A stretch of 64,000 nt of DNA, taken from positions 10,359 through 74,358 of the forward strand of contig QNFE01000001.1 in the NCBI GenBank assembly GCA_003645455.1. The letters are read 5' to 3'. This DNA is from Gammaproteobacteria bacterium. GTDB taxonomy: Bacteria > Pseudomonadota > Gammaproteobacteria > QNFE01. Shown here piece by piece: positions 1 to 64,000 of the stretch. The first letter of the stretch is position 1. Every line of letters begins with the position of its first letter. Position numbers and translations under genes: made by a program. The notes beneath the pieces were generated by a model. That model did no database searches. It saw nothing but the letters and a program-made list of their open reading frames with translations, and was not told the DNA's origin.

Positions 1-132
1 ACTGTATCTTGTAATAGAGGATAATTACTATGTTTTAAATTTCCTTGAATCTTAATAGTATCTATCGGCATCCTAGATCCCCAATAGAAACCTAACAATA
101 TGCTCGATAGAATTAGCCCTAAAACAAGATAT

Positions 133-1065
133 CTAATCATGATGTAAAGTCTGTTTTATTATTTTATACACTAATCTGTTAAAATCTATACCAGCATGAT
201 AAGCTGCCATAGGAACCAATGAATGCTCTGTCATCCCAGGTATAGTGTTCATTTCAATAAAATAAGAATGGTTGTTTTTGTCAATAATAAAATCAGCCCT
301 TCCCCAATGGCGAGCACCAATTGCTTTGAATATTTTAATGGCCTGGTTTTGCACTTGTTTTTCTATATTCTGATCTAAACCACAAGGGCACATATATTCT
401 GTCTCATCTGATTCGTATTTTGCCTCGTAATCATAAAATTCATTCTTTGCTTTTAGCTTTATAACTGGTAGTGCCGTATCATCTAAAATGGCAGCAGTGT
501 ATTCAGACCCTTTGACAAACTTCTCTGCCATAACCTGGTTTGTGTATTTTAATGCTTTGATGTAAGCATCTACCATTTGATTTTTTTCTTTTACAATGCT
601 GATGCCTATGCTGGATCCCTCTGATATGGGTTTTATAACCAATGGTAGGGATAGTTTTTCCACAATCATTAGGCTGTGTTTTTCGTTTTTAATCAACATG
701 GATTCAGGAGTAAGACAACCTATGCTTGTAGCTATAAGCTTTGTTCTGTATTTGTCCATCGCAATAGCAGAGGCTGCCATTTTTGCACCAGTAAATGGAA
801 TATCATTCCACTCTAATAAAGCTTGAATTATACCATCTTCACCATATTTTCCATGTAACATGTTAAAAACTCGATCAAATTTTTTGGTTGTTATGATTTC
901 AGGAATGTTATAACCCACATCAATTTTTTCTACATCTAATTTTAAGCTTTTTAATGCTTGATATACTGCATTGCCACTTTGCAGCGAAACCTTTCTTTCA
1001 GAGGATAATCCTCCATAAAAAACGGCTATTTTACCCAAATCTTTTATTTGTTTTTCACTTAACAT
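133..1065 (-). CDS. ddl: D-alanine--D-alanine ligase
   Basis: Has the ATP-grasp Ddl signature (KIAVFYGG...SSER...) and the right length. I took the start as the internal ATG at 1065, which is preceded by AGGGA. The longer ORF start at 1095 has no Shine-Dalgarno sequence and would overlap murB. This is the last gene of the dcw cluster in the window. Confidence 0.85.
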   Translation of the reverse strand: MLSEKQIKDLGKIAVFYGGLSSERKVSLQSGNAVYQALKSLKLDVEKIDVGYNIPEIITTKKFDRVFNMLHGKYGEDGIIQALLEWNDIPFTGAKMAASAIAMDKYRTKLIATSIGCLTPESMLIKNEKHSLMIVEKLSLPLVIKPISEGSSIGISIVKEKNQMVDAYIKALKYTNQVMAEKFVKGSEYTAAILDDTALPVIKLKAKNEFYDYEAKYESDETEYMCPCGLDQNIEKQVQNQAIKIFKAIGARHWGRADFIIDKNNHSYFIEMNTIPGMTEHSLVPMAAYHAGIDFNRLVYKIIKQTLHHD

Positions 1066-1078
1066 ATATTTATCCCTG

Positions 1079-1948
1079 TTAGCATTTTTTGCCAATAATT
1101 TTCACTTCTAATTCTAATTTAATTTTAAATTTACTATAAACTTGCTCTCTCATAAGAGATATTAAGTTTTCAACATCCTGTGCTTTGGCATTGTTTTTGT
1201 TGATGATAAAATTTGCATGTTTGTCTGAGATGCAAGCCCCACCTATACTGACACCTTTCATATTGCATTCATCTAATAATTTGGCAGCAAAATTATTTGG
1301 TGGATTTTTAAAAACACTGCCACAGGATAAAGATCCGATCGGTTGATTTTTTTTACGAATCTCTAACAACTCTTTAATTTTTATTTTTTGCTCTTTTTCA
1401 AGGATAAATTCTGCTCCGAGAAACCATTCTTGTTGTTTGAGCTTAACATTACGATAAGAGACATCAAAATCATCTTTATTTGCCCATCTTGTTTGCCCCA
1501 AATCATTTATCATTTTTAATTTTTTAACGAGCTGCCAAATTTCACAACCAAAACTGCCGGCATTCATAGCCAAAGCTCCACCTATTGAGCCTGGAATTCC
1601 CATTAAAAACTCTGCACCGTATAAATTTTTACTACTGGCAAAACGAGCAAATTTGGCACAATTTATCAGAGCATCTGCATAGATTGTGTGGTGATTTATA
1701 AGCTTTATTTCTCCTTTGTTTTTCAAAGCAATAACAACATCATCCAAGCCACCATCACGCACTAATAAATTTGATCCTTGCCCGATAACAGTTATATTTT
1801 TTTCACCATTTAATTTTTTTAAAAAAGATTTTAATTCTTGATTGTTTTCAGGTTGAAAAAAATACTCCGCAGGGCCTCCAATTCTCCAAGATGTGTGCCT
1901 GCAAAGAGGTTCTGATTTTTTTAATCCCTTGTAGTTTAAAATATTCAT
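1079..1948 (-). CDS. murB: UDP-N-acetylenolpyruvoylglucosamine reductase
   Basis: FAD-binding MurB-like sequence (HTSWRIGGPAEYF...GSNLLV...). Its start ATG at 1948-1946 overlaps the murC stop as ATGA. It lies between murC and ddl. Confidence 0.85.
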   Translation of the reverse strand: MNILNYKGLKKSEPLCRHTSWRIGGPAEYFFQPENNQELKSFLKKLNGEKNITVIGQGSNLLVRDGGLDDVVIALKNKGEIKLINHHTIYADALINCAKFARFASSKNLYGAEFLMGIPGSIGGALAMNAGSFGCEIWQLVKKLKMINDLGQTRWANKDDFDVSYRNVKLKQQEWFLGAEFILEKEQKIKIKELLEIRKKNQPIGSLSCGSVFKNPPNNFAAKLLDECNMKGVSIGGACISDKHANFIINKNNAKAQDVENLISLMREQVYSKFKIKLELEVKIIGKKC

Positions 1949-3363
1949 AGGTTTACCATTTTTTGCACCTGTACCGATATATCTCCTGCACCTATACACA
2001 ATACAACATCTTGATCTTGACATATTTTGGCAAGATTATCTCTCATGTTGCTTATATCGTCAATAAAAATAGGGTTAGTTATCCCACGAGCACGAATATT
2101 TTGACAAAGATGTCTGCCATCTGCTTGCTCTATTTTTTTCTCAGAGGCTGCATACACCTCTGATATCAATAAAATATCTACTGTTGACAAAACACTACTA
2201 AAATCATCTAATAATTCTTGTGTTCTACTATATCTATGAGGTTGAAAAACCACGACTAATCTTTTGTCAGCATAACAATCGGTGGCAGCTTTTATCGTTG
2301 CTGCTATTTCTGTGGGATGATGAGCATAATCATTGATAAGGGTAATTTTTTTATCTGGCAGTTTTACATTTCCATAGACATCAAAGCGACGATTGATGCC
2401 ATTGAAGTTACCTATGGCATTTTTAATCGTTTTTTTATCTATTTCTAATAAATCTGCCAAAGCTATGGCAGCTGTTGCATTTTGCACATTATGTTCCCCT
2501 GGCATAGGCAATTTTATGCTGCGCATAAATATCTTGTTATTTTTTTGTAAGTCAAAATAACTGCAATGATTTTTATAGCGTAAGTTTGTTATCTTATAAT
2601 CTGCATCATCGGCAAAACCATAGGTTAAAATAGGTTTTGTAATCTGGGAGATTAAATTTTTAACCACTGTATTATCAATGCATAGAATTACTGTTCCATA
2701 AAACGGCACTTGGTGTAAAAACTTGACGAATGTTTGCTTTAATTTTTCAAAACTACCACCATATGTTGACAGATGATCGGCATCAATATTAGTGACTATT
2801 GCTATCATAGGATGCAGATATAAAAATGATGCATCGGATTCATCTGCCTCGGCAATTAAATACGCACCTCGTCCTAATTTTGCATTTGAGCCTGTGTTAT
2901 TCAAAACTCCTCCTATAACATAGGTAGGATCTAAATCTGTATGATTTAAAATCTGGGCGATAAGGCTCGTTGTTGTTGTTTTGCCGTGTGTTCCTGATAC
3001 TGCAACCCCTAATGAAAACCTCATAAGCTCTGCTAACATTTGTGCTCGTGGAATTATAGGTATTTTTAATTTTTTAGCAGATATAATTTCTGGGTTTTTA
3101 TTTGTTATGGCAGATGATATCACAACAACATCAGCGGACTTTATGTTTTCTCCGCGATGTTTGTTATAAATAATCGCACCATTATTTTTAAGTTTTTCAA
3201 TGGTTTTATTGCCTTGAATATCGCTACCATAGATTTTAAATCCTAAATTTAATAAAACCTGGGCTATGCCGCTCATTCCTATGCCACCTATACCGACAAA
3301 ATAGATTGACTTCACATTAAAAGACGGCATTTTATTGATATAAAATCTATTATTGCTAATCAT
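1945..3363 (-). CDS. murC: UDP-N-acetylmuramate--L-alanine ligase
   Basis: Mur ligase motifs are present (FVGIGGIGMSG, GTHGKTTTT). It is 472 aa and sits in the dcw gene order. Confidence 0.9.
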   Translation of the reverse strand: MISNNRFYINKMPSFNVKSIYFVGIGGIGMSGIAQVLLNLGFKIYGSDIQGNKTIEKLKNNGAIIYNKHRGENIKSADVVVISSAITNKNPEIISAKKLKIPIIPRAQMLAELMRFSLGVAVSGTHGKTTTTSLIAQILNHTDLDPTYVIGGVLNNTGSNAKLGRGAYLIAEADESDASFLYLHPMIAIVTNIDADHLSTYGGSFEKLKQTFVKFLHQVPFYGTVILCIDNTVVKNLISQITKPILTYGFADDADYKITNLRYKNHCSYFDLQKNNKIFMRSIKLPMPGEHNVQNATAAIALADLLEIDKKTIKNAIGNFNGINRRFDVYGNVKLPDKKITLINDYAHHPTEIAATIKAATDCYADKRLVVVFQPHRYSRTQELLDDFSSVLSTVDILLISEVYAASEKKIEQADGRHLCQNIRARGITNPIFIDDISNMRDNLAKICQDQDVVLCIGAGDISVQVQKMVNL

Positions 3364-4439
3364 TTTAACATCTGCTCTACTATTTTATCTGTTGATGAAA
3401 AGCAAGCCATTGTATGAGCTTGGGTAGCTATCTTTAACATATTTTTCCTGTCATCAAAGAGTTTGTTTAAAATATCAATAAGATTTTCGCTATTTAATTG
3501 TGGTTGAGGCAACAAAATAGCAGCTTTTTTATTTGATAGGTATTTTGCATTATAGGTTTGGTGGTCATCTACCGCCGTAGGTAGTGGTATAAAAATAGCA
3601 ACACATCCTGCTGCTGCACACTCGGCAACACTGCCTGCCCCTGCACGACAGATAACAATGTCCGCCCAGTCTAATTGTTTGTCCATATCTGTGATAAATG
3701 GCAATATCTCAATTCTGCTGTTGTCTTGGTATTCCTGTAATACTTCTTGATATAAGTTTTCTCCTGTTTGATGTTTGATATTAAATTTATCTGTAATATC
3801 ATGGTTTTTGTTTACTAAGTTGCATAGGTTCTGATTTAAAATACGTGCCCCAAGACTTCCTCCGAACAGCAGTAAATTTAATTTTTTTGCTTGATTCAAA
3901 ATAGGTTTTTTATCTTTGAATCTTTTGACGATACTATCTCTTAAAGGGTTCCCTGTGAATATTGCTTTTTTGTTTTTAAAAGTATTGCGATAGGACTCAA
4001 AAATTACATTGGCTAACAACGATAAGCCTTTATTAGTCATTCCTGCTATGGCATTTTGCTCGTGAATATATAGTTTTTTAAAGCATAATTTTGCTGCTAT
4101 TCCACCAGGTGCTGAGACAAAACCACCCATTGCCAATACTATATTGGGTCGGTGTTTAATAATTAATTTTACGGCTTGAATAACTGCTATTTGTAACATA
4201 AATGGAGCTAATAATTTTGCTATTATTCCTTTTCGACGAATTCCTGATATATTTAAAAAATTGATTTTAAAACCATGTTGAGGAACTATTTTTGCTTCCA
4301 TTTTGTTGGTAGCCCCTACCCATTGAATCGAGCAGTTTTGTTTTTTTAAGCAGCTCGCAATTGCTATGGCAGGATAGATGTGTCCTCCGGTTCCACCTGC
4401 AAAAATCATTATTTTTTTAGAACTATTATTTGTATTCAT
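3360..4439 (-). CDS. murG: UDP-N-acetylglucosamine--N-acetylmuramyl-(pentapeptide) pyrophosphoryl-undecaprenol N-acetylglucosamine transferase
   Basis: Glycosyltransferase family 28 signature (IFAGGTGGHIYPAIAIA). It sits between ftsW and murC. Confidence 0.9.
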   Translation of the reverse strand: MNTNNSSKKIMIFAGGTGGHIYPAIAIASCLKKQNCSIQWVGATNKMEAKIVPQHGFKINFLNISGIRRKGIIAKLLAPFMLQIAVIQAVKLIIKHRPNIVLAMGGFVSAPGGIAAKLCFKKLYIHEQNAIAGMTNKGLSLLANVIFESYRNTFKNKKAIFTGNPLRDSIVKRFKDKKPILNQAKKLNLLLFGGSLGARILNQNLCNLVNKNHDITDKFNIKHQTGENLYQEVLQEYQDNSRIEILPFITDMDKQLDWADIVICRAGAGSVAECAAAGCVAIFIPLPTAVDDHQTYNAKYLSNKKAAILLPQPQLNSENLIDILNKLFDDRKNMLKIATQAHTMACFSSTDKIVEQMLK

Positions 4440-5658
4440 TTTTTAATACCGAAGCCGTGTTTTTATTGTAGTCCATAAATATCCGATCTATTTTGTGATT
4501 ACTATCAATGATTTTTTTGTCTTTATTTTTCTCTTTTGCTTTTGCATCCGTGACACTGTATTTTTTGGTCTCGTATGATATTCTGAACATAAATGCCAAA
4601 GCGGTTACCATAACCAAAATACTTGAACCACCATAACTTACCAAAGGCAATGTAAGTCCTGTGGTAGGTAGAATTCCTAAATTTACTCCCATATGAATGA
4701 TTACCTGTAAGGCAAACCAAAAACTTATGCCATAACCCAAATAAGCATTAAATTTAAGATTACAGCTTTGTGCTTCTAATGATATTTGCATCATTCTGTA
4801 AATCAACATAGAAAAGATTCCCACCAATAATACAATTCCAATAAAGCCAAACTCTTCACTAAAAACGGCAAATATAAAATCATTATATGCCTCTGGTAGA
4901 TATAATAATTTTTGCACACCATTACCCAGACCTGCTCCAAACCACTTACCTGACCCTATGGCGATTAAAGACTGAGTGAGTTGATAACCTGCTCCATAGG
5001 TGTCTTGCCATGGATCCACAAAGCTCATTAAACGAGCCTTTCTATATGCCGAAGTCACAGTTAATAAATATATTCCTACACCATTTACGATGAATAATGT
5101 TAAAAAATAATGAAACTTTGCTCTGGCCATAAATGCCATTCCCATTGCTGTTACCATCACAACAATTGTTGTCCCCAGATCTTTGGCCAATAGAATTAAC
5201 ACACATACAAAACCGATTAAAATAAAAGGTTTTATAAAACCTAAAAATGAGTTTGCAACTTTTTTCTCGTGATAGGTAAGATAACCTGCAAAATAAATAA
5301 AAACCAATAACTTTGCTAACTCTGATACTTGCAAACCCATGCCACCGAGATATATCCATCTTGTGCTACCATTTATTGTTTTGCCAATTCCTGGGATAAA
5401 AACTGCGACCAACAATAAAAGAGCAAAAAATAAAAATAAAACTCTTGTTTCTTGCCAAAACTTAACTGGAATTTGAGTTACTATGTATGCCAGTAACAAA
5501 CCAATCAATACAATGAACGTTTGTTTTTGAGCAAAATAATGGGCACTTAAATTGCTATTTTTGGCAAAAGATGCCGATGCTGAGAATACCATAACCAAAC
5601 CAAATAAAATTATGGCAGCCGAGATATAGAATAATTTTTTGTCGATAATTATTTTCAT
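4426..5658 (-). CDS. ftsW: Cell division peptidoglycan polymerase FtsW (SEDS family)
   Basis: Multi-transmembrane SEDS protein of 410 aa, at the FtsW position in the dcw order between murD and murG. Confidence 0.85.
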   Translation of the reverse strand: MKIIIDKKLFYISAAIILFGLVMVFSASASFAKNSNLSAHYFAQKQTFIVLIGLLLAYIVTQIPVKFWQETRVLFLFFALLLLVAVFIPGIGKTINGSTRWIYLGGMGLQVSELAKLLVFIYFAGYLTYHEKKVANSFLGFIKPFILIGFVCVLILLAKDLGTTIVVMVTAMGMAFMARAKFHYFLTLFIVNGVGIYLLTVTSAYRKARLMSFVDPWQDTYGAGYQLTQSLIAIGSGKWFGAGLGNGVQKLLYLPEAYNDFIFAVFSEEFGFIGIVLLVGIFSMLIYRMMQISLEAQSCNLKFNAYLGYGISFWFALQVIIHMGVNLGILPTTGLTLPLVSYGGSSILVMVTALAFMFRISYETKKYSVTDAKAKEKNKDKKIIDSNHKIDRIFMDYNKNTASVLKNEYK

Positions 5659-6923
5659 AAATCAAGAATATCTTTGCTCAGACGATTAAATTCATATCCT
5701 CTTTGTTGATAGTTTTTAAACATATCAAAGCTTGCACTCGCAGGTGAAAACAAAACATTGTGATATCCGCCACATTCATCTTGGGCGATAATAATTGCCT
5801 CTTTTAGGTTTTTTGCAAAAAATAATTGGACTCCGGTGGTAACCTGTGCTATTTGTTGTGCCGTTTGTCCGATTAAAATTAAACTTTTGCATTTTTCTTT
5901 AATAATGCTTTTAAGAGACAAAAAATCCTCATCTTTTTTTGATCCTCCTGCGATAAGAACTATTTTTTCCGGTTGTGATTCTAAGGCTGCAAATGTTGCC
6001 GATGAGTTAGTAGCTTTTGAATCATTGAACCATTTGCTGTTTTTATAACTACCTATAAATTGCATTCTATAATTTAGAGCTTTAAAAGTTAAAAAATGCT
6101 CATTACAAACCTTAGTATCAAAATTTAACACATCTAATATTGCCAAAGTTGCTAACTGATTTATTTGTTCGATTTTGTTGTAAGATTTGGCGTTAATTAT
6201 TTTGTCGTTAATGTTAAATTTTTGTCCTTGAATATTGTATTTTTCATCATCTGTGCCAAATTTATTTGATTCTTTTATGTTGCTATTTTTGATATTAGAG
6301 TTTATTATTTTGTGTTCTGATTCTTTGAATATACTAAGCTTTGATTTTTTGTAATCAGTAAAATTTTCATACCTATCAAGGTGATCCTTCTCAATATTTA
6401 AAACTACGGCTATTTTTTTATTAAAACTGCTATTTAAGTCTAATTGAAAACTTGATATTTCCAAAATATAATAATCATAATGATTTTTTTTCTGCAACAA
6501 ATCCAATACAGGTAAACCAATATTGCCACAGGCGATAGCTTTTTTACCCATTTTGTTAATAATATGCTCAATCATTTTTACAACTGTGCTTTTGCCATTT
6601 GTGCCTGTTATTGCTATGATATTTTTTGTTATTACTTGGCAAAATAGACTGATGTCATTATATATTTTATTTTGATATTTTTTAAAAAGATTTTGTTCTA
6701 TAAAAACTCCTGGGCTTATAAATAAAACATCATATTTTGATAACAATTTATCGCTAATTATCTCATCTAACAAAATATTTGTAAATTTATTTTTCAAAGC
6801 TTTGGTAGGCTTATTGTCAAGCACAAAAAAAGTTATATTTTTATTTTCCAAATAGTTTGCGATGGATTCTCCTGTGATTCCCATCCCAATTATTAAAATT
6901 TTTTTATTTTTTAAATTTATCAT
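5655..6923 (-). CDS. murD: UDP-N-acetylmuramoylalanine--D-glutamate ligase
   Basis: Mur ligase motif (GTNGKST) and an N-terminal Rossmann segment ([12 protein letters not shown]). I took the start as the internal ATG that overlaps the mraY stop as ATGA; the longer ORF runs to 7007. Confidence 0.85.
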
Positions 6924-8002
6924 CTTATTTTTAAGGATGATAGTCCCACTAAAACCAAAATGATTGAAACTATCCAAAAACGCACTATAATTCGAGGCTC
7001 CATCCATCCCATCATTTCAAAGTGATGATGCAGCGGTGCCATTTTAAATACTCTTTTCCCTCTTGTTTTGAATGACACCACTTGAATAATAACACTTATT
7101 GTCTCAGCCACAAAAACACCTGCCATAATAAATAAAACTATCTCTTGGCGAATTATAACTGCTACAATTCCCATTGAGGCTCCAATTGATAATGAGCCAA
7201 CATCACCCATAAAAACTTCGGCAGGATAGGCATTAAACCACAAAAAACCAAGACCTGCTCCCACCATAGTTCCACAAAAAATAGCAAGTTCTCCTGTGCC
7301 TGAAATATGTGGAATTCCCAAATAATTTGAAAAATAAAAATGCCCTGTGACATAGGCGAAAATACCCAGTGCACCGCCTATCATAACAGAGGGCATAATC
7401 GCTAAACCATCCAGACCGTCGGTAAGGTTTACGGCATTTGATGAGCCCACAATTACCACGAATGCTAAGGGTATAAATAAAAATTCCATTTGCCACTGAA
7501 AATCTTTTACATAGGGTAAAATTAGAGTTGTTGTAATATCCTTATCCACGAATAAATAAAGATAGAACACAGCAACAAGAGTTAAAATAGATTGTAAGCT
7601 AAATTTTACACCAGCACTTAGCCCTTTTGAGTTACCGTACTTTAATTTTTTATAATCGTCAACAAAGCCTATCATGCCAAAAGATAGGGTTACAAATAAT
7701 GTAATTAAAATATAAACATTAGTTATATCTGCCCACAGTAGGGTAGATACACTCATAGATAACAATAACATTATGCCTCCCATAGTTGGTGTTCCTGTTT
7801 TTTTCAGATGGCTTTGGGGGCCGTCATCACGAATGCTTTGTCCTATTTTATTTATTTTTAAATATTTTATTAAAAATGGTGCCATAATAAATGATAATAT
7901 TAAAGCAGTTAAAACTCCTAACACGGCTCGCAGAGTAAGATATTGAAAAACATCAAAACCGCTATGGTATTGCGATAAATATTCTGTAAGGTAAATCAGC
8001 AT
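6920..8002 (-). CDS. mraY: Phospho-N-acetylmuramoyl-pentapeptide transferase
   Basis: Ten-transmembrane MraY/WecA family protein of 360 aa, conserved in the dcw position. Confidence 0.9.
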
Positions 8003-9303
8003 AACAGGCTCTCTACATATTGCTCCATTTTTGCCGACCTTGAACCTTTTACTAACAAAACCACATCAGCTCCTGAATTTTTATTTATATCAGCCACAAC
8101 ATTATCCATATAACAATTTTCTCCAAAAGATTCTCTTATGATAGCGGCATATTGACCGACCACAAATATTTTATCCACTTTTTTTTCTTTGGCATACAAT
8201 CCTATTTCTTGGTGTAAGACAGCAGAATGCTCACCTAACTCTGCCATATGTCCCATTAAAAACCATTTTTGTTGTTGTTTTTGAGTCATTAGATAATCAA
8301 TAGCAGATTTTATTGATTCTGGATTTGCATTATAAGAGTCATCAATGATAACCATTTTATTTTTTGTTATTTTTTGTTCTAACCTACCTGCTACTGTGTT
8401 AAATTTTGCGATATTTTGTAAGCATGACTTTAAATCTTGCCCCAGCTCTTGTGCGATGGCTATGGCTATTGTCGCATTGATAAAATTATGTGAAGCAGGG
8501 ATTTGTAATGATAATTTATAATCTATATTTTTATGGACAAAGCCATTTTTTATAATTTTAAAATTATCATTGTTGTTTGTCCCACAGGTTATGATTTTTT
8601 TATTTTTTATTTGCTCTAATAAAATATCATAATGCATACTATCTGAGTTTAAGATTATAGACCCATCTTTTTTTAAGCCATAAACAATCTCAGATTTTGC
8701 CACAGCAATGTTTTGTGTTGAACCAAAGCCATCTAAGTGAGCAGGAAGTATATTTGTGATGGCGACTATATCAGGTTTTGCTATTTTTGATAATTTTTTA
8801 ATTTCTAAAAGATGGTTTGCCCCCATCTCTAAGATTGCATAATTCTCATTACCATCTGCACTTAAAATTGACAAAGGCACACCATATTCATTGTTGAGAT
8901 TTCCAGCGGTGGCAAAGGTTTTATAATTTTTTTGTAAAATTATTTTTAACATTTCTTTGACTGTTGTTTTGCCGGCACTACCTGTTATTGCTATTACTTT
9001 AAATTTGCTATTGTTGCGATGATATATTGCTAAATCTACCAAAGCTTGATAAGCATCTTTAACTAATATATAGGGTTTTTTGGTTTTTAACGGCACAGTT
9101 CCGATACAAACTGCGGCTCCATTATCATAGGCTTTTTTGATAAAATCATTACCATCAAATCTATCTCCGCTGATAGCTATAAATAAATTGCCTGCTTTTA
9201 TCGTTCTGCTATCAATGCTTATCCCATCAACATCAACAGAGTCATTGATAAAATCTCCATTGATGATTTTTGCTATTTCTTTGCTGTTTATTTTAATTGG
9301 CAT
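7996..9303 (-). CDS. murF: UDP-N-acetylmuramoyl-tripeptide--D-alanyl-D-alanine ligase
   Basis: Mur ligase motif (ITGSAGKTT), 435 aa, dcw position. Confidence 0.88.
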
Positions 9304-10745
9304 AGTCTTTTTATAAGTGTTATATCATTAAATTCTATTTGATAAGTGCCATAATCTTGCATACTTTCAGCCCCTTTGCCTGCCACCAATAAAATCATAT
9401 TATTTTTTTTAACATAATCTATCGCTGTTTTTATGGCATTTGTGCGGTTATGAATTATTTTAAAGTTATCCATATTTTTAATTTTTGCTTTAATTTGACT
9501 GACAATATCTTGGGGGCTTTCATATCGTGGATTATCGTCTGTGATAATGGCAAAGTCTGCAAATTTTTCAGCAACCTGTCCCATTTTTGCTCTTTTTGTT
9601 TTGTCGCGGTCACCACCACAACCAAAAACTAAGAGTATTTTTTGATTAAAGTGTTGTTTTAGGGATAATATTGCTAATTTCAAAGCTTGTTCTGTATGAG
9701 CAAAGTCGACAAATATATTCGGACAAACCATCTGCATCCTGCCAATAATTGGTATTAATTTTGATAATTTATCCATAAATTCTATTTTTAAAGCAAGGCA
9801 GATAGCAACTGCTGCCATAATATTAGAAGCATTAAACTCGCCAAATAAATGGATATTAATTTTTTCATTAGCATATTTAAGAATTATCCCATCATGCTTA
9901 TATATAACATCTTCATCAAGAGACACTACATTGTCCCACCCGTCTAATTTAATAACACTATATGCTTTTAATTTTGGATTTTTTTTAATATCTTGTAACC
10001 AATTTTCTTTACATTTTAAATCATCATAATTATAAATTTGCCTACCTGCTCCTACTTTTTTTAACCAGTTTAATTTTATCGTATGGTATTCATCAATCGT
10101 TTTATGGAAATCTAAATGATCGGAGCCAAGATTGCTTAATAATACTTGGTTGAATGCAATAGCCTCTGTTCGGTGTTGTGCTATTGCATGAGATGTTACC
10201 TCTAAGATGGCATATTTTTTATTTTGCTTGATAAATTTATCCAATATCTTTTGAGTTAAAAAAGCATCAGGGGTTGTGCTGCCAGTTGAGATAAAACCAT
10301 CATCGGATGAAAATCCCAAGGTGCCAATTGTGCCTGTTTGTTTTTCTCCTATTATTTTTGATAATAAATTAGTTATGCTTGTTTTGCCATCTGTGCCTGT
10401 TATGCCTATGACAATTAGTTTTGAACTTGGATTATCATAAAACCTGCTGGCAATCTTTGATAGATTTTTTGATAAATTATCAATCTCTATAAAAGGCATT
10501 TTGTTTTTTTGACATATAACTTTTGCTACGGCTGATTGGGTATTTTTTTTATCCCAGATGATTACCGCAGGTTGTTTTTTAATAATTGGTTCAATTTTTT
10601 CTAATGGGTTATAAGAAGCTCCCTCTAATGCAAAAAAACCACATAATTTTTGAATTTCTCTATCATCGCAACTTATTGATGATATGTTTATGTCTGGCAT
10701 TTCATCAGTTGATATATTTTCTAATATTTTATTTATTTTTTTCAT
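9288..10745 (-). CDS. murE: UDP-N-acetylmuramoyl-L-alanyl-D-glutamate--2,6-diaminopimelate ligase
   Basis: Mur ligase motif (GITGTDGKTS), 485 aa, dcw position. Confidence 0.88.
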   Translation of the reverse strand: MKKINKILENISTDEMPDINISSISCDDREIQKLCGFFALEGASYNPLEKIEPIIKKQPAVIIWDKKNTQSAVAKVICQKNKMPFIEIDNLSKNLSKIASRFYDNPSSKLIVIGITGTDGKTSITNLLSKIIGEKQTGTIGTLGFSSDDGFISTGSTTPDAFLTQKILDKFIKQNKKYAILEVTSHAIAQHRTEAIAFNQVLLSNLGSDHLDFHKTIDEYHTIKLNWLKKVGAGRQIYNYDDLKCKENWLQDIKKNPKLKAYSVIKLDGWDNVVSLDEDVIYKHDGIILKYANEKINIHLFGEFNASNIMAAVAICLALKIEFMDKLSKLIPIIGRMQMVCPNIFVDFAHTEQALKLAILSLKQHFNQKILLVFGCGGDRDKTKRAKMGQVAEKFADFAIITDDNPRYESPQDIVSQIKAKIKNMDNFKIIHNRTNAIKTAIDYVKKNNMILLVAGKGAESMQDYGTYQIEFNDITLIKRLCQLK

Positions 10746-12376
10746 AACTTGTTAATGTTTTGAGGCATAAATAATGCTTTTTTCATAATTTCAGCAAAAA
10801 CAGGGGCTGCCACCGAGCCACCGTAAAATCTACCACCCTTGGGATTGTCCACCATCACCGCACAAACATATTGTGGATTATCAGCAGGTGCAAAACCTGC
10901 AAAAAGTGAAATATACTTATCATCGGTATAACCGCCATCTGATGATGTTTTTTTGACTGTGCCTGTTTTTCCTGCCACGACTACACCATCAATCACAGCC
11001 TGTGGTGCTGTGCCATCTTGCTCTGTAACTCTCGTCAACATTTTGGTAATAATTCTTGCTATCTTTTTAGGTAAAACTCTTTTGCCAGTATTTATTTTTT
11101 TCGTTCTTAAAAGGCTTATTTTTTTCAAAACTCCACCACTTGCGATTGCCCCATAAGCACGAGCAATTTGCAACAATGATGCACTCATAGAATAACCATA
11201 TGACAAACTTACTTTCATCGCATTATCCCATTGTTTGTAATGTCGCAGCACACCTGAGCTTTCTCCTGGAAACCCACTTGCAGGTGGCAGACCAAAACCA
11301 AAATCATATAAAATTCTCCACATATGTTTATCCTGAACTTTTAGAGCAATTTTACTAATACCCACATTTGATGATTTTTTAATAACATCACTCATCGTCA
11401 ATAATCCCATGCTATGCACATCAGTGACTGTTCTGTCACCTATGGTAATATAACCTGGCGAAGTATCCACAGTCTGGTTTACTTGCACCTTTTTTGTCAA
11501 TAATGCAACTGCCATGGTAAATATTTTCATCACGGAGCCAGGCTCAATCACATCTGTTATTACTCTATTTCGCAACCCATGACTTGATCTTTGTTTTGGG
11601 TTGTTAGGATTGTATGTAGGCATAGATGCCATAGCAACAACTTCACCATTTTTAACATTTAAAATAACTAAACTAGCAGAATCTGCCTGCGTATTTTTCA
11701 TAACTTTTCTTAAACTTTGGTAAGCAAAAAATTGCATATCTTTATCGATGCTTAGTGTTAAATCTATACCCTCAACCTCCTGATCAATTTGTTGAACTGT
11801 TTCAATAATTTCCCCTGCTCTATTTTTTAAAACTTTTCGTTTGCCATCTTTTCCTTGCAACAATGAATCATAAAACAACTCTAATCCCTCCTGTCCTTTG
11901 TTATCTACATTAGTAAATCCTATGATTTGTGATACAAGAGATCCTGCAGAATAATATCTTTTTTTTTCTTTTTGTAGGTGCACTCCGGTAATTTTCAAGC
12001 TTTTAATAAAAACACCCACTTTTGGAGAAATTTGTCTTTTTAGATAGATAAACCTAGTTTTTTTGTTGGCCATTTTGGCAAATTTCTTTTTAGATATTTT
12101 AAGAGACTTCAATAACCTTGTTAAGTTGTGATGTTTTTTGTCTAATTTTTTGGGATTCATCCAAACAGATACCATGTTGGTTGTAACTGCCAAAGGATAT
12201 CCTGATCTATCTTTTATGGCTCCACGAACAGATTTGGTTGTAATAATTCGCAGTTGCCGATCTTCACCTTGTTTTTGGAAGAACTTATAATCTGTTATCT
12301 GCAGTTGCCAGCTTCTTGCCAATATAATTAAGGCAAACCCTAATAAAAATATGGTAACTAATGTATATCTGCTCAT
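10742..12376 (-). CDS. ftsI: Peptidoglycan D,D-transpeptidase FtsI (PBP3)
   Basis: PBP transpeptidase motifs are present (S..K, SSN, KTGT). It has an N-terminal transmembrane anchor. I took the start as the internal ATG (MSRYTLVTIF...), which abuts ftsL; the longer ORF runs to 12478. Confidence 0.85.
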   Translation of the reverse strand: MSRYTLVTIFLLGFALIILARSWQLQITDYKFFQKQGEDRQLRIITTKSVRGAIKDRSGYPLAVTTNMVSVWMNPKKLDKKHHNLTRLLKSLKISKKKFAKMANKKTRFIYLKRQISPKVGVFIKSLKITGVHLQKEKKRYYSAGSLVSQIIGFTNVDNKGQEGLELFYDSLLQGKDGKRKVLKNRAGEIIETVQQIDQEVEGIDLTLSIDKDMQFFAYQSLRKVMKNTQADSASLVILNVKNGEVVAMASMPTYNPNNPKQRSSHGLRNRVITDVIEPGSVMKIFTMAVALLTKKVQVNQTVDTSPGYITIGDRTVTDVHSMGLLTMSDVIKKSSNVGISKIALKVQDKHMWRILYDFGFGLPPASGFPGESSGVLRHYKQWDNAMKVSLSYGYSMSASLLQIARAYGAIASGGVLKKISLLRTKKINTGKRVLPKKIARIITKMLTRVTEQDGTAPQAVIDGVVVAGKTGTVKKTSSDGGYTDDKYISLFAGFAPADNPQYVCAVMVDNPKGGRFYGGSVAAPVFAEIMKKALFMPQNINKL

Positions 12377-12378
12377 TG

Positions 12379-12615
12379 TTATTTTTGGATGTAATGCATA
12401 TTTAAATTTTTTATCGCGATGTTGTGTGCTCTGTGAGGAGACTCTAATGTGCTTTTCTCTAATAATAATTGCCCCCATATTTCTTGTAAGGCTCTTTTCT
12501 CAACTATTTTTTTTTGGATATTGGTATTGGTTGCATGAAACACATGGCTATTATTCACAATATTGAATGATGTCCATAAAACCAATGTTAATAAAATAAA
12601 ATTTATTATTTTCAT
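12379..12615 (-). CDS. ftsL: Cell division protein FtsL
   Basis: Small 78 aa protein with an N-terminal transmembrane segment, sitting between rsmH and ftsI as in the conserved dcw order. I assign it by synteny. Confidence 0.6.
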   Translation of the reverse strand: MKIINFILLTLVLWTSFNIVNNSHVFHATNTNIQKKIVEKRALQEIWGQLLLEKSTLESPHRAHNIAIKNLNMHYIQK

Positions 12616-13520
12616 ATTTTTGTTCCAGACCTTAGTATTGCTGATCTCGATCGTGGATTATTTCTTGTTTCTTTTTCGTCAGGTTTTACCCTTTTAATGT
12701 TTTTAAAATTTAACCTATGTTCAATTGGTAAATATCTTATAATAGAGTTATTTGTCCTATTGCCAACAGTTTGTTTTAAAAATTTTTTTACAATCCTATC
12801 TTCTAACGAATGAAAACTAATAACTGTCAACCTGCCATCTTTTTTTAAAAAACTCAATGTTGATTGCAATGCTGCTTTTAGGACATCAAGCTCTTTATTG
12901 ATTGCAATTCTAATTGCTTGAAAGGTCCGAGTAGCAGGATGTTTATTTTTTGGTAAAAATGGCGTTGCCTCTTGTATTATGTTAACTAAATCGTAGGTAG
13001 TTTTAATATCTTTTTTTTGCCTTGATTTAATTATATTTTTAGCAATTCTTGTAGCAAACCTCTCTTCGCCATACTCTTTTAAAACCCACACTATTTTTTT
13101 TTCATCTGTTGTTTGCAACCATTGGTAGGCGCTGTATTTTTGTTTTGGATTCATTCTCATATCAAGCTTGCCATTTTTTAAAAAACTAAAACCTCTATTT
13201 TTATCGTCTAATTGAGGAGAACTCAACCCTAAATCAAATAAAATTCCATCAATCTTGCCATTTAAATTATTCTCAAGGCACCATTTTTGTAAATCAACAA
13301 AATTCATATGTTTGATAAAAAATCTATCATCTTTTATTTTTTTACCCTCTTCAACTGCAACTGTATCTTGATCGAAGGCAAATAATTTTCCACCACTACC
13401 CAAACGTTTTAATATTTCTTTGCTATGTCCACCTCGACCGAATGTGGCATCTATATAAAAACCATCTTTAACTATTTTAAGCTCATCAATTGCTTCATCG
13501 CATAAAACACTAATATGCAT
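12612..13520 (-). CDS. rsmH: 16S rRNA (cytosine1402-N4)-methyltransferase
   Basis: MraW/RsmH family sequence (DATFGRGGHS, SAM-binding) in the position after mraZ. Confidence 0.9.
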   Translation of the reverse strand: MHISVLCDEAIDELKIVKDGFYIDATFGRGGHSKEILKRLGSGGKLFAFDQDTVAVEEGKKIKDDRFFIKHMNFVDLQKWCLENNLNGKIDGILFDLGLSSPQLDDKNRGFSFLKNGKLDMRMNPKQKYSAYQWLQTTDEKKIVWVLKEYGEERFATRIAKNIIKSRQKKDIKTTYDLVNIIQEATPFLPKNKHPATRTFQAIRIAINKELDVLKAALQSTLSFLKKDGRLTVISFHSLEDRIVKKFLKQTVGNRTNNSIIRYLPIEHRLNFKNIKRVKPDEKETRNNPRSRSAILRSGTKI

Positions 13521-13526
13521 ATTTTT

Positions 13527-13955
13527 TTAAACCCCGTCAATATAATCATCACTGGAAGATTTTGATAAATCCTCTGCAAGTGCGTCACTTGACCATAGTT
13601 CAAATTTATCACCAATGCCAATAAGAGTCATCTCTCTGGTGAGAATATTTGCCAAAATTCGCAAGGTTTTAGGGACACTAATTCTTCCTTGTGAATCTAT
13701 TTTTGTCTTATGCTTCATGTGCAATATTTTTTTTCTAATCTGCATATTTTTTTCATTTTTTTGAACTTTATCTGCTATTTTTTCCCATACGCTATAAGGA
13801 CAAATATTCAAACAACCATTGTTTCTTAAAAAAATTACAATTTCTCCACTGCTTGAGTTTTTGAGTATTGATCGATCTTTTTTGGGGATGGCAATCCTGT
13901 TCTTTTCATCTAAAAGAATGTCATACATATTGTCAAAATTAAAATTGCTTAGCAT
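13527..13955 (-). CDS. mraZ: Transcriptional regulator MraZ
   Basis: Duplicated MraZ domain signature and first gene of the dcw cluster. The start is probably the internal ATG (MLSNFNF...); the longer ORF runs to 14021. Confidence 0.8.
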   Translation of the reverse strand: MLSNFNFDNMYDILLDEKNRIAIPKKDRSILKNSSSGEIVIFLRNNGCLNICPYSVWEKIADKVQKNEKNMQIRKKILHMKHKTKIDSQGRISVPKTLRILANILTREMTLIGIGDKFELWSSDALAEDLSKSSSDDYIDGV

Positions 13956-14268
13956 AAAAGCACCTTTTTCCACTAAATTCCAAAAAACACCACTATAATG
14001 CAAACAACCCACTAATTTCAATAAAAACTTATAATTAGTTTTTTATTATTGGCAAAAAAATAAATTTATTTATTTTATAATCAATTAGATAGATATGTAA
14101 TTTTAATAAAACACTTAAAATATAAAATTCAACAAAATTTCTACAATAATGACAAAAACTGTCCCTACCATGAATTCAATTAGAATAAAGTGCTTATTAT
14201 TTTCTTAAAAATTAAAACTTGATTTATTAGAAAAATCATATTAAAATATTCGGTTTTGTAAAAATTTT

Positions 14269-15978
14269 ATGTTAACAAATATGTTTCATGGTTTTACCAT
14301 GTCTAATTTAAAAGGTGATATCTACGGTGGCTTGACAGCAGCGGTTGTCGCTTTGCCTTTGGCGCTTGCGATGGGCGTCTCATCAGGTGCAGGACCTGTG
14401 GCAGGGTTATATGGGGCAATTATAGTAGGGTTTTTTGCCGCTATTTTTGGTGGCACTCCCTCACAAATATCAGGTCCGACAGGTCCTATGACGGTTGTGA
14501 TGGCAGCCATATTTACGCAATATACCACAATGTTTGCAGATAAACCAGAATATGGCATTGCGGTGGCATTCACAGTTGTTATTATGGGCGGATTATTACA
14601 AATTCTTTTTGGAGTTTTAAAAGTTGGCAAGTATATAAACCTTATGCCTCATCCTGTCGTCTCGGGTTTTATGAGCGGTATCGGAGTCATTATTATTCTA
14701 TTACAATTAGCCCCATTATTAGGTTCTATGGGGGAATCAGGACCTGTGGGCTCGGCGATGGCAATCCCTGCGGCTTGGGATAATTTAATTCCTCTTGCTT
14801 TGGTTTTAGGTTTGGTATCATTATTGATAGTTTATTTTTTACCAAAATCAATCGGCAAATTTATTCCCTCACCATTATTAGCATTGATTATCGGCACAAT
14901 TGTTTTGTTGGTATATAGTGGTTTTGATATTAATGTAGCAAATGAGGCAGGCAAACAAATTTCAACGATTGATGGGGTGCGTATCTTAGGCGAAATTCCT
15001 ACCGGTTTGCCACAGATTATTATGCCAGTTATTGATTTTTCTTTGTTAGTTATGATGATAAAATCGGCTTTTATTTTAGCATTATTAGGTTCCATTGATT
15101 CTCTTTTAACCTCACTTGTGGCAGACAACATAACCCACACTCATCATAGATCAAATAAAGAATTGATAGGGCAAGGAATAGGTAATACAATTGCCGGATT
15201 TTTCGGTGGGTTGCCAGGGGCAGGGGCAACCATGCGAACTGTTGTTAATGTGCGAGCAGGTGGGCTTACACCTATATCAGGGGCATTACATGCTTTGGTT
15301 TTGTTAAGCATAGTTTTAGGAGCAGGTGCCTTTGCCAAATATATCCCCCATGCAGTGCTGGCGGGAATCCTAATTAAAGTTGGTACAGATATTATTGACT
15401 GGGAATATTTACGTCAAATCCACCTGGTGCCTAAAGCTGGGCTTGTGATGATGTTGGTGGTGTTGGTGGTAACAGTTGCCGTAGATTTAATCACAGCTGT
15501 CGCCTTGGGGATGATTTTGGCAAGTTTTGTATTTATGCAAAGAATGGTAAATTTACAATTGGATGGTATCAATATTTATAAAAATAAACCCGAGCAAGCG
15601 CCTGTAAGTTCTGAGGGCAAAGAAATTATAAAAAAAGCAGGTGGTGATATTTTAATGTTTCATTTGCAAGGCCCGCTTACCTTTGCAGCCGCCCGTGGAA
15701 TGCAAAAAAGATTATCAATAGTGCAAGGGGATTATAGGGTTTTGGTGTTAGATCTAAAAGATGTCAATAATATTGATTTTTCATCAGCCAAAGCTTTAAT
15801 AGAAATGGTGCAGGCTACCAAACATTCAAATGATAAACAAGTTTTAATAGTGGGAACAAATTCACAGGTTTTAAAAATGTTAAAACAACAAAAAATAAAT
15901 AAAATATTAGATAACAACAATTTTTATGCAGACCGGCTTGATGCTTTGCGAACAGCTAAAACCTTAATAACGGAGTAA
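14269..15978 (+). CDS. SulP family inorganic anion transporter with C-terminal STAS domain
   Basis: N-terminal SulP signature (GDIYGGLTAAVVALPLALA), multiple transmembrane segments, and a C-terminal STAS-like region. Confidence 0.8.
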   Translation: MLTNMFHGFTMSNLKGDIYGGLTAAVVALPLALAMGVSSGAGPVAGLYGAIIVGFFAAIFGGTPSQISGPTGPMTVVMAAIFTQYTTMFADKPEYGIAVAFTVVIMGGLLQILFGVLKVGKYINLMPHPVVSGFMSGIGVIIILLQLAPLLGSMGESGPVGSAMAIPAAWDNLIPLALVLGLVSLLIVYFLPKSIGKFIPSPLLALIIGTIVLLVYSGFDINVANEAGKQISTIDGVRILGEIPTGLPQIIMPVIDFSLLVMMIKSAFILALLGSIDSLLTSLVADNITHTHHRSNKELIGQGIGNTIAGFFGGLPGAGATMRTVVNVRAGGLTPISGALHALVLLSIVLGAGAFAKYIPHAVLAGILIKVGTDIIDWEYLRQIHLVPKAGLVMMLVVLVVTVAVDLITAVALGMILASFVFMQRMVNLQLDGINIYKNKPEQAPVSSEGKEIIKKAGGDILMFHLQGPLTFAAARGMQKRLSIVQGDYRVLVLDLKDVNNIDFSSAKALIEMVQATKHSNDKQVLIVGTNSQVLKMLKQQKINKILDNNNFYADRLDALRTAKTLITE

Positions 15979-15981
15979 AAG

Positions 15982-16596
15982 ATGTCTTTTTTGGCAACTA
16001 TAACTTTCATCGGGGCTTTTATTATTTTTGTCGCAAGTCCTGGACCTGGGGTTTTTATTACTATCAGCACGGCAATCGGCGCAGGTTTTAAAAATGCCAA
16101 ATATGTAGTTTTTGGGATTATACTCGGTGATCTTTTTTATCTAATATTAGCAGTATATGGCTTAGGGTATCTCGCCCAAACTCTCGGTGATTTTTTTATC
16201 GTTATCAAAATCATCGGTGGAATATATTTAATTTATTTAGGTTATAAAATCTATTGCAGTTATAAAGCGAATAAAAATATTAAATCAAAGCAAGAAAAAT
16301 CATATCTGGCAAATTTTATGACAGGATTTTTAAATACCTTAGCGAACCCTAAAACCATAATTTTTTATCTGGGATTTTTACCGGCTTTTATGGATTTGGA
16401 ACAACTTACCACCGGAGATATTTTGTATCTTATGGTAGTTGTCGCAACAGTAATATCATTGGTTTTGTTGTTATATGCCAAGATGGCATCAATGGCAAAA
16501 AAAGCCTTAGGAACCGAAAAAGCTACTCGCCGTTTAAATAAATTATCAGGCTCTTTGATGATGAGTGTAGGGATATATTTATTAGCTCGCCAGTAA
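15982..16596 (+). CDS. LysE/RhtB family amino-acid exporter
   Basis: 204 aa, six transmembrane segments, LysE-type N-terminus (SPGPG). Confidence 0.7.
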   Translation: MSFLATITFIGAFIIFVASPGPGVFITISTAIGAGFKNAKYVVFGIILGDLFYLILAVYGLGYLAQTLGDFFIVIKIIGGIYLIYLGYKIYCSYKANKNIKSKQEKSYLANFMTGFLNTLANPKTIIFYLGFLPAFMDLEQLTTGDILYLMVVVATVISLVLLLYAKMASMAKKALGTEKATRRLNKLSGSLMMSVGIYLLARQ

Positions 16597-16663
16597 TGCA
16601 AAAATAAAAATATTTATCATAAAAAATAGTAGATTTTGTGTATAATATTCATTTTCATTTTTA

Positions 16664-18574
16664 TTGTATTTATTAAAAAATAAAATTATGAGCAACCTCT
16701 ACGAACACATAAAAAAAGTCCTTGCCAAAAATGAAAATTATTGCAAAAATGGCAAATTATTTAAAAATATAATTGTTGAAAATGCCTTAAAACTCACCCC
16801 TGATTTGTTGGAGTTGTTGTTATCTGATGAAAAAGCCACCAAACATTTTTTTACCAAAATAAACACAACCTATGTTTTTGATAAAATCAAATTTCAAAAA
16901 TTTGTCTCCAACAAACAATTTTTGCCAGATAGTTATACGGCTTTTAAAAATAAAATAGGGCTTACTGTTGATGATGAATATCTAACCGAAGCAGGCGAGG
17001 TTGTTTTATCATGGCCGTATAAAGACTGCATATTAGAGGGCGGACAAACCAAAGAAGAGCAAAAAAAAGACGAAGTTTTTTATAATGAAACTCTTGCCCC
17101 TGACGAAATTGACAGGCTTTTTGAACCCAAAGCCTTGACGAACTTTAAAAGATATGACAAAGACGGCGAACATAAGGTAACCGATATATCAATAAATGAT
17201 AATTTTATCATCAAAGGCAATAATCTCTTAGCCCTGCATTCTTTGAAAAAAGTTTATAAAAATAAAATAAAACTGATTTATATTGATCCACCATATAACA
17301 CAGGCAACGATGGTTTTAATTATAATGATAGCTTTAATCACAGCACCTGGCTTACTTTTATGAAAAACCGCTTGGAAGTTGCAAAGGAATTGTTAAGAAA
17401 TGATGGGGTTATTTTTGTGCAGTGCGATGATAATGAGCAAGCCTATTTAAAAATCTTGATGAATGAGATTTTTGACAGAAAAAAAACAGATTATATGGTG
17501 TGGCAAAAAACAGACCCAAGATACGACCAAAACACAAATGCAAAAGTTATAAAAAGGTTTAAAAGAATACATGAGCATATTTTGATTGCATATAAGGGCG
17601 ATAAAAACAACTATAAATTTAATAAAATTATGAGATTGCCAGAGTGGACAAAAAAGCAATCTAATCCCGATAAAGATCCAAGAGGTTGTTGGCAATCTGG
17701 AATTGTTTCTTATGAGGAGGGGCATAAAAATGAGGATAAAAACTCTGAATTCTATTACACGATAGAACTTCCAAGCAAAAGAAAGATGACGAGACATTTT
17801 TTTGTAAAGCAAAATGAATTTAATAATTTGCTGAAAGACGGTAGAATTTATTTCCCAAAAGAAGGTGACGGTATTCCAAGAATAAAAATCTTTGAAGATG
17901 AAGAAAAAGAATATCACTGCGATTCAATTATGAGAGGGTTTGGCACAAGTTCAACTGCAAAAAAAGAATTAGAATTATTAGAGTTTCCTTTGGGTAAATT
18001 TGATACTCCAAAACCTGAAAAATTGCTTGCGGAAATTATAAGAATGACAACCAAAGAAAATGACATAGTCCTTGATTTTTTTAGTGGTTCTGGCACGACA
18101 GGTTCTGTCGCCCATAAAATGAATCGTCAGTATATTTTAATCGAACAAATGGATTATATCCATGATTTACCAGAGGAGAGATTAAAAAAAGTTATCGCAG
18201 GCGAGCAGGGTGGCATCTCAAAATCTGTTAAATGGCAAGGAGGAGGAGGTTTTACATATTTAGAATTAGCAAAAAACAGCACCAAATATGTTGATAAAAT
18301 AGAGCAAGCGACCAACTCAAAAACTCTTTTAAATATATGGAATAACTTAAAAAAAGAAAAATTTATCTCTTATAAAATAACAATAGATGAAGTTGATAAA
18401 ATAATGGATGATTTTAAAAAAATGGATATCAAGCAACAAAAACTCACTTTAATGGCAATATTAGATAAAAATGATTTGTATGTAAATCTATCTGATATAA
18501 ATGATAACGATTACCAACTTGATAAAAATACCAAAACTTTAAATGAAGTTTTTTATAATAATGGCAACAAATAA
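16664..18574 (+). CDS. mod: Type III restriction-modification system, Mod subunit (N6-adenine DNA methyltransferase)
   Basis: The DPPY motif IV (LIYIDPPYNTGND) precedes the FxGxG motif I (DFFSGSGTTG), the beta-class order typical of Type III Mod proteins. The 3' end overlaps the res start by 32 bp. A 'tataat' -10 element lies upstream. Confidence 0.8.
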   Translation: MYLLKNKIMSNLYEHIKKVLAKNENYCKNGKLFKNIIVENALKLTPDLLELLLSDEKATKHFFTKINTTYVFDKIKFQKFVSNKQFLPDSYTAFKNKIGLTVDDEYLTEAGEVVLSWPYKDCILEGGQTKEEQKKDEVFYNETLAPDEIDRLFEPKALTNFKRYDKDGEHKVTDISINDNFIIKGNNLLALHSLKKVYKNKIKLIYIDPPYNTGNDGFNYNDSFNHSTWLTFMKNRLEVAKELLRNDGVIFVQCDDNEQAYLKILMNEIFDRKKTDYMVWQKTDPRYDQNTNAKVIKRFKRIHEHILIAYKGDKNNYKFNKIMRLPEWTKKQSNPDKDPRGCWQSGIVSYEEGHKNEDKNSEFYYTIELPSKRKMTRHFFVKQNEFNNLLKDGRIYFPKEGDGIPRIKIFEDEEKEYHCDSIMRGFGTSSTAKKELELLEFPLGKFDTPKPEKLLAEIIRMTTKENDIVLDFFSGSGTTGSVAHKMNRQYILIEQMDYIHDLPEERLKKVIAGEQGGISKSVKWQGGGGFTYLELAKNSTKYVDKIEQATNSKTLLNIWNNLKKEKFISYKITIDEVDKIMDDFKKMDIKQQKLTLMAILDKNDLYVNLSDINDNDYQLDKNTKTLNEVFYNNGNK

Positions 18575-21203
18575 CCAAATATTAGAACAAAAAATATCAG
18601 CGGCGATTTCAATGGGTTTTATTCCTGTTGAGGTGAAAGATTCTATAAAAAACAATTTGAACCCTACATTAAAACTTCGCCCATATCAAATCGAAGCTTT
18701 GGCGAGGTTTGATTATGCGGTGAACACCTATCCTAATCGGCAAAAACCTACTCAATTGCTTTTTCATATGGCAACAGGTAGCGGTAAAACTTTGATTATG
18801 GCAGGTATAATTTTGGATTTATACCACAGAGGTTATAATAATTTTGTATTTTTTGTTAATAGTTCTAATATAATTGAAAAAACTAAAGATAATTTTTTAA
18901 ATTCGCTATCTGCCAAATATCTTTTTAATCAAACCATATCAATACAGGATAAACAAATAAACATTAAAGAGGTTGATAACTTTGAGGCAACAAATAATGA
19001 TGATATAAATATTGTTTTTACAACGATTCAAGGTTTGCATACAAGATTAAATACCCCACGAGAAAACTGCCTAACCTATGAAGACTTTGCCGATAAAAAA
19101 ATTGTGTTGTTATCTGATGAAGCCCATCATATCAATGCGACAACCAAAAAGGGCAAAAAAACCAAAGATGAATTAGCAAAAATTGCCAGTTGGGAGGGGA
19201 CTGTTAATAAAATATTCCAAACAAATGATGATAATTTATTATTAGAATTTACAGCAACTGCCGATTTGAATCATCCGGAGATCAAGAAAAAATATCAAGA
19301 TAAATTATTATTTGATTATCCGCTAAAACAATTCAGGGAAGATTTATATTCCAAAGAAGTGCAAGTTTTACAAGCCGATTTAGGGCAATTTGAAAGGGCA
19401 ATGCAAGCGGTTATTTTAAATCAATATCGCAGGAAAATATTTGAAAAAAATAAAATCAATATAAAACCTGTTATTTTGTTCAAATCAAAAACCATTAAAG
19501 ATAGCGAATTGTTTTTTGATGAATTTATAAGCGGCATAAAAAACTTAAAAAACACTACTATTAATAAAATCAGAGACAATGCAACAAATCAGATAATTCA
19601 AAAGGTTTTTAAATACTTAGATAATAACGATATAAAAAATGAAAATTTTATAACCGAGATTCAACAAGATTTTACAGATGATAAATGCATGGTGGTTAAT
19701 AGTAAAAATGATAGTATTGAAAAACAGTTAATCGTCAATAGTTTAGAGGATGAAAATAATGAATATCGGGCTATTTTTGCCGTTGATAAACTAAACGAGG
19801 GCTGGGATGTTTTAAATTTATTTGATATAGTGAGGTTATATAATACAAGAGATACAGATCATAAAAGCGGTAAGGTTGGCAAAACTACGATGTCAGAGGC
19901 ACAACTTATCGGCAGAGGGGCGAGATATTGCCCTTTTAAAATTGAAAAAACTCAACCATTTTATCAGCGAAAATATGACAAAGATATTCAAAATCAGCTG
20001 CGAGTTTGTGAGGAGTTATATTATCATTCAGCCCATAATCCAAAATATATATCGGAGTTAAATAAAGCTTTGGTTAATATCGGCATCAAAGCGAATAATG
20101 CAGTGCAGAGAAAATTATTTTTAAAAGATAGTTTCAAACAAACAGATATTTTTAAAAACGGAGTTTTGTGGACAAATGATAGGATAAAATATGATTGTGC
20201 GGATATTTATGGTTTGGCAGATCATATCAAAAATAAAATTTATCACAAAAAATTCCTGACAGGTTATTCTTATGTAAAATCTGCATTTGATGATAATGAG
20301 GAGAAAACCTGCAACACAAGAGAGACCAAAACATATGATATAAAATCATTCGCCCCTAATATTGCTCGCAAAGCTTTGAATAGACTGCCATTTTATCGTT
20401 TTAATAATTTGCAAAAATATTTTCCTAATTTAAAATCTATCAGTGAGTTTTTGTCATCAGATAGTTATGCAAAAAATATTCAGGTTGAAATTACAGGATT
20501 AACAGAACAGGTTCAAAATCCATCAAATCAATTAACATTAGATACAGCGATTAGTGTATTTGATGAAATAGCCCAAGCAATTCCACAGGATTATTATGAC
20601 TACAAAGGCACCAAAGAATTTAAAGCTCAAAGCATCCAACAAATTTTTGCCACTGACAAAGAGTTGAATTTTAATATCAATCAAAATAGCAAACAAGAAT
20701 ATGGCACAGGACAAAACGACACAAAAAATCAAGATTTATTACTTGATTTATCACAAGAGAGTTGGTATGTATTTAATGATAATTATGGCACATCAGAAGA
20801 AAAATATTTAGTCAAATATATCAAGCAAGCCTATCAATTTTTAGCAAAAAAATATAATCAAATATATTTAATTAGAAACGAGAGACATTTTAAATTATAT
20901 ACATTTGATGAGGGGCAAGCCTTAGAGCCTGATTTTGTTTTGATTTTAAAAAAAGATAAAAAATCAAAATCCATTATCAGACAAATTTTTATTGAACCCA
21001 AAGGCACAGATAGATTATCAAATGATGACAGTAAAACAAAAGAGAGGTTTTTGTTGCAGATTGAAAAAGAACATAAAATATTAACTATTTTTGAAAACAA
21101 AGATTATAAACTTATCGGAATGCCCCTTTTTAATCAAACTCAACACAAAAAAGAATTTGTGGAGAGTTTTAAAAAAACGATTGATTTATCCGCAAATCAA
21201 TAA
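18543..21203 (+). CDS. res: Type III restriction enzyme, Res subunit (SF2 helicase-nuclease)
   Basis: Helicase motif I (ATGSGKT) and motif II (DEAHH). It is 886 aa, sits immediately downstream of mod and overlaps it. Confidence 0.8.
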   Translation: MKFFIIMATNNQILEQKISAAISMGFIPVEVKDSIKNNLNPTLKLRPYQIEALARFDYAVNTYPNRQKPTQLLFHMATGSGKTLIMAGIILDLYHRGYNNFVFFVNSSNIIEKTKDNFLNSLSAKYLFNQTISIQDKQINIKEVDNFEATNNDDINIVFTTIQGLHTRLNTPRENCLTYEDFADKKIVLLSDEAHHINATTKKGKKTKDELAKIASWEGTVNKIFQTNDDNLLLEFTATADLNHPEIKKKYQDKLLFDYPLKQFREDLYSKEVQVLQADLGQFERAMQAVILNQYRRKIFEKNKINIKPVILFKSKTIKDSELFFDEFISGIKNLKNTTINKIRDNATNQIIQKVFKYLDNNDIKNENFITEIQQDFTDDKCMVVNSKNDSIEKQLIVNSLEDENNEYRAIFAVDKLNEGWDVLNLFDIVRLYNTRDTDHKSGKVGKTTMSEAQLIGRGARYCPFKIEKTQPFYQRKYDKDIQNQLRVCEELYYHSAHNPKYISELNKALVNIGIKANNAVQRKLFLKDSFKQTDIFKNGVLWTNDRIKYDCADIYGLADHIKNKIYHKKFLTGYSYVKSAFDDNEEKTCNTRETKTYDIKSFAPNIARKALNRLPFYRFNNLQKYFPNLKSISEFLSSDSYAKNIQVEITGLTEQVQNPSNQLTLDTAISVFDEIAQAIPQDYYDYKGTKEFKAQSIQQIFATDKELNFNINQNSKQEYGTGQNDTKNQDLLLDLSQESWYVFNDNYGTSEEKYLVKYIKQAYQFLAKKYNQIYLIRNERHFKLYTFDEGQALEPDFVLILKKDKKSKSIIRQIFIEPKGTDRLSNDDSKTKERFLLQIEKEHKILTIFENKDYKLIGMPLFNQTQHKKEFVESFKKTIDLSANQ

Positions 21204-22114
21204 TGATAAAAAATAACAATATCACATTTTATATAATGTTAGCACTCGCTATGACATTTTGGGGTTCGTCATGGGTGTCCGCTAAGGTTATGGCAGACTA
21301 TATTAGTGCAGGTGAGTTGGTAGTTTATCGTTATTTTATAACTACTATTACGATGATTCCTGTGCTTGTTTATTATAAAAATAGTTTTAAAATTAGTAAA
21401 AAAAATGTTCTCAAAGCCATCTTAGGTTCGTTGTTTTTATTTGCTTATTCTATCTTTTTTTTCTATGGCACAAAATATGGCACAGCAGGGGCAGGTGGTG
21501 CATTTGTTACAACTCTCGCTCCCATCGTGGTTTTTATTTTATTGGTGATATTTTTTGGCAAAAAAGTTTTTAAAAAAGATTTGATTGCTTTGTTGTTAGG
21601 AGCAGTGGGGGTTTTAACAATTTTAAATATTTGGCAATTTTCAGCGGATGATATTTTAACTACAGCTAATGCATTTTTTGTAATGGCAGCTGTGTCATGG
21701 CCGTTTTTAACAATTACAACCTCCAAAGCTACTGGCATAAAACCTCTGGTATTTTCTTTTTATATGTATCTTTTTATCACGATTATATCATTTATAACTA
21801 TTCCGTTTGATAGTGGTAATATATTTAATTTTGATAATTTTGGTGGGATTTTTTGGTTAAATTTAATTGTTATTTCGGTTTTTAGCACAACTTTTGCCAC
21901 CAGTATTTATTTTGTAGCAATTACCAGATTAGGCACCCAACAAGCCAGCGCTTTTATATTTTTGGTGCCTTTTAATGTTATTTTATTAAGTTATATTTTT
22001 CTGGATGAGCCGATATATTTAACCACAATAATCGGCACAATTTTAACCATAACTGCGGTGGCAATATTGAATAATTTACAATGGAAAAAAATTTTTAAAA
22101 TAAAAACAAAATGA
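21203..22114 (+). CDS. EamA/DMT family transporter
   Basis: 303 aa with ten predicted transmembrane segments and a duplicated EamA-like organisation. Confidence 0.65.
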   Translation: MIKNNNITFYIMLALAMTFWGSSWVSAKVMADYISAGELVVYRYFITTITMIPVLVYYKNSFKISKKNVLKAILGSLFLFAYSIFFFYGTKYGTAGAGGAFVTTLAPIVVFILLVIFFGKKVFKKDLIALLLGAVGVLTILNIWQFSADDILTTANAFFVMAAVSWPFLTITTSKATGIKPLVFSFYMYLFITIISFITIPFDSGNIFNFDNFGGIFWLNLIVISVFSTTFATSIYFVAITRLGTQQASAFIFLVPFNVILLSYIFLDEPIYLTTIIGTILTITAVAILNNLQWKKIFKIKTK

Positions 22115-22725
22115 GTGATATATATCCACTTTCAATGGTAATCTCAATCTTAACATTCGCTTTTACGATGGCTATGACCCCGGGGCCGAATAATGCTTTG
22201 TTTTTAAGTTCTGGGTTGACTTTTGGGTATCGGGCAACTATCCCCCACATTATAGGGGTTATTATAGGGTTTCCATTGATGACATTTTTTGTCGGTATAG
22301 GTTTAGGTGAGTTGTTTCAAACCTATCCTATTATTTTTCAAGTTTTAAAAATAATGAGTTTTGCTTATTTATTATGGATGGCATATCATATGACCCAAAT
22401 TAAAGGCGGTTTAGGCAATAATAAAAAACGTGATAAACCTCTGACATTTATTCAAGCGGTTTTGTTTCAATGGGTAAATCCCAAAGCTTGGATTATGGCA
22501 ATATCAAGCATTAGTGTATTTACCACCTCAATAGATAATAAATTTAGTCAGTTACTAATTGTAACTTTTTTATACTTTATCGTAGGTTTTGTCTCCACAA
22601 ATTTTTGGACTCTTGGCGGAGTTTTGTTAAAAAAGTTTATAACTTCACAAAAAGTAGTGCATATAATCAATTTAATTTTAGCATTTGTTATGGTGGCATC
22701 AGTATTGCCTTTTATGCTCCATTAA
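22111..22725 (+). CDS. LysE/RhtB family exporter
   Basis: 204 aa, N-terminal PGPNN motif, six transmembrane segments. Overlaps the EamA gene by 4 bp. Confidence 0.65.
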   Translation: MSDIYPLSMVISILTFAFTMAMTPGPNNALFLSSGLTFGYRATIPHIIGVIIGFPLMTFFVGIGLGELFQTYPIIFQVLKIMSFAYLLWMAYHMTQIKGGLGNNKKRDKPLTFIQAVLFQWVNPKAWIMAISSISVFTTSIDNKFSQLLIVTFLYFIVGFVSTNFWTLGGVLLKKFITSQKVVHIINLILAFVMVASVLPFMLH

Positions 22726-22869
22726 TGATTGCATGCTCCGCCACTAACTACAAACAAGACAAGGAACTTTAATCTATTCATGGCTATAATGAAAGCTGAA
22801 ATACATAAAGATCTCTAATAGTTGATAATTAAAAAATTCCTGTCTTTGGTTTTCTGCCTACCCCTATTT

Positions 22870-24615
22870 TTAATTAAATTGAAGTTTATAGAGGTTAGCA
22901 TATGTCAGGTTTTTGGCAAGCAATTCTTGGTGGGTGCCCCGTTCGATTATTTTACCTTGATCTAAAACGATAATTTTATCGGCATTTTCAATCGTTGATA
23001 GTCTGTGGGCGATAACTAATGTTGTGCGGTTGGCGAATAGATTTAATAATCCTTGTTGCACTTTTTTCTCTGATTCGCTATCAAGGCTTGATGTTGCCTC
23101 ATCTAAGATTAGAAGTGGTGCATTTTTTAAATAGGCTCGGGCGATAGCAAGCCTTTGTCTTTGACCACCTGAGAGTAAAATTCCATTTTCACCGATGCAG
23201 GTATCATATTTTTTTGGTAATTTTTCAATAAACTCATCGGCATAAGCGGCAACAGCTGCCTCTTTTATTTTTTTATCACTTGATTCTGATAAAAGCTTGC
23301 CATAGGCTATGTTATTTTTTATAGTATCATTGAATAGAGTTACATTTTGACCGACAAAGGAGATATTTTTACGATATTCGGCAAGTTGCACTTCATCTAT
23401 TTTTATGTCATCCATCAAAACTTCGCCCTCATAGGTTTGATAAAGTCTGCATAATATTGATGTTATTGTGCTTTTTCCTGAACCTGATTTTCCGACTAAT
23501 GCTACGGTTTGCCCTGCTTCTATTTCTAAATTTATATCGTCTAAGACAGATGGTAAATCCGGAGCATAACTGAATTTAAGATTTTTTATCGTAATTTTAC
23601 CACGAGCTTTGCTGATTGAAATTTTGCCTTGATCTGTTTCAACTGGACTATCTAACAACTCAAAGATACTATCGCTTGCTGCTATGCCTTTCTGTAATTC
23701 AGCATTAATGGTAGTAAGCCTACGCAGAGGGGCAAACATCCCGAGCATGGCGATTATAAAAGACATAAAAGTTCCAGCTGTGACAGTTCGCATCATGCCC
23801 TCATTGGTTGCCATATAAACTATCACGGCAAGAACTGTGGCAATAAAAAATTGGACGACAGGTACACTTATTGATCGGACTAAGACGAGTTTTAGGTTAT
23901 TTTTACGAGTTTCGGTATTGATGTTGGCATATTTTTCTTGCTCTTGATATGAACCACCAAATATTTTAACAACTCTGTGTCCTTCAATTGCCTCTTCGAT
24001 TATATGAGTCATCTTTCCCATTGAATTTTGGATAAGATGAGATAGGATTCTATATTTTTTCGCAAGATAGACTACCATAATTGCCAAAAATGGTGTTATG
24101 ACTAATAAAATTATTGTCAGTTGAGGGGACAGATATAACATCCAGGACATAAGACCTATAACGGTTAAAATATCACGGATTAGGATTGTTAGTGCATTGG
24201 TGGCAGAATCTGATACTCTCTCGGCATTAAAGGTAAGTTTTGAGACCAATTCTCCTGATGTCGAGTTATCATATACTCTCGTTGGTAGATCCAATAATTT
24301 GGCGAACATTTGGGCGCGTAATCTTAGCACTAATTTGCTGCCGACCCATGCCATAATATATCCTGACATAAAACCTCCTAACCCACGAATTAAAAAGGTG
24401 AGCATAATAAGGGCAGGCACGGCAGCGATTAAGAATGGGTCGCGGGCGACAAAACTGCCGTCAATCATGGGTTTCATCAAAGCTGCAAAGGCGGTATCTG
24501 TGGCAGCATATAAAATCATTCCAAAAGAAGCAAGAGCTATTAAGTGGTAGTGTGGTTTGACTAATTTTAATAAACGAGCATAAACCTTAAAAGCGCTGGC
24601 TTTCTTTTTATCCAT
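22870..24615 (-). CDS. msbA: Lipid A export ABC transporter ATP-binding/permease MsbA
   Basis: Six-transmembrane domain followed by an ABC ATPase (Walker A GKSGSGKST, signature LSGGQRQR). 581 aa. Confidence 0.8.
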   Translation of the reverse strand: MDKKKASAFKVYARLLKLVKPHYHLIALASFGMILYAATDTAFAALMKPMIDGSFVARDPFLIAAVPALIMLTFLIRGLGGFMSGYIMAWVGSKLVLRLRAQMFAKLLDLPTRVYDNSTSGELVSKLTFNAERVSDSATNALTILIRDILTVIGLMSWMLYLSPQLTIILLVITPFLAIMVVYLAKKYRILSHLIQNSMGKMTHIIEEAIEGHRVVKIFGGSYQEQEKYANINTETRKNNLKLVLVRSISVPVVQFFIATVLAVIVYMATNEGMMRTVTAGTFMSFIIAMLGMFAPLRRLTTINAELQKGIAASDSIFELLDSPVETDQGKISISKARGKITIKNLKFSYAPDLPSVLDDINLEIEAGQTVALVGKSGSGKSTITSILCRLYQTYEGEVLMDDIKIDEVQLAEYRKNISFVGQNVTLFNDTIKNNIAYGKLLSESSDKKIKEAAVAAYADEFIEKLPKKYDTCIGENGILLSGGQRQRLAIARAYLKNAPLLILDEATSSLDSESEKKVQQGLLNLFANRTTLVIAHRLSTIENADKIIVLDQGKIIERGTHQELLAKNLTYANLYKLQFN

Positions 24616-24626
24616 ATTTTTTACTC

Positions 24627-25031
24627 TTATTCTAATTTTGTTGTAGCAAAAGAGATCGAATTTATTCCAGCTTTGGCGGCGGCATCCATAACGCTAATAA
24701 CGGCTTGATGAGGGGCGATGGCATCGGCTTTAATGATAATAATTGAGTTTTTATTATATTTTGATAGGGATTTTTTTAAAAGATTGTCATTGTTTATATC
24801 AATTCTTATATTGTCAATAAAAACAAAACCATTTTTATTGATAGCAATTTGTATTTTATTTTTATATTGTTTGCTGTTGTTGGACTCTGCCTGTGGAAGG
24901 TTGATCTGGATTTTTGATTGTTGTTGAAAGGTGGTCGTGACCATAAAAAATATTAACAACAAAAATACAACATCAATTAAAGAGGTAAGATTCAGGTCTA
25001 ATTCTTCGAGGTCTTGATTGGCGAATCTCAT
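24627..25031 (-). CDS. exbD: Biopolymer transport protein ExbD/TolR
   Basis: 134 aa with a single N-terminal transmembrane segment. ExbD/TolR family, paired with the upstream MotA/ExbB channel. Confidence 0.7.
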   Translation of the reverse strand: MRFANQDLEELDLNLTSLIDVVFLLLIFFMVTTTFQQQSKIQINLPQAESNNSKQYKNKIQIAINKNGFVFIDNIRIDINNDNLLKKSLSKYNKNSIIIIKADAIAPHQAVISVMDAAAKAGINSISFATTKLE

Positions 25032-25040
25032 ATGTTGTTA

Positions 25041-25634
25041 TTACAAGGATTTAACAAGAGTAATAGCCTCTTTTTCCATGATTAAAATCAAGGTGTTGAT
25101 ACGGGCACGGAAATAACGATAGAAAAATAAAGCCGGGATGGCAACACTCAAACCCGTGGCAGTGGTTATCAAGGCTTTGTTGATGCCTCCTGCTAACATT
25201 GTAGGATCTCCTACACCAACTGTAGTAATGGTAGCGAATACATTTATCATGCCGATTACTGTGCCAAGCAATCCTAACAAGGGTGAGATGGCAGCGATGG
25301 TTCCCAATAGATTGATATATTTATTTAATTTGTGGGCAACATGGCGACCTTCCTCTTCAACTGTGTCTTTTAAGAATTCAGCAGAGCGATTACGATTTAA
25401 TAAACCACACACTAAAATTTCACCCAGGGGTGAGTTGTTTTTTAACTTGCTTAACATGGATTTATCAATGCCACCTTGATGTAATAGTCGCAGAGTTTCC
25501 ACCAATAAATGTTTGGGGAGGACTTTGTTTTGTTTTAGGGACCAAAGTCGTTCGATTATGATTGCTACAGCTAAAACTGAAAACAGCAGTAGAGGTGCCA
25601 TAATATAACCGCCAGATTGAACAATTTCCCACAT
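25041..25634 (-). CDS. exbB: MotA/TolQ/ExbB proton-channel protein
   Basis: 197 aa, three-transmembrane ExbB-like protein. No tolA, tolB or pal genes are nearby, which favours ExbB over TolQ. Confidence 0.65.
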   Translation of the reverse strand: MWEIVQSGGYIMAPLLLFSVLAVAIIIERLWSLKQNKVLPKHLLVETLRLLHQGGIDKSMLSKLKNNSPLGEILVCGLLNRNRSAEFLKDTVEEEGRHVAHKLNKYINLLGTIAAISPLLGLLGTVIGMINVFATITTVGVGDPTMLAGGINKALITTATGLSVAIPALFFYRYFRARINTLILIMEKEAITLVKSL

Positions 25635-25638
25635 AGTA

Positions 25639-25920
25639 TTATTTATCGTTAACCATTTGTTTTAATTTTTTACCGGGGCGAAAAAAAGGCACAAATTTTT
25701 CGTCCAAGTCCACTGATTCTCCTGTTTTAGGGTTGCGTCCTACTTTTGCTTTGTGATGATGAACAGCAAAACTGCCAAAACCACGAATTTCAATCCTATC
25801 TTTTTTAATCAAACTATCACCTATATATTTCAAAATCAAGTTGCAAGCTATATCAATATCCGAATGATCAAGATATTTTTGCTTTTCCGTTATTGAATTA
25901 ACAAGTCCTGTTTTAGTCAT
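25639..25920 (-). CDS. HU/IHF family DNA-binding protein (IHF beta-like)
   Basis: The core 'GDSL...RIEIRGFGSF...R.GRNPKTGESV' is the IHF/HU fold. I took the start as the internal ATG (MTKTGLVN...), which gives 94 aa; the longer ORF start would add a hydrophobic, non-homologous extension. Confidence 0.7.
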   Translation of the reverse strand: MTKTGLVNSITEKQKYLDHSDIDIACNLILKYIGDSLIKKDRIEIRGFGSFAVHHHKAKVGRNPKTGESVDLDEKFVPFFRPGKKLKQMVNDK

Positions 25921-26047
25921 AATATGATTTTTTAAAAAAATGACAATTATACACAAAGTAAAACAAAAAAACAAAAAATTTATTTTTTTACCCATGGAAA
26001 ACTTAGATTTTGTATAATATGCAGTTATTTTTTAGGTTTATTAAGGT

Positions 26048-27409
26048 ATGAATAAAGATTTACAAATTATAATCTTAGCAGCAGGCAAGGGCACACGGAT
26101 GGTGTCCGATAAAGCTAAGGTGTTGCATAAGTTAGCAGGAAAGCCCTTATTAGGATTTGTCATTGAGGCGTCTTTGTCCCTTACAACAGAGGTAATTGTT
26201 GTCGTCGGGCACCAAGCATCAGAGGTTAAAAAATTAAATTATCCTGTTAAATGGGTCCAGCAAAAAGAACAACTTGGCACAGGACATGCAGTGCAAATGG
26301 CAAACCCTTATTTGGATGGCAACAAAAAATGTTTGATTTTATATGGCGATGTGCCACTTATCAAACCTACTACCATAAAAAAACTTGCAGATTTATCGGA
26401 TAAAAATACCATCTCACTTTTAACCTTGATTATGAAAAATCAACACGGTTATGGGCGAATTATCCGCGATGAATCAAACAACATAACCTCAATAGTGGAA
26501 GAAAAAGATGCCAGCGACCTACAAAAACAAATCAAAGAAATCAATACTGGGATTTTATCAGTTACTAATGATAATCTAATTAAATTATTACAAAATTTAA
26601 AATCAGACAACTCACAAGGGGAATATTATTTAACAGATATAATCGCCCAAGCCCATCAAAATGGTTTAAAAACAATCTCGGTGGCATCCCATTCGGTGCA
26701 TGAGGTAGCAGGGGTAAACGACAAAAAACAACTTGCTGTTTTGGAGCGAGTTTATCAACAAACCTGTGCCAAAGATTTAATGGTAGCGGGTTTAACTTTG
26801 TCCGATTATCGCCGTTTTGATTTACGAGGCACTTTAAAATTTGGCATGAATTGTATAATTGATATCAATGTTGTGTTTGAAGGTGATAATAAAATTGGTG
26901 ATAATGTTTATATTGCTCCCAACTGCATTTTAAAAAATGTTGATATAGGGGACAATGTAATCATCAAAGCCAATAGCATTTTAGAGAGTTGCAAGGTGTC
27001 AAACAATGCCACAGTTGGACCTTTTAGCAGGTTGCGCCCAGGGGCAGAGCTTAAAAATAATGCGATGGTAGGAAACTTTGTTGAGGTTAAAAAATCAATA
27101 ATAGGCGAGGACTCCAAAGCATCTCATTTGGCATATATCGGCGATGCCACCATCGGAAAAAATGTCAATGTAGGAGCAGGAGTCATAACCTGTAATTATG
27201 ATGGAGCGAATAAAAATAAAACGATTATTGAAGATGATGTTTTTGTCGGCTCTGATACCCAATTAGTGGCCCCGGTTAAACTCGGCAAAGGTTCCACCAT
27301 CGGAGCAGGCAGCACAATAACGACAAATGTCCCAAAAAAAATGTTAGTTTTATCAAGAATAAAACAAAAAGAAGTGCCGTCATGGCAAAGACCCAAAAAG
27401 AAAGAGTAA
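26048..27409 (+). CDS. glmU: Bifunctional UDP-N-acetylglucosamine pyrophosphorylase / glucosamine-1-phosphate N-acetyltransferase
   Basis: N-terminal nucleotidyltransferase motif (LAAGKGTRM) and C-terminal left-handed beta-helix hexapeptide repeats. 453 aa. Confidence 0.9.
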   Translation: MNKDLQIIILAAGKGTRMVSDKAKVLHKLAGKPLLGFVIEASLSLTTEVIVVVGHQASEVKKLNYPVKWVQQKEQLGTGHAVQMANPYLDGNKKCLILYGDVPLIKPTTIKKLADLSDKNTISLLTLIMKNQHGYGRIIRDESNNITSIVEEKDASDLQKQIKEINTGILSVTNDNLIKLLQNLKSDNSQGEYYLTDIIAQAHQNGLKTISVASHSVHEVAGVNDKKQLAVLERVYQQTCAKDLMVAGLTLSDYRRFDLRGTLKFGMNCIIDINVVFEGDNKIGDNVYIAPNCILKNVDIGDNVIIKANSILESCKVSNNATVGPFSRLRPGAELKNNAMVGNFVEVKKSIIGEDSKASHLAYIGDATIGKNVNVGAGVITCNYDGANKNKTIIEDDVFVGSDTQLVAPVKLGKGSTIGAGSTITTNVPKKMLVLSRIKQKEVPSWQRPKKKE

Positions 27410-27418
27410 AAAAATCCC

Positions 27419-27600
27419 GTCATTGCGAACGGAATTATAAAATCTCAAAAAATCCCGTCATTGCGAGCGGAACGAAGTGTAGCGAAGCAATCTCGTCAAA
27501 ACGGACGGATAATAACGAGCAAAAAGAACCCTCGTCATCGCGAACGAGCTTGCGAGTGTGGCGATCTCATAGTAGCAGACGGATAATAACAATAGAATAC
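27419..27600. repeat. Cluster of about 2.3 tandem copies of an approximately 78 bp element of the 'cccgtcattgcgagcgg...gcaatctc' type in the glmU-glmS spacer
   Basis: Direct repeats 'aaaaatcccgtcattgcgaRcgga' at 27415 and 27444. Units at 27448-27516 and 27528-27597 both end in 'gacggataataac'. Each unit carries an imperfect internal palindrome (attgcgagcg ... cgaagcaat). Confidence 0.6.
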
Positions 27601-27800
27601 AAACCCCATGAGATAACCACGGCGGATTATTATTTGTCTTGCATCGCTTTTATTCGTCCGCCTCGTTATGGCGAATTGTTATTTTTTGTTTGGTAAAAGA
27701 TATGGAATATTCAAAACCAATGGAGCAAATAAAAACAGTTCATGTGTTTGTGGTATTGTATAATAACAAACATTAAGCAGGTAAAAAAAAGGAGTAAAAT

Positions 27801-29630
27801 ATGTGTGGAATAGTAGCGGCAATAACTAATAGAAATGTCTCGTCAATTTTGATTGAGGGGTTGAAAAGATTAGAATATCGAGGATATGATTCAGCAGGGA
27901 TTGCACTGCTTGACGATAACAATAAATTAATTAGAGTTCGCACCAAAGGCAAAGTAGAGGTGTTAGAGCAAGAGTTAAAAAAACAACCATTGTCTGGCAA
28001 AATTGGCATAGCCCATACTCGCTGGGCGACTCACGGCAAACCTACCACCATCAACGCTCATCCACATTTTTCATCTGATAGAGTGGCAATAGTGCATAAT
28101 GGGATTATTGAAAACTATAAAGACTTGCAACAAGAGCTAAAAGAGCACGGTTATATCTGCACCAGCCAAACAGACACAGAAATTGTCGCTCATATGTTAG
28201 ATTTCTTTTTAAAACAAGGTAGTGATTTAAAACAAGCCGTGCAAAAGTCTGTTAAAAAAATCAAAGGTGCTTATGCGATTGTGGCAATGGAGCAAAATAA
28301 CCCACATCAATTGATAGCTTTTAAAAAAGCCTCACCTTTGGTTATAGGGGTCGGGATTGATGAGAATTTTATCGCCTCTGATGCCCCTGCTTTATCTATT
28401 GTGACTAATCGTTTTATTTATCCTGCGGATGAAAATATAATTGTTCTTGATGATAAAAGTGTCCAAATTTATGATAAAAATGACAAACTAATAAAAAGTA
28501 AAATTGTCGATTATACCTTTGATAGTGACCCTATCGGCAAGGGCGGATTTAGCCATTATATGGAAAAAGAAATTTTCGAGCAACCTGCAACATCTGAGCA
28601 AACCTTAGAGGGGCGAATAAGCCATGATAAAACAACGATTGACATCTCCAACAAAATCCCAGATGAGATTTTAAAACAGGTTGAATGTTGTCATATCGTA
28701 GCCTGTGGCACAAGTTATCATGCCGGGATGGTGGCAAAATACTGGTTGGAGCAGTATGCAAAAATCCCCACGAGTATAGAAGTTGCCAGCGAATATCGTT
28801 ATCGCTCAAATATAGTGCCAAAAAATACTTTATATATTACAATCTCCCAATCAGGTGAAACCGCAGACTCCATCGCCGCTTTGAAAAAAGCCCAAAATGA
28901 GTCAAATTATTTATCAACTTTGGTGGTGTGTAATGTCGAACAAAGCACGATGGTGCGAGAGGCAAAATACAACTTAATCACTCGTGCCGGGGTCGAGGTA
29001 GGGGTTGCCAGCACCAAGGCTTTTACAACTCAACTTTTGACTTTGTCAATCTTAACCGCTTCCCTTGCCAAATTAAATAATGATTTTAATGAAAAAGAAT
29101 TTGTTGAATCGCTGGTTCAACTTCCGCTGAAAATTCAACAGGTTTTAGAGCAAAAAGAGCAAATAAATAAACTTTCAACAAATTTTAAACATACCAATTC
29201 AATGTTATTCTTGGGAAGATTGACAGGTTATCCTATTGCTTTGGAGGGCGCACTTAAACTCAAAGAAATATCCTATATTCATGCCGAATCTTATCCTGCT
29301 GGCGAGTTAAAACACGGTCCATTAGCCCTAATAGACGAGAGTTTGCCAACTATTGCTGTTGTTATGTTTGAAAAAAATACCGATAAATTATTAAGCAATT
29401 TAGAAGAGGTAAAATCCCGTGGTGGTGATGTTTATATTTTTGCTGATGAGAGGTTAAAATTAACCGAGGACACACAAACAAAAATAATAAATATCCCAGC
29501 CATTGATAATATGTTAGCCCCTATTTTACACATAATCCCTTTGCAACTTTTGGCATATTATGTTGCTGTGCATCGTGGCACCGATATAGATCAACCTAGA
29601 AATTTAGCAAAATCTGTAACCGTTGAGTAG
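27801..29630 (+). CDS. glmS: Glutamine--fructose-6-phosphate aminotransferase (isomerising)
   Basis: N-terminal MCGIV (Ntn amidotransferase) followed by two SIS domains. 609 aa. Confidence 0.92.
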   Translation: MCGIVAAITNRNVSSILIEGLKRLEYRGYDSAGIALLDDNNKLIRVRTKGKVEVLEQELKKQPLSGKIGIAHTRWATHGKPTTINAHPHFSSDRVAIVHNGIIENYKDLQQELKEHGYICTSQTDTEIVAHMLDFFLKQGSDLKQAVQKSVKKIKGAYAIVAMEQNNPHQLIAFKKASPLVIGVGIDENFIASDAPALSIVTNRFIYPADENIIVLDDKSVQIYDKNDKLIKSKIVDYTFDSDPIGKGGFSHYMEKEIFEQPATSEQTLEGRISHDKTTIDISNKIPDEILKQVECCHIVACGTSYHAGMVAKYWLEQYAKIPTSIEVASEYRYRSNIVPKNTLYITISQSGETADSIAALKKAQNESNYLSTLVVCNVEQSTMVREAKYNLITRAGVEVGVASTKAFTTQLLTLSILTASLAKLNNDFNEKEFVESLVQLPLKIQQVLEQKEQINKLSTNFKHTNSMLFLGRLTGYPIALEGALKLKEISYIHAESYPAGELKHGPLALIDESLPTIAVVMFEKNTDKLLSNLEEVKSRGGDVYIFADERLKLTEDTQTKIINIPAIDNMLAPILHIIPLQLLAYYVAVHRGTDIDQPRNLAKSVTVE

Positions 29631-29836
29631 TTGCTGATTTTTAAGAAGCCACCAGAGCTCCTCCACTGTTGTCTTCTTAAAGATTTACAATTGACAAAAA
29701 TATATTGCTTTACTAATCATGGGGGTTAGTCAGAGCTTCCATAAGGAAACTATGGATAACTGAATATAGCTTAACATAACAAATTGTATCATAGCTGTCG
29801 TATGATTTGCGATCTGTCATCACCTTGCAATTGATG

Positions 29837-31033
29837 TTAGTCAATCAATAAAATTACATCATAGATCGGCAATAAGATTGACATGATAATCCAGCCGACT
29901 AATAAGCCTAAAATAATTGTTAAAACTGGGGTGATTAACGGTTCTATTTTATCAATTTTATCTGTTGTTTGTTTATCGTATAGTTGTTGAATGCTATCGA
30001 TTGAGAGGTTAATCTTACCGCTTTGTTGTCCTATTTTTATCATGGCATAGGCTTCAATATTTAATATTTTTTTCATCGCATCTGCAATCTGTTCGCCTTG
30101 TATAATTTTCTGATAGGCTATTTTCATATATTTTTGGAGATATAGATTGTCAAGCCCATTTATTGAAATATCAAGGCTATCGGCAAAAGAGTGTCCGCTT
30201 TGGTGTAAGGTTGATAAGCAATAAAAAAAACGGCTAAGTTTTGTTTGGTATAAAATATCTCCTATCAAAGGCAGTTTAATAATGAGTCTATCCCATATTA
30301 GGTGAAATTTTTGTGAAGTTTTGAGCATTATTTTTATTATCATGAGTGTTGTTAAAAAAGTAATTAACAAAAATATGCCATAATTTTTTAAAAAACTTGC
30401 AAGAGACAATAAAGCCTTGGTATAAAAAGGCAAAGATGCATCAAAGGATCTGATGAAGCCTGTGAGTTGAGGCACGAGATACCACAACAAAAAGCTTGCA
30501 ACCGCTATTATTACTGTAAATGACAGAATAGGAATTGTAAGGATTTTTTTGATTTTTTTAATATTTTGTTCTTTTTGTTGCAAATAATTCACCAAGTTTT
30601 TTAAAATTAAATCTAATTTAACGCTATCTTCGCCGACCCTGATCATATTGATAAAAACACCATCAAAAGTGCTGGTAAACTTCTGCATTGATTGGCTGAG
30701 TTTCAAGCCGCCTGATACATCTTTATAAAAAATATGCAACATAGCCTGATTGTTGTTTTTTTTTGAAGCATTGAGAGATATTATATGCAAAGATTCTCCT
30801 AACGAGACCCCGGCTTGTAATAAAAATTGTAGTTGTTGGCAAAAGGCAATCAGCTCATCGGTATTCAATGTTTTTTTTGCAAAAAAATTAAAATATTTTC
30901 TTTTTTTGTGGCAGGATAAAAGGGATAGGTTTTTTTTGTCAAGTAGGGTTAAAAGTTGCTCTTTGTTGGTGCAATTTATTACACCGTTAATAGTGTCACC
31001 ATTATCATTAACTGCTTTGTAATTCCACAACAT
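29837..31033 (-). CDS. Type II secretion system F-family protein (PilC/GspF-like), orphan
   Basis: 398 aa with two GspF-type repeats and three transmembrane segments. The N-terminus is PilC-like (YKAVNDNGDTINGVI). No pilB/pilD or gspE partner genes are in the window. Confidence 0.65.
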   Translation of the reverse strand: MLWNYKAVNDNGDTINGVINCTNKEQLLTLLDKKNLSLLSCHKKRKYFNFFAKKTLNTDELIAFCQQLQFLLQAGVSLGESLHIISLNASKKNNNQAMLHIFYKDVSGGLKLSQSMQKFTSTFDGVFINMIRVGEDSVKLDLILKNLVNYLQQKEQNIKKIKKILTIPILSFTVIIAVASFLLWYLVPQLTGFIRSFDASLPFYTKALLSLASFLKNYGIFLLITFLTTLMIIKIMLKTSQKFHLIWDRLIIKLPLIGDILYQTKLSRFFYCLSTLHQSGHSFADSLDISINGLDNLYLQKYMKIAYQKIIQGEQIADAMKKILNIEAYAMIKIGQQSGKINLSIDSIQQLYDKQTTDKIDKIEPLITPVLTIILGLLVGWIIMSILLPIYDVILLID

Positions 31034-31042
31034 AGAATGCCC

Positions 31043-31462
31043 TTAACACTGCTCCCATGGTAGGTTTTCATAACGCCATCCTTCGGCAACACTGCGATGA
31101 TGTTTTTGATCTAATTTGCCCTCAAAACCACCATTGATAACATAAATTGACTTTATGCCTGCTAACGAGAGGCAATCTGCTGCGGCTTTGGAGCGATTCG
31201 TGCTACGGCAAATTAAAAATATTTTTATCTTTTTTGTGGAGTTCATTTGTCGTCCTAAGAGTAGTTTTTTAACCTCAGAGGTAAAATTTTTATTAACATC
31301 CCAATCTGGGTAATCAATCCAGGCAATATGGATGGCTCCCACTGGATGACCTACCATTAGAAATTCCATATCGGAGCGAACATCAATCAGGATAGTATCG
31401 GTATCATTTTGTAATTGTTTGTAGGCATCTTGTGGTTTTATTGTTTGATAAGCATTGTTCAT
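31043..31462 (-). CDS. Rhodanese-like domain protein
   Basis: Active-site loop 'CRSTNRS' in a single-domain rhodanese of 139 aa. Confidence 0.7.
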   Translation of the reverse strand: MNNAYQTIKPQDAYKQLQNDTDTILIDVRSDMEFLMVGHPVGAIHIAWIDYPDWDVNKNFTSEVKKLLLGRQMNSTKKIKIFLICRSTNRSKAAADCLSLAGIKSIYVINGGFEGKLDQKHHRSVAEGWRYENLPWEQC

Positions 31463-31468
31463 ATTTAT

Positions 31469-32374
31469 TTATGTTTTTAAAAAATTAAGATAGTTATCAT
31501 AGCGAAATCTGGCAATAGTTTTATTTTTAACAGCATCTTTTACCGCACAATTCGGTTCATTTATGTGATAGCAATTTTTATATTTACAGCCACAAGATAC
31601 ATCAAAAAATTCAACAAAACCATTTTTAATGTCTTTCTTGTCAATTTTGCTACCAATAAAATCTCGCAAACCTGGGCTATCTATAATTTTTGAATTGTTG
31701 ATAGCATCATACATCTGAGTTGTGCAGGTTGTATGCCGTCCCACTCCTTTATCGTTTGTTTTACAGGTTTCAATAACATTTTCATTTTTAGTTAAGGCAT
31801 TGGTTAGAGTAGATTTTCCTACCCCGGACTCTCCTGTTAACATATTTATTTGTTGGGGTTGAAAACTTTTAATAAAGCCATCATAAGAAAAAATATCCAA
31901 AGCAGAGACAAGAAAAACATCCATAATTTTTGAATAACAATCAACGAGTTTTTCTATATCTTTTTTTGTCATGTCCCTTGTTTTGTGTTTTTTTTGACTG
32001 TTGTTTATTAAATCAATTTTATTGATAATTAACACAGGATATATATTTTGTTTGTGACAAACTATGATTATCTTATCAATAAGTTTGTTATCAATCCCAG
32101 GGTTTACAGAGCAAATTATTAATAAACGGTCAATATTTGCTGATAAATTTTGCCGAATTTGATTTTCTTTTATTCTGTAAAGATAGTTTTTTCTATCTAA
32201 TCTTTTGTTTATTTTATAGTTGCCGTTATCATTTATTAACTCAACAAAATCACCACATAAAACTGAGCCTGCACTATTTTGTAACTTTGCCTCAATAATT
32301 TCTTTATTATTTATTGATACCTGCACTTGTTTGCCAAAAATTGCGACAATTTGTGCGTTATCATATGGTGACAT
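31469..32374 (-). CDS. rsgA: Ribosome small-subunit-dependent GTPase A
   Basis: Circularly permuted GTPase motifs (GESGVGKSTL ... GRHTT) plus a C-terminal zinc finger (CGCKYKNCYHINEPNC). Confidence 0.85.
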   Translation of the reverse strand: MSPYDNAQIVAIFGKQVQVSINNKEIIEAKLQNSAGSVLCGDFVELINDNGNYKINKRLDRKNYLYRIKENQIRQNLSANIDRLLIICSVNPGIDNKLIDKIIIVCHKQNIYPVLIINKIDLINNSQKKHKTRDMTKKDIEKLVDCYSKIMDVFLVSALDIFSYDGFIKSFQPQQINMLTGESGVGKSTLTNALTKNENVIETCKTNDKGVGRHTTCTTQMYDAINNSKIIDSPGLRDFIGSKIDKKDIKNGFVEFFDVSCGCKYKNCYHINEPNCAVKDAVKNKTIARFRYDNYLNFLKT

Positions 32375-32375
32375 T

Positions 32376-32669
32376 TTATTTTTTAAATTTGTAATAAGTG
32401 TTGTTTAAATAATCAGTTACAGATATTATTTCATCATCAAAAAATTCAGCCTCGGCTTGATGAGAGCACATCTTGACTCTTGAATGTAGTTTTTGATAAT
32501 TTTCTATGCCACTTTTTTGGTTAATATAGGGCTGATCTGTATGACACTTCAAACATTTATCGGCGTGTAAAAATTGTCCGTCTGCTTCACTGTCGTCTGA
32601 TGCTATGACATTAAAAGATAAAGATAAGTATAATCCTAATAAAGTAATTGTTTTAGATGAAAGTTTCAT
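32376..32669 (-). CDS. Small exported protein with a single CxxCH haem-binding motif (possible monohaem cytochrome c-like protein)
   Basis: N-terminal signal peptide and one CLKCH motif. 97 aa. No recognisable family beyond that. Confidence 0.35.
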   Translation of the reverse strand: MKLSSKTITLLGLYLSLSFNVIASDDSEADGQFLHADKCLKCHTDQPYINQKSGIENYQKLHSRVKMCSHQAEAEFFDDEIISVTDYLNNTYYKFKK

Positions 32670-33916
32670 ATAGATGTTCTCCTAAGGTTTTTAATCCGCA
32701 AACTCGCAGGCGGATGTGAGTTATAAAACGACGAATATAAACTATCTGGTGTGAGGGTGCTGGCATTTTCTTTATACATTTGCACCAAGGCATCAACAAG
32801 ATCATTGGCATCTGTTTTATCGGCGGCATAATCATCGGCTTGATATTCATTCTTGCGTGACAGGTATGAAAAAACCGGTGACAGCAGAAAAGTAAAAACT
32901 GGCATTATTAAGGAAAATAGCAATAATGCCATAGCATTATCAATAGACGGTATAGCAAAACTTTGAAAAAACCAAAGTTTATTGTAAATAAATCCTAAAA
33001 TAGCCAAACCTATTAAAGAAAATGCCATTGACATTATAATGCTTTTTAAGATATGTTTGTGTTTAAAATGCCCTAATTCGTGAGCTAAAACCGCTTCAAT
33101 TTGTTGAGTATTGAGAGTTTTTAGCAGGGTATCAAAAAAGACAATTCTTTTATTTTTTCCAAAACCGCTAAAATAAGCATTGCCATGTCCTGATCTTTTT
33201 GATCCGTCCATTATATAGATTCCTTTGGATTTAAAACCACACTTTTTTAAAAGATTATTGATAGAATTTATCAATATATCATCATCTAATAACTTAAATT
33301 TGTTAAATATTGGAGCAATTATAGTAGGGTAAACCCACATTAAAACGAGGCTAAAACCTGCATAAACAAAAAAAGCCCACAGCCACCATAAATTACCTGC
33401 CATGCCCATAAGGTATAAGATAACCCACAATAAAGGAGCACCTATTAGTATTCCCAGCCCCAAACCCTTTATTATGTCAATAAAAAAAGTTCCATAGGTA
33501 GTGCGATTAAATTTATACCGCTCTTCAATTACAAACGTGTTATACCAACTAAAAGGCAGGCCTATTAACATGTTTATAGCGACAAAAAGTCCGATTATAG
33601 TCAAGCCACTTAGTATAGGCGAGGATATGTTCCACATCATAACAACACTATATAGATAAGATAAGCCACCACCTAATGTCCAAAACAGCAAAACTATAGC
33701 ATCAAACACAATTTCAAAATTAGAAAATTTAAGTTTTGTGGTGGTGTAGTCTGCCGCTTTTTGATGATCCTTTAAGTTTATCTTATCGCTAAATTCAATT
33801 GGCACCGAGTTTTTATGGGTAGCAACAGATAATTTTTGACGATAATTCAAATATAATCTGACAGATAAACTGACAACAAAAAAGACTAAAAAAGCATAAA
33901 TAAATAACTCACTCAT
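32666..33916 (-). CDS. M48 family (Ste24/HtpX-like) zinc metalloprotease
   Basis: HEXXH motif (AHELGHFKHKH) in a multi-pass membrane protein of 416 aa, the length of a Ste24-type peptidase. Confidence 0.75.
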   Translation of the reverse strand: MSELFIYAFLVFFVVSLSVRLYLNYRQKLSVATHKNSVPIEFSDKINLKDHQKAADYTTTKLKFSNFEIVFDAIVLLFWTLGGGLSYLYSVVMMWNISSPILSGLTIIGLFVAINMLIGLPFSWYNTFVIEERYKFNRTTYGTFFIDIIKGLGLGILIGAPLLWVILYLMGMAGNLWWLWAFFVYAGFSLVLMWVYPTIIAPIFNKFKLLDDDILINSINNLLKKCGFKSKGIYIMDGSKRSGHGNAYFSGFGKNKRIVFFDTLLKTLNTQQIEAVLAHELGHFKHKHILKSIIMSMAFSLIGLAILGFIYNKLWFFQSFAIPSIDNAMALLLFSLIMPVFTFLLSPVFSYLSRKNEYQADDYAADKTDANDLVDALVQMYKENASTLTPDSLYSSFYNSHPPASLRIKNLRRTSI

Positions 33917-33978
33917 AAACTAATCCTTGCAATAAATACAGGTATTATAACATTTTTATTAAATAGTTTTGCATAAAA

Positions 33979-34815
33979 TTAACCATGGTTAAAAAATGCT
34001 ATTGTAACCCTGTCTATTGATGAGGCATCTTTGATACTTGTTATTTTTTGATAATTATATTTTGCAAGTTCTGCTCTGATTTTTGATGAGTGATTATAAC
34101 CGTGCTCCAAGATTATATAACCTTGCAAAAAAGAAGATGCTACTGAGATAATTTTTTTTAAATCTGCCAGACCATTATCATCTGAAAATAAGGCATTTGG
34201 CGGTTCATATAAAGTCTCATTATTCATAAGGTTTTTATCTTTAAGACTCACATATGGAGGATTGCTTATTATTAAATCAAATTTTTGAAGGGGAATGTTG
34301 GCAAACCAGTTGCTGTGAATTGTTGTTATGTTAGATACATTATGAAGCTTTATGTTTTTATGACATAGTTTTATAACAGATAAACTATTGTCTGTGGCTA
34401 CAATAGTTGATTTTGGATAGAGTTTTGCAAGAGTGATAGCGATACATCCTGTGCCTGTGCCAAGCTCTAAAATTTTAAGATTTTCTTTTTTATTATTGTG
34501 AGTCTTTAACACTGTATCTATTATTAACTCTGTTTCAGGTCGAGGTATTAAAGTGTTTTTATCGACCTTAAATTTTAAGCCATAAAATTCTTTTTCACTG
34601 ATTATATAAGCTATGGGCTTGCCTTTTTTTCTTTGCTGTATAAGTCGCTTTAGTTTTTTGTTCTGCTCTTCATTGAGGATGTAATCACTATTGGCATACA
34701 AAAAACTCCGCGGTTTTTTAAGCACAAATTTTAACAATATATCTATATCTAATAGATCTAAGTTATTATTTTGTTTTTTTATGTCATCAATACTAAGGTT
34801 AATGCCGATATTCAT
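33979..34815 (-). CDS. prmC: Peptide chain release factor N5-glutamine methyltransferase
   Basis: HemK family signature (LELGTGTGCIAI ... IISNPPYV). Confidence 0.85.
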   Translation of the reverse strand: MNIGINLSIDDIKKQNNNLDLLDIDILLKFVLKKPRSFLYANSDYILNEEQNKKLKRLIQQRKKGKPIAYIISEKEFYGLKFKVDKNTLIPRPETELIIDTVLKTHNNKKENLKILELGTGTGCIAITLAKLYPKSTIVATDNSLSVIKLCHKNIKLHNVSNITTIHSNWFANIPLQKFDLIISNPPYVSLKDKNLMNNETLYEPPNALFSDDNGLADLKKIISVASSFLQGYIILEHGYNHSSKIRAELAKYNYQKITSIKDASSIDRVTIAFFNHG

Positions 34816-35507
34816 AAAATATTTTTTAATTTAGTGTTGAAGCCCTGTTGCATATGTGATATTTGGGCTAAAAAAAGCTCGGCTGTGGCGATAGCATCTT
34901 CAATGGCACTATGGGCATTATATTTCGGAAGACTTAAATTGCTGCGAATATTGAATAATCGTAATTGATTGGCAACGACAGGAATATTTCGCCGATCTAA
35001 CTCTCTTTTTTCTATTTTCATTGTGTCCGCAAAAATAACTGGAATTTTATAATCATATAATTTTTGACAAGTTTTTTGGAGGTGAGTTTTTTCGATGATA
35101 TCGTGATGGGCTACGACGACTCTACCTTTTATAACTTCTAATAATTTTGGCAATATATCCTCGACAACAAAACCATCTTGTAATTTATCATCTGTAATCT
35201 GGTGGACAGTTACGGCATCTTTTTTTAATTTTTGTTTGACATTTATTAAGTAATGGCAGCTTGCTCCTAAATTGATTTTATTATTTTTAATGAGTGTCCA
35301 GCCGAAGCTTAATATGACATCTTTTTTTAAATCAAGCCCTGTGGTTTCAAAATCAAGCACAATAAATTCTAGATCTTTGATGGTTTTATTTTTATCCACC
35401 AAAGGAGATTTTAAGTATTTTTGCAAGATAGGGTGGGTATTTTTTTTTAAAAGATATTTGCGATATGTTGTAGGTGGCAACAAAAAGTATAAAAAATTTC
35501 TTATCAT
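34812..35507 (-). CDS. DnaQ-like 3'-5' exonuclease (DEDDh family)
   Basis: Exo I motif (DFETTGLD) and a later H-x4-D motif. 231 aa. Abuts the downstream end of the cNMP/CBS/DUF294 gene. Confidence 0.75.
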   Translation of the reverse strand: MIRNFLYFLLPPTTYRKYLLKKNTHPILQKYLKSPLVDKNKTIKDLEFIVLDFETTGLDLKKDVILSFGWTLIKNNKINLGASCHYLINVKQKLKKDAVTVHQITDDKLQDGFVVEDILPKLLEVIKGRVVVAHHDIIEKTHLQKTCQKLYDYKIPVIFADTMKIEKRELDRRNIPVVANQLRLFNIRSNLSLPKYNAHSAIEDAIATAELFLAQISHMQQGFNTKLKNIL

Positions 35508-35509
35508 TT

Positions 35510-37384
35510 TTATACCAATCTCTCGGTATGATAGGCAGAACTCATAGCGGACTGCATCGTGCGAACAATTTCAAAGGCATCTTTTAAATGTTTTCTCTCC
35601 AAGGAGGATAGGGTGTCAGGCTCGACATAATTATTGATTGTCTGTTTTGCTTCTACTTGTTTTAACTGTTGATTAAGGCGAATTGTTGAGATAAAATCAT
35701 ATGACTCTAATAAATCTTTTTTGCCTTTTTTGCTAAGGGTTTTGGCTTTTGATGATAATTTTAACCTATCTATCGTGTTAATTGTATCGGTGATACCAGC
35801 TGATAGGGCATACACACGAGCCAAGTCTGTAATGGGAGTGACTCCTCTTTTTTTCATATTGAGCGCTTTGGATTCTGTGCCGTGTTTTTCTAAAACAAAA
35901 GATCTAAAAATTCCTAATGGAGGATGATAGTGTAGGGCATTAGCTGCCATATGGGATAAAAATATACTATTGCCTTTGATTTTTTTACCAATGGATTGTT
36001 TTAAATCATCTAATAAATCCTGATTGCCATAGATAAAGTCTAAATCAAAAAAAATCGAAGATAACATCAGAGCTTTGGGTTCCGGAGTGTGAATCCATTT
36101 ATCAAAATACCCCTTCCAAACATCAAGACTTACACACCATAGAGGGTTGGTTGCCATCACATCGCCAGGGCAATACACATAACCACATTCATTTAAACCA
36201 TCACAGACAAATTTGCTAATTTTCTTAAAATATTCGCTGTGTTTTTCGTCATCATAATTATTATCAAGGATTATTAAATTATCTTGGTCAGAAAAGGCAG
36301 TTTGTTCTCCTCGTGCCTGTGAGCCTGCGACCACCCAGGCATAATCAACCTCAGATATGCCAAATTCTTTTTCAGCGAGAATCAATAATCTACGATTAAT
36401 ATCTCGTCCGATAGAGCTTATGGCAGATCCTATATCATAGGCTGTCATCCGATTTCTAACCATCGAGGCAAAAGTTGGCGGAATCTGCAAGGCAAGTTTG
36501 GCTAATTCATCAACAGAATTAGCACGATTTATTTCATTAACAAGATAAATAGTGTTATAACTTTGGGCGCGAATTAAATCATTAACTGTGATAATGCTTA
36601 AAACTTTTTGATTCTCATCAACAATAGGTAAACGATGAATATTGTGTTTTGTCATCAACAGCAAAGCATCAGAGGCACGAGTGTTTTTATCAATCGTAAT
36701 CAAAGATGTTGTCATAACAGATTTAATTGGTTGTTTGATATCAACAGCAGAAGAGACAACTTTGGTGCAAAATGTGCGATCTGACACTATGCCAGATAAT
36801 TTATCCTCATCCATTATCAAACATGAGGTAACTGAATTTTCTGTCATTTGTATCGCAACATTTTGAATTGAGGTGTTAAGATCTAATTTTAAAATGTGTT
36901 GTTTGTCTTCGACTAATTCTGATGCACTTTTTGTGAATAAAATATTAGCTGTGGTATCGTGCACCTCTCGTAGGGCAATTTTTAAACGGGAACGTTTTTT
37001 ACGATCAAAAAATGCTTTTATTTGGGGGAATTCTACCGCAATATCAAGCAAAGTTTTGGCAGGAATTTCATACAATAGGCAATCTTCAATGGCACGGATA
37101 GGCATGGTAACCTCGCCTGTTACAAAAGCGGACCTATAACCAAACCAATCCCCTCCATCAAAGTGGCTGTATAATTTGCCATCACTATCTAAAACCTCAA
37201 CCGCTCCTGTTCGCAACAAATAAACGGTTTCATTTGTCTGCCCTGACTTTAAAATTATTTCACCACGGCGGGCATATTCAATCTTTAAGCTTTTAGCAAC
37301 AATATGTAAAGCATCAGTGGATAATTTATCCAAAGGAGGACAACTTTTTATGTAGTCAATAATTTCAATTTGTTCAATTTCCAT
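35510..37384 (-). CDS. Cyclic-nucleotide-binding / tandem CBS / DUF294 nucleotidyltransferase-domain protein
   Basis: Three regions in series: an N-terminal cNMP-binding fold, a central CBS pair, and a C-terminal GlnD-like nucleotidyltransferase (DUF294) with its substrate-binding domain. 624 aa. Confidence 0.75.
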   Translation of the reverse strand: MEIEQIEIIDYIKSCPPLDKLSTDALHIVAKSLKIEYARRGEIILKSGQTNETVYLLRTGAVEVLDSDGKLYSHFDGGDWFGYRSAFVTGEVTMPIRAIEDCLLYEIPAKTLLDIAVEFPQIKAFFDRKKRSRLKIALREVHDTTANILFTKSASELVEDKQHILKLDLNTSIQNVAIQMTENSVTSCLIMDEDKLSGIVSDRTFCTKVVSSAVDIKQPIKSVMTTSLITIDKNTRASDALLLMTKHNIHRLPIVDENQKVLSIITVNDLIRAQSYNTIYLVNEINRANSVDELAKLALQIPPTFASMVRNRMTAYDIGSAISSIGRDINRRLLILAEKEFGISEVDYAWVVAGSQARGEQTAFSDQDNLIILDNNYDDEKHSEYFKKISKFVCDGLNECGYVYCPGDVMATNPLWCVSLDVWKGYFDKWIHTPEPKALMLSSIFFDLDFIYGNQDLLDDLKQSIGKKIKGNSIFLSHMAANALHYHPPLGIFRSFVLEKHGTESKALNMKKRGVTPITDLARVYALSAGITDTINTIDRLKLSSKAKTLSKKGKKDLLESYDFISTIRLNQQLKQVEAKQTINNYVEPDTLSSLERKHLKDAFEIVRTMQSAMSSAYHTERLV

Positions 37385-37409
37385 GATTGTTTTTAAAAAA
37401 ATAAAATGG

Positions 37410-37784
37410 CTATTTAATAATTAAATCCAATGCTTTGGATAGAGTTAAGAAAAAACCAATCATTGCGATTAACATCACCATATTTTTATTCAAAGCCTGT
37501 TGAATTATTGTTTTTATGTCGCTTTTTAAAAGAGCAAATTCACCTTTTAAACCAGTAAACTCATCTTTTAAACCAGTAAACTCATCTTTTAAACTTGCTA
37601 CATCAGAGGTTACCTCATCTAATTTTTGATCCAAGTGATTGATATGGTTATATTGAGATTTTAACAATAAGGTATTTATATCTTCTTGTTTTAAGCCCTC
37701 ACCACGGACGAATCGCTCCTCTATTTCTTTTAATTTTGGAGTTATCATCTCGATTAACATACTGTCTATATTAGTTTTATTCAT
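37410..37784 (-). CDS. Coiled-coil protein with C-terminal transmembrane helix (DUF1640-like)
   Basis: Heptad-rich sequence with an in-frame 21 bp tandem duplication encoding LKDEFTG twice, and a hydrophobic C-terminus. Confidence 0.45.
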   Translation of the reverse strand: MNKTNIDSMLIEMITPKLKEIEERFVRGEGLKQEDINTLLLKSQYNHINHLDQKLDEVTSDVASLKDEFTGLKDEFTGLKGEFALLKSDIKTIIQQALNKNMVMLIAMIGFFLTLSKALDLIIK

Positions 37785-37827
37785 AGGTTTTTATAAATCA
37801 TAAATAGGGTAGCATAACAAAAAATAA

Positions 37828-38805
37828 TCAACAAATATCAAAAATGTTTTTAATTAAAACAGGACCACGGTAAATTAAACCTGTAAAAATCTGCACCAGA
37901 GAGGCACCAGCTTTGAGTTTATCATCGGCAGATTTTTTATCCATAATTCCACCTGAGGCGATTATTGGTAAATCTCCTTGATATAAATCTGCTAATTTTT
38001 TGATTATTTTGGTTGTAGTCTCGTTTAATGGTTTGCCTGATAAACCGCCGGTTTGTTGATAACTGTGTTGGACGGTGGTGTTGGTGGCAATAATGCCGTC
38101 CATTTTGCTGCCTCTTATAATTTTGGCAACTGTTATTAGTTGAGTATCATCCATATCTGGGCTTATTTTTACGACTAAGGGCGTCCATTTTTTGGTTTGG
38201 TTGAATATTTTTATTTGCTCTTGTTTTAATCTTGTAAGGAGCTTTTGAAGGTTAGCAGGTTTCAACAAATCTCGTAAATTTGGAGTATTAGGAGATGATA
38301 AATTTATACTAATATAATCGCAATGTTGGTATGAAACTTGCAAACAATATAAATAATCGTCAATGGCATTCTCGTTTGGAGTGTTTTTATTTTTGCCGAT
38401 ATTAATCCCGATAATTCCACTAAAAGAACTTGATTTTAATTTTTTAATCGCATATAAAATCCCTTTGTTATTAAAACCCATCCGGTTGATGATAGCTTGT
38501 TCTTTTTTATAACGAAAAAGCCTCGGTTTGTCGTTACCTTGTTGTGGTTTTGGAGTTAAAGCGCCGATTTCAATACAACCAAACCCAAGCGATTCTAACG
38601 CATCAATATAATCACCATTTTTATCAAAACCTGCTGCTAACCCAATTTTGTTAGGAAACTGCAAACCCATAACCTCCACAGGTTTTTTATATTCAACCAA
38701 GCTAAAATTAGCCCAGATTTTCAGCATTTTTAGGCTAAAAGAGTGAGCGACCTCAGGGGGTAGGGCAAACAAAAAAGGACGAGATATTTTATAAAGTGTT
38801 TTCAT
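37828..38805 (-). CDS. pyrD: Dihydroorotate dehydrogenase (quinone), class 2
   Basis: Membrane-associated N-terminus typical of class 2 DHODH, 325 aa. FMN-binding motifs are present (GLAAGFDKNG, GGIMDKKSA). Confidence 0.9.
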   Translation of the reverse strand: MKTLYKISRPFLFALPPEVAHSFSLKMLKIWANFSLVEYKKPVEVMGLQFPNKIGLAAGFDKNGDYIDALESLGFGCIEIGALTPKPQQGNDKPRLFRYKKEQAIINRMGFNNKGILYAIKKLKSSSFSGIIGINIGKNKNTPNENAIDDYLYCLQVSYQHCDYISINLSSPNTPNLRDLLKPANLQKLLTRLKQEQIKIFNQTKKWTPLVVKISPDMDDTQLITVAKIIRGSKMDGIIATNTTVQHSYQQTGGLSGKPLNETTTKIIKKLADLYQGDLPIIASGGIMDKKSADDKLKAGASLVQIFTGLIYRGPVLIKNIFDIC

Positions 38806-38863
38806 AGGTTAGCTGTCCCCAATAATTTTTATATCATCAGCTGGTGCTTGTTTGTAATTTTTT

Positions 38864-39961
38864 CTAATCATAGTTTTCGTCCAATAGTTTAATTAGAGTT
38901 TTTGCATCTGGTAAAATATTTTTATATTTTTTTGGCAGTTGTGAGCTGGTATTAAATGTAGCAACCCCCATAGCTTTATTAAAATCTCTGAATGCAAATT
39001 CTACGGTTTTATTTTTCTTTTCTTTGCAAAGGATTATACCTATTGATGGGTTTTCGTGTTCTTGTTTTATGTATTCGTCAAGGGCAGAGAGATAAAAATT
39101 CATCTTTCCTAAATATTCTGGTTTGAATTTTCCTGTTTTTAACTCTATGGCTACTAATGCTTGTAAATTACGATTGTAAAACAATAAATCAACAAAATAT
39201 TCTGTATCATCAACTATTATTCTGTATTGGTTGCCAATAAATGCAAAATCAGCCCCAAGTGTTGAGATAAATTTTTTAATATTTTGCACGATTTCATTTT
39301 CTAAAACTCTTTCGTTGTCTTGCTCTTCGTCTGTAAGACTTATAAAATCTAACAAATAATGGTCGTTAAAGTTTTGTAATGATTTTTGTCTTTGTTGGGT
39401 GTCACTTATTGTTTGGTTAAAATTATTTGGCAACATTCCCTGTTTTTCAAATAATTTATTTTTTAGATGCTGTTTTAAAACTCTAACAGTCCAAAACTCG
39501 TCTGTTGATTTTTTGATGTAAAACAACCTCTCGTTGATTTTTTTTGTCTTGGCGATTATCTCGCAGTGAGCGGTAAAACTTAATTTTGTAAAACAATCAA
39601 CTAATAAATTTATATCAATATCTAATTGGTCAGTCAATGACTGGCTAATTGATTTTTTGTTATTTTCGGTAATTTCATCTATAAAATATAAATTCCATTC
39701 TTCATAAAATGCTCTCATATTTTTTAAATTTGAATATGAAAATCCTCTTAAACCACTCAATTCAATTTGTAAATCGTCTGATAGTCTTTTGATGGTTTGA
39801 TTGCCCCATTTTTCAGTTGCAACTTTTTTGGATATTATTTTTCCTACATTAAAATATAAGTTTAATAACTCTTTGTTAGCAACTTTGGCAACTTCATAAC
39901 GACTTTTTATTATTTGTTGCTTTAAATTTTTAAGAATCTTGATATAATTGTCAATAATCAT
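38864..39961 (-). CDS. YhcG/DUF1016 family PDDEXK nuclease
   Basis: N-terminal YhcG-type region (LSGLRGFSYSNLKNMRAFY). C-terminal PD-(D/E)xK core (DLLFYNRNLQALVAIELKTGKFKPEYLGKMNFYLSALDE). Confidence 0.7.
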   Translation of the reverse strand: MIIDNYIKILKNLKQQIIKSRYEVAKVANKELLNLYFNVGKIISKKVATEKWGNQTIKRLSDDLQIELSGLRGFSYSNLKNMRAFYEEWNLYFIDEITENNKKSISQSLTDQLDIDINLLVDCFTKLSFTAHCEIIAKTKKINERLFYIKKSTDEFWTVRVLKQHLKNKLFEKQGMLPNNFNQTISDTQQRQKSLQNFNDHYLLDFISLTDEEQDNERVLENEIVQNIKKFISTLGADFAFIGNQYRIIVDDTEYFVDLLFYNRNLQALVAIELKTGKFKPEYLGKMNFYLSALDEYIKQEHENPSIGIILCKEKKNKTVEFAFRDFNKAMGVATFNTSSQLPKKYKNILPDAKTLIKLLDENYD

Positions 39962-39966
39962 TATGT

Positions 39967-40176
39967 TTATCCCTGTTTTAATTTTATAAAAATATTGACA
40001 CTAACCCTTTGCAACATCTTAAACATGCCATCACCATCAGGACACTTTTCCGCTATGTTGTGACTCTCATGCAAATCCAAAATATAAATTTTATCAAAAC
40101 CTGCTGCCAACCCAATTTTATTAGGAAATTGCAAAGCAAACAAAAAAGGACGAGATATTTTATAAAGTATTTTCAT
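39967..40176 (-). pseudogene. Mosaic gene relic: pyrD 5' end fused to a pyrD internal piece and a piece of the Type IIG RM gene interior
   Basis: The 69 aa ORF reads MKILYKISRPFLFAL (pyrD aa 1-15), then QFPNKIGLAAGFDK (pyrD aa about 48-61), then IYILDLH...CPDGDG...VSVNIFIK (RM enzyme aa about 600-645). At DNA level it is a diverged copy of 38762-38805, then 38620-38664, then 41690-41812. Confidence 0.7.
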
Positions 40177-40217
40177 TTTAAATTTTTATTACACCAAAGT
40201 TTCATAAGAAGGACCTA

Positions 40218-40318
40218 AATAATTCTATAAAATCCGTCACTGCGAGACAAAGCCCTGTCAGTCTCGGATACTACCAAGAGATTGCCGCGGTCGCAAGCTC
40301 GCTGCAATGACGGGTTTT
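40218..40318. repeat. About 100 bp element with terminal inverted repeats (aaatccgtcactgcgag ... ctcgctgcaatgacgggttt), related to the glmU-glmS spacer repeats
   Basis: Shares the 'ccgtcaYtgc...gcgagcttgcga...gcaatctc' core with the 27419-27600 elements. It sits immediately 3' of the RM gene stop. Confidence 0.55.
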
Positions 40319-40319
40319 T

Positions 40320-43300
40320 TTATTTATCCTCAATAATTTTTATTTTATCAATCTGTTGCATTATTTTATTTGTTTCAAAAAGCACATAAATAATTTTTTG
40401 ATAGTGAGTTATGTCTGTGTTTGATAACTCGTAATCTTGGTCTTTGCGAGATTTGAGCCATTTTTGTAAAGGCTGATAACCGCCGATAAAAAAATTCCAA
40501 GCGATAGATGGCACATTATCAAAATATTGATTTTTATTTATCCACACTTTTCCTGTGCCATCTTTTTCTTTGCTTTCTATAAAAGTATGTTTTTCTACTG
40601 TCGCATCTCCATCTCCTTTAAATGGACTTATTATATCCGTTAATTCTATATTTTCCATTAAATGCAACTTGCGAAGTGTTGCACCTTTTTCAATACATTG
40701 CCAAAATGTTTTTTTATCCGCAGGATATGGCACACGAGGGAAATCAATTTTTAAAAACTCTTGGTATTTCTTGCGGTATTTTGGTGAATGCAACACAGCA
40801 TAAATATAATCCAAAATATCAATCGGCGATAGGTAATTTTGAATTTTTTCTGCTTTAAATTCTAATTTTAAATTGTCTGCTATTTTTTCAACAATTTTCA
40901 TATCCAAGTTAGGTTTTCTACTCTTTTCTGTGAACATTCCATCTGATTCTTTGTCTGGGTAAAGATATAACGGACAAACATAATCTCCTCCTTGCATGCC
41001 AGGGCGAGACCAACTTCTAAAATCAATTATATTTGCAGAAACAAAACAAGGTGAAGCATTTTTCTCTACAAAACCTCTTTTAAAAACCAATCCAATATTT
41101 TCAGTTTTTAGAAAATGAGACATAACCTCGCCTCGTGGCATACACAAAAAACCTTTTGATTTTTTGGAATAATAAGTCCATCTATTATCAAATGGACGAT
41201 ATGATATTTTTGTTATTTTTTTAAAATCAACTCCTGTTTTAATTAAATCTTTTTTTGCATATGAAATTTTCCAGTCACGAACATCCTTGCCTAATTTAAA
41301 ATGCTCTCTTGCCTCCTCGTCATCTAATTTTAAAAATTTTTGAATAGTTTTTTTAACCTCATCTGCTGTTTTATGAATAGTAAAGTTATCACGAGCTGTT
41401 ACTATGCCAACAGAATTGATAGGAAATAAATCTGTCAAAACAAAACCTTTATCATATTCGGCTTGGGCTTGGTAATCTTTGGGTTTAAAAAAATAATAGG
41501 GTTCTTGTGGTTTTAATTTTTCAAATTGAATACTTGTCAAATCATTTTCTAATAAAAAACCATATTTTGCTTGGCGTTTTCCGTAGAGATCAAAATGAAA
41601 AACTTTGGCTAATTTATTTGATAAGTTTTTGTTTTTTGCTGACAAGGGGACATGTCCCCTTGCTAAACCATGTCGTTTTTTCTTGATGAAAATATTGATA
41701 CTGACCCCTTGCATAATATCAAATACATTTTGATCTTTTGTGCCATCAGGGCAGACTTCCTTTTTTTTACTGTTGCCGTGTAAATCTATGATATAAATTT
41801 TATCATAGGTTTTTAAGAGATTGTGCCTCATGCCACGAAAGGTGGGGTTATCTAAAAAGCCGTGAGGGTTGATGAAGGCTAAAATTCCTTCGCCATTTTT
41901 TTCTATTAAATTTTGTGAATATTTAATAAACTTTACATAATCATCGTTAAGCCATTTTGAATTTTTTTCTTGTAATTTGCCACCTGTTGGCTCTTTTTTA
42001 TAATCATCTAATAGGTTTTCTATCCATTTGCCTTTGTTTGATGATTCACCGGCATAAGGCGGATTGCCTAAGACAATCATAACAGGGGTGTCTTTTTTAA
42101 CTCTATCGGCGGCACGAGACTCATCAGATAACCATTTGGCTCCAAATAATGACAAACCAGCATATTCGTGTTCTGGCTCTAAACTATTCGTCAAAAATAC
42201 ATTAAAACGATTATTGTTTTTGTCGTCTTTTTGATAACCTGTTGTTTTTAATAACATTTGTAATTTAAGATGACACATAGCATAGGGGGCAAGCAGTAAT
42301 TCAAAGCCGTTTAATCTGGGAATTAAATCTTCATCAACATATTTATGCCAACCGCCGGAGTTCGTGGTTTTTATGATATCGGCGATATATTTTATCACCT
42401 CACATAAAAAAGTGCCTGTGCCGCAGGCAGGGTCTAAGATTTGCACTTTATGAACTTGTTTGGTTGTTTTGGTTTGAGTTTTAGGGTCGTCAAATTTTAT
42501 ATTAACCATGCTTGTGTCACAAATCCCATCGCTTATTTTAAAGTCTTTTTTTAAAACATCATCACAAGCTTTGATGATAAATTTAACAACAGGTTCCGGG
42601 GTATAATAAACTCCACGAGATTTTTTTAATTGGGGGTTATAATTATGCAAAAATGTTTCATAAAAATGAATCATCGGATCTTGTGTGGCAGTTTTTTTGC
42701 CAAAGTCTTGTAGGATATTAGATAAATTAGCATGACGGAAAATATCAACCAAAGCATCAACAATCCAGATAATTTCTGTGTCTAAATTTGCACCGCCAAC
42801 ATATTCAAACAAATGTCGTAAAAATGGATTAGTGCGAGGCATAAGCTCCATTGCCTCATATCTTGAAAATGATTGCGGTGTTTTGTCGTGTAATCTGGCA
42901 GCAAACAAACCATAAGTTATAGTCTGGGAATAAATATCAGCAAAACTTGCCTCATCTAAGTCTTTTATTAGTATTTTTTGAAAACTAGTAAATTGCTCAT
43001 AAAGATTAGTGTTTTTGCAATCATCGCCGCAGGTTAAAGCTTTGTAAATTGCATCTTTTAATGTTTGGGCTTTGAGTGCCATAAGCGAGGCTAATTTTTC
43101 GGCTGTGTTTATTGTTGTGCCGTTATAAGCACAAAAGTTTTTTAAAAGATTTATAAAAGGTGCAAAGTTATCATTGATGGGTTTTATTTTATTGTTGGTT
43201 ATCGTAGCAATTTGAATAGTTTCAAGTTTTTTGATTTTATTGTCATCAGTTTTTTGATAGAATCTAAATTCAATATAATTAGTTGTCATTACATTGTCAA

Positions 43301-43610
43301 GTCGGCTGACATATCGCAATAATTGATTGTTGTTGTCTCCTTTTTCTAAGCCATCTAATAGGTTGTTTTTTAAATCTTTGGCTTCAATATAAGCGGTTGG
43401 AACTTTGTTTTTATTCTGCACTAAAAAATCAGGAGCACCACATTTTTGTTGTTTTGGTTCGTTGGTTATTGTAATATCTTTGATAAGGTTTTCTATAAGA
43501 TTTTTAAAAGCTGGACGATAGCTGTGTTCGGTAGCCTTGCCACTTTGGAAAAGATCTGTTACATTTTTTAAATATTCTTTGATATATGTTATATGCTTAG
43601 GTGGCTTCAT
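40320..43610 (-). CDS. Single-chain restriction-modification enzyme of Type IIG/IIL (MmeI-like) architecture: N-terminal PD-(D/E)xK nuclease, gamma-class N6-adenine methyltransferase, C-terminal target-recognition domain
   Basis: 1096 aa. PD...EAK nuclease motif near aa 60 (GAPDF...YIEAKD). Methyltransferase motifs YYTPEP, DPACGTGTFL (motif I) and GNPPY (motif IV). C-terminal TRD-type signature 'YIYAVLHSPKYRKKYQEFLKIDFPRVP'. No helicase domain, so not Type I, III or ISP. Confidence 0.7.
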   Translation of the reverse strand: MKPPKHITYIKEYLKNVTDLFQSGKATEHSYRPAFKNLIENLIKDITITNEPKQQKCGAPDFLVQNKNKVPTAYIEAKDLKNNLLDGLEKGDNNNQLLRYVSRLDNVMTTNYIEFRFYQKTDDNKIKKLETIQIATITNNKIKPINDNFAPFINLLKNFCAYNGTTINTAEKLASLMALKAQTLKDAIYKALTCGDDCKNTNLYEQFTSFQKILIKDLDEASFADIYSQTITYGLFAARLHDKTPQSFSRYEAMELMPRTNPFLRHLFEYVGGANLDTEIIWIVDALVDIFRHANLSNILQDFGKKTATQDPMIHFYETFLHNYNPQLKKSRGVYYTPEPVVKFIIKACDDVLKKDFKISDGICDTSMVNIKFDDPKTQTKTTKQVHKVQILDPACGTGTFLCEVIKYIADIIKTTNSGGWHKYVDEDLIPRLNGFELLLAPYAMCHLKLQMLLKTTGYQKDDKNNNRFNVFLTNSLEPEHEYAGLSLFGAKWLSDESRAADRVKKDTPVMIVLGNPPYAGESSNKGKWIENLLDDYKKEPTGGKLQEKNSKWLNDDYVKFIKYSQNLIEKNGEGILAFINPHGFLDNPTFRGMRHNLLKTYDKIYIIDLHGNSKKKEVCPDGTKDQNVFDIMQGVSINIFIKKKRHGLARGHVPLSAKNKNLSNKLAKVFHFDLYGKRQAKYGFLLENDLTSIQFEKLKPQEPYYFFKPKDYQAQAEYDKGFVLTDLFPINSVGIVTARDNFTIHKTADEVKKTIQKFLKLDDEEAREHFKLGKDVRDWKISYAKKDLIKTGVDFKKITKISYRPFDNRWTYYSKKSKGFLCMPRGEVMSHFLKTENIGLVFKRGFVEKNASPCFVSANIIDFRSWSRPGMQGGDYVCPLYLYPDKESDGMFTEKSRKPNLDMKIVEKIADNLKLEFKAEKIQNYLSPIDILDYIYAVLHSPKYRKKYQEFLKIDFPRVPYPADKKTFWQCIEKGATLRKLHLMENIELTDIISPFKGDGDATVEKHTFIESKEKDGTGKVWINKNQYFDNVPSIAWNFFIGGYQPLQKWLKSRKDQDYELSNTDITHYQKIIYVLFETNKIMQQIDKIKIIEDK
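41643..41662. repeat. 20 bp perfect palindrome 'caaggggacatgtccccttg' inserted in-frame in the RM gene
   Basis: Encodes ...RH-GLARGHVPLS-AKNK... A GC-rich island in an AT-rich gene. It is a variant of the 22 bp palindrome at 44389 and 50525. Confidence 0.6.
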
Positions 43611-43999
43611 ATTTGCTGTTGTTGTAAGTCTGACACAATTTCGGCAATTTTAATAAAATCGTTATCATTGTGAACCAAGATTAAATCATTTTCAATGGCA
43701 CAACAGGCGATAAGGCAATCTATTGTGGAGCGAATTGTTATACCTTTTTGGCGGCATTTCATATAAATGTTGGCAGAGTTTTCATAACTTTTTAAATTAT
43801 CTTGCAATGAATAAAATTTTTGTTGATTTAGTATGTTTTTTAATTTGTTAAAAAGTGATGTGTTTTTTGCACCCTGTAAAACTTCCATATAAATTACACC
43901 AGTTATTGCAGTTTGTTTTTTTGCATATAATGTTTTTATAAAATCAGTAGAATTATTATTAAATAAATCAATCCAAATAGAAGTATCAATTAAATACAT
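43607..43999 (-). CDS. vapC: PIN-domain toxin (VapC family)
   Basis: N-terminal 'MYLIDTSIWIDLF' PIN signature with conserved acidic residues. 130 aa. Its stop overlaps the RM start codon as ATGA. Confidence 0.75.
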   Translation of the reverse strand: MYLIDTSIWIDLFNNNSTDFIKTLYAKKQTAITGVIYMEVLQGAKNTSLFNKLKNILNQQKFYSLQDNLKSYENSANIYMKCRQKGITIRSTIDCLIACCAIENDLILVHNDNDFIKIAEIVSDLQQQQI

Positions 44000-44012
44000 T
44001 TATGCAAAGGTT

Positions 44013-44267
44013 TTATTTATATTTTGGCAGAGAGCGGGAGCGCATTGCTTTATAATCGTAGCCTTCAAAAAATGGACTTTCTCCATCTAATGATTTTATG
44101 AGCCAATCTAAACCATTGTTTTTGTGATTTTCAATATATTCGTGCAAAGCTTTGTCAATTATCGCTCTTTTGCTTTTAAGTTTGCTTAATTTTAAAGCTT
44201 GTTGCACTATATTTTCATCCAAAACAACATTTGTGCGGTGTAGGGTTGGTAACATTTTAACTCTCAT
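44013..44267 (-). CDS. vapB: VapB-type antitoxin (ribbon-helix-helix, Rv0623-like)
   Basis: 'TNVVLDENIVQQALKLS...KRAIIDKALHEYIE' resembles RHH antitoxins. It lies 13 bp upstream of vapC. Confidence 0.6.
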   Translation of the reverse strand: MRVKMLPTLHRTNVVLDENIVQQALKLSKLKSKRAIIDKALHEYIENHKNNGLDWLIKSLDGESPFFEGYDYKAMRSRSLPKYK

Positions 44268-44388
44268 GTATTGAAAAATGTGTATAATAACATAAATTAT
44301 GTGTATATGTTATTTTTTAATGTTATAAATTCTCATTATATTTTGGATAATATTTATTAAACTGGCAACAACAAACATTTCTGTATTG

Positions 44389-44410
44389 ACAAGGGGGCAT
44401 GCCCCCTTGT
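44389..44410. repeat. 22 bp perfect palindrome 'acaagggggcatgcccccttgt' (intergenic, upstream of vapB)
   Basis: Perfect palindrome centred on GCATGC. An identical 22-mer occurs at 50525-50546. Confidence 0.65.
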
Positions 44411-44543
44411 TAGTTCTTGTGTCCGATTGAAGACATGTATTTTTAACTGCCGAGTTAATATATAACTCAATCATAAAGCATTCTCATCTAATGTTTTATT
44501 TTGCTGTTGCTTGGTTTGATATTTTAAAATAATATATTCCAAA

Positions 44544-44933
44544 TTATCCCATATCAAGTATAATTTTAAAATTTTGTTGTTGCCATAACTGCTTGGCGTA
44601 ACCTTTTTTAAAAGCGATCAGTTTTTCTTTTGCATTACGAGAGTGGGCATAATTAGGAAAGGTGCTGTTGTCAAGTCCTTGTCCATATTTTTGATTCAAA
44701 CGAGAGGAATAATCAAAGTAAGTTAACCAATTTGCAGGTTTTATCATTGTTTCAACGGCTATTATTATATTATCTTTTGTGTCAATTTTTATGTTTTTAT
44801 CGGTTATTTTGTTGGTATTTTGTGTCATTCCACCCAAACAATATTTGTTAAAAACTAATTTAATGCAGTCATCAGCAATTAAAGAATTGTGAAAATTTAA
44901 TAACAATAAAAATATTAGAATTTTTAATTTCAT
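44544..44933 (-). CDS. Hypothetical secreted protein
   Basis: 129 aa with an N-terminal signal peptide. No recognisable motifs. Confidence 0.35.
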   Translation of the reverse strand: MKLKILIFLLLLNFHNSLIADDCIKLVFNKYCLGGMTQNTNKITDKNIKIDTKDNIIIAVETMIKPANWLTYFDYSSRLNQKYGQGLDNSTFPNYAHSRNAKEKLIAFKKGYAKQLWQQQNFKIILDMG

Positions 44934-44964
44934 AGGAACAATTTATGCGAAAAATTTGCTATGT

Positions 44965-46263
44965 TTATTGAGTTATAATCTCAGGACCCATCAAAGCATT
45001 AGGAATAAATGTTGAAATAGCAGGAACATAAGTCACTATTATCAAAAATATAATTAAAATCATCAGCCACGGCAAAGCCGCATGAATTACCTGTTCCATC
45101 GGCATTCCTGTGATGCCCGAGGTTACAAATAGATTCAGCCCCACAGGCGGCGTTATCATCCCTATCTCCATATTAACAACCATAATAATCCCCAGATGAA
45201 TGGGGTCAATACCAAGTTTCATGGCAATAGGGAATAAAATCGGTGCCATAATCAATAAAATTGCCGAAGGCTCCATAAAGTTGCCGGCAATTAGCAGCAA
45301 AATATTAACAATAATTAAAAATCCCCATACTGGCAAACCAAGACCAATAATCATCGTTGCTATTTCGTGCGGAATACGTTCGGTCGTTAAAACATGAGCG
45401 AATAACATTGCATTGGCTATAATAAACATTAACATTATGGAGGTTTTGCCAGCGGAGAGCAGAACATCTGGCACCTGAGTTATTTTGAGGTCTTTGTAAC
45501 CATATACAGCCACCAAAAAAGCATAAACAGCCGAGACTGCGGCGGCCTCTGTGGGAGTAAAAATTCCACCATAAATCCCGCCCATTATGATGACAATTAA
45601 AAATAAACCACCTGATGCTATGGCCGCTGATTTGCCCCATTTCATAAAACCTTGGAATTTTTTACTGGGGATATTAAGTTTTCTTGCCCGAAAATAAATG
45701 GCAACCATTAACATCAAACCTGCAATTAAACCCGGGATAATGCCTGCGAGAAACATTCTGCCAACTGAAACATCGGTCGCTGCGGCATACACCACCATAA
45801 CGATTGATGGCGGAATTAAGATTCCCAACGTTCCTGCATTTGAGATAACACCTGCGGCAAATTTTTGGGGATAACCCTCACGCACCATGCCCGCTATAAC
45901 AATCGAACCTATCGCTACCACTGTGGCAGGAGATGAGCCTGAGACTGCGGCGAATAACATACAGGCCATAACAGATGCCATAGCGAGCCCACCTCGGATA
46001 TGCCCTACGGTATCAACGGCAAAATCTATCATTCTGCGGGCGACACCTCCTGTTGATAAAAAAGCGGAAGCTAATATAAAAAATGGGATTGCCATCAAAG
46101 TATAATGATCGGTTGTGGAGAAAATTTTGCCTGCCAGCGAGGCAAGCGAATCTGTGCCGAAAAATAAAATAGTTAAAGTGCTGGCTAAACCTAATGAGAA
46201 TGAGATCGGCATCCCAATTAACATAAAAGCGAATAACATCACAAATAAAGCGGTTATAACCAT
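44965..46263 (-). CDS. dctM: TRAP transporter large permease subunit
   Basis: 432 aa, about 12 transmembrane segments, DctM family. Last gene of a P-Q-M operon. Confidence 0.85.
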   Translation of the reverse strand: MVITALFVMLFAFMLIGMPISFSLGLASTLTILFFGTDSLASLAGKIFSTTDHYTLMAIPFFILASAFLSTGGVARRMIDFAVDTVGHIRGGLAMASVMACMLFAAVSGSSPATVVAIGSIVIAGMVREGYPQKFAAGVISNAGTLGILIPPSIVMVVYAAATDVSVGRMFLAGIIPGLIAGLMLMVAIYFRARKLNIPSKKFQGFMKWGKSAAIASGGLFLIVIIMGGIYGGIFTPTEAAAVSAVYAFLVAVYGYKDLKITQVPDVLLSAGKTSIMLMFIIANAMLFAHVLTTERIPHEIATMIIGLGLPVWGFLIIVNILLLIAGNFMEPSAILLIMAPILFPIAMKLGIDPIHLGIIMVVNMEIGMITPPVGLNLFVTSGITGMPMEQVIHAALPWLMILIIFLIIVTYVPAISTFIPNALMGPEIITQ

Positions 46264-46267
46264 ATTT

Positions 46268-46813
46268 TTAATCCTTTAATGTATCTAATGCTTCCTTGAC
46301 TTCTGTTGCTACATGCATTGAATATTGATTTTTTTTGTAAATTTGCACCCCAACTTGAATTAAACGAAATAAGATAAGGGCAAAACCTATGGGTAGAATA
46401 ATTTTTAACTTCCATTCGCTGATGGGTAAGTCTTCGGCTTCAATCCCCATCTGATATAGTGTAGAAATATATTGATATGAACCGATAAATAAAATTATAG
46501 CAAATACAGAGCAGAGAGATACTGATAATAAGCCTAAAATCTGTTGAGTTTTTTTTGAAAATTGTTTTGCTAACATATCTATGCCGATATGAGCACCGAT
46601 CTTAACGCAATATGATGCCCCAAATAGAATTAACCAAGCAAATAAAAAAGTAGTAAGTTCCAAAGCCCAGACGGCTCCTGCGTTAAATATATATCGTGAT
46701 ACTACCTGTGAAAATGTTACAAGAGTCATCGCCGCCAATAAAGCGGCGATAAACATCTCTTCAAACTTGTTTAAAAATTTTTCAAACATATCTTTGAGTT
46801 TTACTTGTTGCAA
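46268..46813 (-). CDS. dctQ: TRAP transporter small permease subunit
   Basis: 181 aa with four transmembrane segments, between dctP and dctM. Confidence 0.75.
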   Translation of the reverse strand: MQQVKLKDMFEKFLNKFEEMFIAALLAAMTLVTFSQVVSRYIFNAGAVWALELTTFLFAWLILFGASYCVKIGAHIGIDMLAKQFSKKTQQILGLLSVSLCSVFAIILFIGSYQYISTLYQMGIEAEDLPISEWKLKIILPIGFALILFRLIQVGVQIYKKNQYSMHVATEVKEALDTLKD

Positions 46814-47787
46814 GCAACAGCGGCAGCGATTGAATCTTTGCCAATCTCGCCTTCAAACTTGGTCCATACAGGAGCCATAGCTTGGCGCCACTTATCAAGT
46901 TGTGCCTCAGATAAAGATATAACGGCAGCTTTGCCAGCTTTGGTGATTTTAGCCTTATCAGCATCTGCTTTTTCCAATGCCCAAGCGGTCACTTTCAAGG
47001 TCACTTCTTTTAAGATTTTCTCTAATTCTGTGCGAATATCCGCAGGCAAACCTTTCCAAAATTTAGTGTTGGTGACTACCAGATATTCTAAAACACCATG
47101 ATTTGATTCAGAGATAGTATGTTGAACTTCAAAGAATTTTTTGGTATAAATATTAGACCAAGTGTTTTCTTGTCCGTCAATAACCCCTGTTTGTAAACCA
47201 TTATAAACCTCAGAGAATGACATTTTTTGTGGGTTAGCATCAACTGCTTCAAATTGAGCGGCGAGAACATCAGATGACATAATGCGAAACTTCAAGCCTT
47301 TTGCATCAGCAGGAGTCTTTAAAGGTTTGTTGGCGGATAGTTGTTTCATACCATTTAACCAATAAGCAAGACCTGTAAAACCCTTGTCTTCAATAGCAGT
47401 TAAAAGTTTTGATCCGGTATCGCCACCTGTAAAACATGCCAAAGATTTGGTATCTTTGAATAAAAATGGTAAATCAAATACACCATATTTTTTAGTATAT
47501 TTACCAAATTTTGACAAAGATGGAGCTGCCATTTGCACATCTCCCAAAGCTAAGGCTTTTAAAACTGCTTTGTCATTATAAAGTTGTGAGTTAGGGAACA
47601 CCTCAACTTTAACTTTGCCTTTTAATCTCTCTGAGACTAATTTTTTAAACAACTCAGCCCCTTTGCCTTTTGGTGTATCAGCTGATACAACATGCGAGAA
47701 TTTAATTAAAATCTCTTTGGCTTGCGCGGAAACACTAAGGCTCAAACCTAAGATAAGCAACAACGGAACAATAAATTTTCTGTTCAT
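46801..47787 (-). CDS. dctP: TRAP transporter substrate-binding protein (DctP family)
   Basis: Signal peptide followed by a DctP-type periplasmic binding fold. 328 aa. Confidence 0.85.
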   Translation of the reverse strand: MNRKFIVPLLLILGLSLSVSAQAKEILIKFSHVVSADTPKGKGAELFKKLVSERLKGKVKVEVFPNSQLYNDKAVLKALALGDVQMAAPSLSKFGKYTKKYGVFDLPFLFKDTKSLACFTGGDTGSKLLTAIEDKGFTGLAYWLNGMKQLSANKPLKTPADAKGLKFRIMSSDVLAAQFEAVDANPQKMSFSEVYNGLQTGVIDGQENTWSNIYTKKFFEVQHTISESNHGVLEYLVVTNTKFWKGLPADIRTELEKILKEVTLKVTAWALEKADADKAKITKAGKAAVISLSEAQLDKWRQAMAPVWTKFEGEIGKDSIAAAVACNK

Positions 47788-48050
47788 ATAAAATTACCTT
47801 TAAAAAAATAAAAAAAATACTATTTCATTAAAAAACAGTGAAATAGATGAGTTATTATCAGTATATACAAAATAACATAAATAGCGATTATCTAATAGAT
47901 AAAAATAATTTAGCAATTATTACATAACATTTTTTAAATTGCAAAAAAAAAATGAATAAAAATAAAAAAATAACATATACTATTGCATGATTTATTTGTA
48001 ATGTTCGTTTTACTTTTCTTTTTTTATAATAAAATACAAGGATTGTTGTT

Positions 48051-48434
48051 ATGATAAAAACCGATAAACCAGTTTATTTGGATATGTTACATATCAAATT
48101 GCCCATAGCTGGTATAACCTCCATTTTGCACCGGATAAGTGGTTTGATATTATCACTATCAATGGTTTTATTTGTGGCAATTTTTGCTATTTTAATCTCA
48201 AATCAGAACAATTTTAATTTTATCCAAGAGTCATTATTCCCCAATTTGTTTTTTAAATTGATTTTGGTTGTGTTGTTATGGTCTTTTTTACATCACTTTT
48301 TTGCTGGAATTAGATTTTTATTGTTAGATTTTGATATAGGGATAGACAAAAAAAGTGGAACAATAACTGCCATAATTTTATTTTTGTTAAGTATTTTTTC
48401 ACTTATTTTTTCCGTTTGGTTTTTTATATTATGA
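48051..48434 (+). CDS. sdhC: Succinate dehydrogenase cytochrome b556 subunit
   Basis: 127 aa, three transmembrane segments, first gene of sdhCDAB. Confidence 0.8.
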   Translation: MIKTDKPVYLDMLHIKLPIAGITSILHRISGLILSLSMVLFVAIFAILISNQNNFNFIQESLFPNLFFKLILVVLLWSFLHHFFAGIRFLLLDFDIGIDKKSGTITAIILFLLSIFSLIFSVWFFIL

Positions 48435-48757
48435 TAGCAAGATTAACAGGTTTAAAAGCTTGGGTTCACCAAAGAATAAGTGCGGTTTTTTTAATGCTGG
48501 TTATGCCATATCTAATTTGGCAAATTTGGATAAATATAACAGATTATCAAAGTTTACAAATATTTGTCTCATCAATATTTAATCAGATTTTGTTAGTGAT
48601 AACAGCAATTTTTCTGCTAATCCATAGTTGGGTTGGCTTGCGAGATATTTTGTTGGATTACATTTGGAACGATAAAATATTAACTTTTTTATTGTCTTTT
48701 GTAGCCACAGGTCTGTTGGTTATTTTCATCTGGTTTTTAACTCTTTTATTTTTTTAA
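48416..48757 (+). CDS. sdhD: Succinate dehydrogenase hydrophobic membrane anchor subunit
   Basis: 113 aa, three transmembrane segments, between sdhC and sdhA. Confidence 0.75.
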   Translation: MVFYIMIARLTGLKAWVHQRISAVFLMLVMPYLIWQIWINITDYQSLQIFVSSIFNQILLVITAIFLLIHSWVGLRDILLDYIWNDKILTFLLSFVATGLLVIFIWFLTLLFF

Positions 48758-48760
48758 AAA

Positions 48761-50524
48761 ATGGCAAATTCAACAAAATTAAAAACTCACAAATTTGATG
48801 CGATTATTATCGGTGCCGGAGGAGCGGGTTTAAAAGCCGCTTTGCAAATTGGCAAATCAGGGGCAAAGGTTGCTGTTATCTCAAAAGTATATCCCACTCG
48901 CTCTCATACTGTATCCGCCCAAGGTGGCATAAATGCGGCTTTGGCAAATGTTAGTGAGGATAACTGGCACTGGCATATGTATGACACCATCAAAGGATCA
49001 GACTGGCTCGCCGACCAAGATGCCGTGGAATATATGTGTCAAAAAGCACGCGAGACGGTGATAGACTTAGAACATAACGGTGTGCCATTTTCAAGGCTTG
49101 ATGATGGCAAAATATATCAGCGAAAATTTGGCGGACAAAGCCAGAATTTTGGCAAAACCCAAGCGACACGAACCTGTGCTGCCGCCGACCGGACAGGACA
49201 TGCAATTTTGCATTCTTTATATCAACAAAACATAAGATATAAAACTCACTTTTTTGATGAATATTTTTGCATTGATTTATTAAAAGATAAAACAGGGGCG
49301 ATAGCAGGGGTTATGGTGTTATCAATGGCAACAGGCGAACCTTTGATAATTCAAGCAAAAGCGACAATAATTGCCACAGGAGGTGCAGGGCAAATTTTCA
49401 ACACCACGACAAATGCCACAGTTAATACAGGGGACGGATTAGCCATGGCATTGCGTGCGGATATTGCTTTGGAGGATATGGAATTTTTTCAATTTCATCC
49501 CACCGGTATCGCAGGCAAGGGGATGTTATTATCAGAGGGCGCAAGGGGTGAGGGCGGATATTTATTAAATGGCAAAGGCGAGAGATTTATGGAAAAATAT
49601 GCGCCGAATGTCAAAGATCTCGCCAGCCGTGATGTTGTTAGTCGCTCGATATATTTGGAAGTCAAAGAGGGTAGAGGCTGTGGTAAAAACAAGGATCATG
49701 TTTTGTTGCAGGTTCATCATATAGGAGCAGACAAGGTTAAAAAAAGATTGCCAGCCATCCGTGATTTAGCGTTGAGTTTTACCGGGCTTGATATGGCATA
49801 TGAGGCAATTCCGGTTTATCCGACCGCTCACTACACAATGGGTGGCATTCCTACTAATAAATATGGCGAGGTAGTGGATGACAAGCACCAAAGCATAACA
49901 GGCATATATGCAATCGGCGAGTGTGCTTGTGTTTCAGTCCATGGAGCAAATCGTCTGGGGGGCAACTCATTATTAGATATAGTTGTATTTGGCAAAATAG
50001 CAGGTGAGCATTGTATAGAATTTTTAAAAACAAAACCACAACACAAAAAATTAGACGATAAGATATTACAAAAAATTGAAAAAAGGTTTTGGAGTTGGGA
50101 TAATAATGATGGCATCGAAGATGTGTATCAACTAAAAACCGAATTAAAAGAGACAATGGATAAATATTGTAGTGTTTTTCGCACCCAGAAAATTCTGGAT
50201 GAAGGTGTAGAAGAGGTTAAAAAAATAAGCGAGAGATTTAAAAATGTCAAATTATCTGATAGATCAAAAACTTTTAATATTGCCAGAATTGATATTTTTG
50301 AAACTGAAAATTTAATTCAAAATGCCTTGGCGACAATCATATCTGCCGCCGCACGCCATGAAAGCCGTGGTGCTCACAGTCGCGTAGATTATCCAGAACG
50401 AGATGATAAAAATTGGTTAAAACATAGCCTATTTTATCTCAAAGATTTATCCTTAAAATACAAAGATGTCAATATGAAACCTGTAAGTGTTGATAGTATT
50501 CCACCAAAAAAGAGGGTGTATTAA
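48761..50524 (+). CDS. sdhA: Succinate dehydrogenase flavoprotein subunit
   Basis: FAD-binding N-terminus ([12 protein letters not shown]) and the conserved covalent-flavin histidine context ([10 protein letters not shown]). 587 aa. Confidence 0.92.
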
Positions 50525-50546
50525 ACAAGGGGGCATGCCCCCTTGT
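50525..50546. repeat. 22 bp perfect palindrome 'acaagggggcatgcccccttgt' in the sdhA-sdhB spacer
   Basis: Identical to the 22-mer at 44389-44410. It begins 1 bp after the sdhA stop. Confidence 0.65.
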
Positions 50547-50596
50547 CAATTCGCTGGCTATTTTTTTATTTTTACATAGTTTTTTAGAGAATTAAA

Positions 50597-51310
50597 ATGA
50601 ATGATATAAAATTTTCAATTTACCGCTTTAATCCTGATTTTGATAAAAAACCATATAATCAAGATTACACTCTTAAAAAAGAAATTTTAAAATCTGATAT
50701 GAAATTATTAGATGCTTTGAAAATAATCCAGCAAGAAGACCCCACACTTGCCTATCGTAAATCCTGTGGTGAGGGAGTATGTGGCTCAGATGGGATGAAT
50801 GTCAATGGCACAAATCGTTTGGCTTGCATTACCCCACTATCCGAACTTGGCAACAAAATAAGCCTAAAACCACTGCCTGGATTACCTGTTATTCGTGATT
50901 TAATCATCGATTTAACTCAATTTATGGATAATTATAAAGCCGTCAAACCCTATCTTATCCGAAAAACAAAAGTAGCAAAAACAGAAATTTTACAAACACC
51001 TGCACAAAGAGACAAATTAGACGGACTTTACGAGTGCATATTGTGTGCCTGTTGTAGCACCTCATGTCCTAGTTTTTGGTGGAATCCAGATAAATTCTTA
51101 GGGCCTGCGGCTTTATTACAATCTGCACGATTTATAATGGATTCCCGAGATGAGGCAAAAGATGAGCGATTAAAAGACTTAGACGATGCTTACAAACTAT
51201 TCAGATGCCACACAATAATGAACTGCCAAATCTGCCCCAAAGATCTCAATCCCACGAAAGCCATCAGTGATATCAAAAAAGAGATGTTAAAAAATAATTG
51301 CAATAAATGA
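50597..51310 (+). CDS. sdhB: Succinate dehydrogenase iron-sulfur subunit
   Basis: Three Fe-S cluster cysteine motifs (CGEGVCGSDG, CILCACCSTSC, CHTIMNCQICP). 237 aa. Confidence 0.92.
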   Translation: MNDIKFSIYRFNPDFDKKPYNQDYTLKKEILKSDMKLLDALKIIQQEDPTLAYRKSCGEGVCGSDGMNVNGTNRLACITPLSELGNKISLKPLPGLPVIRDLIIDLTQFMDNYKAVKPYLIRKTKVAKTEILQTPAQRDKLDGLYECILCACCSTSCPSFWWNPDKFLGPAALLQSARFIMDSRDEAKDERLKDLDDAYKLFRCHTIMNCQICPKDLNPTKAISDIKKEMLKNNCNK

Positions 51311-51414
51311 AAATTTTGTGTATCAGTTTTAAGCAATCTAATGATGGAAACAAGTTAAATAGAAAGATTCTTGTAGAGGATATATTAGAAAAATAAAAAA
51401 AACAAAAAATTGAT

Positions 51415-52056
51415 GTGGTGCTTTTACCTGGAAATGTTGTAAAAGAATTTAGGTTAAAAAAAGATGAAGAGTGGGCTTCTAATATTGCCAATAAATACAA
51501 TATAAAAATTATTTATGAGAAATATTCAATAAAAAAAGGAGATAAGAACAAAGGGAATCACTATGCACTTTATGCCAAATCTGGCAATCAAAATACAGGT
51601 GAGCAAAAATTTGCTACATCAACAGAAGTTAATAATGATAGCGATTTATACAAATCTTTGGCTGATGAAATAAATAAAGGCGACAGAACAATTAGTTTAA
51701 AACATGTAGAAATTGGAGTTCTTATTTGTGGTGAAAACAATATATTGGTAAACAAGCAAGCCAAACAAAATAAAGTAAAATGGCGATACGAGCAACCAAA
51801 AATAAACTGGAATCCCAAAATAATCATTAACCCATCGCACAATTCAATGGGAAATTGGAATAAATTAAATAAACGATTTGAGTTTTTAAGCAAAAAATTT
51901 GAATATGTTATTTATCTTACAAACTCATCACACAAAACCTTTGGCAAAAGCAGCCTGAGAGTGTATAAAAAAGGAGTAGAAATTAAAAATGGAGAAAAAC
52001 CTGATTTCAAAACAAATGACAATAAAGCTATTGGCTGTATAGTGGAAATTATATAG
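51415..52056 (+). CDS. Hypothetical protein; likely remnant of a longer ORF (51307-52056) interrupted by an in-frame TAA
   Basis: An ATG at 51307 overlaps the sdhB stop as ATGA and is in the same frame. A TAA at 51394-51396 lies inside an A-rich tract (gaaaaaTAAaaaaaac). I see faint carbon-nitrogen-hydrolase-like motifs (IDVVLLPG, GVLICGEN) but cannot confirm them. Confidence 0.35.
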   Translation: MVLLPGNVVKEFRLKKDEEWASNIANKYNIKIIYEKYSIKKGDKNKGNHYALYAKSGNQNTGEQKFATSTEVNNDSDLYKSLADEINKGDRTISLKHVEIGVLICGENNILVNKQAKQNKVKWRYEQPKINWNPKIIINPSHNSMGNWNKLNKRFEFLSKKFEYVIYLTNSSHKTFGKSSLRVYKKGVEIKNGEKPDFKTNDNKAIGCIVEII

Positions 52057-52124
52057 TTGCAAAAAAATATCTCAAAAATTAAAAATGTTGCAAAATAGAA
52101 TTTAATTATTATATAATATGTTTT

Positions 52125-52376
52125 ATGAGTGACCTGAACAAGGTATTAAGCCAAATGAAAACTAATGCAAAAGGTGTTAGGTTTTCTGATATTCAAAAAG
52201 TTTGCAAACATTATTTTGGCAAACCCAGACAAGGCAGCAGCAGTCATTGTATTTATAAAACACCTTGGATTGGTAATCCGCGAATAAACATACAAAACAA
52301 TAAGGGGAAGGCAAAACCTTATCAAGTAAAGCAGGTTTTAATTGCAATTAACAAATTAGAGGCATACAATGAATAA
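52125..52376 (+). CDS. hicA: HicA-family mRNA interferase toxin
   Basis: 83 aa. The 'GSSSHCIYKTPW...KAKPYQVKQVL' core matches the HicA/YcfA fold. Confidence 0.7.
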   Translation: MSDLNKVLSQMKTNAKGVRFSDIQKVCKHYFGKPRQGSSSHCIYKTPWIGNPRINIQNNKGKAKPYQVKQVLIAINKLEAYNE

Positions 52377-52863
52377 TCAAGTTGATAAATATACATACAG
52401 AGTAATATGGTCGGAGGAAGATCAGGAGCATATAGGGCTTTGTGCTGAGTTCCCAAGCCTAAGTTGGTTGTCCGAGTCACCACAAAAAGCATTAGAAGGC
52501 ATCACAGATGTTGTAAAAAAGTGCATAGAAGATATGCAACAACACAACGAAAGCATTCCGCAACCAATCGCATACAAAAAATATAGTGGAAAATTTAATG
52601 TGAGACCTTTGCATAATTCAAGTGCTGTTTAGAGAGGACAGAAAATAGTGCATTTTTATAGCAAAAATGAGGAATATGGTAATTCCCTTTGACGAATTTT
52701 TGCTATGAAAAGGTGCATTTTATGTGTTTTATAAATTGTGCTTGAATTATGCAAAGGTCTCAATGTAAGTGTGCCACCAGAGGTTCACAGAAGCCTTTGT
52801 ATCCAGGCCGCTGAATCAGGAGTAAATTTTAACTCAATGGCGAGCGCTAAATTATCCCTGTAA
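52369..52863 (+). pseudogene. hicB: HicB-family antitoxin split by a 160 bp MITE-like insertion
   Basis: The N-terminal HicB domain (YTYRVIWSEEDQEHIGLCAEFPSLSWL) ends 8 codons into the MITE's left end, with the premature stop at 52630-52632. The C-terminal RHH region (PEVHRSLCIQAAESGVNFNSMASAKLSL, stop at 52861) resumes in frame immediately after the insertion. Confidence 0.7.
52602..52761. mobile_element. MITE-like element (160 bp) with 21 bp terminal inverted repeats and a 5 bp target-site duplication
   Basis: Terminal inverted repeats 'gagacctttgcataattcaag' and 'cttgaattatgcaaaggtctc'. The flanking 'aatgt' is duplicated (52597-52601 and 52762-52766). A nested internal palindrome is present (atagcaaaaat...atttttgctat). 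No transposase gene is in the window. Confidence 0.7.
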
Positions 52864-52935
52864 GAATAAAAATTCAAAAAAAACAAAAATATCTGTTGTT
52901 GTTTCTGGCTAAACTGAACCCTACTCCCAAAAAGT

Positions 52936-52963
52936 CTTGACTTTTATGGAATAGAGGTTATAA
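52936..52963 (+). promoter_or_regulatory. Putative sigma70 promoter for the DUF4143 ATPase gene
   Basis: -35 TTGACT at 52936-52941, a 16 bp spacer, and -10 TATAAT at 52958-52963. The ATG at 52972 would make the transcript nearly leaderless. Confidence 0.4.
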
Positions 52964-52971
52964 TAGTCGGC

Positions 52972-54111
52972 ATGAAAAGATCTTTAATTCCATCAATTCA
53001 ACAAGACTTAAAGCAAAAAATGGTTTTGCTTACAGGTCCGAGGCAAGTTGGTAAAACCTATCTATCAAAAGATATTATAGCCGATTATGATTATTTTAAT
53101 TATGACTATGGCGATGACAGGCAAGCTATGGCTGATATGGCTTGGAACAGAAAATCCGCACTTATTATTTTTGATGAACTTCATAAAAAACCTAATTGGA
53201 AAAATTGGTTAAAAGGCATTTATGATGTTGAGGGGATTCCACCTGCTATTTTGGTGACAGGTAGTGTCAGATTAAATACCTATCTTAAAGCATCCGAGTC
53301 TCTCGCCGGTAGATTTTTTCAAATAAGACTGCATCCTCTGGATTTAAAAGAGTTATATCACAAAGATAAAACTATTGATTTGACAAAAACATTTGATAGT
53401 TTGTTGCAATTTGGTGGTTTCCCAGAGCCTTTTTTGAAAAAATCTGTTAAATATTATAATCGCTGGAAGCAGTCGCACTTGGATGTAATTATTCGCCAAG
53501 ATTTAATTCAAATTGAACAGGTTCGCCAAATAACTAAAATTGAAAACCTTATCCAACTTTTACGAACAAGAGTAGGTAGCACAATATCATATCAAAACCT
53601 GTCGCAAGATTTAATGTGCTCTAACAAAACGGTTAAAAACTGGTTAGAGATTTTAGAAAATATGTTTGTTGTTTTTAAGGTTTTGCCCTATAACAAAAAA
53701 ATAAACCGCAGTTTAAAAAAAGCCCCCAAATATTATTTTTATGATACAGGGCAGGTGATGGACGATAAAAATAAAGGTGCAAAATTTGAAAATCTGGTCG
53801 CCTGTGCTTTTAAAAAAGAAATTGACCACCAAAAAGACTGCCAAGGAGAGAATTATAAATTAAATTTTTTACGCACCAAAGATGGCAAAGAGGTTGATTT
53901 TTTAATCTGCCAGGACGACAAACCGATTACAATGATTGAGGCAAAATATAGCGATGATAAAATCCACAAACATTTTGATTATTTTGATAAACAATTACCA
54001 AATATAGAAAAAATTCAACTAATTGCCAAAGACTTAAAACGAGAAAAAACCTATGCAAACAATCTATCAATCACGGATGCAACAAGCTATCTTGCGAGAT
54101 TAAGTTTTTAA
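52972..54111 (+). CDS. AAA-family ATPase with DUF4143 domain
   Basis: Walker A motif (LTGPRQVGKTYL) and a Walker B-like motif (LIIFDELH). 379 aa, AAA_14 plus DUF4143 architecture. Confidence 0.65.
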   Translation: MKRSLIPSIQQDLKQKMVLLTGPRQVGKTYLSKDIIADYDYFNYDYGDDRQAMADMAWNRKSALIIFDELHKKPNWKNWLKGIYDVEGIPPAILVTGSVRLNTYLKASESLAGRFFQIRLHPLDLKELYHKDKTIDLTKTFDSLLQFGGFPEPFLKKSVKYYNRWKQSHLDVIIRQDLIQIEQVRQITKIENLIQLLRTRVGSTISYQNLSQDLMCSNKTVKNWLEILENMFVVFKVLPYNKKINRSLKKAPKYYFYDTGQVMDDKNKGAKFENLVACAFKKEIDHQKDCQGENYKLNFLRTKDGKEVDFLICQDDKPITMIEAKYSDDKIHKHFDYFDKQLPNIEKIQLIAKDLKREKTYANNLSITDATSYLARLSF

Positions 54112-54163
54112 TTATCAATTTTTAACTTTCAACTATAAGCTCTTACAAAACTTTTTATTGTTC

Positions 54164-54604
54164 TTATCGGCTTTTAATTTCATCAATAGCGAGTTTGGTG
54201 AATTTTATTTGTTGCCAAAATTTATTCATAATTTCATCAAACATTATTTTTGTTTGTTCTGGCAGGTAATCATGAACCATTTTGTTTCTAATTGTTCGCA
54301 TTTGAATCCAAGTCTCTGCACTCTCTACAATAGATAATTTTTCCATTGTATTGATTAAATCACGATACGAAAGAGTTGGAGTTGCATTTTTATAAATATC
54401 GTAGGTTTTGAAATATTTTATAAAAATCTCAACACAACGGATAAATCTATCTGCCAAGGCATCATATGGCTCTAACTCATCGTAGGAATAGTCATAATCT
54501 GCTTTATAGGGTTCTAATTTTTTAATTGAAGCCTGCACGAGGTTATATACCCGATTAACCTTATTTTTTGAATCTGTTAGCAAAACTTCAAAATTATCAG
54601 TCAT
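54164..54604 (-). CDS. hepT: HepT-family toxin (nucleotidyltransferase substrate-binding, HI0074-like)
   Basis: Rx4HxY motif (RNKMVHDY). 146 aa. Overlaps the upstream mntA by 4 bp. Confidence 0.65.
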   Translation of the reverse strand: MTDNFEVLLTDSKNKVNRVYNLVQASIKKLEPYKADYDYSYDELEPYDALADRFIRCVEIFIKYFKTYDIYKNATPTLSYRDLINTMEKLSIVESAETWIQMRTIRNKMVHDYLPEQTKIMFDEIMNKFWQQIKFTKLAIDEIKSR

Positions 54605-54885
54605 TTAATTTTTACCAGAGAAAGGGTTTTAACGAATGCTTTTTGTTGGGCTGTCATATTATTTTTATCAAAAATTATTACATCTAATTTAGCCTCTAAG
54701 TCATTATAAAATTGAGTGCTTATCTGGGTTGATAATTTAAACGGATCTTGTTTAGAGTAAATTAAAATATCAATATCTCCGCCTTTTTTATTATCATCCG
54801 CTCTGCTACCAAAAAGATAAACCTCATCATTTATATTTTCTAATGCTTTATTTAAGGCATTTTTTTCATCTTTGTATAATCTCAT
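54601..54885 (-). CDS. mntA: MntA-family minimal nucleotidyltransferase antitoxin
   Basis: GS-x9-13-DxD motif (LFGSRADDNKKGGDIDIL). 94 aa. Confidence 0.65.
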   Translation of the reverse strand: MRLYKDEKNALNKALENINDEVYLFGSRADDNKKGGDIDILIYSKQDPFKLSTQISTQFYNDLEAKLDVIIFDKNNMTAQQKAFVKTLSLVKIK

Positions 54886-54942
54886 ATTGGAAAATAATAC
54901 AACAAAAATAAAATTAAAACCGACATTTTTTGCAAAGATGTC

Positions 54943-55950
54943 TCAAACAATCAAACAGGCATCGCCATAACTGAAAAATTTATATTTTTTTGTTATGGCA
55001 TAATCATAAGCTTTTAAAATTAAATCACGGTTGGCAAAGGCTGATACTAACATTAAAAGGGTGGATTGCGGTAGATGAAAATTGGTAATTAGGGCATCGG
55101 TAATTTGAAATTTAAAACCTGGGCTTATAAAAATATCGCTCTCGCCATTATATTGAGATATTTTATTATTTTTTGCTACGGTCTCCAAAGCACGCACGAC
55201 CGTTGTGCCAACACATATTACTCTGCCGTTTTCTCTCTTACAATTGTTGATTATATCCGCTGTTGATTGATTGATTGAAAATCTCTCGCTGTGCATTTTA
55301 TGATCTTTGATGTCATCAACTCGCATCGGTAAAAAAGTGCCAGATCCGATATGCAGGGTTATTTTGGCAATTTTTACCCCCATCTTTTTTATTTTTTCTA
55401 ATATTTGATTATCAAAATGAAGCCCTGCGGTGGGGGCTGCCACTGCTCCTTCGTTTTTGGCGAATACGGTTTGATATTTGTTTTTATCTGTGATATTATC
55501 ATCTCGTTTTATATAGGGTGGTAGTGGCATATGACCGAATTTGTGAAATATATCAAGGCAATTATGACACTCTGCCACAAAAAATTCATCAATTTTTTGG
55601 CGAATTTTTATCTCTATATCGTGCGAGATTAGAGTTGAATTTATTTTAATTTTTTTGCTACCTGAGATATGACATAAAAAAGTTTTATCGGTTAATATCC
55701 TCTCCAAAAGTATCTCAACCTTGCCGCCTGTTTTTTTGTAAACGAAGAGGCGAGCAGGAATTACTTTGGTATCATTTAAAACTAAAACATCATCTTTTTT
55801 TAAATATGATAAAATATCCGTAAAACATCTATCATCTGTTTTATTGTTATGGCGATTTATAACTAACATTTTGCAAGAAGTTCTTGACAGAGGCGGTGTT
55901 TGGGCGATTAGATTATCTGGTAAATTATAATCAAAGTCTTGTTTTAGCAT
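54943..55950 (-). CDS. queA: S-adenosylmethionine:tRNA ribosyltransferase-isomerase
   Basis: The N-terminus (LPDNLIAQTP) and the motifs 'VIPARLF', 'GGKVEIL' and 'HMPLPPYI' match QueA. 335 aa. Confidence 0.88.
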   Translation of the reverse strand: MLKQDFDYNLPDNLIAQTPPLSRTSCKMLVINRHNNKTDDRCFTDILSYLKKDDVLVLNDTKVIPARLFVYKKTGGKVEILLERILTDKTFLCHISGSKKIKINSTLISHDIEIKIRQKIDEFFVAECHNCLDIFHKFGHMPLPPYIKRDDNITDKNKYQTVFAKNEGAVAAPTAGLHFDNQILEKIKKMGVKIAKITLHIGSGTFLPMRVDDIKDHKMHSERFSINQSTADIINNCKRENGRVICVGTTVVRALETVAKNNKISQYNGESDIFISPGFKFQITDALITNFHLPQSTLLMLVSAFANRDLILKAYDYAITKKYKFFSYGDACLIV

Positions 55951-55981
55951 ATTTTAATCAAAACAAATATTTTAACCTTTT

Positions 55982-56527
55982 ATGAAAAATAAAAAACCAA
56001 TAATTTTTAATAAAAAAACTCTTTTTAAGTCTAAACTATTTAATATCCAAAGTATGGATTTGAAATTTAGCAATGGGCAGATGCGAGAATATGAGAGATT
56101 ACAAGCCACAGGATCAGGTGCGGTTTTGATTGTGCCGATGTTAGATGACAAAACTTTTTTGTTAATCCGTGAATATTCCTGTGGCACAGACAGATATGAG
56201 ATAGCATTCCCCAAAGGTAAGATTGAAAATAATGAAAGTTATGAAGATGCCACGATACGAGAGTTACAAGAAGAGGTAGGGTTTTATCCGCATAAAATTA
56301 TTAAACTTAAAAATATGAGTATTGCCCCTGGATACTTATCACATATTACAACCATAGTTTTGGCACAAGATTTAACCAGGAGTAAATTAACAGGAGACGA
56401 GCCAGAACCTTTGGATGTTATGCCTTGCACTGCAACAGATATAAAAAAATTACTTAAAAAAGATGAATTTAGTGAGGCACGATCCATCGCCGCTTTTTAT
56501 TTGGCACAAGAGTTTTTAAAGAGATGA
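55982..56527 (+). CDS. NUDIX hydrolase (ADP-ribose pyrophosphatase-like)
   Basis: Nudix box (GKIENNESYEDATIRELQEEVGF). Confidence 0.7.
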   Translation: MKNKKPIIFNKKTLFKSKLFNIQSMDLKFSNGQMREYERLQATGSGAVLIVPMLDDKTFLLIREYSCGTDRYEIAFPKGKIENNESYEDATIRELQEEVGFYPHKIIKLKNMSIAPGYLSHITTIVLAQDLTRSKLTGDEPEPLDVMPCTATDIKKLLKKDEFSEARSIAAFYLAQEFLKR

Positions 56528-56530
56528 AAA

Positions 56531-58291
56531 ATGTTTTTTGAAAAATTATTTATCCAAGACTTAACCGATAAAATTAACATTGTTGATGTTGTCGGAGCAC
56601 GAGTAAAATTAAAAAAAACCGGCGGTAATTTCAGTGGACTTTGTCCGTTTCATAATGAAAAAACCCCATCTTTTTCTGTCAATATTGCCAAAGGGTTTTA
56701 TCATTGTTTTGGTTGTGGCGCATCAGGCTCTGTCATAAGTTTTGTCATGCAATATGAAAACCTACCGTTTGTTGAGGCAGTGCAATCATTATGCCAGCGG
56801 TTTGGTATCGCCTTGCCTGAGCAAAATATTCAATCCCAAGAAAAAAGTGCCAAAAATCAATTAGAATATCAAAGGTTAACCCGCGTGATGCAAAAAGCTA
56901 ATGATTTTTATTGTGAGGAGCTTAAAAAATCAACCATCGCACAGGATTATTTAATCCAAAGAAAGTTATCACCTGCGGTAATTGAAAAATACAAAATAGG
57001 TTATGCACCGAATAGTTGGCAAAATTTTAATAATCAAAATATATCAGGGGCAGATTTGCTTAACACAGGTTTGCAAAAACAAAACGAGAAGGGCAAAATT
57101 TATGATAGATTGCGAGATCGGATAACCTATCCTATTTTTAATAATCGTGGAACAATTATAGGTTTTGGTGCTCGTGCAATATCTGATGATAATAAACCAA
57201 AATATCTGAACTCTCCGCAGACTAAATTATTTGATAAATCATATGAATTATACGGTATGTATCAAATTTTAAATTCAAAAAATAAGTTTGATAGTATAAT
57301 TCTTACCGAAGGTTATATGGATGTCATATCCTTGTCGCAACACGGTTTTGAAAATGCTGTATCAGCCTCTGGCACCGCAATATCCGCCCATCAGATTCAA
57401 AGCCTGCATAGATTTTGTGATATTATTATTGTGTGTCTCGATTCAGATCAGGCGGGGATAAATGCTGCTTTAAAAATAACCTATATAGCTTTGCCACTGT
57501 TAAAAGAAAACAAACAAATCAAATTCATCACCTTGCCTGCAGGAGACGACCCTGATGATTATATTCAAAATAATGGAGCAGAAAAATTTAATATTTTAAT
57601 AGAAAACAGTAAAAGTATCGAGATTTTTTTATTAGAGCATATAAAAAATCAATATCAAACAGATGATATAGCAGGCAAGAATGCTACCATCAACGAAGTT
57701 TATAAAATCATCAATTTGATTCAAGATGAAAGTTATAAAAAAATATTTACCGAGTTTTTTAGCCGAGAGCTTGGGGTAAATATATCGGATATTCAAAGCC
57801 AATCAACACTACAACCAAAAAATGCCACCGAAAAATTGACAATGACTCCAATTCGTAAAATGTTATCTTTGTTGATTCAAAACCCTGAATTTTCTCAAGA
57901 TTTATTATCTAACCCTGATGTTTTTAAGAATAATATCAAAGGCATGGAGGTTTTAAAAACAATTATGGATGATGTTATAAAATTCAACCTTACAACTGTT
58001 GCCTCTCTCGACGAACATCTAAAAGAATATTCTTTTTATGATTATTTAAAAAAACTACTTATGAGTTATGATTATTTTAAACAAACAAACTTAGGAAATA
58101 ATGCGGATAAAGACACTCAACATAAGATTTTTATGAATTTAACAGATTCTTTTATAAAGCCACAATTAAGAAATGAGAGACAAAAACTTAATAATATCTG
58201 GCAAGAAACTGACAGCCTAACCCCAGAGCAAAAAAATAGATTAGATGAGATTAACAAAAAACTAAAAACCAAAAACCATGCAGAAAATTAA
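56531..58291 (+). CDS. dnaG: DNA primase
   Basis: Zinc-binding domain (CPFHNEKTPSFSV...YHCFGCG) and a TOPRIM domain (LTEGYMDVISL...DSDQAG). 586 aa. Confidence 0.9.
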   Translation: MFFEKLFIQDLTDKINIVDVVGARVKLKKTGGNFSGLCPFHNEKTPSFSVNIAKGFYHCFGCGASGSVISFVMQYENLPFVEAVQSLCQRFGIALPEQNIQSQEKSAKNQLEYQRLTRVMQKANDFYCEELKKSTIAQDYLIQRKLSPAVIEKYKIGYAPNSWQNFNNQNISGADLLNTGLQKQNEKGKIYDRLRDRITYPIFNNRGTIIGFGARAISDDNKPKYLNSPQTKLFDKSYELYGMYQILNSKNKFDSIILTEGYMDVISLSQHGFENAVSASGTAISAHQIQSLHRFCDIIIVCLDSDQAGINAALKITYIALPLLKENKQIKFITLPAGDDPDDYIQNNGAEKFNILIENSKSIEIFLLEHIKNQYQTDDIAGKNATINEVYKIINLIQDESYKKIFTEFFSRELGVNISDIQSQSTLQPKNATEKLTMTPIRKMLSLLIQNPEFSQDLLSNPDVFKNNIKGMEVLKTIMDDVIKFNLTTVASLDEHLKEYSFYDYLKKLLMSYDYFKQTNLGNNADKDTQHKIFMNLTDSFIKPQLRNERQKLNNIWQETDSLTPEQKNRLDEINKKLKTKNHAEN

Positions 58292-58389
58292 ATCATAACA
58301 GATGAAAGTATCGTAATAACATAAAGTTCGTTACTGCTACAAAAGTCTCAATATATTTATTTTATTTTTATCAATTTTATGAGTTAAGT

Positions 58390-59121
58390 CTAAAAATTCT
58401 TGTTAATTTTATGGTTTTTACTCTTTTTCTTGCAGGCGACATTGTTGCGAACATATGATGGGATAGCAAGATGAGAGGGGATAGTTTTATTATTTTTGAA
58501 TAATTTTTCTGCGATTGGCAACATATAGATAACATCTGGCAAAATATTTTTATAACAATTTTGCGGTTTTATTTTTAATTGTTGTTGCAGGATTTTAGCA
58601 TAATCATTCAAAGCATTACCGATTATAAAACTGTTATCAGTTGCTTTTATTTGAGGAATTATTTTATCAGGGTTATCAACTCGCTCGCTTCCTACTATTT
58701 TAATGGTATTGTTTTCAACAATATATTCCGCCCAATATACTTGTTTCATTCTAGCGTCAATTGTGCTTATTATATGGTTGCAATTTTTGTTGTGGTTTGT
58801 TTTTATGACTTGATATGCCATAGTCTCTAATGATGATATGCCAACAATGGGAGCATCTATTGCACATGATAGGCCTTGAATTACAGCGGATGCCATCCGC
58901 ACTCCGGTAAAGCTGCCAGGGCCTCTGCCATAGACTAACAAATCTAAATCAATCATAGATAGATTGTTTTTTTTCAGTAGATTTTCAATTTCTGAAAGGA
59001 TTAAATCACCATGCAGATGAGGTGATGATTTGTGACATAAATTTATACTTGTTATGTTTTTTGCAGCTTGCAAAGCGAGGCTTAAAACTTCGGTTGAGCT
59101 ATCAATTGCCAGTATGTTCAT
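58390..59121 (-). CDS. tsaB: tRNA threonylcarbamoyladenosine biosynthesis protein TsaB
   Basis: N-terminus 'MNILAIDSSTEVLSLAL' (YeaZ/TsaB family), lacking the Kae1 metal-binding residues. 243 aa. Confidence 0.75.
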   Translation of the reverse strand: MNILAIDSSTEVLSLALQAAKNITSINLCHKSSPHLHGDLILSEIENLLKKNNLSMIDLDLLVYGRGPGSFTGVRMASAVIQGLSCAIDAPIVGISSLETMAYQVIKTNHNKNCNHIISTIDARMKQVYWAEYIVENNTIKIVGSERVDNPDKIIPQIKATDNSFIIGNALNDYAKILQQQLKIKPQNCYKNILPDVIYMLPIAEKLFKNNKTIPSHLAIPSYVRNNVACKKKSKNHKINKNF

Positions 59122-61045
59122 GGAGAAAATTTATAACCTGTTGAGTGTCTTGGGTATGGGGAAAATATGACAAACTATTTAAAAAAGTTTTGCCATAAAA
59201 TTTGCTATTTATTCTACCATCTCCTATCATCAAAACTCCATAATCATCAACTCCACGGATAAGCCTGCCTGCTCCTTGTTTCAAAGTTATAACTGCCTCG
59301 GGAATTGAGAGGATTTCAAATGGATTGAGGTTTTGTTGTTTTAGTTTGTTTGCCCTTGCGACAAAAACAGGATCAGCAGGCGAGGAGAACGGAATTTTAT
59401 CAATAATGACACAACATAAATCCTGCCCCTTAACATCAACTCCTTCCCAAAAACTTTTTGTGGCAAGTAAAATAGAATTTTTATCGGTGATAAATTTTTC
59501 AGTTAGTTGCATTTTTGGCATATCACCCTGCACCAATAAAGAAAATTCATCTTTTAATAATGCCACGGCTTCATTGAGTGATTTATAACTGCTAAATAAT
59601 AAAAAACAACGACCATTAGCTGCTTTGATAAGAGGTTTTGCCGACTCCATAAGTCTGGCGATGAAATCACTATTCTGTGGATTTAGATCATTTTTGTTCG
59701 TATATAACATCGCTTGTTTGTTATAATCAAATGGGCTGCCGACTATAATCTGTTGGGATTCTTTGATGCCTAATTTATTTTGAAAGTCATTAAAGTTATT
59801 GTTAATGCTAAGAGTGGCTGAGGTAAAAATCCAGCTGGCATCAGAGGAATGTATATGTTTTGAAAAATAGTTAGCAATTGATAGGGGAGTTTTATGAAGC
59901 TTGTAATTATTTTTAAAAACTTCAAACCATTTTATGTGGTTATCGTTTTTATCCTTATCATTGTTATCATTATTATTATTGTTACTAAACCAATTTGTTA
60001 AAAAACTTGTTATCGTTGATAATTTATTTGAATGGGATTCAATAGATTTTTCGTCCTTGTGCGGTTTTAGTTGTTTTTGCAAGGCTCCAATGGCATCAAT
60101 CACCGAATCATAGGCTTGATATATATTTTTATTATTTTTTATATCGTCTTGGGGTTTTTTTTGTTGATGTGGACCAAAACTTGCAACAAGTTTTAGGTTG
60201 GCATTATTGAGTTTTTCAGTATATTCTTTAATGGCATAATCACCTGAGATTTGAAACATATCATTAAAAATATCCGTAGTTAGTAGATTTATTTGTTTGT
60301 TAGAGAAATGCTCGCTAAAAAAAGATGTTGCACTTTGTTCAATCTTATGTGCTTCATCAATAATAAAAATTCCAGCGGACGGTAAAATTTCTCCTATGCC
60401 ATCACTCTGCTCTTTAATCGCCATATCGGCACATAACAAATGATGATTAACCACCAATAAATCAGCATCTAATGCCAGCTCGCGGGCTTGATAAAAATAA
60501 CACTCTTTATGTTGAGGGCAATCAGACCGCAGACAATTATCATTGTTTGAGGTGACTTTGAACCACCAGTTACTATTTTCGCTAACGGATGTAAGCTCTG
60601 ATATCTCACCTGATCCGGTGGTATTTGACCAATTTATTATGTCTTTAAATTCCCTCTCTGGATAGTAGAAATTAAAACTATTGGAGAATTGTTGAATTGA
60701 GCCTAATCGATATAAACAAAGATAATTGGAACGTCCTTTTAAAAGATGAATTTTTAAATTAAGTTCCAGGGTATTTTGCACTTTGGGAATATCACTATAA
60801 AATAATTGATCTTGCAGATGTTTTGTGCCAGTTGAGATAATGGTTTGTATCCCTGATAACATGGCAGGCACGAGATAAGCAAAGGTTTTGCCGACCCCTG
60901 TTCCTGCCTCTGATATTAAAATATCGTTATTTTTGATGGCAGATTCTATCGCAATGGATAGATCTAATTGTGGAGCACGAGCCTTAAAATTTTCAAGTTT
61001 TTTTTCAAAAATTCCATCTGTGGATAGGATTGATTGGATTTTCAT
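59102..61045 (-). CDS. DinG/YoaA-family ATP-dependent DNA helicase (Fe-S)
   Basis: Walker A (AGTGVGKT), DEAH box (IIDEAH), and a four-cysteine Fe-S insertion (CLRSDCPQHKEC). An Asn/Asp-rich low-complexity insert is present (NNNNDNNDKDKND). Confidence 0.75.
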   Translation of the reverse strand: MKIQSILSTDGIFEKKLENFKARAPQLDLSIAIESAIKNNDILISEAGTGVGKTFAYLVPAMLSGIQTIISTGTKHLQDQLFYSDIPKVQNTLELNLKIHLLKGRSNYLCLYRLGSIQQFSNSFNFYYPEREFKDIINWSNTTGSGEISELTSVSENSNWWFKVTSNNDNCLRSDCPQHKECYFYQARELALDADLLVVNHHLLCADMAIKEQSDGIGEILPSAGIFIIDEAHKIEQSATSFFSEHFSNKQINLLTTDIFNDMFQISGDYAIKEYTEKLNNANLKLVASFGPHQQKKPQDDIKNNKNIYQAYDSVIDAIGALQKQLKPHKDEKSIESHSNKLSTITSFLTNWFSNNNNNDNNDKDKNDNHIKWFEVFKNNYKLHKTPLSIANYFSKHIHSSDASWIFTSATLSINNNFNDFQNKLGIKESQQIIVGSPFDYNKQAMLYTNKNDLNPQNSDFIARLMESAKPLIKAANGRCFLLFSSYKSLNEAVALLKDEFSLLVQGDMPKMQLTEKFITDKNSILLATKSFWEGVDVKGQDLCCVIIDKIPFSSPADPVFVARANKLKQQNLNPFEILSIPEAVITLKQGAGRLIRGVDDYGVLMIGDGRINSKFYGKTFLNSLSYFPHTQDTQQVINFLHEHTGN

Positions 61046-61048
61046 ATT

Positions 61049-61471
61049 CTATTTTAACATAAGTTTTTGAATTTGCAACTGTGCTTCTTTGGCGCCTGGA
61101 ATATCTCCTCTTTGAGTGCGAGCGTGCTCTATTATGCTCCAATTACGATAAACTATATTCTTTTCATTATTAGCAAAAGAGTTAGATTTCATTGCTAGGT
61201 TTTCAGCAAGTATAGATTTACGAATCCTTAGTTTAACCTCAGCATGTCTGCTTAGAATTGCCGGATTTTTAGGGGATAATTTTTGTGCCTGAGTCAGATA
61301 TTCATCGGCTTTAAAATATTCGTTTTTTTTGATAGCATCCTCAGATAATTGCCACATTTTGCCAGCCTCTGGGTTTTGTATAACCCAGGTATGTTGCAAT
61401 GGTTTATCAGGGGCGGACTGACAAGAGATAAGAGTAAGTATAAAAATAAGAAATAATAATTTTTTTATCAT
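61049..61471 (-). CDS. Hypothetical lipoprotein
   Basis: Signal peptide with a lipobox (LTLISC). 140 aa. No recognisable motifs. Confidence 0.4.
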   Translation of the reverse strand: MIKKLLFLIFILTLISCQSAPDKPLQHTWVIQNPEAGKMWQLSEDAIKKNEYFKADEYLTQAQKLSPKNPAILSRHAEVKLRIRKSILAENLAMKSNSFANNEKNIVYRNWSIIEHARTQRGDIPGAKEAQLQIQKLMLK

Positions 61472-61531
61472 AAAATAGCCTGTTTAAAACTTGAAATTAT
61501 AACACAACAACTCAATAAAGAGTAAAAATTT

Positions 61532-62251
61532 ATGAAAAATATAGCAATTATAGGTGGAAGTGGTGTCATAGAATTAAAATCCTTTGTTAGAAAAAAACAA
61601 ATAGAGGTTTTGACTCCATATCATGATAATCCGGTTTTTTTACAGGCAGGAACATTCGCCAATAGAGAAATTATTTTTTTATCAAGACATGGAATAAATA
61701 ACGATATTCCAGCTCATAGGATAAATTATCTGGCTAATATTTATGCTTTAAAGCAACAGGGTGTTCAGAATATTTTTGCTATCAATACCTGCGGTGGTAT
61801 AGATTTAAAACCCTTAGATATTGTTATTCCTAACCAACTAATAGACTATACCACAAATCGTGCCAATAGTTATTTTGATGATGAAATAAAACACCTAGAT
61901 TTTACCTATCCTTTTAGTGAAAAATTAAGACATATAGTTATACATGCATCAAAAAACTGTCAAGATAAAATAATCCGCCATGCAACATATGCGGTAAGCT
62001 CAGGCCCTCGTTTAGAAACTTGTGCCGAGATAGAGAGATTTAAAAAAGATGGTTGTAATATTGTAGGGATGACTGCAATGCCAGAGGCTTCCTTAGCGCG
62101 TGAATTATCAATAGAATACATTTGTATCGCAGTAGTTGTAAACTATGCCGCAGGAGTTTTAGGACAAAAAATTGATATCAAAGATGTCAAAGAAAATAAC
62201 AAAATCGGCACAGAAAAAATAATTGATCTAATCAAAAATGTTTTGCAATGA
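61532..62251 (+). CDS. mtnP: S-methyl-5'-thioadenosine phosphorylase (PNP family 2)
   Basis: N-terminus 'IAIIGGSGV' and the MTAP-type core. 239 aa. Confidence 0.75.
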   Translation: MKNIAIIGGSGVIELKSFVRKKQIEVLTPYHDNPVFLQAGTFANREIIFLSRHGINNDIPAHRINYLANIYALKQQGVQNIFAINTCGGIDLKPLDIVIPNQLIDYTTNRANSYFDDEIKHLDFTYPFSEKLRHIVIHASKNCQDKIIRHATYAVSSGPRLETCAEIERFKKDGCNIVGMTAMPEASLARELSIEYICIAVVVNYAAGVLGQKIDIKDVKENNKIGTEKIIDLIKNVLQ

Positions 62252-62703
62252 TAGTCCATCTTTTAAGCATAAGTGACAAACCTCAATCTTGGATACAAGA
62301 GGGAATAAATGAGTATAAAAAAAGATTACAGCAAGATTGTATCTTACAGCAGTCTTTTATAAAACCCATAAAAATTAACAATAAAACTCCCAGTCAACAA
62401 AGTAAAATAATTTTATCCGAGATTAAAAAAGACTCAATTTTAATTGCCACAGACGAAAGAGGCAAAAAAATATCAAGCATAGATTATGCTAATATCTTAA
62501 AACAATACATAGAAAATCACCAGAATATAACAATTATAGTAGGAGCAAGTGACGGCTTGCCAGAGAGCATAAAAAACAAAGCATCACAGGTTTGGTCGTT
62601 ATCTAATATGACATATCCTCATAAAATAGCCCAACTTATCATAGCCGAGCAAACCTATCGTGCTTGGAGTATAATCAAAAATCACCCATATCATCGCAGC
62701 TAA
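62248..62703 (+). CDS. rlmH: 23S rRNA (pseudouridine1915-N3)-methyltransferase
   Basis: SPOUT family (YbeA/RlmH), 151 aa, conserved C-terminal knot region. Overlaps mtnP by 4 bp. Confidence 0.8.
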   Translation: MIVHLLSISDKPQSWIQEGINEYKKRLQQDCILQQSFIKPIKINNKTPSQQSKIILSEIKKDSILIATDERGKKISSIDYANILKQYIENHQNITIIVGASDGLPESIKNKASQVWSLSNMTYPHKIAQLIIAEQTYRAWSIIKNHPYHRS

Positions 62704-62722
62704 TCAGATCTTTCTATATTTA

Positions 62723-62792
62723 GAGACCTTTGCATAAATCAAATGCTGTTTAGAGAATGCAGAAAATAGTGCTTGATTTATGCAAAGGTCTC
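62723..62792. mobile_element. Second, internally deleted copy (70 bp) of the MITE-like element, in the rlmH-ppsA spacer
   Basis: Terminal inverted repeats 'gagacctttgcataaatcaa' and 'ttgatttatgcaaaggtctc'. The flanking 5 bp 'attta' is duplicated (62718-62722 and 62793-62797). The core 'gctgtttagagaatgcagaaaatagtgc' is shared with the copy at 52602-52761. Confidence 0.65.
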
Positions 62793-62905
62793 ATTTAGAT
62801 ATTTCATACAAAAAATATTTTATAAGATAATTTGTTTTGTTCTTTTGTGCTTGATTTATTTAACTATTTTTATTACAATACTTATTTTTTTACATAAGTT
62901 GAATT

Positions 62906-64000
62906 ATGAATAATTTAGTGTCAGACTTATCATCTCTGAGGATGGATGATGTAGCTATGGTAGGCGGTAAAAATGCCTCACTCGGTGAAATGATTAGCAA
63001 TTTATCAAAAGCAGGTGTATCGGTCCCTGGCGGTTTTGCCACAACCTCATATGCTTTTATGTCTTTTTTGAAAAAAAATGGCTTGCAAGATAAAATCAAC
63101 AAAACTTTGGATGATTTAGATACAAGTGATTTAAAAGCTTTAAAAAACACTGGCAAAAAAATCCGTCAATGGGTGCGAGATACTTCTTATTCTGCTGAAT
63201 TTATTGCAGCTGTTAAATCATCATATAAGAATATGATGAAAGATGGTGAATATGCTGTGGCAGTTCGCAGCTCTGCCACTGCCGAAGATTTACCAGATGC
63301 CTCGTTTGCAGGACAACAAGAGACTTTTTTAAATATCAAGGGTTTTGAAAATGTCCTATCTGCCATCAAAGATGTTTTTGCCTCTTTGTATAATGATCGT
63401 GCCATATCTTATCGTGAGCATCAAGGTTTTGCCCACTCTGAGGTAGCATTATCCGCCGGTATTCAAAAAATGGCTCGCTCGGATATAGGTGCATCGGGTG
63501 TAATGTTTTCAATGGATACAGAAAGCGGATTTTCTGATGTAGTTTTTATAACTGCGGCTTATGGACTGGGAGAGACTGTTGTGCAGGGCGCGGTAAACCC
63601 AGATGAATTTTATGTTTCCAAAAAAATCCTATCAACCAACAAACCTGCCATAGTGAGTAAAAATCTGGGTTCTAAAAAAATCAAAATGATTTATACCGAT
63701 AAATTAGCCCACGACAAAACAATTAAAACGGTTGAGGTAGATAAAAAACTAAGAAAGAAGTTTTGTTTATCTGATGAGCATATCACTAAACTTGCACAAT
63801 ATGCGATGATTATTGAAAAACACTATAAACGTCCGATGGATATTGAGTGGGCTCTCGATGGCGAAGATAATAAACTCTATATTTTACAAGCTCGCCCTGA
63901 AACGGTGCAAAGTCGCACAGATTCTGCGGTATTAGAGAGATATGAATTACAACAGAGGTCAGAGGTAATAGTAGATGGACGTGCAATAGGACAAAAAATA
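62906..64000 (+). CDS. ppsA: Phosphoenolpyruvate synthase (N-terminal part; continues beyond the window)
   Basis: Open frame from the ATG at 62906 to the window end. The N-terminal ATP-grasp region matches PpsA (VGGKNASLGEM, ...AVRSSATAEDLPDASFAGQQETFLN...). Confidence 0.8.
   Translation, partial: MNNLVSDLSSLRMDDVAMVGGKNASLGEMISNLSKAGVSVPGGFATTSYAFMSFLKKNGLQDKINKTLDDLDTSDLKALKNTGKKIRQWVRDTSYSAEFIAAVKSSYKNMMKDGEYAVAVRSSATAEDLPDASFAGQQETFLNIKGFENVLSAIKDVFASLYNDRAISYREHQGFAHSEVALSAGIQKMARSDIGASGVMFSMDTESGFSDVVFITAAYGLGETVVQGAVNPDEFYVSKKILSTNKPAIVSKNLGSKKIKMIYTDKLAHDKTIKTVEVDKKLRKKFCLSDEHITKLAQYAMIIEKHYKRPMDIEWALDGEDNKLYILQARPETVQSRTDSAVLERYELQQRSEVIVDGRAIGQKI

Follow-up and report, generated by a model that had tools for sequence, protein, structure and literature searches.

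In the 64,000-nt stretch of gammaproteobacterial DNA analyzed here (the window), glmU and glmS both lie on the plus strand and are separated by a spacer of 391 bp (27410–27800), with the glmU stop codon at 27407–27409. Directly 3' of this stop codon, three same-strand arms are found at 27416–27446, 27454–27494, and 27531–27568, with a period of 77 nt. A repeat search identified four copies of a AAAAAATCCCGTCATTGCGARCGGAA-like sequence at 27409, 27447, 27485, and 27524, and inspection resolved the array into a 38-nt short unit (27409–27446) and two 77-nt units (27447–27523 and 27524–27600) that share 76% identity in a gapped alignment. Tandem Repeats Finder did not call the array because its units are too diverged. 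A sequence-only reading had described about 2.3 tandem units of approximately 78 bp filling the spacer. The tandem period was confirmed at 77 nt, but the repeats do not fill the 391 bp, and instead of 2.3 equal units we observed clustered same-strand arms, the last of which is paired with a degenerate inverted partner reaching to about 27674.

Unit 1 (27410–27446) begins 1 nt past the glmU stop codon and consists of an A-run (27410–27415) and a short degenerate arm, CCCGTCATTGCGAACGGAATTATAAAATCTC (27416–27446), whose CGTC head lies 6 nt past the stop codon. In this arm the head and the CTC tail remain, but the 3' half of the stem is gone; it differs from the core by one mismatch, shares 94% identity with the unit-2 arm across 31 nt, and gave an E-value of 0.064 in an nhmmer search with a profile of arms from outside the window. 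The best-preserved arm, CCCGTC-ATTGC-GA..GAA-GCAAT-CTC (27454–27494), carries the exact core and belongs to unit 2 (27447–27523), whose spacer (27495–27523) holds GACGGATAATAAC as well as CTCGTCAAAACG, which may be a collapsed 3' end. The same profile matched this arm at 27454–27495 with an E-value of 2.4e-9, and covariance model R1, which was built from 87 outside pairs only and contains no window copies, scored unit 2 at 13.4 bits (E 0.19). In unit 3 (27524–27600), the arm (27531–27568; CTCGTC-ATCGC-..GCTTGC..-GCGAT-CTC) has a stem altered on both sides, from ATTGC/GCAAT to ATCGC/GCGAT, and the spacer again contains GACGGATAATAAC. Units 1 and 3 received no significant E-value from either the nhmmer profile or the covariance model. 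The inverted repeats found at 27601–27674 on the plus strand (ATGAGAT..., TTATTATTTGTCT, ...CCTCGTTATGGCGA) form the degenerate inverted partner of unit 3. Together, 27532–27674 fold as one long imperfect hairpin (−42.9 versus −35.7 kcal/mol for shuffled sequences, z = −1.78, with 15 of 200 shuffles folding as well), and this segment is a decayed head-outward pair.

An open reading frame of 104 aa (27382–27696, plus strand) runs through the array. It contains the repeat-encoded peptide that had been quoted for it, has no Pfam match, and coincides with no gene called in the ENA source record, in agreement with the initial view that it is spurious. Toward glmS, the last ~125 nt of the spacer contain the glmS ribosome-binding site and a TATAAT box recognized by eye, which the promoter scan did not report. 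The intergenic region is unusually long, and the array might control glmS as a cis-regulatory RNA or as a region targeted by a small RNA, in the way known from other bacteria for the glmS ribozyme and for the target region of GlmZ. Against this, no Rfam family reached its gathering threshold in the window, including the glmS ribozyme, GlmZ/GlmY, and CRISPR repeats; the array as a whole shows no folding-energy excess over shuffled sequences (z = 0.13); and the same sequence family adjoins unrelated genes across many phyla. In addition, the nearest database relative, with 62% GlmU identity, has practically no spacer between the two genes (2 bp). We therefore regard control of glmS as the least probable of the readings weighed here. 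The wide gap is a sign of insertion or expansion, for which a relative this distant falls short of proof.

A second element lies between two minus-strand genes, one encoding a 1096-aa N6-methylase/Type ISP-C protein (restriction-modification-like) and the other a DUF1016 protein, and is located 5 nt past the stop codon of the former (40320–40322). It had been estimated at about 100 bp with terminal inverted repeats of its own; the element, its inverted ends, and its position after the stop codon are real, and its length is 81 bp (40234–40314). It is a full head-outward pair of unlike arms joined by an imperfect terminal stem (CCGTCAYTGC/GCARTGACGG). Arm A (40234–40265, plus strand) reads CCGTC-ACTGC-GAGACAAAGCCCTG-tCAGT-CTC and has the stem variant ACTGC/CAGT. 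After a 12-nt spacer (40266–40277, GGATACTACCAA), the long arm B (40278–40314, minus strand) reads CCCGTC-ATTGCAGCG-AGCTTGCGAC-CGCGGCAAT-CTC, with a 9-bp stem containing one mismatch and a 10-nt loop that holds a GC-TT-GC mini-hairpin. The pair folds at −32.7 kcal/mol versus −25.7 kcal/mol for shuffles (z = −2.15), and model R1 matched it over the full model length (40235–40312; 21.5 bits, E 8.5e-4). A run of five T residues (A5 on the minus strand) at 40315–40319 separates arm B from the stop codon. A layout of TAA, A-run, and CCCGTC is common to the sites after glmU and after the 1096-aa gene.

The two loci are related in sequence: the unit-3 arm and arm B (minus strand) are identical at 30 of 37 positions (~81%). 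With up to three mismatches allowed, CCGTCATTGCGAGCG has five matches in the window versus 0.34 expected, a count reached in none of 100 shuffles, and four of the five sit in the two loci. An arm opens with CGTC as an unpaired head and closes with a tail of 3 nt; between them lies a stem (ATTGC...GCAAT) whose variable interior itself folds into a small hairpin. The (C)CGTC start is present in each of the five window arms (27417, 27455, 27533, and 40235 on the plus strand; 40312 on the minus strand), and among the 87 outside pairs CGTC is preceded by C or T in 86%. Every window arm ends in the tail CTC, as do other low-GC copies (for example L052, L146, and L252–L254 among our outside loci); most outside copies have CCA(G), and tail variants covary between paired arms. 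The four window arms that still have a stem all keep A-T at position 1; at position 2 they carry T-A, except for the two compensated variants (ATCGC/GCGAT and ACTGC/CAGT), which carry C-G. In the unit-2 and unit-3 arms, five Watson-Crick pairs lead into G·A mismatches and a long interior, and single window arms fold no better than shuffled sequence. Among outside stem variants, two-sided changes (TC/GA five times, CT/AG once) and one-sided changes (~8) are about equally frequent. The arm stem thus appears to be under structural constraint, with the compensated variants supporting a real stem.

The family extends far beyond this contig. The core CGTCATTGCGAGCG..GCAATC occurs on at least 120 IMG/VR contigs and at least 120 genome contigs from many phyla. 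Hosts among the matches listed include Bradyrhizobium, sphingomonads, Micavibrio, Coxiellaceae, and Legionellales, as well as Bacteroidales, Chitinophagales, Hymenobacter, Melainabacteria, Planctomycetota, Chloroflexota, Fibrobacter, Omnitrophota, and Eubacteriales, and the core is also present on plasmids of Novosphingobium, Methylosinus, Methylobacterium, Fischerella, and Hymenobacter. The common outside arm is ATTGC-GA-[GC-GNA-GC]-GAA-GCAAT; long arms instead have GA-[GC...GC hairpin, variable length]-GAC, so that outside interiors are hairpins, either of the small GC-GNA-GC type or longer. The JGI contig L252 matches arm B exactly over 23 nt (GAGCTTGCGACCGCGGCAATCTC); the pairing of an ACTGC/GCAGT arm with an ATTGC/GCAAT arm, as in 40234–40314, recurs in L253 and L257; and tandem arm-plus-pair arrays like that between glmU and glmS occur in L052/L248, L184, and L253. 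Copies elsewhere are thus numerous and the likeness between the two loci, ~40 nt in length, exceeds the ~12 bp below which the sequence-only reading would have given up a common family. Sequence comparison and model matching both show that the window copies belong to it.

That reading had called the repeats a dispersed, REP/MITE-like family; the dispersal and the REP type stand, while the MITE-like part does not. If the copies were MITEs, they would be deletion derivatives of insertion sequences, moved by a DDE transposase acting on terminal inverted repeats and flanked by target-site duplications. The 81-bp element with inverted ends and the dispersed, multi-copy nature of the family agree with this picture. 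However, target-site duplications are at chance level around the 87 outside pairs (2-mers, 8 versus 5.4 expected; 3-mers, 1 versus 1.4) and are lacking at 40234–40314, whose flanks are AAAAT and TTTTT. The ends are arms that form hairpins and keep an unpaired tetranucleotide, like those of REPs, and single arms and same-strand arrays are common, which fits REP elements and not MITEs. No transposase recurs near the copies, with the window ORFs annotated in part: the only recurrent neighbor proteins are phage structural proteins, and tblastn with six RAYT/TIRYT proteins (E ≤ 1e-3) found none in the window, the contig extensions, or the ~255 loci (~2.1 Mb). A MITE origin is therefore very improbable. 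MITEs such as Correia, Nezha, and Chunjie resemble the family in being small, non-coding, and dispersed and in having inverted ends, but their IS-derived terminal repeats and target-site duplications are both missing from it.

Neighboring arms in the outside sample are head-outward in 144 cases, same-strand in 36, and head-inward in 17, and 65 of the 87 outside pairs are heterodimers. Low-GC loci are found in unidirectional (32), convergent (8), and divergent (2) gene settings. Both window loci lie between same-direction genes, 5–6 nt past the upstream stop codon, and the glmU–glmS locus is a minority same-strand cluster ending in a decayed pair.

Such positions would also suit terminators or mRNA-stabilizing 3' stem-loops that are kept for their function at both genes and share sequence through recruitment of a repeat. 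The folding of 40234–40314 beyond that of shuffles, followed by T7 on the plus strand and AUUUUAU on the minus strand, is in line with such a role, as are three terminator-like sites in 27200–27900 versus 0.7 expected; RNA-level roles of REPs are also proposed in the literature (PMC3733652). Against such a role, the three sites at the array are all minus-strand sites that run antisense to glmU and glmS, and the strong T-run at the second locus (40315–40321) is antisense to the flanking genes, with no terminator-like site called there. Moreover, the array has no folding excess, and the window copies have diverged by mutation from the consensus of the family. Maintained terminators or stabilizers are thus an unlikely explanation, though less so than a MITE origin.

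We conclude, with a probability of roughly 0.8, that the two loci are degenerate copies from the superfamily of CGTC-tagged REPs (repetitive extragenic palindromes). This assignment is based on the head, the tail, the head-outward pairing, the position at gene 3' ends, the lack of target-site duplications, and the lack of a neighboring transposase. We infer the mode of mobilization, and any effect at the RNA level, by analogy. Like GTAG REP/REPIN elements, CGTC elements would be non-autonomous and could be copied as single-stranded hairpin DNA by a trans-acting enzyme encoded elsewhere than beside them. To our knowledge, no copying enzyme has ever been identified for CGTC elements, and their mobility has never been shown. 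Insertion would leave no target-site duplication, and copies would survive chiefly at sites right after stop codons, at which they do little harm. Once inserted, they would be transcribed as 3'-UTR or intercistronic hairpins that may stabilize the upstream mRNA or weakly terminate transcription. The glmU–glmS locus would represent a 'grouped' arrangement, in which arms are reiterated together with a piece of spacer.

Because all window copies are degenerate and ~81 kb of contig contain these two repeat loci only, the copies are probably neutral relics rather than active or recruited elements. We also entertain, with considerable doubt, that the ATTGCGAG/GNA-mini-hairpin type is a distinct and still-active replicator, moved as single-stranded DNA by an unrecognized but widely conserved host or phage enzyme. 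Were this true, a near-identical arm of ~30 nt would have been kept across phyla and in prophage-like contigs without a linked transposase. The succession of partial or whole arm, short spacer, and complete pair (27410–27674; L052/L248, L184, L253) would then be the footprint of the mechanism, left for example by an insertion into a copy already present or by a template switch there, and the window would be its decayed witness.

Among known systems, GTAG REPs include the E. coli REP and the REPINs of Pseudomonas fluorescens, and a REPIN–RAYT system combines the GTAG tag with a single-copy RAYT gene flanked by repeats; such systems were reportedly studied by Bertels and Rainey in 2011. GTAG REPs, BIMEs, and REPIN–RAYT elements resemble the window family in their imperfect hairpin arms of ~30 nt with a conserved unpaired tetranucleotide, their inverted pairs with a short spacer, their lack of target-site duplications, and their extragenic position near 3' ends, and in both groups singlets are remnants of pairs. 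The heterodimer at 40234–40314 is equivalent to a REPIN. In contrast, the tag here is CGTC, and no RAYT gene flanked by the elements was found in our searches or in the literature. REPIN–RAYT systems are also described as lineage-specific and vertically inherited, whereas the window-type arm is nearly identical across phyla.

CGTC-tagged REPs were described by Di Nocera, De Gregorio and Rocco (2013, BMC Genomics 14:522; PMC3733652). According to that paper, a unit carries an unpaired CGTC (sometimes TGTC or CCTC) at one end, a stem of 8–9 bp with A-T residues at positions 1 and 2, a loop of 4–5 nt, and a short unpaired 3' tail with the consensus CCA. The elements mostly form head-outward (HH) pairs 1–100 bp apart, often heterodimers, and lie in intergenic regions between unidirectional or convergent genes, near the 3' end of the upstream gene and without a dedicated flanking tyrosine transposase. 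Same-strand clusters are called rare there, and atypical loops are mentioned for some Bradyrhizobium, Kosmotoga, and Mesotoga families. The paper also notes that REPs can be targets for insertion sequences; this general remark is all that bears on the suggestion of the sequence-only reading that the repeats mark recombination-prone spots, which finds support in none of our results. Neisseria dRS3 and Rickettsia RPE-4/RPE-6 are assigned to CGTC-1 and CGTC-4, two of the four published families (CGTC-1 to CGTC-4). They share with the window family the CGTC-AT...AT-CCA layout, the occurrence as single, paired, and clustered copies, and read-through by ORFs, but their stems and loops differ in sequence (ATTCCCGC..., ATTCCGTGG...). 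RPEs frequently lie in frame within real genes, whereas the window array is read only in a spurious ORF.

With the superfamily as a whole, the window family shares the CGTC head, a stem opening ATTGC.../...GCAAT, a 3-nt tail, a predominance of head-outward pairs, often with unlike arms, a position past gene 3' ends in unidirectional or convergent settings, spurious small ORFs, and the lack of a transposase. Hosts overlap as well (Bradyrhizobium, Novosphingobium, Micavibrio, Coxiella relatives, Bacteroidetes). It departs from the description in its GC-GNA-GC-type interior versus a perfect 8–9 bp stem and 4–5 nt loop, in the window tail CTC versus CCA, and in the same-strand cluster at one locus. 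The published stem and loop sizes are only loosely matched, with the mismatched 9-bp stem and 10-nt loop of arm B and window interiors of 10–20 nt. Of the families decoded from the intragenic peptides in Additional file 3 (CGTC-1, CGTC-3, and CGTC-4; peptides VIPAKAGI, VIPWLDHGI, and, for CGTC-3, VIAGLDPAIH), none has the ATTGCGAG...GCAAT interior, and the closest among those decoded in this way is CGTC-3 (CGTC-ATTGCCGGG-CTTGA-CCCGGCAAT-CCA). Eleven loci with canonical copies matched no Rfam family, and a canonical pair gave only sub-threshold chance matches. In L166, a classical perfect-stem CGTC REP (CGTC-ATTGCGGG-CTCCGA-CCCGCAAT-CCA) shares one tandem array with three arms of the window type. 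The finding is thus real but ordinary, and belongs to a known and very widespread class of small hairpin-forming repeats that follow gene ends.

Both loci carry decayed repeats that form a new member of an already known kind. After the glmU stop codon (27407-27409) and an AAAAAT stretch, three same-strand units follow one another in the glmU-glmS array: a short unit 1 (arm 27416-27446, +), unit 2 (arm 27454-27494, +) and unit 3 (arm 27531-27568, +), the latter two each 77 nt long and each carrying GACGGATAATAAC in the spacer after the arm. Tandem Repeats Finder did not call the array because units 2 and 3 are too diverged (76% identity, gaps included). The inverted partner of unit 3 is present in degenerate form, and 27532-27674 makes up one long imperfect hairpin (-42.9 kcal/mol versus -35.7 kcal/mol shuffled, z -1.8); taken whole, the array showed no excess folding energy. 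Terminator-like sites within it are all antisense to glmU and glmS, and downstream lie a ribosome-binding site and a TATAAT box, the latter seen by eye and not reported by the promoter scan. The core motif occurred five times in the window with at most 3 mismatches versus 0.34 expected, which ruled out chance similarity of the window copies. The sequence-only reading had also described a spurious, repeat-encoded 104-aa ORF here. This was correct: ORF 27382-27696 gives exactly the quoted peptide, belongs to no Pfam family and is absent from the gene calls of the source record, and it ought not to be listed as a gene in annotation.

The second locus, which adjoins the 1096-aa restriction-modification-like gene, is an inverted pair of 81 bp, composed of arm A (40234-40265, +), a 12 nt spacer and arm B (40278-40314, -); beyond arm B the sequence continues with a T5 run into the gene's stop codon. 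Its imperfect terminal repeats were missed by the automated repeat search. The folding energy of the pair is lower than that of shuffled sequences (z -2.15). Arms of the two loci are identical at 30/37 positions, which exceeds the limit of about 12 bp that had been set for regarding them as unrelated; the proposed family at two loci is thus confirmed, with arms, array and inverted pair all found in the sequence. As RNA, the pair at the second locus is a hairpin after which the gene's strand reads AUUUUAU and the other strand U7; it could have a weak terminating or stabilising effect in both directions. The junction is alike at 27407-27421 and 40309-40322 (stop TAA, five or six A (or T), then CCCGTCAT), and the A-run recurs ahead of units 2 and 3. 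This run may be part of the element in this lineage or may reflect a target preference.

The window lies on contig k141_393510 (98 kb) of ENA assembly ERZ27227324 and has a G+C content of 33%. The closest GlmU relative in a search among 5.8 billion proteins is 62% identical, which leaves the organism without a near relative among those sequenced. The earlier gene calls were borne out by Pfam: glmU (26048-27409, +), glmS (27801-29630, +; start MCGIV, with an AGGAG ribosome-binding site ahead), a DUF1016/YhcG nuclease-family protein (38864-39961, -) and the 1096-aa N6-methylase/Type ISP C-terminal-domain protein (40320-43610, -), whose first ~300 residues matched no Pfam family. The 12.6 kb separating the two repeat loci consists of housekeeping genes; therefore, the loci are separate insertions and not two ends of one element. 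Defence and toxin-antitoxin genes are clustered round the second locus (38864-44267), where a PIN-domain protein and an 84-aa ORF accompany the nuclease and the methylase, and also farther along the contig beyond the window (L242:725-2638, 13176-14936), with AAA_14/DUF4143, a nucleotidyltransferase pair and GmrSD. A 21-nt tandem repeat at 37524-37594 (3.4 copies, 90% matches) lies within ORF 37410-37784 (-) and encodes LKDEFTG heptads in a 124-aa protein with a hydrophobic C-terminus and no Pfam family.

The anatomy of the repeat was determined from 87 non-redundant pairs outside the window (loci L003-L240, alignment A1). Its usual form is a palindromic pair, CGTCATTGCGAG-CGNAGC-GAAGCAATCCAG, a variable spacer and CTGGATTGCTTC-GTCGCTTCGCTC-CTCGCAATGACG. 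The short arm reads CGTC, ATTGC, GA, GC-GNA-GC, GAA, GCAAT and CCAG in succession, and its loop base N is unconstrained (A 35, C 21, T 9, G 5). In the long arm, the mini-hairpin is replaced by GA, a GC...GC hairpin of variable length and sequence, and GAC; the stems of these hairpins remain complementary though their length varies. Unlike arms are joined in 65 of the 87 pairs, and within a pair the tail variants of both arms covary. Both-sided stem changes, five of them ATCGC/GCGAT and one ACTGC/GCAGT, occur roughly as often as one-sided ones, which supports a real stem within each arm, and the window shows both compensated variants. Among DNA mini-hairpins, d(GCGNAGC) is a classic example of high stability, and we take the GC-GNA-GC of the short arm to be this sequence. 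Such a hairpin would fit action at the level of single-stranded DNA.

The core CGTCATTGCGAGCG...GCAATC gave at least 120 matches in IMG/VR and at least 120 in one-genome-per-species contigs. Hosts among the matches listed were Bradyrhizobium, sphingomonads, Micavibrio, Coxiellaceae, Legionellales, Lysobacterales, Rhodoferax, Azoarcus, Dehalococcoidia, Anaerolineae, Melainabacteria, Planctomycetota, Bacteroidales, Chitinophagales, Hymenobacter, Fibrobacter, Omnitrophota, Eubacteriales and a deltaproteobacterium. Plasmids of Novosphingobium, Methylosinus, Methylobacterium, Fischerella and Hymenobacter carry it as well, one megaplasmid of Novosphingobium resinovorum in at least 40 places, and on none of these plasmids are the copies annotated. 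The element after the restriction-modification-like gene is a common repeat, not a system-specific signal. The repeat is unusually dense on IMG/VR and JGI contigs of ~38-40% G+C (L052, the same as L256, and L247/L248), with at least 10 arms in 10.6 kb and repeated arrays of arm, TGCTTTAAT, arm and pair; this density could mark a hotspot or a currently expanding subfamily. On the contig studied here, no further copies were found in ~81 kb (including ~17 kb outside the window), and a general search for CGTC with a hairpin behind it stayed at chance level, arm B excepted. About 8 kb before the window start, L243:20370-20400 holds the intergenic sequence GCAATTCAATGACGGAAGTATCGTCATGC, a head-inward ATGACG/CGTCAT palindrome that may be what little is left of two arms, or may be chance (nhmmer E 6).

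Models built from outside copies recovered both window loci. A profile of outside arms matched 27454-27495 (E 2.4e-9), and the covariance model R1, constructed from outside pairs only, matched 40235-40312 over its full length (21.5 bits, E ~8.5e-4) and 27456-27503 at 13.4 bits (E 0.19). An exact 23-mer is common to arm B and JGI contig L252. The pairing of an ATTGC arm with an ACTGC arm, as in the window, recurs in L253 and L257, and L052/L248, L184 and L253 likewise show arrays in which a complete pair comes after one or more arms, as at 27410-27674.

The nearest relative (62% GlmU identity, JGI 3300079590) was the sole one usable for an empty-site comparison, as the P0003 contig has no adjoining glmS; an exact 34-mer from the glmU end had no match in JGI metagenome contigs. 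In this relative, glmU and glmS are 2 bp apart (L244:1523-1526), and GlmU ends in a lysine-rich tail, likewise in the window. The 391-bp glmU-glmS spacer therefore plausibly arose by element insertion and local reiteration, judging from this distant sequence comparison, and its length is better explained by the repeat than by a regulatory RNA. Since every copy is mutated and density is low, the most fitting reading of the elements in the window is as neutral relics.

A RAYT/TIRYT homologue was found by tblastn neither in the window nor in ~2.1 Mb around copies, and clustering of 1064 adjoining ORFs revealed no recurrent non-phage proteins beside copies. The only recurrent neighbours were phage terminase, portal and other structural families on related IMG/VR contigs. 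On GC-rich related phage-like contigs (L055:1160-2510, L074 and IMG/VR loci L014, L018, L028, L053 and L101), pairs occupy short gaps between terminase, portal and the next head gene. Despite the many IMG/VR matches, phage-vectored spread is weakly supported, because only 3 records among deposited phage genomes match, and those partially. By analogy with GTAG REP/REPIN elements, CGTC units would probably be copied as single-stranded hairpins by a trans-acting enzyme. What mobilises CGTC-type REPs is a question that dates from 2013 and that the present survey raises again; the window by itself contributes little to it, and its main value is for annotation.

Comparison with known families showed nothing at the Rfam gathering threshold in the window or canonical loci, and the canonical pair gave chance sub-threshold matches only. 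A CRISPR array was ruled out by the unequal units and the absence of an Rfam CRISPR match at threshold, and a relation to tRNA or tmRNA was rejected. CGTC-tagged REPs, as defined by Di Nocera, De Gregorio and Rocco 2013 (PMC3733652), have an unpaired CGTC head, stems of 8-9 bp opening with A-T pairs, loops of 4-5 nt and a tail of about CCA. By the same definition, they form mainly head-outward pairs, often heterodimers, lie between unidirectional or convergent genes near the upstream 3' end, frequently create spurious small ORFs and are without a dedicated transposase; the superfamily includes Neisseria dRS3 and Rickettsia RPE-4/-6. The window elements agree in head, tail, gene context and pair type; an A-T pair opens the stem in the four arms that retain one, and stem length agrees loosely, but loop size does not. 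Outside the window, neighbour pairs were 144 head-outward, 36 same-strand and 17 head-inward, and the gene context at low-GC loci was unidirectional in 32 cases, convergent in 8 and divergent in 2. Of the suggested REP/MITE-like dispersed family, the REP part is therefore supported, given these features and the many outside copies, whereas the MITE part is not, as no target-site duplications above chance were found in the 87 outside pairs. The suggestion that the elements mark recombination-prone spots gained no support.

Individual CGTC types could be decoded from the intragenic peptides tabulated in PMC3733652: CGTC-1 from VIPAKAGI, CGTC-4 from VIPWLDHGI and CGTC-3 from VIAGLDPAIH, the last giving CGTC-ATTGCCGGG-CTTGA-CCCGGCAAT-CCA. 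Decoded in this way, CGTC-3 and the present type have the outer CGTCATTGC...GCAATCCA in common and differ in the interior. In a Eubacteriales Family XIII MAG (JAISKC010000053.1, L166:890-1030), an array of four same-strand arms, spaced 35-36 nt apart, combines three arms of the ATTGCGAG...GCAAT type with one CGTC REP of the classical perfect-stem kind, CGTC-ATTGCGGG-CTCCGA-CCCGCAAT-CCA. This array is a direct link between the present arm type and the classical CGTC REP. GTAG REPIN-RAYT systems are described as lineage-specific and vertically inherited. Unlike these, the present arm is found almost unchanged all the way from Alphaproteobacteria to Bacteroidota, Chloroflexota, Cyanobacteria and Firmicutes relatives, and this near-identity across phyla, with no known transposase, is the point of wider interest.

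Follow-up and report, generated by a model that had tools for sequence, protein, structure and literature searches.

A vapBC cassette and a single-chain Type IIG/IIL restriction-modification gene beside pyrD in a gammaproteobacterium, with relics of an older restriction-modification allele

Introduction

The locus next to pyrD in the window (the whole stretch of 64,000 nucleotides analysed here, from a Gammaproteobacteria bacterium) raises the question of why a toxin-antitoxin pair should run directly into the gene of a restriction-modification (RM) enzyme: whether the two act together in defence, whether the pair serves the RM locus by its promoter and by addiction, or whether two modules have only come to lie side by side.

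Organization of the locus

The ORF map of the window shows, on the minus strand, the order vapB, vapC, a 1096-aa RM gene, a mosaic relic, yhcG and pyrD, and every ORF described in an earlier, sequence-only reading was recovered at its coordinates on that strand. The neighbours in and around the islet are vapBC, yhcG, pyrD and the dctPQM-orf129 genes, the last of which lie upstream of the vapBC cassette. The features are the following:

37828..38805, minus: pyrD, quinone-dependent dihydroorotate dehydrogenase (DHO_dh 2.3e-71; source annotation), the core-gene right flank of the islet
38809..38866, minus: 3' relic of an older RM copy (RM'), the last ~60 nt with the stop codon; 44/60 nt identical to RM nt 3232-3291, E 4e-7; repeat D7
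38864..39961, minus: yhcG, DUF1016 PD-(D/E)xK nuclease-family gene, 365 aa (YhcG_C 1.5e-53, DUF1016_N 1.4e-29)
39967..40176, minus: mosaic relic ORF, 69 aa, made of pyrD codons 1-15 (40176-40136), pyrD codons 49-62 (40135-40089) and an RM' fragment (40098-39973)
40225..40315, minus: GC-rich REP-like hairpin directly after the RM stop (fold -32.2 kcal/mol, z -2.4)
40320..43610, minus: single-chain Type IIG/IIL RM enzyme, 1096 aa, predicted by Pfam, PADLOC and the DrdV profile and fold; its start overlaps the vapC stop
41640..41665, no strand: palindromic element, in-frame insert in the RM gene (repeat family D13; pattern search, alignment block)
43607..43999, minus: vapC, PIN-domain toxin, 130 aa (PIN 2.6e-12; NCBIfam TA_toxin_VapC 1.8e-39)
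44013..44267, minus: vapB, antitoxin (Pfam VapB_antitoxin 1.9e-11), 84 aa from the ATG at 44267
44276..44306, minus: promoter/operator-like motif ATACACAT-N14-TATTATACACATTT, two ATACACA direct repeats around a -10-like TATTAT/TATAAT
44385..44414, no strand: palindromic terminator-like hairpin ACAAGGGGGCATGCCCCCTTGT, 13 pairs, dividing dctPQM-orf129 from the vapBC cassette

The vapB, vapC and RM genes are co-oriented, as had been claimed, with no space for a terminator at the vapC/RM junction, and the overlap of the vapC stop and the RM start is read directly in the sequence: ...CAA ATA TGA closes vapC, ATG AAG CCA opens the RM gene, and ATGA is common to both at 43607-43610. By this layout vapBC and the gene of the single-protein enzyme do appear to be really one compact operon adjoining pyrD, and co-transcription and translational coupling of the three genes are likely. 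The 4-nt ATGA overlap itself is an ordinary operon junction in this genome and nothing special; an overlap of exactly 4 nt is shared by at least six further pairs of co-oriented genes in the window. Since strong SD sequences are uncommon here (12% of genes), the absence of one is uninformative on translational coupling. A promoter-like match (10/12) inside the 3' end of vapC, at 43674-43647, could drive the RM gene independently; in DNA this rich in AT, matches of that kind arise frequently. That the overlap is the default junction of the genome favours the reading that vapBC and the RM gene are two selfish or mobile modules in a recombination hotspot, overlapping by compaction, with an own promoter for the RM gene and no functional interplay, a reading taken up again below with the loci of the relatives.

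The hairpin at 44385..44414 is the approximate left edge of the islet. The 20-nt palindrome CAAGGGGGCATGCCCCCTTG at 44390-44409 shows, by pattern search, a second copy at 50526-50545 and a near copy within the RM ORF. The REP-like hairpin, to which units at 27417-27467 are related, probably ends the operon transcript or stabilises it. That repeat elements bracket the islet is true only in part: short hairpins are found in the flanks (44390-44409 and 40225-40315), and nothing beyond them. The ORF and Pfam survey and the repeat search show no IS, integrase, transposase or att repeat in the islet (38806-44414) and no tRNA or Rfam match in the whole window, the fragments of pyrD and RM in the relics being the sole long direct repeats. 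The islet does not match an integrative mobile element or a classical genomic island, for which an integrase or transposase, att or direct repeats and a tRNA target would be expected.

The restriction-modification enzyme

The 1096-aa protein shows, in order, a PD-(D/E)xK nuclease, a helical connector, a gamma-class N6-adenine methyltransferase and a Type-ISP-like TRD. Its Pfam matches are Type_ISP_C (1.4e-87), N6_Mtase (1.5e-14), Eco57I (3.1e-10) and MmeI_Mtase (5.6e-07), and the PADLOC model REase_MTase_IIG is matched over the full length with 1087 bits. Among 23 aligned sequences the nuclease motif P60 D61 ... E76 A77 K78 and the methyltransferase motif NPPY (516-519) are invariant and DPACGTG is conserved, and the TRD (residues 727-1085) covers positions 1-341 of the 342 of the Type_ISP_C profile. 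The nearest database homologue is 55% identical. Of the solved structures, DrdV is the closest both in sequence profile (E 1.4e-53, with a colinear match that takes in the N-terminus) and in fold: an AF2 model covering residues 1-300 (pLDDT 82.8) matches DrdV chains at E 8e-7 and aligns at TM 0.74 with 7lvv_C, the DrdV nuclease chain on its own, a VRR_NUC domain being next. As judged from profiles and model, the protein is a complete DrdV-like Type IIG/IIL nuclease-methyltransferase-TRD enzyme. HMM and structure searches, by finding nuclease, N6-adenine methyltransferase and TRD, bear out the claim of the sequence-only reading for a single-chain enzyme, and its PglX-like alternative falls, nuclease and TRD being present.

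The enzyme shares with the DrdV/MmeI-type Type IIL (Type IIG) enzymes the nuclease, the helical connector, the gamma N6-adenine methyltransferase and the C-terminal TRD, arranged in one and the same order and without an ATPase motor; methyltransferase and TRD are common to DrdV and the Type ISP enzymes (bioRxiv 10.1101/2021.01.06.425610). It is distant from DrdV, however, the single-sequence PDB search giving E 4.5e-34 in several separate segments and the structural alignment of the N-terminus 13-18% identity, and it differs from this group by its unique in-frame palindromic insert and, unlike most members, by being the third cistron of a toxin-antitoxin operon. The insert amounts to 15 additional residues, RHGLARGHVPLSAKN, missing from all 22 aligned homologues, and might impair the enzyme. 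It falls in a linker, of variable length among the aligned homologues and in DrdV, that joins the TRD to the methyltransferase domain.

Type ISP (LlaGI/LlaBIII) was rejected as an assignment: Pfam shows no helicase family in the protein and so no helicase motor, its length is 1096 aa versus 1570-1578 aa, and the alignment to LlaBIII spans only the methyltransferase and TRD of the latter (residues 842-1524). BREX PglX was also rejected, since PglX models reach 12-17 bits over the methyltransferase motif only (BREX_6 15.9 bits, cutoff 900); no brxA/B/C, pglZ, brxL or other BREX genes are found near the RM gene. It is therefore very improbable that the protein is methyltransferase-only and PglX/BREX-like, otherwise non-cleaving, or inactivated by the insert: a weak PADLOC PglX match (2e-4, 16.9 bits), an NCBIfam MAD2 score of 40.8 bits (cutoff 720) and the uniqueness of the 15-aa insert speak for it, but the full-length Type IIG match, the invariant PD...EAK motif, the N-terminal fold of the DrdV nuclease domain, the TRD match and the absence of BREX genes nearby speak against a non-cleaving protein, and the insert is in frame and in a linker of variable length.

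The vapBC cassette

The genes vapB and vapC are co-oriented and separated by 13 nt, with the antitoxin gene upstream, and are predicted to be a VapBC type II toxin-antitoxin pair, a PIN toxin with acidic residues and an adjoining cognate antitoxin gene. VapC scores 134.7 bits with the NCBIfam model (cutoff 80), and its acidic residues D5, E39, D94 and D112 are intact and in invariant columns of a 32-sequence alignment. VapC toxins are PIN RNases which typically cleave tRNA or rRNA. The ATG at 44255 (80 aa) is more likely the vapB start than the ATG at 44267; the public gene call is 80 aa, and VapB is 64% identical to the VapB of locus L084, whose match begins MLPTLHRT. VapC is 62% identical to the L084 VapC, and VapB and VapC co-vary with relatives.

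The homology of the DNA to seven other cassettes extends from ~50 nt upstream of vapB to ~30 nt before the vapC stop, and the motif at 44276..44306, which may act as operator, is kept in 7 of 8 aligned vapB upstream regions, of cassettes otherwise showing only 65-68% DNA identity. Because the homology begins ~50 nt upstream of vapB, with the ATACACA repeats and the -10-like box conserved, vapBC is taken as a cassette with its own promoter. As in canonical chromosomal vapBC, a small antitoxin gene is closely followed by a PIN toxin gene with acidic catalytic residues, and an operator-like repeat is found upstream, whereas the operon here runs unbroken into a 3.3-kb RM gene and its subclade markedly prefers RM or methyltransferase neighbourhoods.

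Relatives of vapBC and of the RM gene in other loci

For the closest VapC relatives (51-62% identity), RM or methyltransferase genes adjoin in 8 of 9 contexts, although many contexts stem from few related metagenome projects and are not fully independent. Four of these relatives are between a SNF2 helicase and an Eco57I/TaqI_C gene, and in L084 the pair follows or precedes a PLD-SNF2 gene on one side and lies 2 nt from an N6_Mtase gene on the other. Further relatives are flanked by GmrSD-HNH and by an m5C-MTase::R.HinP1I gene, are surrounded by methyltransferase genes of Eco57I-like and N6_N4 type, come after a Dam-like methyltransferase, or stand ahead of hsdR-yhcG-hsdS, a Type I system with YhcG (L171). 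The vapBC relatives show two or three tandem copies of the antitoxin gene. L171 retains a 187-nt vapC 3' fragment ~110 nt before hsdR, which is counted as support for exchange of RM cargo via vapC. In L086, which belongs to the subclade, the cassette stands at the front of a housekeeping operon and overlaps a hisC-like gene by 4 nt; it therefore lands elsewhere too. More distant VapC relatives (<=51% identity) have annotated downstream genes of housekeeping type, one Cas1 excepted, none of the 10 being an RM or methyltransferase gene. The subclade habitually heads, or lies inside, RM operons of several types, and the operon beside pyrD is therefore one more version of a theme already known and not a new kind of system.

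The RM family is mostly a solitary gene in 78 other species, with a toxin gene directly upstream in ~3 of 78 loci, and the enzyme therefore needs no toxin-antitoxin partner. In one of them (L066) an unrelated MazE-type antitoxin and PIN gene shows an ATGA overlap with the RM start, an arrangement that appears to have arisen independently, by convergence; the others have ParE (L063) and PemK (L078) upstream.

These loci bear on the reading of two unconnected modules, which the 75 RM-family loci lacking an upstream toxin gene, the overlap of the same vapBC family with the hisC-like gene and the general enrichment of toxin-antitoxin genes in defence islands (PMC12707154) would suit. Fortuitous juxtaposition is nonetheless unlikely, given the contrast between the close subclade and the distant relatives, the relic vapC adjoining hsdR in a donor (L171) and the identical arrangement reached by convergence in L066.

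They bear also on a layered defence, in which VapBC would be a functional back-up to the RM enzyme: labile VapB would decay upon phage shut-off of host transcription or translation, or upon inhibition or escape of restriction, VapC would arrest translation and lead to abortive infection, and co-translation would keep the layers in step. The repeated presence of the subclade inside RM operons of unrelated types and the independent PIN, ParE and PemK genes upstream of one RM family are consistent with such a guardian, and RM-linked suicide modules are a precedent: PrrC/EcoprrI (PMC3506569, PMC12707154) and DarTG2 in Type I RM (PMC12255303). It is possible but rather doubtful, since nothing in the sequence ties the activation of VapC to what the RM enzyme is doing, VapBC brings an antitoxin of its own whereas PrrC-type guardians are restrained by the RM complex, neither VapB nor VapC is matched by a PADLOC model, and co-residence in mobile defence DNA accounts equally well for the genomic association.

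Relics of an older RM gene at pyrD

The mosaic relic pointed out by the sequence-only reading is real and not due to chance: its pyrD pieces correspond to pyrD nt 1-41 at 98% identity and nt ~141-187 at 94%, and its RM' piece to RM aa 602-646 (51% aa identity, E 9e-8). The pyrD'/RM' junction is at a common TGATAAAA microhomology. The second relic ends 3 nt before the pyrD ATG, reading …DDIKIIGDS-stop versus …DKIKIIEDK-stop in RM, and the two RM' relics (39973-40098 and 38809-38866) show 68-76% identity to RM.

Between them, yhcG fills the place of RM' nt ~1937-3231. Its position between operon and pyrD was correctly given, but not simply so, as what is left of an older RM gene surrounds it. 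With both domains, it is assigned to the YhcG/DUF1016 family, covering both Pfam profiles near fully, and is PADLOC PDC-S02 (7.5e-119). YhcG/DUF1016 genes adjoin RM genes in Type I and Cj0031-type IIG loci (PMC9881135). The yhcG described here resembles these PDC-S02 candidates in both Pfam domains and in adjoining RM genes, as in L171, whose YhcG is 35% identical to it, and differs in lying within a ruined older RM gene and not in an intact operon. An older, diverged RM copy thus appears to have abutted pyrD formerly and to have been displaced and partly replaced by yhcG, and the proposal that the islet was built by recombination is upheld by the relics of pyrD and RM'. In the comparison of pyrD flanks, the closest genome (pyrD 69% identical) is not syntenic with the locus.

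Discussion

The preferred reading, with a probability of roughly 0.6, is that the region directly upstream of pyrD is an RM-turnover hotspot in which the vapBC cassette gives the promoter and probably stabilises the locus. The RM' allele would once have stopped 3 nt short of pyrD. A block vapBC-RM-hairpin-pyrD', joined at the 8-nt microhomology, would have displaced the 5' part of RM', and yhcG, of a family frequent in RM loci, would have replaced its TRD-coding part. The current occupant would be a three-cistron operon, vapBC with its own promoter and operator-like motif and then the intact RM gene. The promoter, repressed by VapB/VapBC, would keep transcription of the RM gene behind it low and autoregulated, VapBC addiction would oppose deletion of the locus, and conserved vapBC DNA and pyrD may be the homology arms on either side for exchange of RM cargo. 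By analogy with DrdV and MmeI, the enzyme would read an asymmetric site via its TRD, methylate one adenine as self mark, and cut unmodified DNA at a fixed distance once several site-bound molecules assemble.

A bolder and improbable extension makes the subclade a dedicated RM operon leader: the VapB promoter would control establishment and expression of many RM types, like C-proteins or RptR, VapC would be a guardian firing at operon shut-off, and the cassette a portable homology arm for RM cargo swaps.

To call the arrangement not textbook was overstated, as toxin-antitoxin modules in RM operons are documented (PMC12255303, PMC3506569) and this vapBC subclade repeatedly precedes RM genes. DarTG2 is inside a Type I RM system of EPEC, under one promoter (PMC12255303), and PrrC is within EcoprrI, for which a coupling of immunity and suicide has been hypothesized (PMC3506569). 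The locus shares with them a toxin gene with restriction genes, a repressor-controlled promoter region in common, predicted here from sequence, and a defence setting (PMC12255303, PMC3506569, PMC12707154). It differs in that the toxin module is VapBC (PIN RNase and VapB_antitoxin-type partner), placed in front of the RM gene and not between hsd genes, in that the partner is a single-chain Type IIL enzyme, and in that no separate regulator such as RptR is present, and therefore VapB itself would be the repressor.

The relics are an unusually clear base-level record of RM allele replacement at a core-gene hotspot, the joins being made at microhomologies and the toxin-antitoxin and core genes acting as anchors. 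Should vapBC and the RM gene not be functionally coupled, what is left is an ordinary defence islet whose Type IIL enzyme is readily annotated. If they are, the locus would show a toxin-antitoxin promoter regulating and stabilising a single-chain RM enzyme without a C-protein or a separate methyltransferase to buffer toxicity, and VapBC would be added to the few toxin modules that are integrated into restriction operons. Were the leader role to hold, RM operons led by toxin-antitoxin genes would be a distinct, widespread functional class and not co-located selfish modules.

Gene content of the islet and the vapC-RM junction

The genes that the sequence-only reading had claimed for the islet beside pyrD are all present, on the minus strand and at the same positions:

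37828-38805, minus strand: pyrD
38864-39961, minus strand: yhcG, encoding DUF1016_N and YhcG_C domains (PADLOC candidate PDC-S02)
39967-40176, minus strand: relic ORF of 69 aa
40320-43610, minus strand: 1096-aa ORF of the Type IIG/IIL restriction-modification gene (RM)
43607-43999, minus strand: vapC
44013-44267, minus strand: vapB

The genes around the islet are housekeeping genes, with dctPQM and sdh at one end and pyrD, prmC and rsgA at the other. The neighbours of the nearest pyrD (P0242, 69% identity; locus L174) are wholly different, and the islet borders are not placeable by synteny. Across its 64 kb, the window gave neither an Rfam match nor a tRNA. Two small ORFs lie beside the islet: one of 129 aa (44544-44933) with a hydrophobic N-terminus and no Pfam or NCBIfam family match, and one of 124 aa (37410-37784) with a repeated LKDEFTGLK motif and a sub-threshold Pfam match to DivIC (E 0.0016, 18.6 bits; cutoff 28.9).

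The vapC and RM genes overlap as ATGA at 43607-43610, as had been reported: vapC ends with ...CAA ATA TGA and RM begins with ATG AAG CCA. Since an overlap of exactly 4 nt occurs in at least six further co-oriented gene pairs of the window, this one indicates operon membership and is nothing special. The absence of a Shine-Dalgarno sequence at the RM start was dropped as an argument for translational coupling, because only 12% of window genes show a strong one (a 4-mer core upstream of 5 of 41 long ORFs). The proposed coupling is proved neither by the overlap nor by the absent Shine-Dalgarno sequence. The commonest operon junction in the window is the 4-nt ATGA-type overlap.

The restriction-modification enzyme

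RM shows Pfam matches to Type_ISP_C (1.4e-87, residues 727-1085), N6_Mtase, Eco57I and MmeI_Mtase, and an end-to-end match to the PADLOC Type IIG REase-MTase model (1087 bits). In the alignment, the nuclease motif P60-D61...E76-A77-K78 and the methyltransferase motifs DPACGTG and NPPY (516-519) are invariant in RM and 22 homologues. The best solved relative is the Type IIL enzyme DrdV (profile E 1.4e-53, colinear, N-terminus included), followed by the Type ISP enzymes LlaBIII and LlaGI, whose match is limited to the methyltransferase and the target-recognition domain (TRD). The AlphaFold model of residues 1-300 (pLDDT 82.8) has DrdV as its top structural match, with a TM of 0.74 against the isolated DrdV nuclease chain 7lvv_C, and a VRR_NUC nuclease next. 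The Pfam name Type_ISP_C is due to the close relationship between the methyltransferase and TRD modules of DrdV and Type ISP enzymes (bioRxiv 10.1101/2021.01.06.425610). No helicase domain was found in RM. The alternative of a methyltransferase-only PglX-like protein fails, as nuclease and TRD are present and no BREX genes were found nearby. By its motifs and modelled fold, RM is a complete DrdV-like Type IIG/IIL enzyme. Its family is very large, with at least 8000 homologues at E <= 1e-20, and its best non-self match has only 55% identity.

The vapBC genes and their closest relatives

VapB shows a match to VapB_antitoxin (1.9e-11), and VapC to PIN (2.6e-12) and to NCBIfam VapC (134.7 bits; cutoff 80); the acidic PIN residues D5, E39, D94 and D112 are invariant in 32 relatives. 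The closest VapC relatives, with 51-62% identity, form a subclade found nearly always in RM or defence surroundings, at the following loci of other genomes:

L082, L169 and L170: SNF2 helicase, two to three VapB, VapC, 41-aa ORF, Bro-N and an Eco57I/TaqI_C gene (1058-1193 aa), with the moa operon adjacent
L171, same site in another strain: two VapB, VapC, 41-aa ORF, Bro-N, HsdR, YhcG/DUF1016 and HsdS
L084: PLD-SNF2 helicase, VapB, VapC, a 2-nt gap and a large N6_Mtase protein
L085: Eco57I/MmeI-like methyltransferases upstream of vapBC; downstream of it, a fragment of an N6_N4 methyltransferase
L175: SNF2, VapB, VapC, 176-aa ORF and an Eco57I/TaqI_C gene
L176: GmrSD-HNH, VapB, VapC, 440-aa ORF and an m5C-MTase::R.HinP1I gene
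L172: Dam-like methyltransferase, VapB, VapC and argG

The sole exception is L086 (306-1989), where the end of vapC (56% identity) shares 4 nt with the beginning of a hisC-like aminotransferase gene. The L086 vapBC heads a housekeeping operon with genes for the aminotransferase, prephenate dehydrogenase and EPSP synthase, as also seen in L087 and L088. The contrast set came from a metagenome scan with the VapC alignment, which gave mostly short contigs and more distant relatives (<=51% identity); their 10 annotated downstream genes are housekeeping genes (GH3, HflX, ADH, AspRS, ArgJ and others), one unassigned ORF and one Cas1. An HMM of the window RM family found no match among all ORFs around the VapC relatives, whose adjoining RM genes belong to other families, so the association of the subclade is with restriction genes in general. 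Members of the subclade show a strong tendency, not remarked on before, to stand at the head of RM operons or within them.

Two or three tandem vapB copies precede a single vapC in L082 (4078-5001), L169 (5085-5988) and L170/L171 (5421-5998), and each vapB copy is preceded by the conserved ATACACA-repeat motif described below.

The cassette, comprising vapB, vapC and their own upstream DNA, shares 65-68% DNA identity with the other cassettes from about 50 nt upstream of vapB to about 30 nt before the vapC stop. At 44306-44276, two ATACACA repeats lie around a TATAAT-like box, an arrangement kept in seven of eight cassettes. Between the cassette and the transporter genes upstream of it stands a palindromic hairpin (44385-44414) that resembles a terminator. 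Given this conserved motif and the hairpin, the cassette probably brings its own promoter and VapB control. Since no terminator precedes the RM gene, the cassette promoter is most likely the driver of RM transcription. An internal promoter within the 3' end of vapC is a possible alternative driver; in DNA this AT-rich, consensus scans for promoters and terminators are too noisy to settle the point. Transcription from the cassette promoter is the preferred reading.

Neighbourhoods of the RM family

Upstream neighbours were examined in 78 RM-family loci, one genome per species, most of which show an upstream gap above 50 nt and an unrelated upstream gene. Among 55 small co-oriented upstream ORFs, Pfam gave one PIN, one ParE and one PemK, and further single SocA/Panacea and MNT-like matches. 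The window VapC, VapB and YhcG had no phmmer match among the neighbours of the 78 loci; yhcG is therefore not a regular partner of the family. In a Rickettsiales MAG (L066, 5349-9201), genes for a MazE/AbrB-type antitoxin (79 aa) and a PIN toxin (127 aa) precede an RM-family homologue, whose start shares ATGA with the toxin stop, as in the window. Because the window VapC does not detect this PIN, the toxin belongs to an unrelated lineage and the arrangement is of independent, convergent origin. The RM family can do without a toxin-antitoxin partner, and toxin-led versions emerge repeatedly.

Relics and history of the locus

In the relic ORF, two pyrD-derived pieces (pyrD') and one piece of an older, diverged RM copy (RM') are fused in frame:

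Piece 1: pyrD codons 1-15, 98% nt identity
Piece 2: pyrD codons 49-62, 94% nt identity
Piece 3: equivalent of RM residues 602-646, 51% aa and 68-76% nt identity

The pyrD'/RM' junction is at a shared TGATAAAA. The 58 nt that separate yhcG from pyrD are a diverged RM 3' end: 44 of 60 positions match the last 60 nt of RM (E 4e-7), and this spacer encodes ...DDIKIIGDS* with the stop 3 nt before the pyrD ATG. From the relic fragment and this RM-like spacer, RM' formerly abutted pyrD. The TRD-coding part of RM' has given way to yhcG, and a block of vapBC, RM, hairpin and pyrD' displaced its 5' part. A simple tandem duplication fits the fragment order but is ruled out by the unequal identities, about 70-76% for RM'/RM versus 94-98% for pyrD'/pyrD. 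One RM allele must have replaced another at least once, since RM' is far more diverged than pyrD'.

In a Flavobacteriales MAG (L003, 3891-4922), a 343-aa ORF that precedes an RM-family homologue by about 1 kb is matched by the relic ORF (phmmer E 6e-4); since the latter is largely pyrD fragments, this ORF may be a pyrD-like gene, or the match may be chance.

In L171, 187 nt of the vapC 3' end are present a second time (7369-7555), 92% identical to the resident copy and about 110 nt upstream of hsdR. This fragment precedes an hsdR-yhcG-hsdS operon, where sister strains carry an SNF2 plus Eco57I-like system. L169 shows a 53-nt repeat on both sides of the Bro-N insertion. Together, these traces suggest that vapC once adjoined an RM gene directly and that cargo is exchanged through recombination inside the cassette.

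Repeats and hairpins

The perfect palindrome CAAGGGG[A/G]CATG[T/C]CCCCTTG (20-26 nt) has three copies in the window (0.01 expected): one in frame in RM (41640-41665) and two intergenic and terminator-like (44387-44412 and 50526-50545). The RM copy lies within a 15-residue stretch, RHGLARGHVPLSAKN, absent from all 22 homologues. The RM' relic breaks at the protein point of this insert (after ...NIFIK).

A GC-rich REP-like hairpin, CCGTCATTGC...GCAGTGACGG (40225-40315), directly follows the RM stop and has no Rfam match. It was rejected as an islet-specific bracket, as only short REP-like half-units recur elsewhere (27417-27467).

Relation to known systems

Toxin genes in RM operons are already known. 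PrrC-EcoprrI and the hypothesis of immunity/suicide coupling are one example (PMC3506569, PMC12707154); another is DarTG2, a toxin-antitoxin pair that lies inside a Type I RM system and is governed with it by one repressor-controlled promoter (PMC12255303). DUF1016 genes have been reported beside Type I and Cj0031-type IIG loci (PMC9881135). The literature search found no paper on a vapBC-led Type IIL operon or on this vapBC subclade. The observation of an islet with overlapping genes and a complete RM enzyme stands, and its interpretation is supported in part. The locus is best seen as a hotspot of RM turnover upstream of pyrD, where a vapBC operon has an intact DrdV-like Type IIL enzyme as its third cistron. 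Three putative roles of this arrangement are plausible: the VapB promoter may regulate RM, and the arrangement may stabilise the locus and may provide an abortive-infection back-up.

Follow-up and report, generated by a model that had tools for sequence, protein, structure and literature searches.

A pyrD and type IIG RM mosaic in a gammaproteobacterial defence islet: a probable recombination scar beside the remains of a split RM gene

Between the YhcG gene and the type IIG RM gene of an AT-rich gammaproteobacterium lie 210 bp in which pieces of pyrD and of an RM gene follow one another within one open reading frame. How did such a segment arise, and is it a gene? The window, i.e., the whole stretch of 64,000 nucleotides that was analysed, is part of a 98-kb metagenome contig (ENA ERZ27227324 k141_393510) from a MEGAHIT assembly. 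All of the genes at the locus are on the minus strand, in the order VapB and VapC, type IIG RM, a 143-nt spacer, a 69-aa ORF, YhcG and pyrD; VapBC, the RM gene and YhcG together form a small defence islet upstream of pyrD.

The locus and the make-up of the segment

The features on which the argument draws are listed below, with pyrD'' standing for the pyrD-derived pieces, resident RM for the intact RM gene, and RM' for a second, decayed one.

37828-38805, minus strand: pyrD, class-2 (quinone-dependent), intact (Pfam DHO_dh); the source-like copy for pieces A and B
38809-38862, minus strand: RM'-C tail, the last ~17 codons and stop of RM' (ending DDIKIIGDS), followed by CCT and the pyrD ATG; matched to the 3' end of the resident RM gene
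38864-39961, minus strand: YhcG/DUF1016 PD-(D/E)XK nuclease gene, intact (Pfam YhcG_C 1.5e-53, DUF1016_N 1.4e-29; PADLOC candidate PDC-S02 7.5e-119)
39967-40096, minus strand: RM'-N tail, the decayed last ~48 codons and stop of the N half (nuclease-methylase) of a type IIG RM gene that had been split, as read from tblastn and family comparison
39967-40176, minus strand: 69-aa hybrid ORF, its pieces in one frame, MKILYKISRPFLFA, then LQFPNKIGLAAGFDK, then IYILDLHESHNIAEKCPDGDGMFKMLQRVSVNIFIKLKQG and a stop
40089-40096: junction 2 (pyrD''/RM'), a clean 8-bp microhomology, TTTTATCA
40089-40135, minus strand: pyrD'' piece B, equal to pyrD nt 141-187; 44/47 (93.6%) against 38619-38665, E 7e-15
40136-40176, minus strand: pyrD'' piece A, equal to pyrD nt 1-41 (codons 1-14); 40/41 (97.6%) against 38765-38805, E 2.6e-14
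40177-40319: spacer from the RM stop to the pyrD'' ATG, 143 nt (3 nt in the other copy), with a GC-rich hairpin repeat, CCCGTCATTGC..GCAATCTC..GACGG
40320-43610, minus strand: resident type IIG RM gene (1096 aa), intact, with an MmeI/Eco57I-type methylase and a Type_ISP_C specificity domain (PADLOC REase_MTase_IIG, 1087 bits)
41644-41661: GC palindrome AAGGGGACATGTCCCCTT, in frame (LARGHVPLS) in the linker of the resident RM gene, at the exact place where YhcG nests in split relatives

The YhcG protein of the window retains all invariant columns in an alignment with 30 homologues, and the resident RM protein has the Pfam domains N6_Mtase, Eco57I, MmeI_Mtase and Type_ISP_C. An Rfam search of 37000-44500 gave no match, and scans for promoters and terminators returned counts not above chance (13 promoter-like sites versus 9.2 +/- 3.1 expected). 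Other repeats were seen in the window. A 124-aa ORF downstream of pyrD, which has no confident Pfam match, contains three 21-nt tandem repeats (37522-37594) encoding LKDEFTG, LKDEFTG and LKGEFAL, and the stretch 52601-52762 forms an extended, imperfect palindrome of 163 nt that is 74% self-complementary and to which a second sequence 10 kb off is related (62723-62793, 86% over 65 nt).

That the 210-bp segment is a patchwork of pyrD and RM sequence, as an earlier note on this DNA had proposed, was borne out by self-BLASTN of the window, a repeat search and direct reading of the sequence, the same three sources from which the pyrD'' matches were taken. Pieces A and B are the only gene-fragment duplications within the 64 kb. 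Piece A departs from pyrD in a single residue change, T3I, and its similarity to pyrD ends precisely at the ATG, which also opens the 69-aa ORF. Piece B runs from the last base of pyrD codon 47 to the first base of codon 63, and its differences from pyrD (3/3) are synonymous transitions. The earlier note had put every piece at 85-90% identity, a uniformity that the pairwise alignments did not reproduce: the pyrD pieces stand at 94-98% and the RM part is far lower overall, its best ungapped blocks in self-BLASTN against the resident gene being 31/39 (79.5%) and 23/27 (85%).

The two joins within the segment differ in kind. At junction 1, between A and B, the start of pyrD does meet the interior of pyrD as first described, although the proposed join at a shared 'gcaaac' is not a one-copy microhomology: 99 nt (33 codons) have been lost in frame and both TTTGC copies were retained (minus strand GTTTGC/TTTGCA). 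Junction 2 is a true 8-nt overlap, in which the BLAST segments 40089-40135 and 40070-40096 share TTTTATCA, and where GAT AAA A reads Asp-Lys in the pyrD frame as well as in that of RM'; the corresponding stretch of the resident RM gene lies at about 41675-41805, not at 41690-41812 as had been thought.

Remains of a split RM gene around YhcG

The RM part of the segment, homologous over 39973-40098 to residues 602-646 of the resident RM protein, was originally taken for a diverged copy of the interior of that gene. The degree of similarity does not bear this out. The protein identity is 51% with one 3-codon gap (tblastn E 3e-10 against a 1.6-kb region), and the DNA identity is 76% overall with small gaps, or 64-67% by codons with the one 3-codon gap; at 66.7%, the nucleotide identity to the resident gene sits within the range of 60-68% found against the genes of three unrelated organisms (L170, L084 and L091). 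Residues 602-646 are moreover the most conserved stretch of the family, homologues from other phyla being 80-90% identical there to the resident protein. When the 32 sites conserved in at least 90% of 118 RM family members from many phyla were compared, the RM'-N tail had lost 14 (12 by substitution and 2 in the 3-codon deletion), versus 0-3 in members of the family. The changes include DLHGN to DLHES, KKKE to NIAE, NVFDI to GMFKM and QGV to QRV. The tail thus combines homology to the family, in the region covered by PADLOC REase_MTase_IIG and Pfam Eco57I/N6_Mtase, with loss of its invariant residues, and with so many conserved positions gone RM' is a long-dead pseudogene.

Other roles for this piece were considered and set aside. 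A functional diverged allele, for which a dN/dS of about 0.15 might speak, was rejected on the loss of the family's invariant residues. Nor was the piece accepted as a silent cassette, or as a donor for phase variation of the RM gene, since it is decayed and direct in orientation, belongs to the conserved methylase region and has no invertase in its vicinity. A DGR-like or otherwise mutagenic copy was likewise dismissed, the differences being transitions that are not adenine-specific, with no reverse transcriptase nearby.

An explanation for the form of the tail came from homologues of the window YhcG examined in their own contigs. In four of them, YhcG interrupts an RM gene of this family, each time at one and the same linker, with RM residues 1 to ~646 followed by YhcG and then by RM residues ~652-664 to the end. 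The loci are as follows, together with an unsplit comparator.

L084, 4135-8925: split locus, YhcG 66% identical to that of the window
L091, 5882-9905: split locus, YhcG 60% identical
L150, 9-1370: split locus, YhcG 76% identical, partial
L170, 3106-6922: split locus, YhcG 66% identical
L173, 46-3243: unsplit comparator

The N halves end with IFVKKR (L084), KKRSK (L091) or KKQR (L170), and their stop codons are 0-3 nt from, or overlap, the YhcG start; the C halves open with MTKSKKLAEVFHF.., MKNDKKAQVFHF.. and MAKQNKKLAQVFHY... Together, an N-tail and a C-head amount to 11-14 residues, versus 11 residues for the uninterrupted linker in 63/69 scored family members. The RM'-N tail of the window ends in the same manner, with NIFIKLKQG and a stop 5 nt ahead of the YhcG ATG, and it bears CAGGGA, the YhcG ribosome-binding region. 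By this agreement with the N-half ends of the split relatives, the left boundary beside YhcG is natural, not a junction made here, and the piece is the tail of the N half of a different, split RM gene, still attached to its YhcG.

The 58 nt between YhcG and pyrD hold a remnant of the other half, which the earlier note had not seen. In the repeat search, 38809-38839 matched the 3' end of the resident RM gene (40320-40350) at 25/31 positions with the stop codons in register; it is the best match to the RM 31-mer in the whole window, and the gap outscores all 1403 null windows. The same tail matches the 3' ends of the L084 and L091 homologues at only 15-16/31. The C-termini of RM' (DDIKIIGDS) and of the resident RM protein (IDKIKIIEDK) also have in common a rare 3-residue extension beyond the usual end of the family. 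At the protein level the match was not significant (tblastn E 17), and the tail was accepted on DNA-level statistics and position only; orthology of RM and RM' likewise depends on those 31 nt at the 3' end, together with the extension common to both, as the RM'-N piece is no closer to the resident gene than to foreign homologues. An RM 3' end immediately before pyrD implies that the stop of a former RM-type gene stood 3 nt ahead of the pyrD ATG, and that YhcG now sits inside its remains. The register match and the shared extension suggest further that both copies at this locus are of the form 'RM end + pyrD start'. The RM'-C tail holds GGGGA, a Shine-Dalgarno-like motif for pyrD, and the fragments of RM' may owe their persistence to carrying the ribosome-binding regions of the live YhcG and pyrD genes.

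In the first of these copies the RM end and the pyrD'' start are further apart. The matches flanking the spacer have offsets of 1511 and 1371, which differ by 140 nt, and the pyrD similarity ends at its ATG because copy 1 carries a 140-nt insertion that includes the hairpin repeat. The hairpin folds at -35.3 kcal/mol, with a z of -1.5 only. Repeats of this kind, AAAAAAACCCGTCATTGCGAGCG..GCAATCTC..GACGGATAATAA, were seen once at 40225-40319 and three in tandem at 27409-27590.

The resident RM gene is itself unusual at the linker in which YhcG nests elsewhere, being 26 aa there, 15 longer than the 11 aa of most scored members. On its two sides this linker has sequences, KKRHG and AKNKNLSNKLAK, that look like the N-tails and C-heads of the split genes (KKRHG compared with KKQR or LKQG and a stop, and AKNKN..KLAK compared with MAKQNKKLAQ), and the TTA codon that follows the flank corresponds to the TAA stop of RM'. 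These likenesses, which are suggestive only, allow that the intact resident RM gene may be a former split gene that was re-fused. The linker also contains the GC palindrome, a member of a genome-wide type of repeat family (TTGACAAGGGGRCATGYCCCCTTGTCAA) with 3 copies in the window versus 0.06 expected. The earlier note had correctly seen that the RM-derived piece ends near this palindrome: homology ends at about 41675, close to the place where YhcG nests in the split relatives, and it is exactly there that the palindrome sits. The other two copies, at 44385-44411 and 50524-50550, are intergenic, one after sdhA and one at the edge of the VapBC/RM islet.

Ages of the pieces and origin of the mosaic

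The two parts of the mosaic have aged very differently. By codon alignment RM' differs at 46/126 nt and pyrD'' at 4/88 nt, the four being transitions, of which three are synonymous and one is a replacement, in 29 codons (the hybrid codon that straddles junction 1 having been assigned by reading the sequence). Had pyrD'' decayed as RM' did, with about 40% of codons hit, the binomial probability of at most one hit in 29 codons would be about 7e-6, and the one-sided probability that at least 3/4 of the pyrD differences are synonymous is about 0.03, as about 21% are expected if neutral; these rate comparisons are rough, the samples being tiny (88 nt of pyrD, and about 126 nt plus 54 nt of RM'). 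Such unequal decay, with pyrD'' fresh and RM' heavily decayed, points to a join younger than the death of RM'. The mostly synonymous differences, in turn, suggest that the pyrD'' fragment diverged elsewhere while part of a working gene, i.e., that it came from a working, diverged allele.

Taking these results together, we consider it probable that the segment is a non-functional scar, at which two diverged 'RM then pyrD' loci were joined head to tail by one-sided homologous plus illegitimate recombination. From the homologies, junctions, unequal decay and split-gene architecture observed here and elsewhere, we infer the order of events, the two-lineage origin of the versions and the mechanism. 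In an old version, B, RM' would have been split in two halves by the nested YhcG; the halves would then have died and been mostly deleted, leaving ~48 codons of the N half and ~17 of the C half, as YhcG and pyrD stayed intact. Another version, A, from a related lineage, would have had an intact, unsplit RM gene, the 143-nt spacer with its hairpin repeat, and pyrD. A single recombination would have joined the two, one end being anchored by ordinary homology and the other being illegitimate at TTTTATCA, with pyrD codon 62 of version A joined to RM' codon ~603 of version B; either side may have been the incoming one. The mechanism would be homology-facilitated illegitimate recombination (HFIR; defined in PMC3240628) or an equivalent microhomology-mediated template switch, and its product would read RM, spacer, pyrD(1-62), then RM'-N tail, YhcG, RM'-C tail and pyrD. 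Simultaneously or later, a 99-nt in-frame deletion between the two TTTGC pentamers would have removed pyrD codons 15-47.

Much of what the earlier note had supposed, namely illegitimate scarring or import from a relative with pyrD and the RM gene adjacent, survives in this proposal, being supported by the 8-bp joint, the working-allele character of pyrD'' and the RM 3' end that stands beside pyrD twice. What had to be revised is that the RM piece is the tail of a split RM', that its left end is natural and that the parts are of unequal age. Several points weigh against the proposal, the small samples and the in-frame character of both junctions among them. Junction 1, in keeping both repeat copies, is not a textbook slippage product, and neither parental arrangement was found in the collections searched. 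A search of 5.8 billion proteins gave one pyrD relative at 69% identity and the rest at or below 56%, and a scan of genome contigs with pyrD gave at most 54%; the neighbourhood of the 69% relative has nothing in common with the window, and synteny comparison yielded no parental arrangement. No RM relative exceeded 55% identity and no YhcG relative 67%, save for the partial 76% YhcG on the 1.4-kb contig L150.

The competing account that best fits the layout is a tandem duplication in situ, in which an unequal exchange at the 8-bp microhomology would have doubled, in a single lineage, the unit that starts at RM codon ~603 and ends at pyrD codon 62; YhcG would later have gone from one copy and most of the RM C half from the other, with decay of the redundant pieces. 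Junction 2 has the topology of the known microhomology tandem-duplication junctions, as the end of the unit (pyrD codon 62) meets its start (RM codon ~603) at 8 bp, in direct orientation and with the same gene order; both copies have an RM end beside a pyrD start; and the 15-aa longer linker with its split-gene-like flanks would let the intact RM gene be a re-fused copy. A simple tandem duplication predicts parts of equal age, however, and its two 'copies' are very different in age and divergence: 46/126 nt for RM' versus 4/88 for pyrD'', and 14/32 residues lost in the former versus 1/29 changed in the latter. The synonymous bias of pyrD'' is not predicted by decay in situ either, and refreshing by homologous recombination cannot reach the junction, yet the junction-adjacent piece B has no replacement at all. 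We regard a duplication of this kind as improbable. Far more doubtful still is that the mosaic is an artefact of assembly or amplification: the sequence does come from a metagenome (a k141 contig), and strain mixtures can give chimeric joins in a MEGAHIT contig, but the junction overlaps of 8 nt and 0-5 nt are far under the k-mer length of any assembler, and the surrounding genes are intact and collinear. None of the pieces (41, 47 and about 125 nt), moreover, is as long as k = 141, and since their sequences depart from those of the intact genes they cannot be copies of them.

Whatever its origin, the segment might work as a gene, with the 69-aa ORF a new small fusion protein or a leader ORF translationally coupled to YhcG. 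Such a role would explain the in-frame junctions and the conserved pyrD-derived part, with its low dN/dS. The frame is open through both junctions, the distance from its stop to the YhcG ATG is like the spacing of N half and YhcG in L084, L091 and L170, and a promoter-like site spans the pyrD and RM' pieces. The in-frame junctions could hint at selection on the ORF, but this double outcome has a 1 in 9 probability by chance. Against a working product there stand an ATG with no Shine-Dalgarno-like motif before it (AATAAAAATTTAAAATG), an RM-derived half without the invariant residues of its family, promoter-like sites in numbers not above chance, and an occurrence limited to this contig and another on which the neighbouring genes are the same, i.e., a single contig lineage. 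With no Pfam match for the ORF, conservation, family membership and translation signals all fail to mark it as a protein-coding gene, and we hold its function to be quite unlikely; the gene call is best regarded as spurious and is corrected by the present finding. The promoter-like site itself is on the minus strand at 40081-40110 (TTGGCA, 18 nt, TATATT; 10/12), about 120 nt upstream of YhcG, so placed that the -35 falls within pyrD-derived sequence and the -10 within sequence derived from RM'.

Known systems and the nested YhcG gene

Work on HFIR has reportedly been carried out in Acinetobacter, S. pneumoniae and P. stutzeri, and the scar proposed here would have its two hallmarks: one novel joint at a short microhomology, and a homologous flank on the other side. 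The 8 bp of TTTTATCA fall within the 3-10 bp of microhomology between otherwise unrelated arms that mark an HFIR-type joint. Within the window, the synonymous character of 3/4 differences and the unequal age of the two sides speak for two lineages, so that one side may be foreign to the other. Displacement relics attributed to HFIR have been described at the T6SS and Rhs loci of V. cholerae, where they comprise 3' fragments and orphan immunity genes (PMC5361080), and, as in those, a new conflict or defence allele is upstream here, with the remains of the old one pushed downstream beside intact genes. Unlike those relics, the segment, whether incoming or outgoing, overshoots into housekeeping pyrD and duplicates its 5' end, and the displaced RM' would already have been long dead.

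The split RM genes also bear on how often YhcG has entered this linker. The N half of L170 shares 87% of its protein and 80% of its DNA sequence with the unsplit P0166/L173 gene, against which it has a clean 1157-nt insertion, and is only 61-63% identical to the N half of L084. As the L170 host is so much closer to an unsplit gene than to a split one, the insertions are not a single inherited event, and at least two of the four are independent. The same site is occupied in hosts that are not each other's closest relatives (L084, L091, L150 and L170), and in the relic of the window. L084 has, in addition, a second, truncated ORF with DUF1016_N only (7097-7663, 188 aa) after the full YhcG, its stop overlapping the start of the RM C half, which suggests that the cassette may have inserted repeatedly at one site. 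Further close relatives of this YhcG occur as orphans, with housekeeping genes on either side (L171), or next to methylases or other defence genes.

The YhcG/DUF1016 nuclease, uncharacterised though very common, recurs within RM operons, and PADLOC counts it among its defence candidates. DUF1016 has been described as enriched beside RM genes, with DUF1016 genes between hsdM and hsdS (PMC9881135). In the literature searched on DUF1016/YhcG and on genes in pieces and homing endonucleases, YhcG was not described as a fixed-site, gene-splitting insertion in type IIG genes. The nearest likeness is nrdA of phage Aeh1, split by mobE (PMC3045599; reviewed in PMC2988022), where a nuclease gene is also nested at a highly conserved site of its host gene. 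There, as here, the host gene is broken into two ORFs whose stop and start codons lie close together or overlap; in the YhcG/RM case no host residues are lost, and the occurrences are independent by the comparison of L170 with the unsplit gene and the other split host. Unlike the homing endonucleases of genes in pieces, YhcG is a PD-(D/E)XK/DUF1016 protein of a kind not known as a homing enzyme, and its hosts are bacterial RM genes and not those of a phage.

It is conceivable, if doubtful, that YhcG is a homing-like, site-specific selfish cassette that invades the RM linker, the most conserved one of these genes. The mosaic would in that case be collateral damage from a double-strand break at or close to the target of the nuclease, repaired by microhomology-mediated template switching that took in pyrD sequence, and the intact RM gene, with its palindrome at that very site and its split-gene-like linker flanks, would be re-fused and immune to a new invasion. 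If so, nested YhcG would repeatedly split type IIG RM genes in two, leaving methylase and nuclease on one side and specificity on the other. An equally good reading of the arrangement is a working RM operon of two subunits to which the nuclease is accessory, as with the DUF1016 genes between hsdM and hsdS.

On the reading that we prefer, that of a scar between two versions of the locus, the mosaic is a relic of an ordinary sort that probably has no function, and the nested YhcG cassette is a more interesting by-product of its study than the scar. The mosaic would be a small, unusually legible fossil of the turnover of a defence locus, where a new RM allele comes and the old one is displaced, and in which fragments of the old RM gene would persist only where they bear the ribosome-binding sites of live neighbours. 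Nested YhcG at one precise linker in at least four unrelated genomes, for its part, makes for a testable hypothesis on the family: it may be a selfish element that behaves in a homing-like way, or may serve two-piece RM enzymes as an accessory subunit.

Follow-up and report, generated by a model that had tools for sequence, protein, structure and literature searches.

An in-frame palindrome in a Type IIG restriction-modification gene belongs to a dispersed family of short hairpin repeats

How does a perfect, GC-rich palindrome come to be read as protein in the middle of a restriction-modification (RM) gene, and what does this mean for the enzyme? The locus lies in the window, as we call the whole stretch of 64,000 nucleotides of gammaproteobacterial DNA that was analysed. 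A first-pass annotation had taken the palindrome for an in-frame insertion reminiscent of REP sequences and Rickettsia palindromic elements (RPEs), and had hinted that it was either a recombination hotspot or a mobile mini-element.

The palindrome and its host gene

Four features of the window are needed here.

40320..43610, minus strand: host gene, encoding an intact single-chain Type IIG/IIL RM enzyme of 1096 aa (Pfam, PADLOC, PDB match, invariant columns).
41631..41675 (approximate), minus strand: extra 45-nt (15-codon) segment, about R646-N660, RHGLARGHVPLSAKN (MAFFT alignment, gap in DrdV, AlphaFold2).
41643..41662, no strand assigned: palindrome copy 1, with an A/T centre, read A-R-G-H-V-P-L on the minus strand of the RM gene (sequence, translation, mismatch search).
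39967..40176, minus strand: relic ORF, a pyrD 5' fragment fused to a diverged fragment of a second RM gene, about aa 601-645 (alignment to the RM gene).

The window reads caaggggacatgtccccttg at exactly 41643-41662, and CAAGGGGACATGTCCCCTTG, the A/T centre variant found there, is a perfect palindrome whose symmetry stops at 20 bp, the outer bases being a on the left and c on the right. It runs from position 2 of codon 650 to position 3 of codon 656 of the minus-strand ORF, and the region is translated from G648 to S657 (GLARGHVPLS, aa 648-657); sequence and translation thus bear out the first description in position, perfection and frame. As RNA, copy 1 folds into a 9-bp stem with a CAUG loop (-15.2 kcal/mol, z = -2.7).

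Pfam matches give the host enzyme an N-terminal PD..ExK nuclease, a gamma-class N6-adenine methyltransferase with NPPY, and a Type_ISP_C target-recognition domain (TRD). The union of a PD-(D/E)xK nuclease, a gamma-class NPPY methyltransferase and a C-terminal TRD in a single chain places the enzyme, on sequence, in Type IIG/IIL. PADLOC calls it REase_MTase_IIG over its full length (1087 bits), and its best PDB match is 7lo5 (E = 4.5e-34), 7LO5 being DrdV. Columns D60, E75, K77 and N515-P-P-Y518 are invariant in the alignment of homologues, which leaves the catalytic motifs intact. The palindrome does lie between methyltransferase and TRD, as had been proposed: the N6_Mtase/Eco57I matches end at about residue 612 and Type_ISP_C starts at 727.

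The first-pass annotation had expected about 10 extra residues at this point, and had named the presence of the same residues in orthologues as evidence to the contrary. Those residues were looked for among 120 homologues aligned with MAFFT, and 113 of the 120 have a loop of 12 aa where the window enzyme has 27 (K643-K669). The in-frame extra residues are therefore real, but they number about 15 rather than about 10, and the borders of the 45-nt segment are placed with a precision no better than about 2 codons. DrdV has a gap opposite the segment. In the AlphaFold2 model, residues 646-663 have pLDDT < 50 and lie between strands 636-642 and 668-673. The palindrome-encoded peptide occurs in none of the 119 other homologues; only two of them have extra loop residues, and both carry GC-rich hairpin DNA of a different family there (CCCCTCCnnnGGAGGGG). 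Because the nearest homologue is only about 55% identical, no high-identity empty-site allele of the host gene was found. These alignments show the copy 1 segment to be an insertion relative to the homologues, and the enzyme with its 15-residue surface-loop extension is, to judge from its sequence, most likely still active. Only about 22 of the 45 extra nt belong to the palindrome family described below, and the remainder has no match in other copies. No target-site duplication could be assigned to copy 1: an in-frame insert of 45 nt does not fit the 44-nt spacing of the AAAAAAC repeats on its two sides, and in this Lys-rich stretch we regard these repeats as coincidental.

The relic ORF keeps the un-inserted loop, AAAACAGGGAT (K-T-G), with no trace of a palindrome, and it thus serves as a diverged 'empty site'. 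The palindrome had been said to coincide with the breakpoint of this relic. This holds in part, in that homology to the RM gene does reach the insertion point, but it continues there as the canonical K-T-G loop and stops some 15 nt further on, where the YhcG start codon lies. We consider it quite improbable that the palindrome marks or creates a hotspot for the shuffling or deletion of RM domains, with the relic derived from a break at that site. Long palindromes are known fragile sites, domain borders carry palindromes in other RM genes, and the relic homology ends close to the insertion point; however, 20 bp is short for SbcCD-type fragility, no palindrome-joined chimeric RM genes were seen, and the relic's other two junctions lie at short direct repeats, TGATAAAA (8-nt) and GTTTGC (6-nt), not at palindromes. 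Since the sequence beside the loop is permissive and poorly conserved, with the loop as its natural border, the two could well lie close together by chance, and the hotspot idea is left unsupported because the relic has the un-inserted loop and lacks the palindrome.

The dispersed repeat family

A search of the window allowing up to 3 mismatches gave three sites, copy 1 and CAAGGGGGCATGCCCCCTTG at both 44390-44409 and 50526-50545, and 100 dinucleotide-preserving shuffles of the window gave none. The looser pattern AAGGGGN6CCCCTT returned the same three sites, against 0.06 expected, and a scan for perfect inverted repeats showed that other GC-rich hairpins are almost absent from this 32% G+C sequence. 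The additional features are as follows.

44389..44410, no strand assigned: copy 2, ACAAGGGGGCATGCCCCCTTGT, with a G/C centre, intergenic, upstream of vapB (window searches).
50525..50546, no strand assigned: copy 3, ACAAGGGGGCATGCCCCCTTGT, between sdhA (48761-50524) and sdhB (50597) (window searches).
44355..44461, plus strand: conserved 107-nt element with copy 2 at its centre (alignment with metagenome loci and an IMG/VR contig).

Copy 3 begins 1 nt past the sdhA stop codon, and it is connected to copy 2 by a 27-nt identity in inverted orientation. The predicted RNA hairpins are stable (-20.3 kcal/mol, z = -4.4 for copy 2; -18.2 kcal/mol, z = -4.2 for copy 3). A larger conserved unit surrounds copy 2 only. 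This 107-nt element is sharply delimited, with terminal inverted repeats that are imperfect (TATTAAACTGGCA / TGCCGAGTTAATA), and aligns with seven metagenome loci that have unrelated flanks and with an 18-kb IMG/VR contig; its consensus fold is the central hairpin followed by a 3' hairpin. By MITE criteria it has TIR-like ends and no definable duplication. Rfam held no family for the palindrome or the element, either over the whole window at the gathering threshold or over 44200-44600 at E up to 10. About 17 kb of additional contig sequence contains no further family palindromes or GC-rich hairpins, which gives three copies in the roughly 81 kb of contig covered.

All three window copies fall within 9 kb, an arrangement that runs against the typical high-copy REP landscape.

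Copies 2 and 3 resemble intrinsic terminators or mRNA-stabilising stem-loops in having a GC-rich stem with a tetraloop just outside ORFs. As a terminator, copy 1 was rejected by a consensus scan: it is unflagged on either strand, lacks a U-tract and lies mid-gene, and only copy 2 was weakly flagged, on the plus strand. An integron attC origin for the repeats bracketing the vapBC-RM module was likewise rejected, the R''/R' core sites (RYYYAAC / GTTRRRY) being absent by inspection.

Beyond the window, scans of public sequences found the palindrome at at least 115 loci in genomes and at least 119 in metagenomes, where chance alone would, by our own arithmetic, give about 9 copies in 596 Gb. The statistics that follow rest on 277 distinct copies among the matches listed, which are spread over many phyla; with three copies in the window and hundreds of loci elsewhere, the palindrome is a member of a dispersed family. 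An adapter or linker artefact can be dismissed, since the copies were sequenced in many independent projects, sit in frame within long ORFs and, where they have decayed, show compensatory changes. What the copies share is a unit of about 22-26 bp, with a perfect-palindrome core of 20-22 bp (RNA hairpins of -15 to -20 kcal/mol in the window copies), and core plus flank positions read (G/A)ACAAGGGGNCATGNCCCCTTGT(C/T). The flank consensus amounts to (A/G)A ahead of the core and T(C/T) behind it, and among 608 oriented copies no shared flanking sequence was found beyond 2-3 nt. Copy density in other genomes and elements reaches about 1 per kb.

The variable centre pair is complementary in 264 of the 277 distinct copies listed (95%), and decayed copies are still perfect palindromes by virtue of compensatory changes (CAATGGGACATGTCCCATTG; ACAAGGGAGCATGCTCCCTTGT; AAAGGAGCATGCTCCTTT). 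Such comparisons show a family that evolves under hairpin constraint. Open frames of at least 150 aa hold 161 of the 277 listed copies (58%), in all three frames. Among the matches listed, none of 17 T/A-variant cases was in frame 2, where this variant would read TGA, whereas 44 of 97 G/C-variant cases were; on this sequence evidence, the family members inside ORFs are shown to be under selection for an open frame.

The same data dispose of the suggestion that the conserved entity is a peptide motif, RGH(A/V/D)PL, to which the DNA palindrome is incidental. The RGH.PL frame is indeed the commonest, accounting for 81 of the 161 in-ORF copies among the matches listed, but all three frames of the DNA are in use, at times in a single ORF (L005, L009, L020, L216), the palindrome also occurs in non-coding DNA, and in 95% of copies the synonymous third base of the Gly codon changes together with the middle base of the A/V/D codon. 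Frame and covariation data together refute this reading, and we give it virtually no weight.

Nor does a purely local history account for copy 1. A template-switch or fold-back replication error could perfect a quasi-palindrome on the spot, with no dispersed element involved, and nested and half-copies in other genes (a 44-bp perfect nested palindrome in L219; a half copy adjoining a full copy in L074) are compatible with this, as is the window's GACATGG motif, 19 nt upstream, which could be the vestige of a half-copy. However, the same 18 fixed bases recur at two other window sites and at hundreds of unrelated loci. Repeated de novo emergence of one sequence is not credible, and template switching explains only how symmetry is maintained. 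The family evidence effectively refutes local de novo origin, which we hold to be very improbable.

Host genes and a RAYT-like HUH domain

The hosts of the repeat include a disproportionate number of RM and methylase genes, from several unrelated families. A single Type IIG family hosts 25 of the 115 genome loci among the matches listed, together with 12 metagenome host ORFs, and Type ISP/Type_ISP_C and N6_N4_Mtase genes are palindrome hosts as well. The non-RM hosts include murF-alr, DNA_topoisoIV (DNA gyrase/topoisomerase IV subunit A), ligA, TonB receptors and histidine kinases. The bias towards RM and methylase genes is not explained by a purely passive-passenger model.

One way to explain such a bias would be that the hairpin is a selected cis-acting element, retained for its benefit to RM genes, whether as a fold in the mRNA that retards translation or serves as an RNase cleavage site, as a cruciform that tunes the expression or timing of a bifunctional enzyme, or as a self-recognition site. 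The placement of copies at domain junctions and the compensatory changes that preserve palindromy point the same way as the host bias. Nevertheless, we think this unlikely. The identical palindrome occurs in intergenic DNA and in unrelated housekeeping genes, close homologues differ in the positions and copy numbers of their palindromes, many copies have decayed, and palindrome-free homologues exist at each site, the 119 other homologues of the window enzyme among them. Moreover, template-switch correction can keep quasi-palindromes perfect without any need for selection.

A different association came from a domain that the palindromes accompany. Its best NCBIfam match is the REP-associated tyrosine transposase (E = 1.4e-13), and this RAYT-like (Y1-HUH) domain, with motifs DHMH / WT / YIxNNR, is found either stand-alone or embedded in a Type IIG family other than that of the window enzyme. 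Where a complete HUH/Tyr domain is embedded, palindrome hot spots lie directly before, inside and after it, and the palindrome, perfect or decayed yet still palindromic, recurs in and around the domain. In an exhaustive HMMER search with a palindrome-free seed, exact palindrome peptides were present in 29 of the 150 best representatives, and exact or decayed ones in 74; the comparison figure for window-enzyme homologues is 1 of 120, the one being the query itself. No RAYT-like or IS200 gene was found near the window copies, by tblastn of the window or in the roughly 81 kb of contig covered, and the 18-kb IMG/VR contig holds about 20 copies and no RAYT-like gene. Our literature search found neither the palindrome sequence itself nor a paper linking Y1_Tnp/HUH with Type IIG enzymes.

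We tentatively suggest, as a possibility that we rate below even, that the AAGGGG...CCCCTT palindromes are the cognate hairpins of an undescribed RM-HUH arrangement, in which a complete, REP-transposase-like Y1-HUH domain is built in frame into a Type IIG methyltransferase domain and is bracketed and invaded by its own repeats. RM-HUH proteins or their stand-alone relatives might then seed tiny stop-free hairpins across phyla, both within genes and between them, preferentially in other RM and methylase genes, and the window insertion would be a footprint of this activity.

Known repeat systems offer partial parallels. Quentin et al. 2018 (PMC6006769) describe REPs that have inserted in frame, both within RAYT genes and in genes unrelated to them; in RAYT subclass 2.4 the in-frame copies separate the HUH motif from the Tyr motif, with occasional copies in unrelated genes, tolerated in loops. 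The window family resembles REP/RAYT systems in its short, GC-rich, dispersed hairpins, which fall within the 20-40 nt of REPs, in a Y1-HUH domain with HUH, W and YIxNN(P/R) motifs, and in palindromes before, inside and after that domain, the pattern of subclass 2.4 (PMC6006769). It differs in having perfect palindromes with no GTAG, where the REP hairpin has at its foot a conserved 5' tetranucleotide, GT(A/G)G (or CGTC); in its location, since REPs are mainly extragenic, as are two of the three window copies, whereas 161 of the 277 listed public copies lie in ORFs; in copy number, typically >100 per genome for REPs against 3 in the roughly 81 kb of contig covered; and in the cognate RAYT gene, flanked or invaded by repeats, which was not found in that stretch and which has a RAYT-like counterpart in other genomes. 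The core is, moreover, common to many phyla, and the HUH domain, with its DHMH / WT / YIxNNR motifs, is often embedded in a Type IIG RM enzyme.

RPEs, as summarised in PMC10969869 from Ogata et al. 2000, are palindromic repeats inserted in frame and compatibly with protein fold in unrelated genes of the AT-rich Rickettsia genome. The resemblance noted by the first-pass annotation is sound as an analogy, an in-frame palindromic repeat in a protein-coding gene, and goes no further: RPEs occur only in Rickettsia, are about 100-150 bp long and specify a conserved peptide of their own (about 30-50 aa), whereas here the host is a gammaproteobacterial MAG and a unit of about 22-26 bp is read in any of three frames.

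In heterocystous cyanobacteria, Elhai and colleagues reportedly found, in 2008, small dispersed repeats (SDR) of about 21-27 nt that seemed mobile, intergenic as well as intragenic, and nested. The window family is similar in its very small size, its presence between and inside genes and its nesting (as in the 44-bp copy), and differs in sequence and phylum; SDR are not known to be linked to RM genes or to a HUH domain.

Probable origin and implications

Taken together, we think it probable that the palindrome is a copy of a dispersed REP-type hairpin repeat that was inserted in frame and is translated and tolerated as a passenger, with a HUH nuclease acting in trans as the likeliest means of spread. 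Homologue loop lengths and the family both favour the original idea of a GC-rich palindromic mini-element lying in frame in the linker of an RM enzyme, after the manner of REP or RPE insertions. A repeat of about 22-26 bp, accompanied by about 25 nt of other sequence to make 45 nt altogether, would have entered an A-rich stretch of a DrdV/MmeI-like Type IIG/IIL gene, where it encodes a beta-hairpin turn that separates the methyltransferase core of the enzyme from its target-recognition domain. As the insert is a multiple of three and has no stop codon in the frame used, it would be translated through, adding about 15 residues to an exposed loop that probably tolerates them, and it would be a passenger for the enzyme rather than a functional module. 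Because the palindrome family is tightly tied to the RAYT-like HUH domain, mobilisation by such a domain, which would cleave and join the single-stranded hairpin, is the likeliest engine, and the repeat may have reached this genome by horizontal transfer or by local spread.

For the gene in the window little changes: a surface loop of its RM enzyme is longer by 15 residues. Annotators who meet a short insert rich in G, P, H and R in an AT-rich gene should look for palindromic DNA before they interpret the insert as a protein feature. More broadly, a hairpin repeat of about 22 bp behaves like selfish DNA that survives in coding sequence in any frame. In-frame repeats of this kind are known, and it is the range across phyla and the transposase-like domain embedded in RM enzymes that set this family apart: the repeat is common to distant phyla, clusters in RM genes and is tied to a RAYT-like HUH domain within a Type IIG enzyme. 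If the HUH link is causal, it would provide a testable system for the dispersal of REP-type repeats, a process that to our knowledge has yet to be shown directly for any RAYT, and it would bear both on the remodelling of protein loops by repeats and on the presence of a single-stranded DNA nuclease/ligase domain in a defence enzyme.

The palindrome and its insertion site

The sequence caaggggacatgtccccttg is a perfect 20-mer palindrome at 41643-41662, where its symmetry ends, and it lies inside a 1096-codon ORF on the minus strand (40320-43610). The minus-strand codons across it, ggt tta gca agg gga cat gtc ccc ttg tca, encode G648-L-A-R-G-H-V-P-L-S657, so that coordinates and translation agree with the first-pass annotation, which had reported a perfect 20-bp palindrome read in frame as GLARGHVPLS within a restriction-modification (RM) gene. 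The palindrome is 60% G+C, against 30-37% for the window. When the window was searched with up to three mismatches, two further sites were seen, both CAAGGGGGCATGCCCCCTTG, and no match occurred in 100 shuffles of the window. These three family copies are nearly all of the GC-rich hairpins found in the window by a scan for perfect inverted repeats, and the A..T pair of copy 1 is G..C in copies 2 and 3, a compensatory difference. All three lie within 9 kb of the ~81 kb of contig sequence, and no further copies were seen in ~17 kb of extra contig sequence.

Family palindromes in the window
41643-41662, copy 1, inside the RM ORF
44389-44410 (match at 44390), copy 2, between a 129-aa ORF and vapB, at the centre of a 107-nt element
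44355-44461, 107-nt element with TIR-like ends and copy 2 at its centre
50525-50546 (match at 50526), copy 3, 1 base past the sdhA stop codon and ahead of sdhB

The window enzyme has Pfam matches to N6_Mtase/Eco57I/MmeI_Mtase (residues 310-612) and Type_ISP_C (727-1085), and a full-length PADLOC match (1087 bits) places it in REase_MTase_IIG. Among solved structures the best match is 7LO5 (E = 4.5e-34), which is DrdV, a Type IIL enzyme; LlaBIII and LlaGI come next. An alignment of 43 homologues shows no variation at nuclease residues D60, E75 and K77 or in the NPPY motif (515-518). On these grounds the RM gene looks intact. The identical protein is recorded once, on a 98,478-bp contig of a MAG named by its source Gammaproteobacteria bacterium, and the next best homologues are only ~55% identical.

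In a MAFFT alignment of the 120 best homologues, the loop that separates the strands ..VSINIFIK and KVFHFDL.. is 12 residues long in 113 of the sequences (consensus KTGKKKANELGK) and 27 in the query. Extra residues had been expected here from the first-pass annotation, and they are indeed present, although they number 15 and not about 10; about 23 nt of the insert lie outside the palindrome unit. The alignment with DrdV has a gap at this segment. AlphaFold2, run with an alignment (mean pLDDT 72.5), places strands at 636-642 and 668-673 and gives residues 646-663 a pLDDT below 50, pointing to an exposed loop that is probably flexible. Only two other proteins among the 120, P0099 and P0041, have a longer loop, and the DNA there consists of GC-rich hairpins of a different family (CCCCTCCACTGGAGGGG; GTCAGACgaaGTCTGAC and CCCCTCCAAAGGAGGGG), found again elsewhere in these genes and at other loci. 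With two hairpin families found in it, this A-rich loop is a permissive site, struck at least twice independently.

This second, stop-free hairpin family, CCCCTCC-nnn-GGAGGGG, has in-frame insertions in homologues of the window enzyme, and one of them lies in the equivalent of the window's insertion loop; the loci L182 and L225 carry both families.

Sites of the second hairpin family
L116:2156
L117:4934 and 5717
L182:3586 and 4894
L225:9013 and 9286

A dispersed family translated in three frames

The pattern CAAGGGGNCATGNCCCCTTG was seen at a minimum of 115 loci in species-representative genomes and, with a TGA flank, at no fewer than 119 metagenome loci; by our own arithmetic, chance alone would give ~9 copies in 596 Gb. 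Among the genome matches listed, the hosts are mostly Bacteroidota, with Betaproteobacteria, CPR groups, KSB1, Chlorobiota and others also represented. The variable positions N and N' near the centre are complementary in 264 of the 277 distinct copies listed. Open frames of 150 aa or more contain 161 of these 277, and for 121 the frame reaches 300 aa or more. Three frames of the palindrome are translated, as RGH(A/V/D)PL, KG(A/T)CPL and QG.M.PC. Among the matches listed, frame 2 is used by 44 of 97 G/C variants and by none of the 17 T/A variants, which would give TGA, and several single ORFs hold copies in differing frames. Taken together, the three-frame use, TGA avoidance and mixed frames within one ORF show the family to be a DNA-level element, read through in translation and filtered by open-frame selection. 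Outside the core only (A/G)A...T(C/T) is conserved, giving a unit of ~22-26 bp, and the flanks of copy 1 match those of no other copy. Decayed copies are still perfect palindromes. No paper containing this palindrome was found in the literature searched.

The loop alignment and the dispersed family show that, at copy 1, a dispersed repeat under hairpin constraint has entered in frame a permissive loop of an apparently intact RM gene, and they uphold the earlier main reading of an in-frame palindromic mini-element inserted in the RM enzyme.

At locus L219, a 44-bp perfect palindrome (GGGGGCATTCAACAAGGGGGCATGCCCCCTTGTTGAATGCCCCC; ~aa 390-405 of minus-strand ORF 1-3567) looks like one copy inserted at another's centre, and at L074 a half copy abuts a full copy; such arrangements point to the hairpin centre as a place of insertion or of fold-back growth. 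An 18-kb IMG/VR contig that is classified as viral and encodes an rve integrase (L184 = L243/L244 = L240; IMGVR_UViG_3300022552_000049, 3300010330_000057), has ~20 A/T-variant copies, about one per kb, and tandem arrays of 33- and 36-nt period within 455- and 565-aa ORFs; no RAYT-like (REP-associated tyrosine transposase) gene was seen on it.

Host genes and a RAYT-like HUH domain

Pfam annotation of 37 large host ORFs revealed unrelated hosts: alpha-2-macroglobulin, a PPDK-like protein, histidine kinases, a MurF-Alr fusion, a Mur ligase, LigA, a DNA gyrase/topoisomerase IV subunit A fragment (DNA_topoisoIV), TonB receptors and T9SS proteins. Genes for RM enzymes and methylases are strongly over-represented, and a single Type IIG family (HSDR_N / MmeI_hel / Eco57I / TaqI_C) provides 25 of the 115 listed genome loci and 12 metagenome host ORFs. 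Other such hosts are a true MmeI homologue, a full Type ISP enzyme, relatives of the window enzyme and three N6_N4 methylases; these favoured hosts belong to unrelated families.

The Type IIG family holds a complete Y1-HUH domain, in frame, inside its methyltransferase, between ..NIKCGNSLI and GGFDVVIGNPPY, with HUH (DHMH) and Tyr (YIxNNRxKH) motifs conserved. Its best NCBIfam match is REP-associated tyrosine transposase (E = 1.4e-13; 51 bits, short of the curated cut-off of 80), with IS200 worse at 26.8 bits. The PADLOC family profile matches the protein in three stretches, the best of which ends at residue 522, ahead of the Y1 match. Palindromes at the hot spots are perfect or decayed (TMGHVPL, TREHAPLS, KGINPLV, KGLQPLV), and homologues without the palindrome have short linkers at every one.

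The Type IIG-HUH gene
L020:1646-5332, Type IIG-HUH gene; also at ~37 other loci, e.g. L009, L019, L067, L113, L159, L216, L219
Y1-HUH domain motifs: AWHITTATHNSR..QRM; YNICGDHMHILLVCE; IVGKIKS.TAR; SLWTQKFG; N.I.YI.NNRIKH.LP
Palindrome hot spot ahead of the KRKKDGVFYTP motif
Palindrome hot spot directly ahead of the HUH domain
Palindrome hot spot in the domain loop, TAR..N to LWTQKF
Palindrome hot spot directly after the HUH domain

In MAG274 (Bacteroidota), tandem 57-nt units of 19 aa (GEASETRGHVPLSGTSLR), palindrome included, adjoin pieces of this gene (L004:6183-6373 and L063:16-149); the equivalent linker holds a 105-nt repeat in L081 and an 87-nt repeat in L066.

With the domain as seed and its palindrome words removed, a search yielded 50 short Y1_Tnp proteins, of which some are labelled RayT by JGI; exact palindrome peptides are present in 18 and decayed ones in most others, and one of the 50, P0125, is a stand-alone 200-aa gene. 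An exhaustive HMMER search with the domain gave 332 cluster representatives. Among the best 150 of these, 46 reach 550 aa or more, mostly with the domain far from the N-terminus (many at ~residue 550-750), as would fit a domain embedded in a larger protein. The same 150 include 29 with exact palindrome peptides and 74 with exact or decayed ones, versus 1 of 120 homologues of the window enzyme, the query itself, so the association is specific to this HUH clade. No paper describing a HUH domain within a Type IIG enzyme was found in the literature searched. For RAYT subclass 2.4, in-frame REPs have been described within the transposase gene, in the stretch from HuH to Y, as well as in unrelated genes (Quentin et al. 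2018, PMC6006769); our palindrome is similarly in frame in HUH-domain genes and in unrelated genes. In-frame REP-type insertions are already known, and copy 1 joins that class.

The surrounding locus and proposed spread of the family

Seven low-GC metagenome loci also carry the 107-nt element, sharply bounded and set in unrelated flanks; it has no Rfam match and may represent either a MITE or a small RNA gene. It is common to the 18-kb IMG/VR contig as well, again with unrelated flanks, and has a second small hairpin at its 3' side (TTAACTgccgAGTTAA). A MITE-like element of ~165 nt (52602-52765) has perfect 21-bp terminal inverted repeats (GAGACCTTTGCATAATTCAAG), a partial second copy at 62723-62793 and a 93% identical copy in metagenome locus L168. 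Inverted-repeat elements, CCCGTCATTGCGAG...CTCGC.GCAATGACGGG, cluster at 27405-27700 ahead of ORF 27801, with another at 40232-40316 directly 3' of the RM stop codon; L174 and L184/L243 hold similar copies. Inverted-repeat elements and the 107-nt element bracket a vapBC-RM module (40320-44267). Here a 4-nt overlap links vapB-vapC (VapB_antitoxin, PIN; 43607-44267) to the RM start codon, and the toxin-antitoxin pair therefore looks co-transcribed with the Type IIG enzyme. Downstream, at 38864-39961, is a YhcG/DUF1016 PD-(D/E)xK gene (PADLOC candidate defence gene PDC-S02), which with vapBC and the RM gene makes up a small defence island beside pyrD.

Parts of the relic ORF, a mosaic pseudogene
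39967-40176, minus strand, part 1: pyrD codons 1-14 joined to 48-63 over a GTTTGC direct repeat, with a 99-nt internal deletion
Part 2: junction over TGATAAAA, an 8-nt microhomology
Part 3: diverged fragment of another Type IIG RM gene, ~aa 601-645 equivalent

DNA homology of the relic to the intact RM gene extends to ..AATATTTTTATAAAATTAAAAC, right up to the insertion point, after which the relic reads AGGGATAAAC, the canonical K-T-G loop, and then the YhcG start codon. With this loop and no trace of the palindrome, the relic is an un-inserted, diverged comparator, and its sequence points to an earlier RM gene at the locus, since replaced or deleted. The palindrome had been thought to coincide with the relic's breakpoint: the relic does end near the insertion point, but there is no evidence that the palindrome caused the break, as the loop is un-inserted and the other junctions are microhomologies.

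We suggest that the insert would be neutral for the enzyme, and that the family could have spread when the RAYT-like HUH domain processed its single-stranded hairpins. No RAYT-like HUH gene was seen in the sequence available from this organism. Palindrome symmetry may be maintained partly through template-switch correction. We consider the family itself, and its tie to RM enzymes with a RAYT-like domain, to be worth pursuing.
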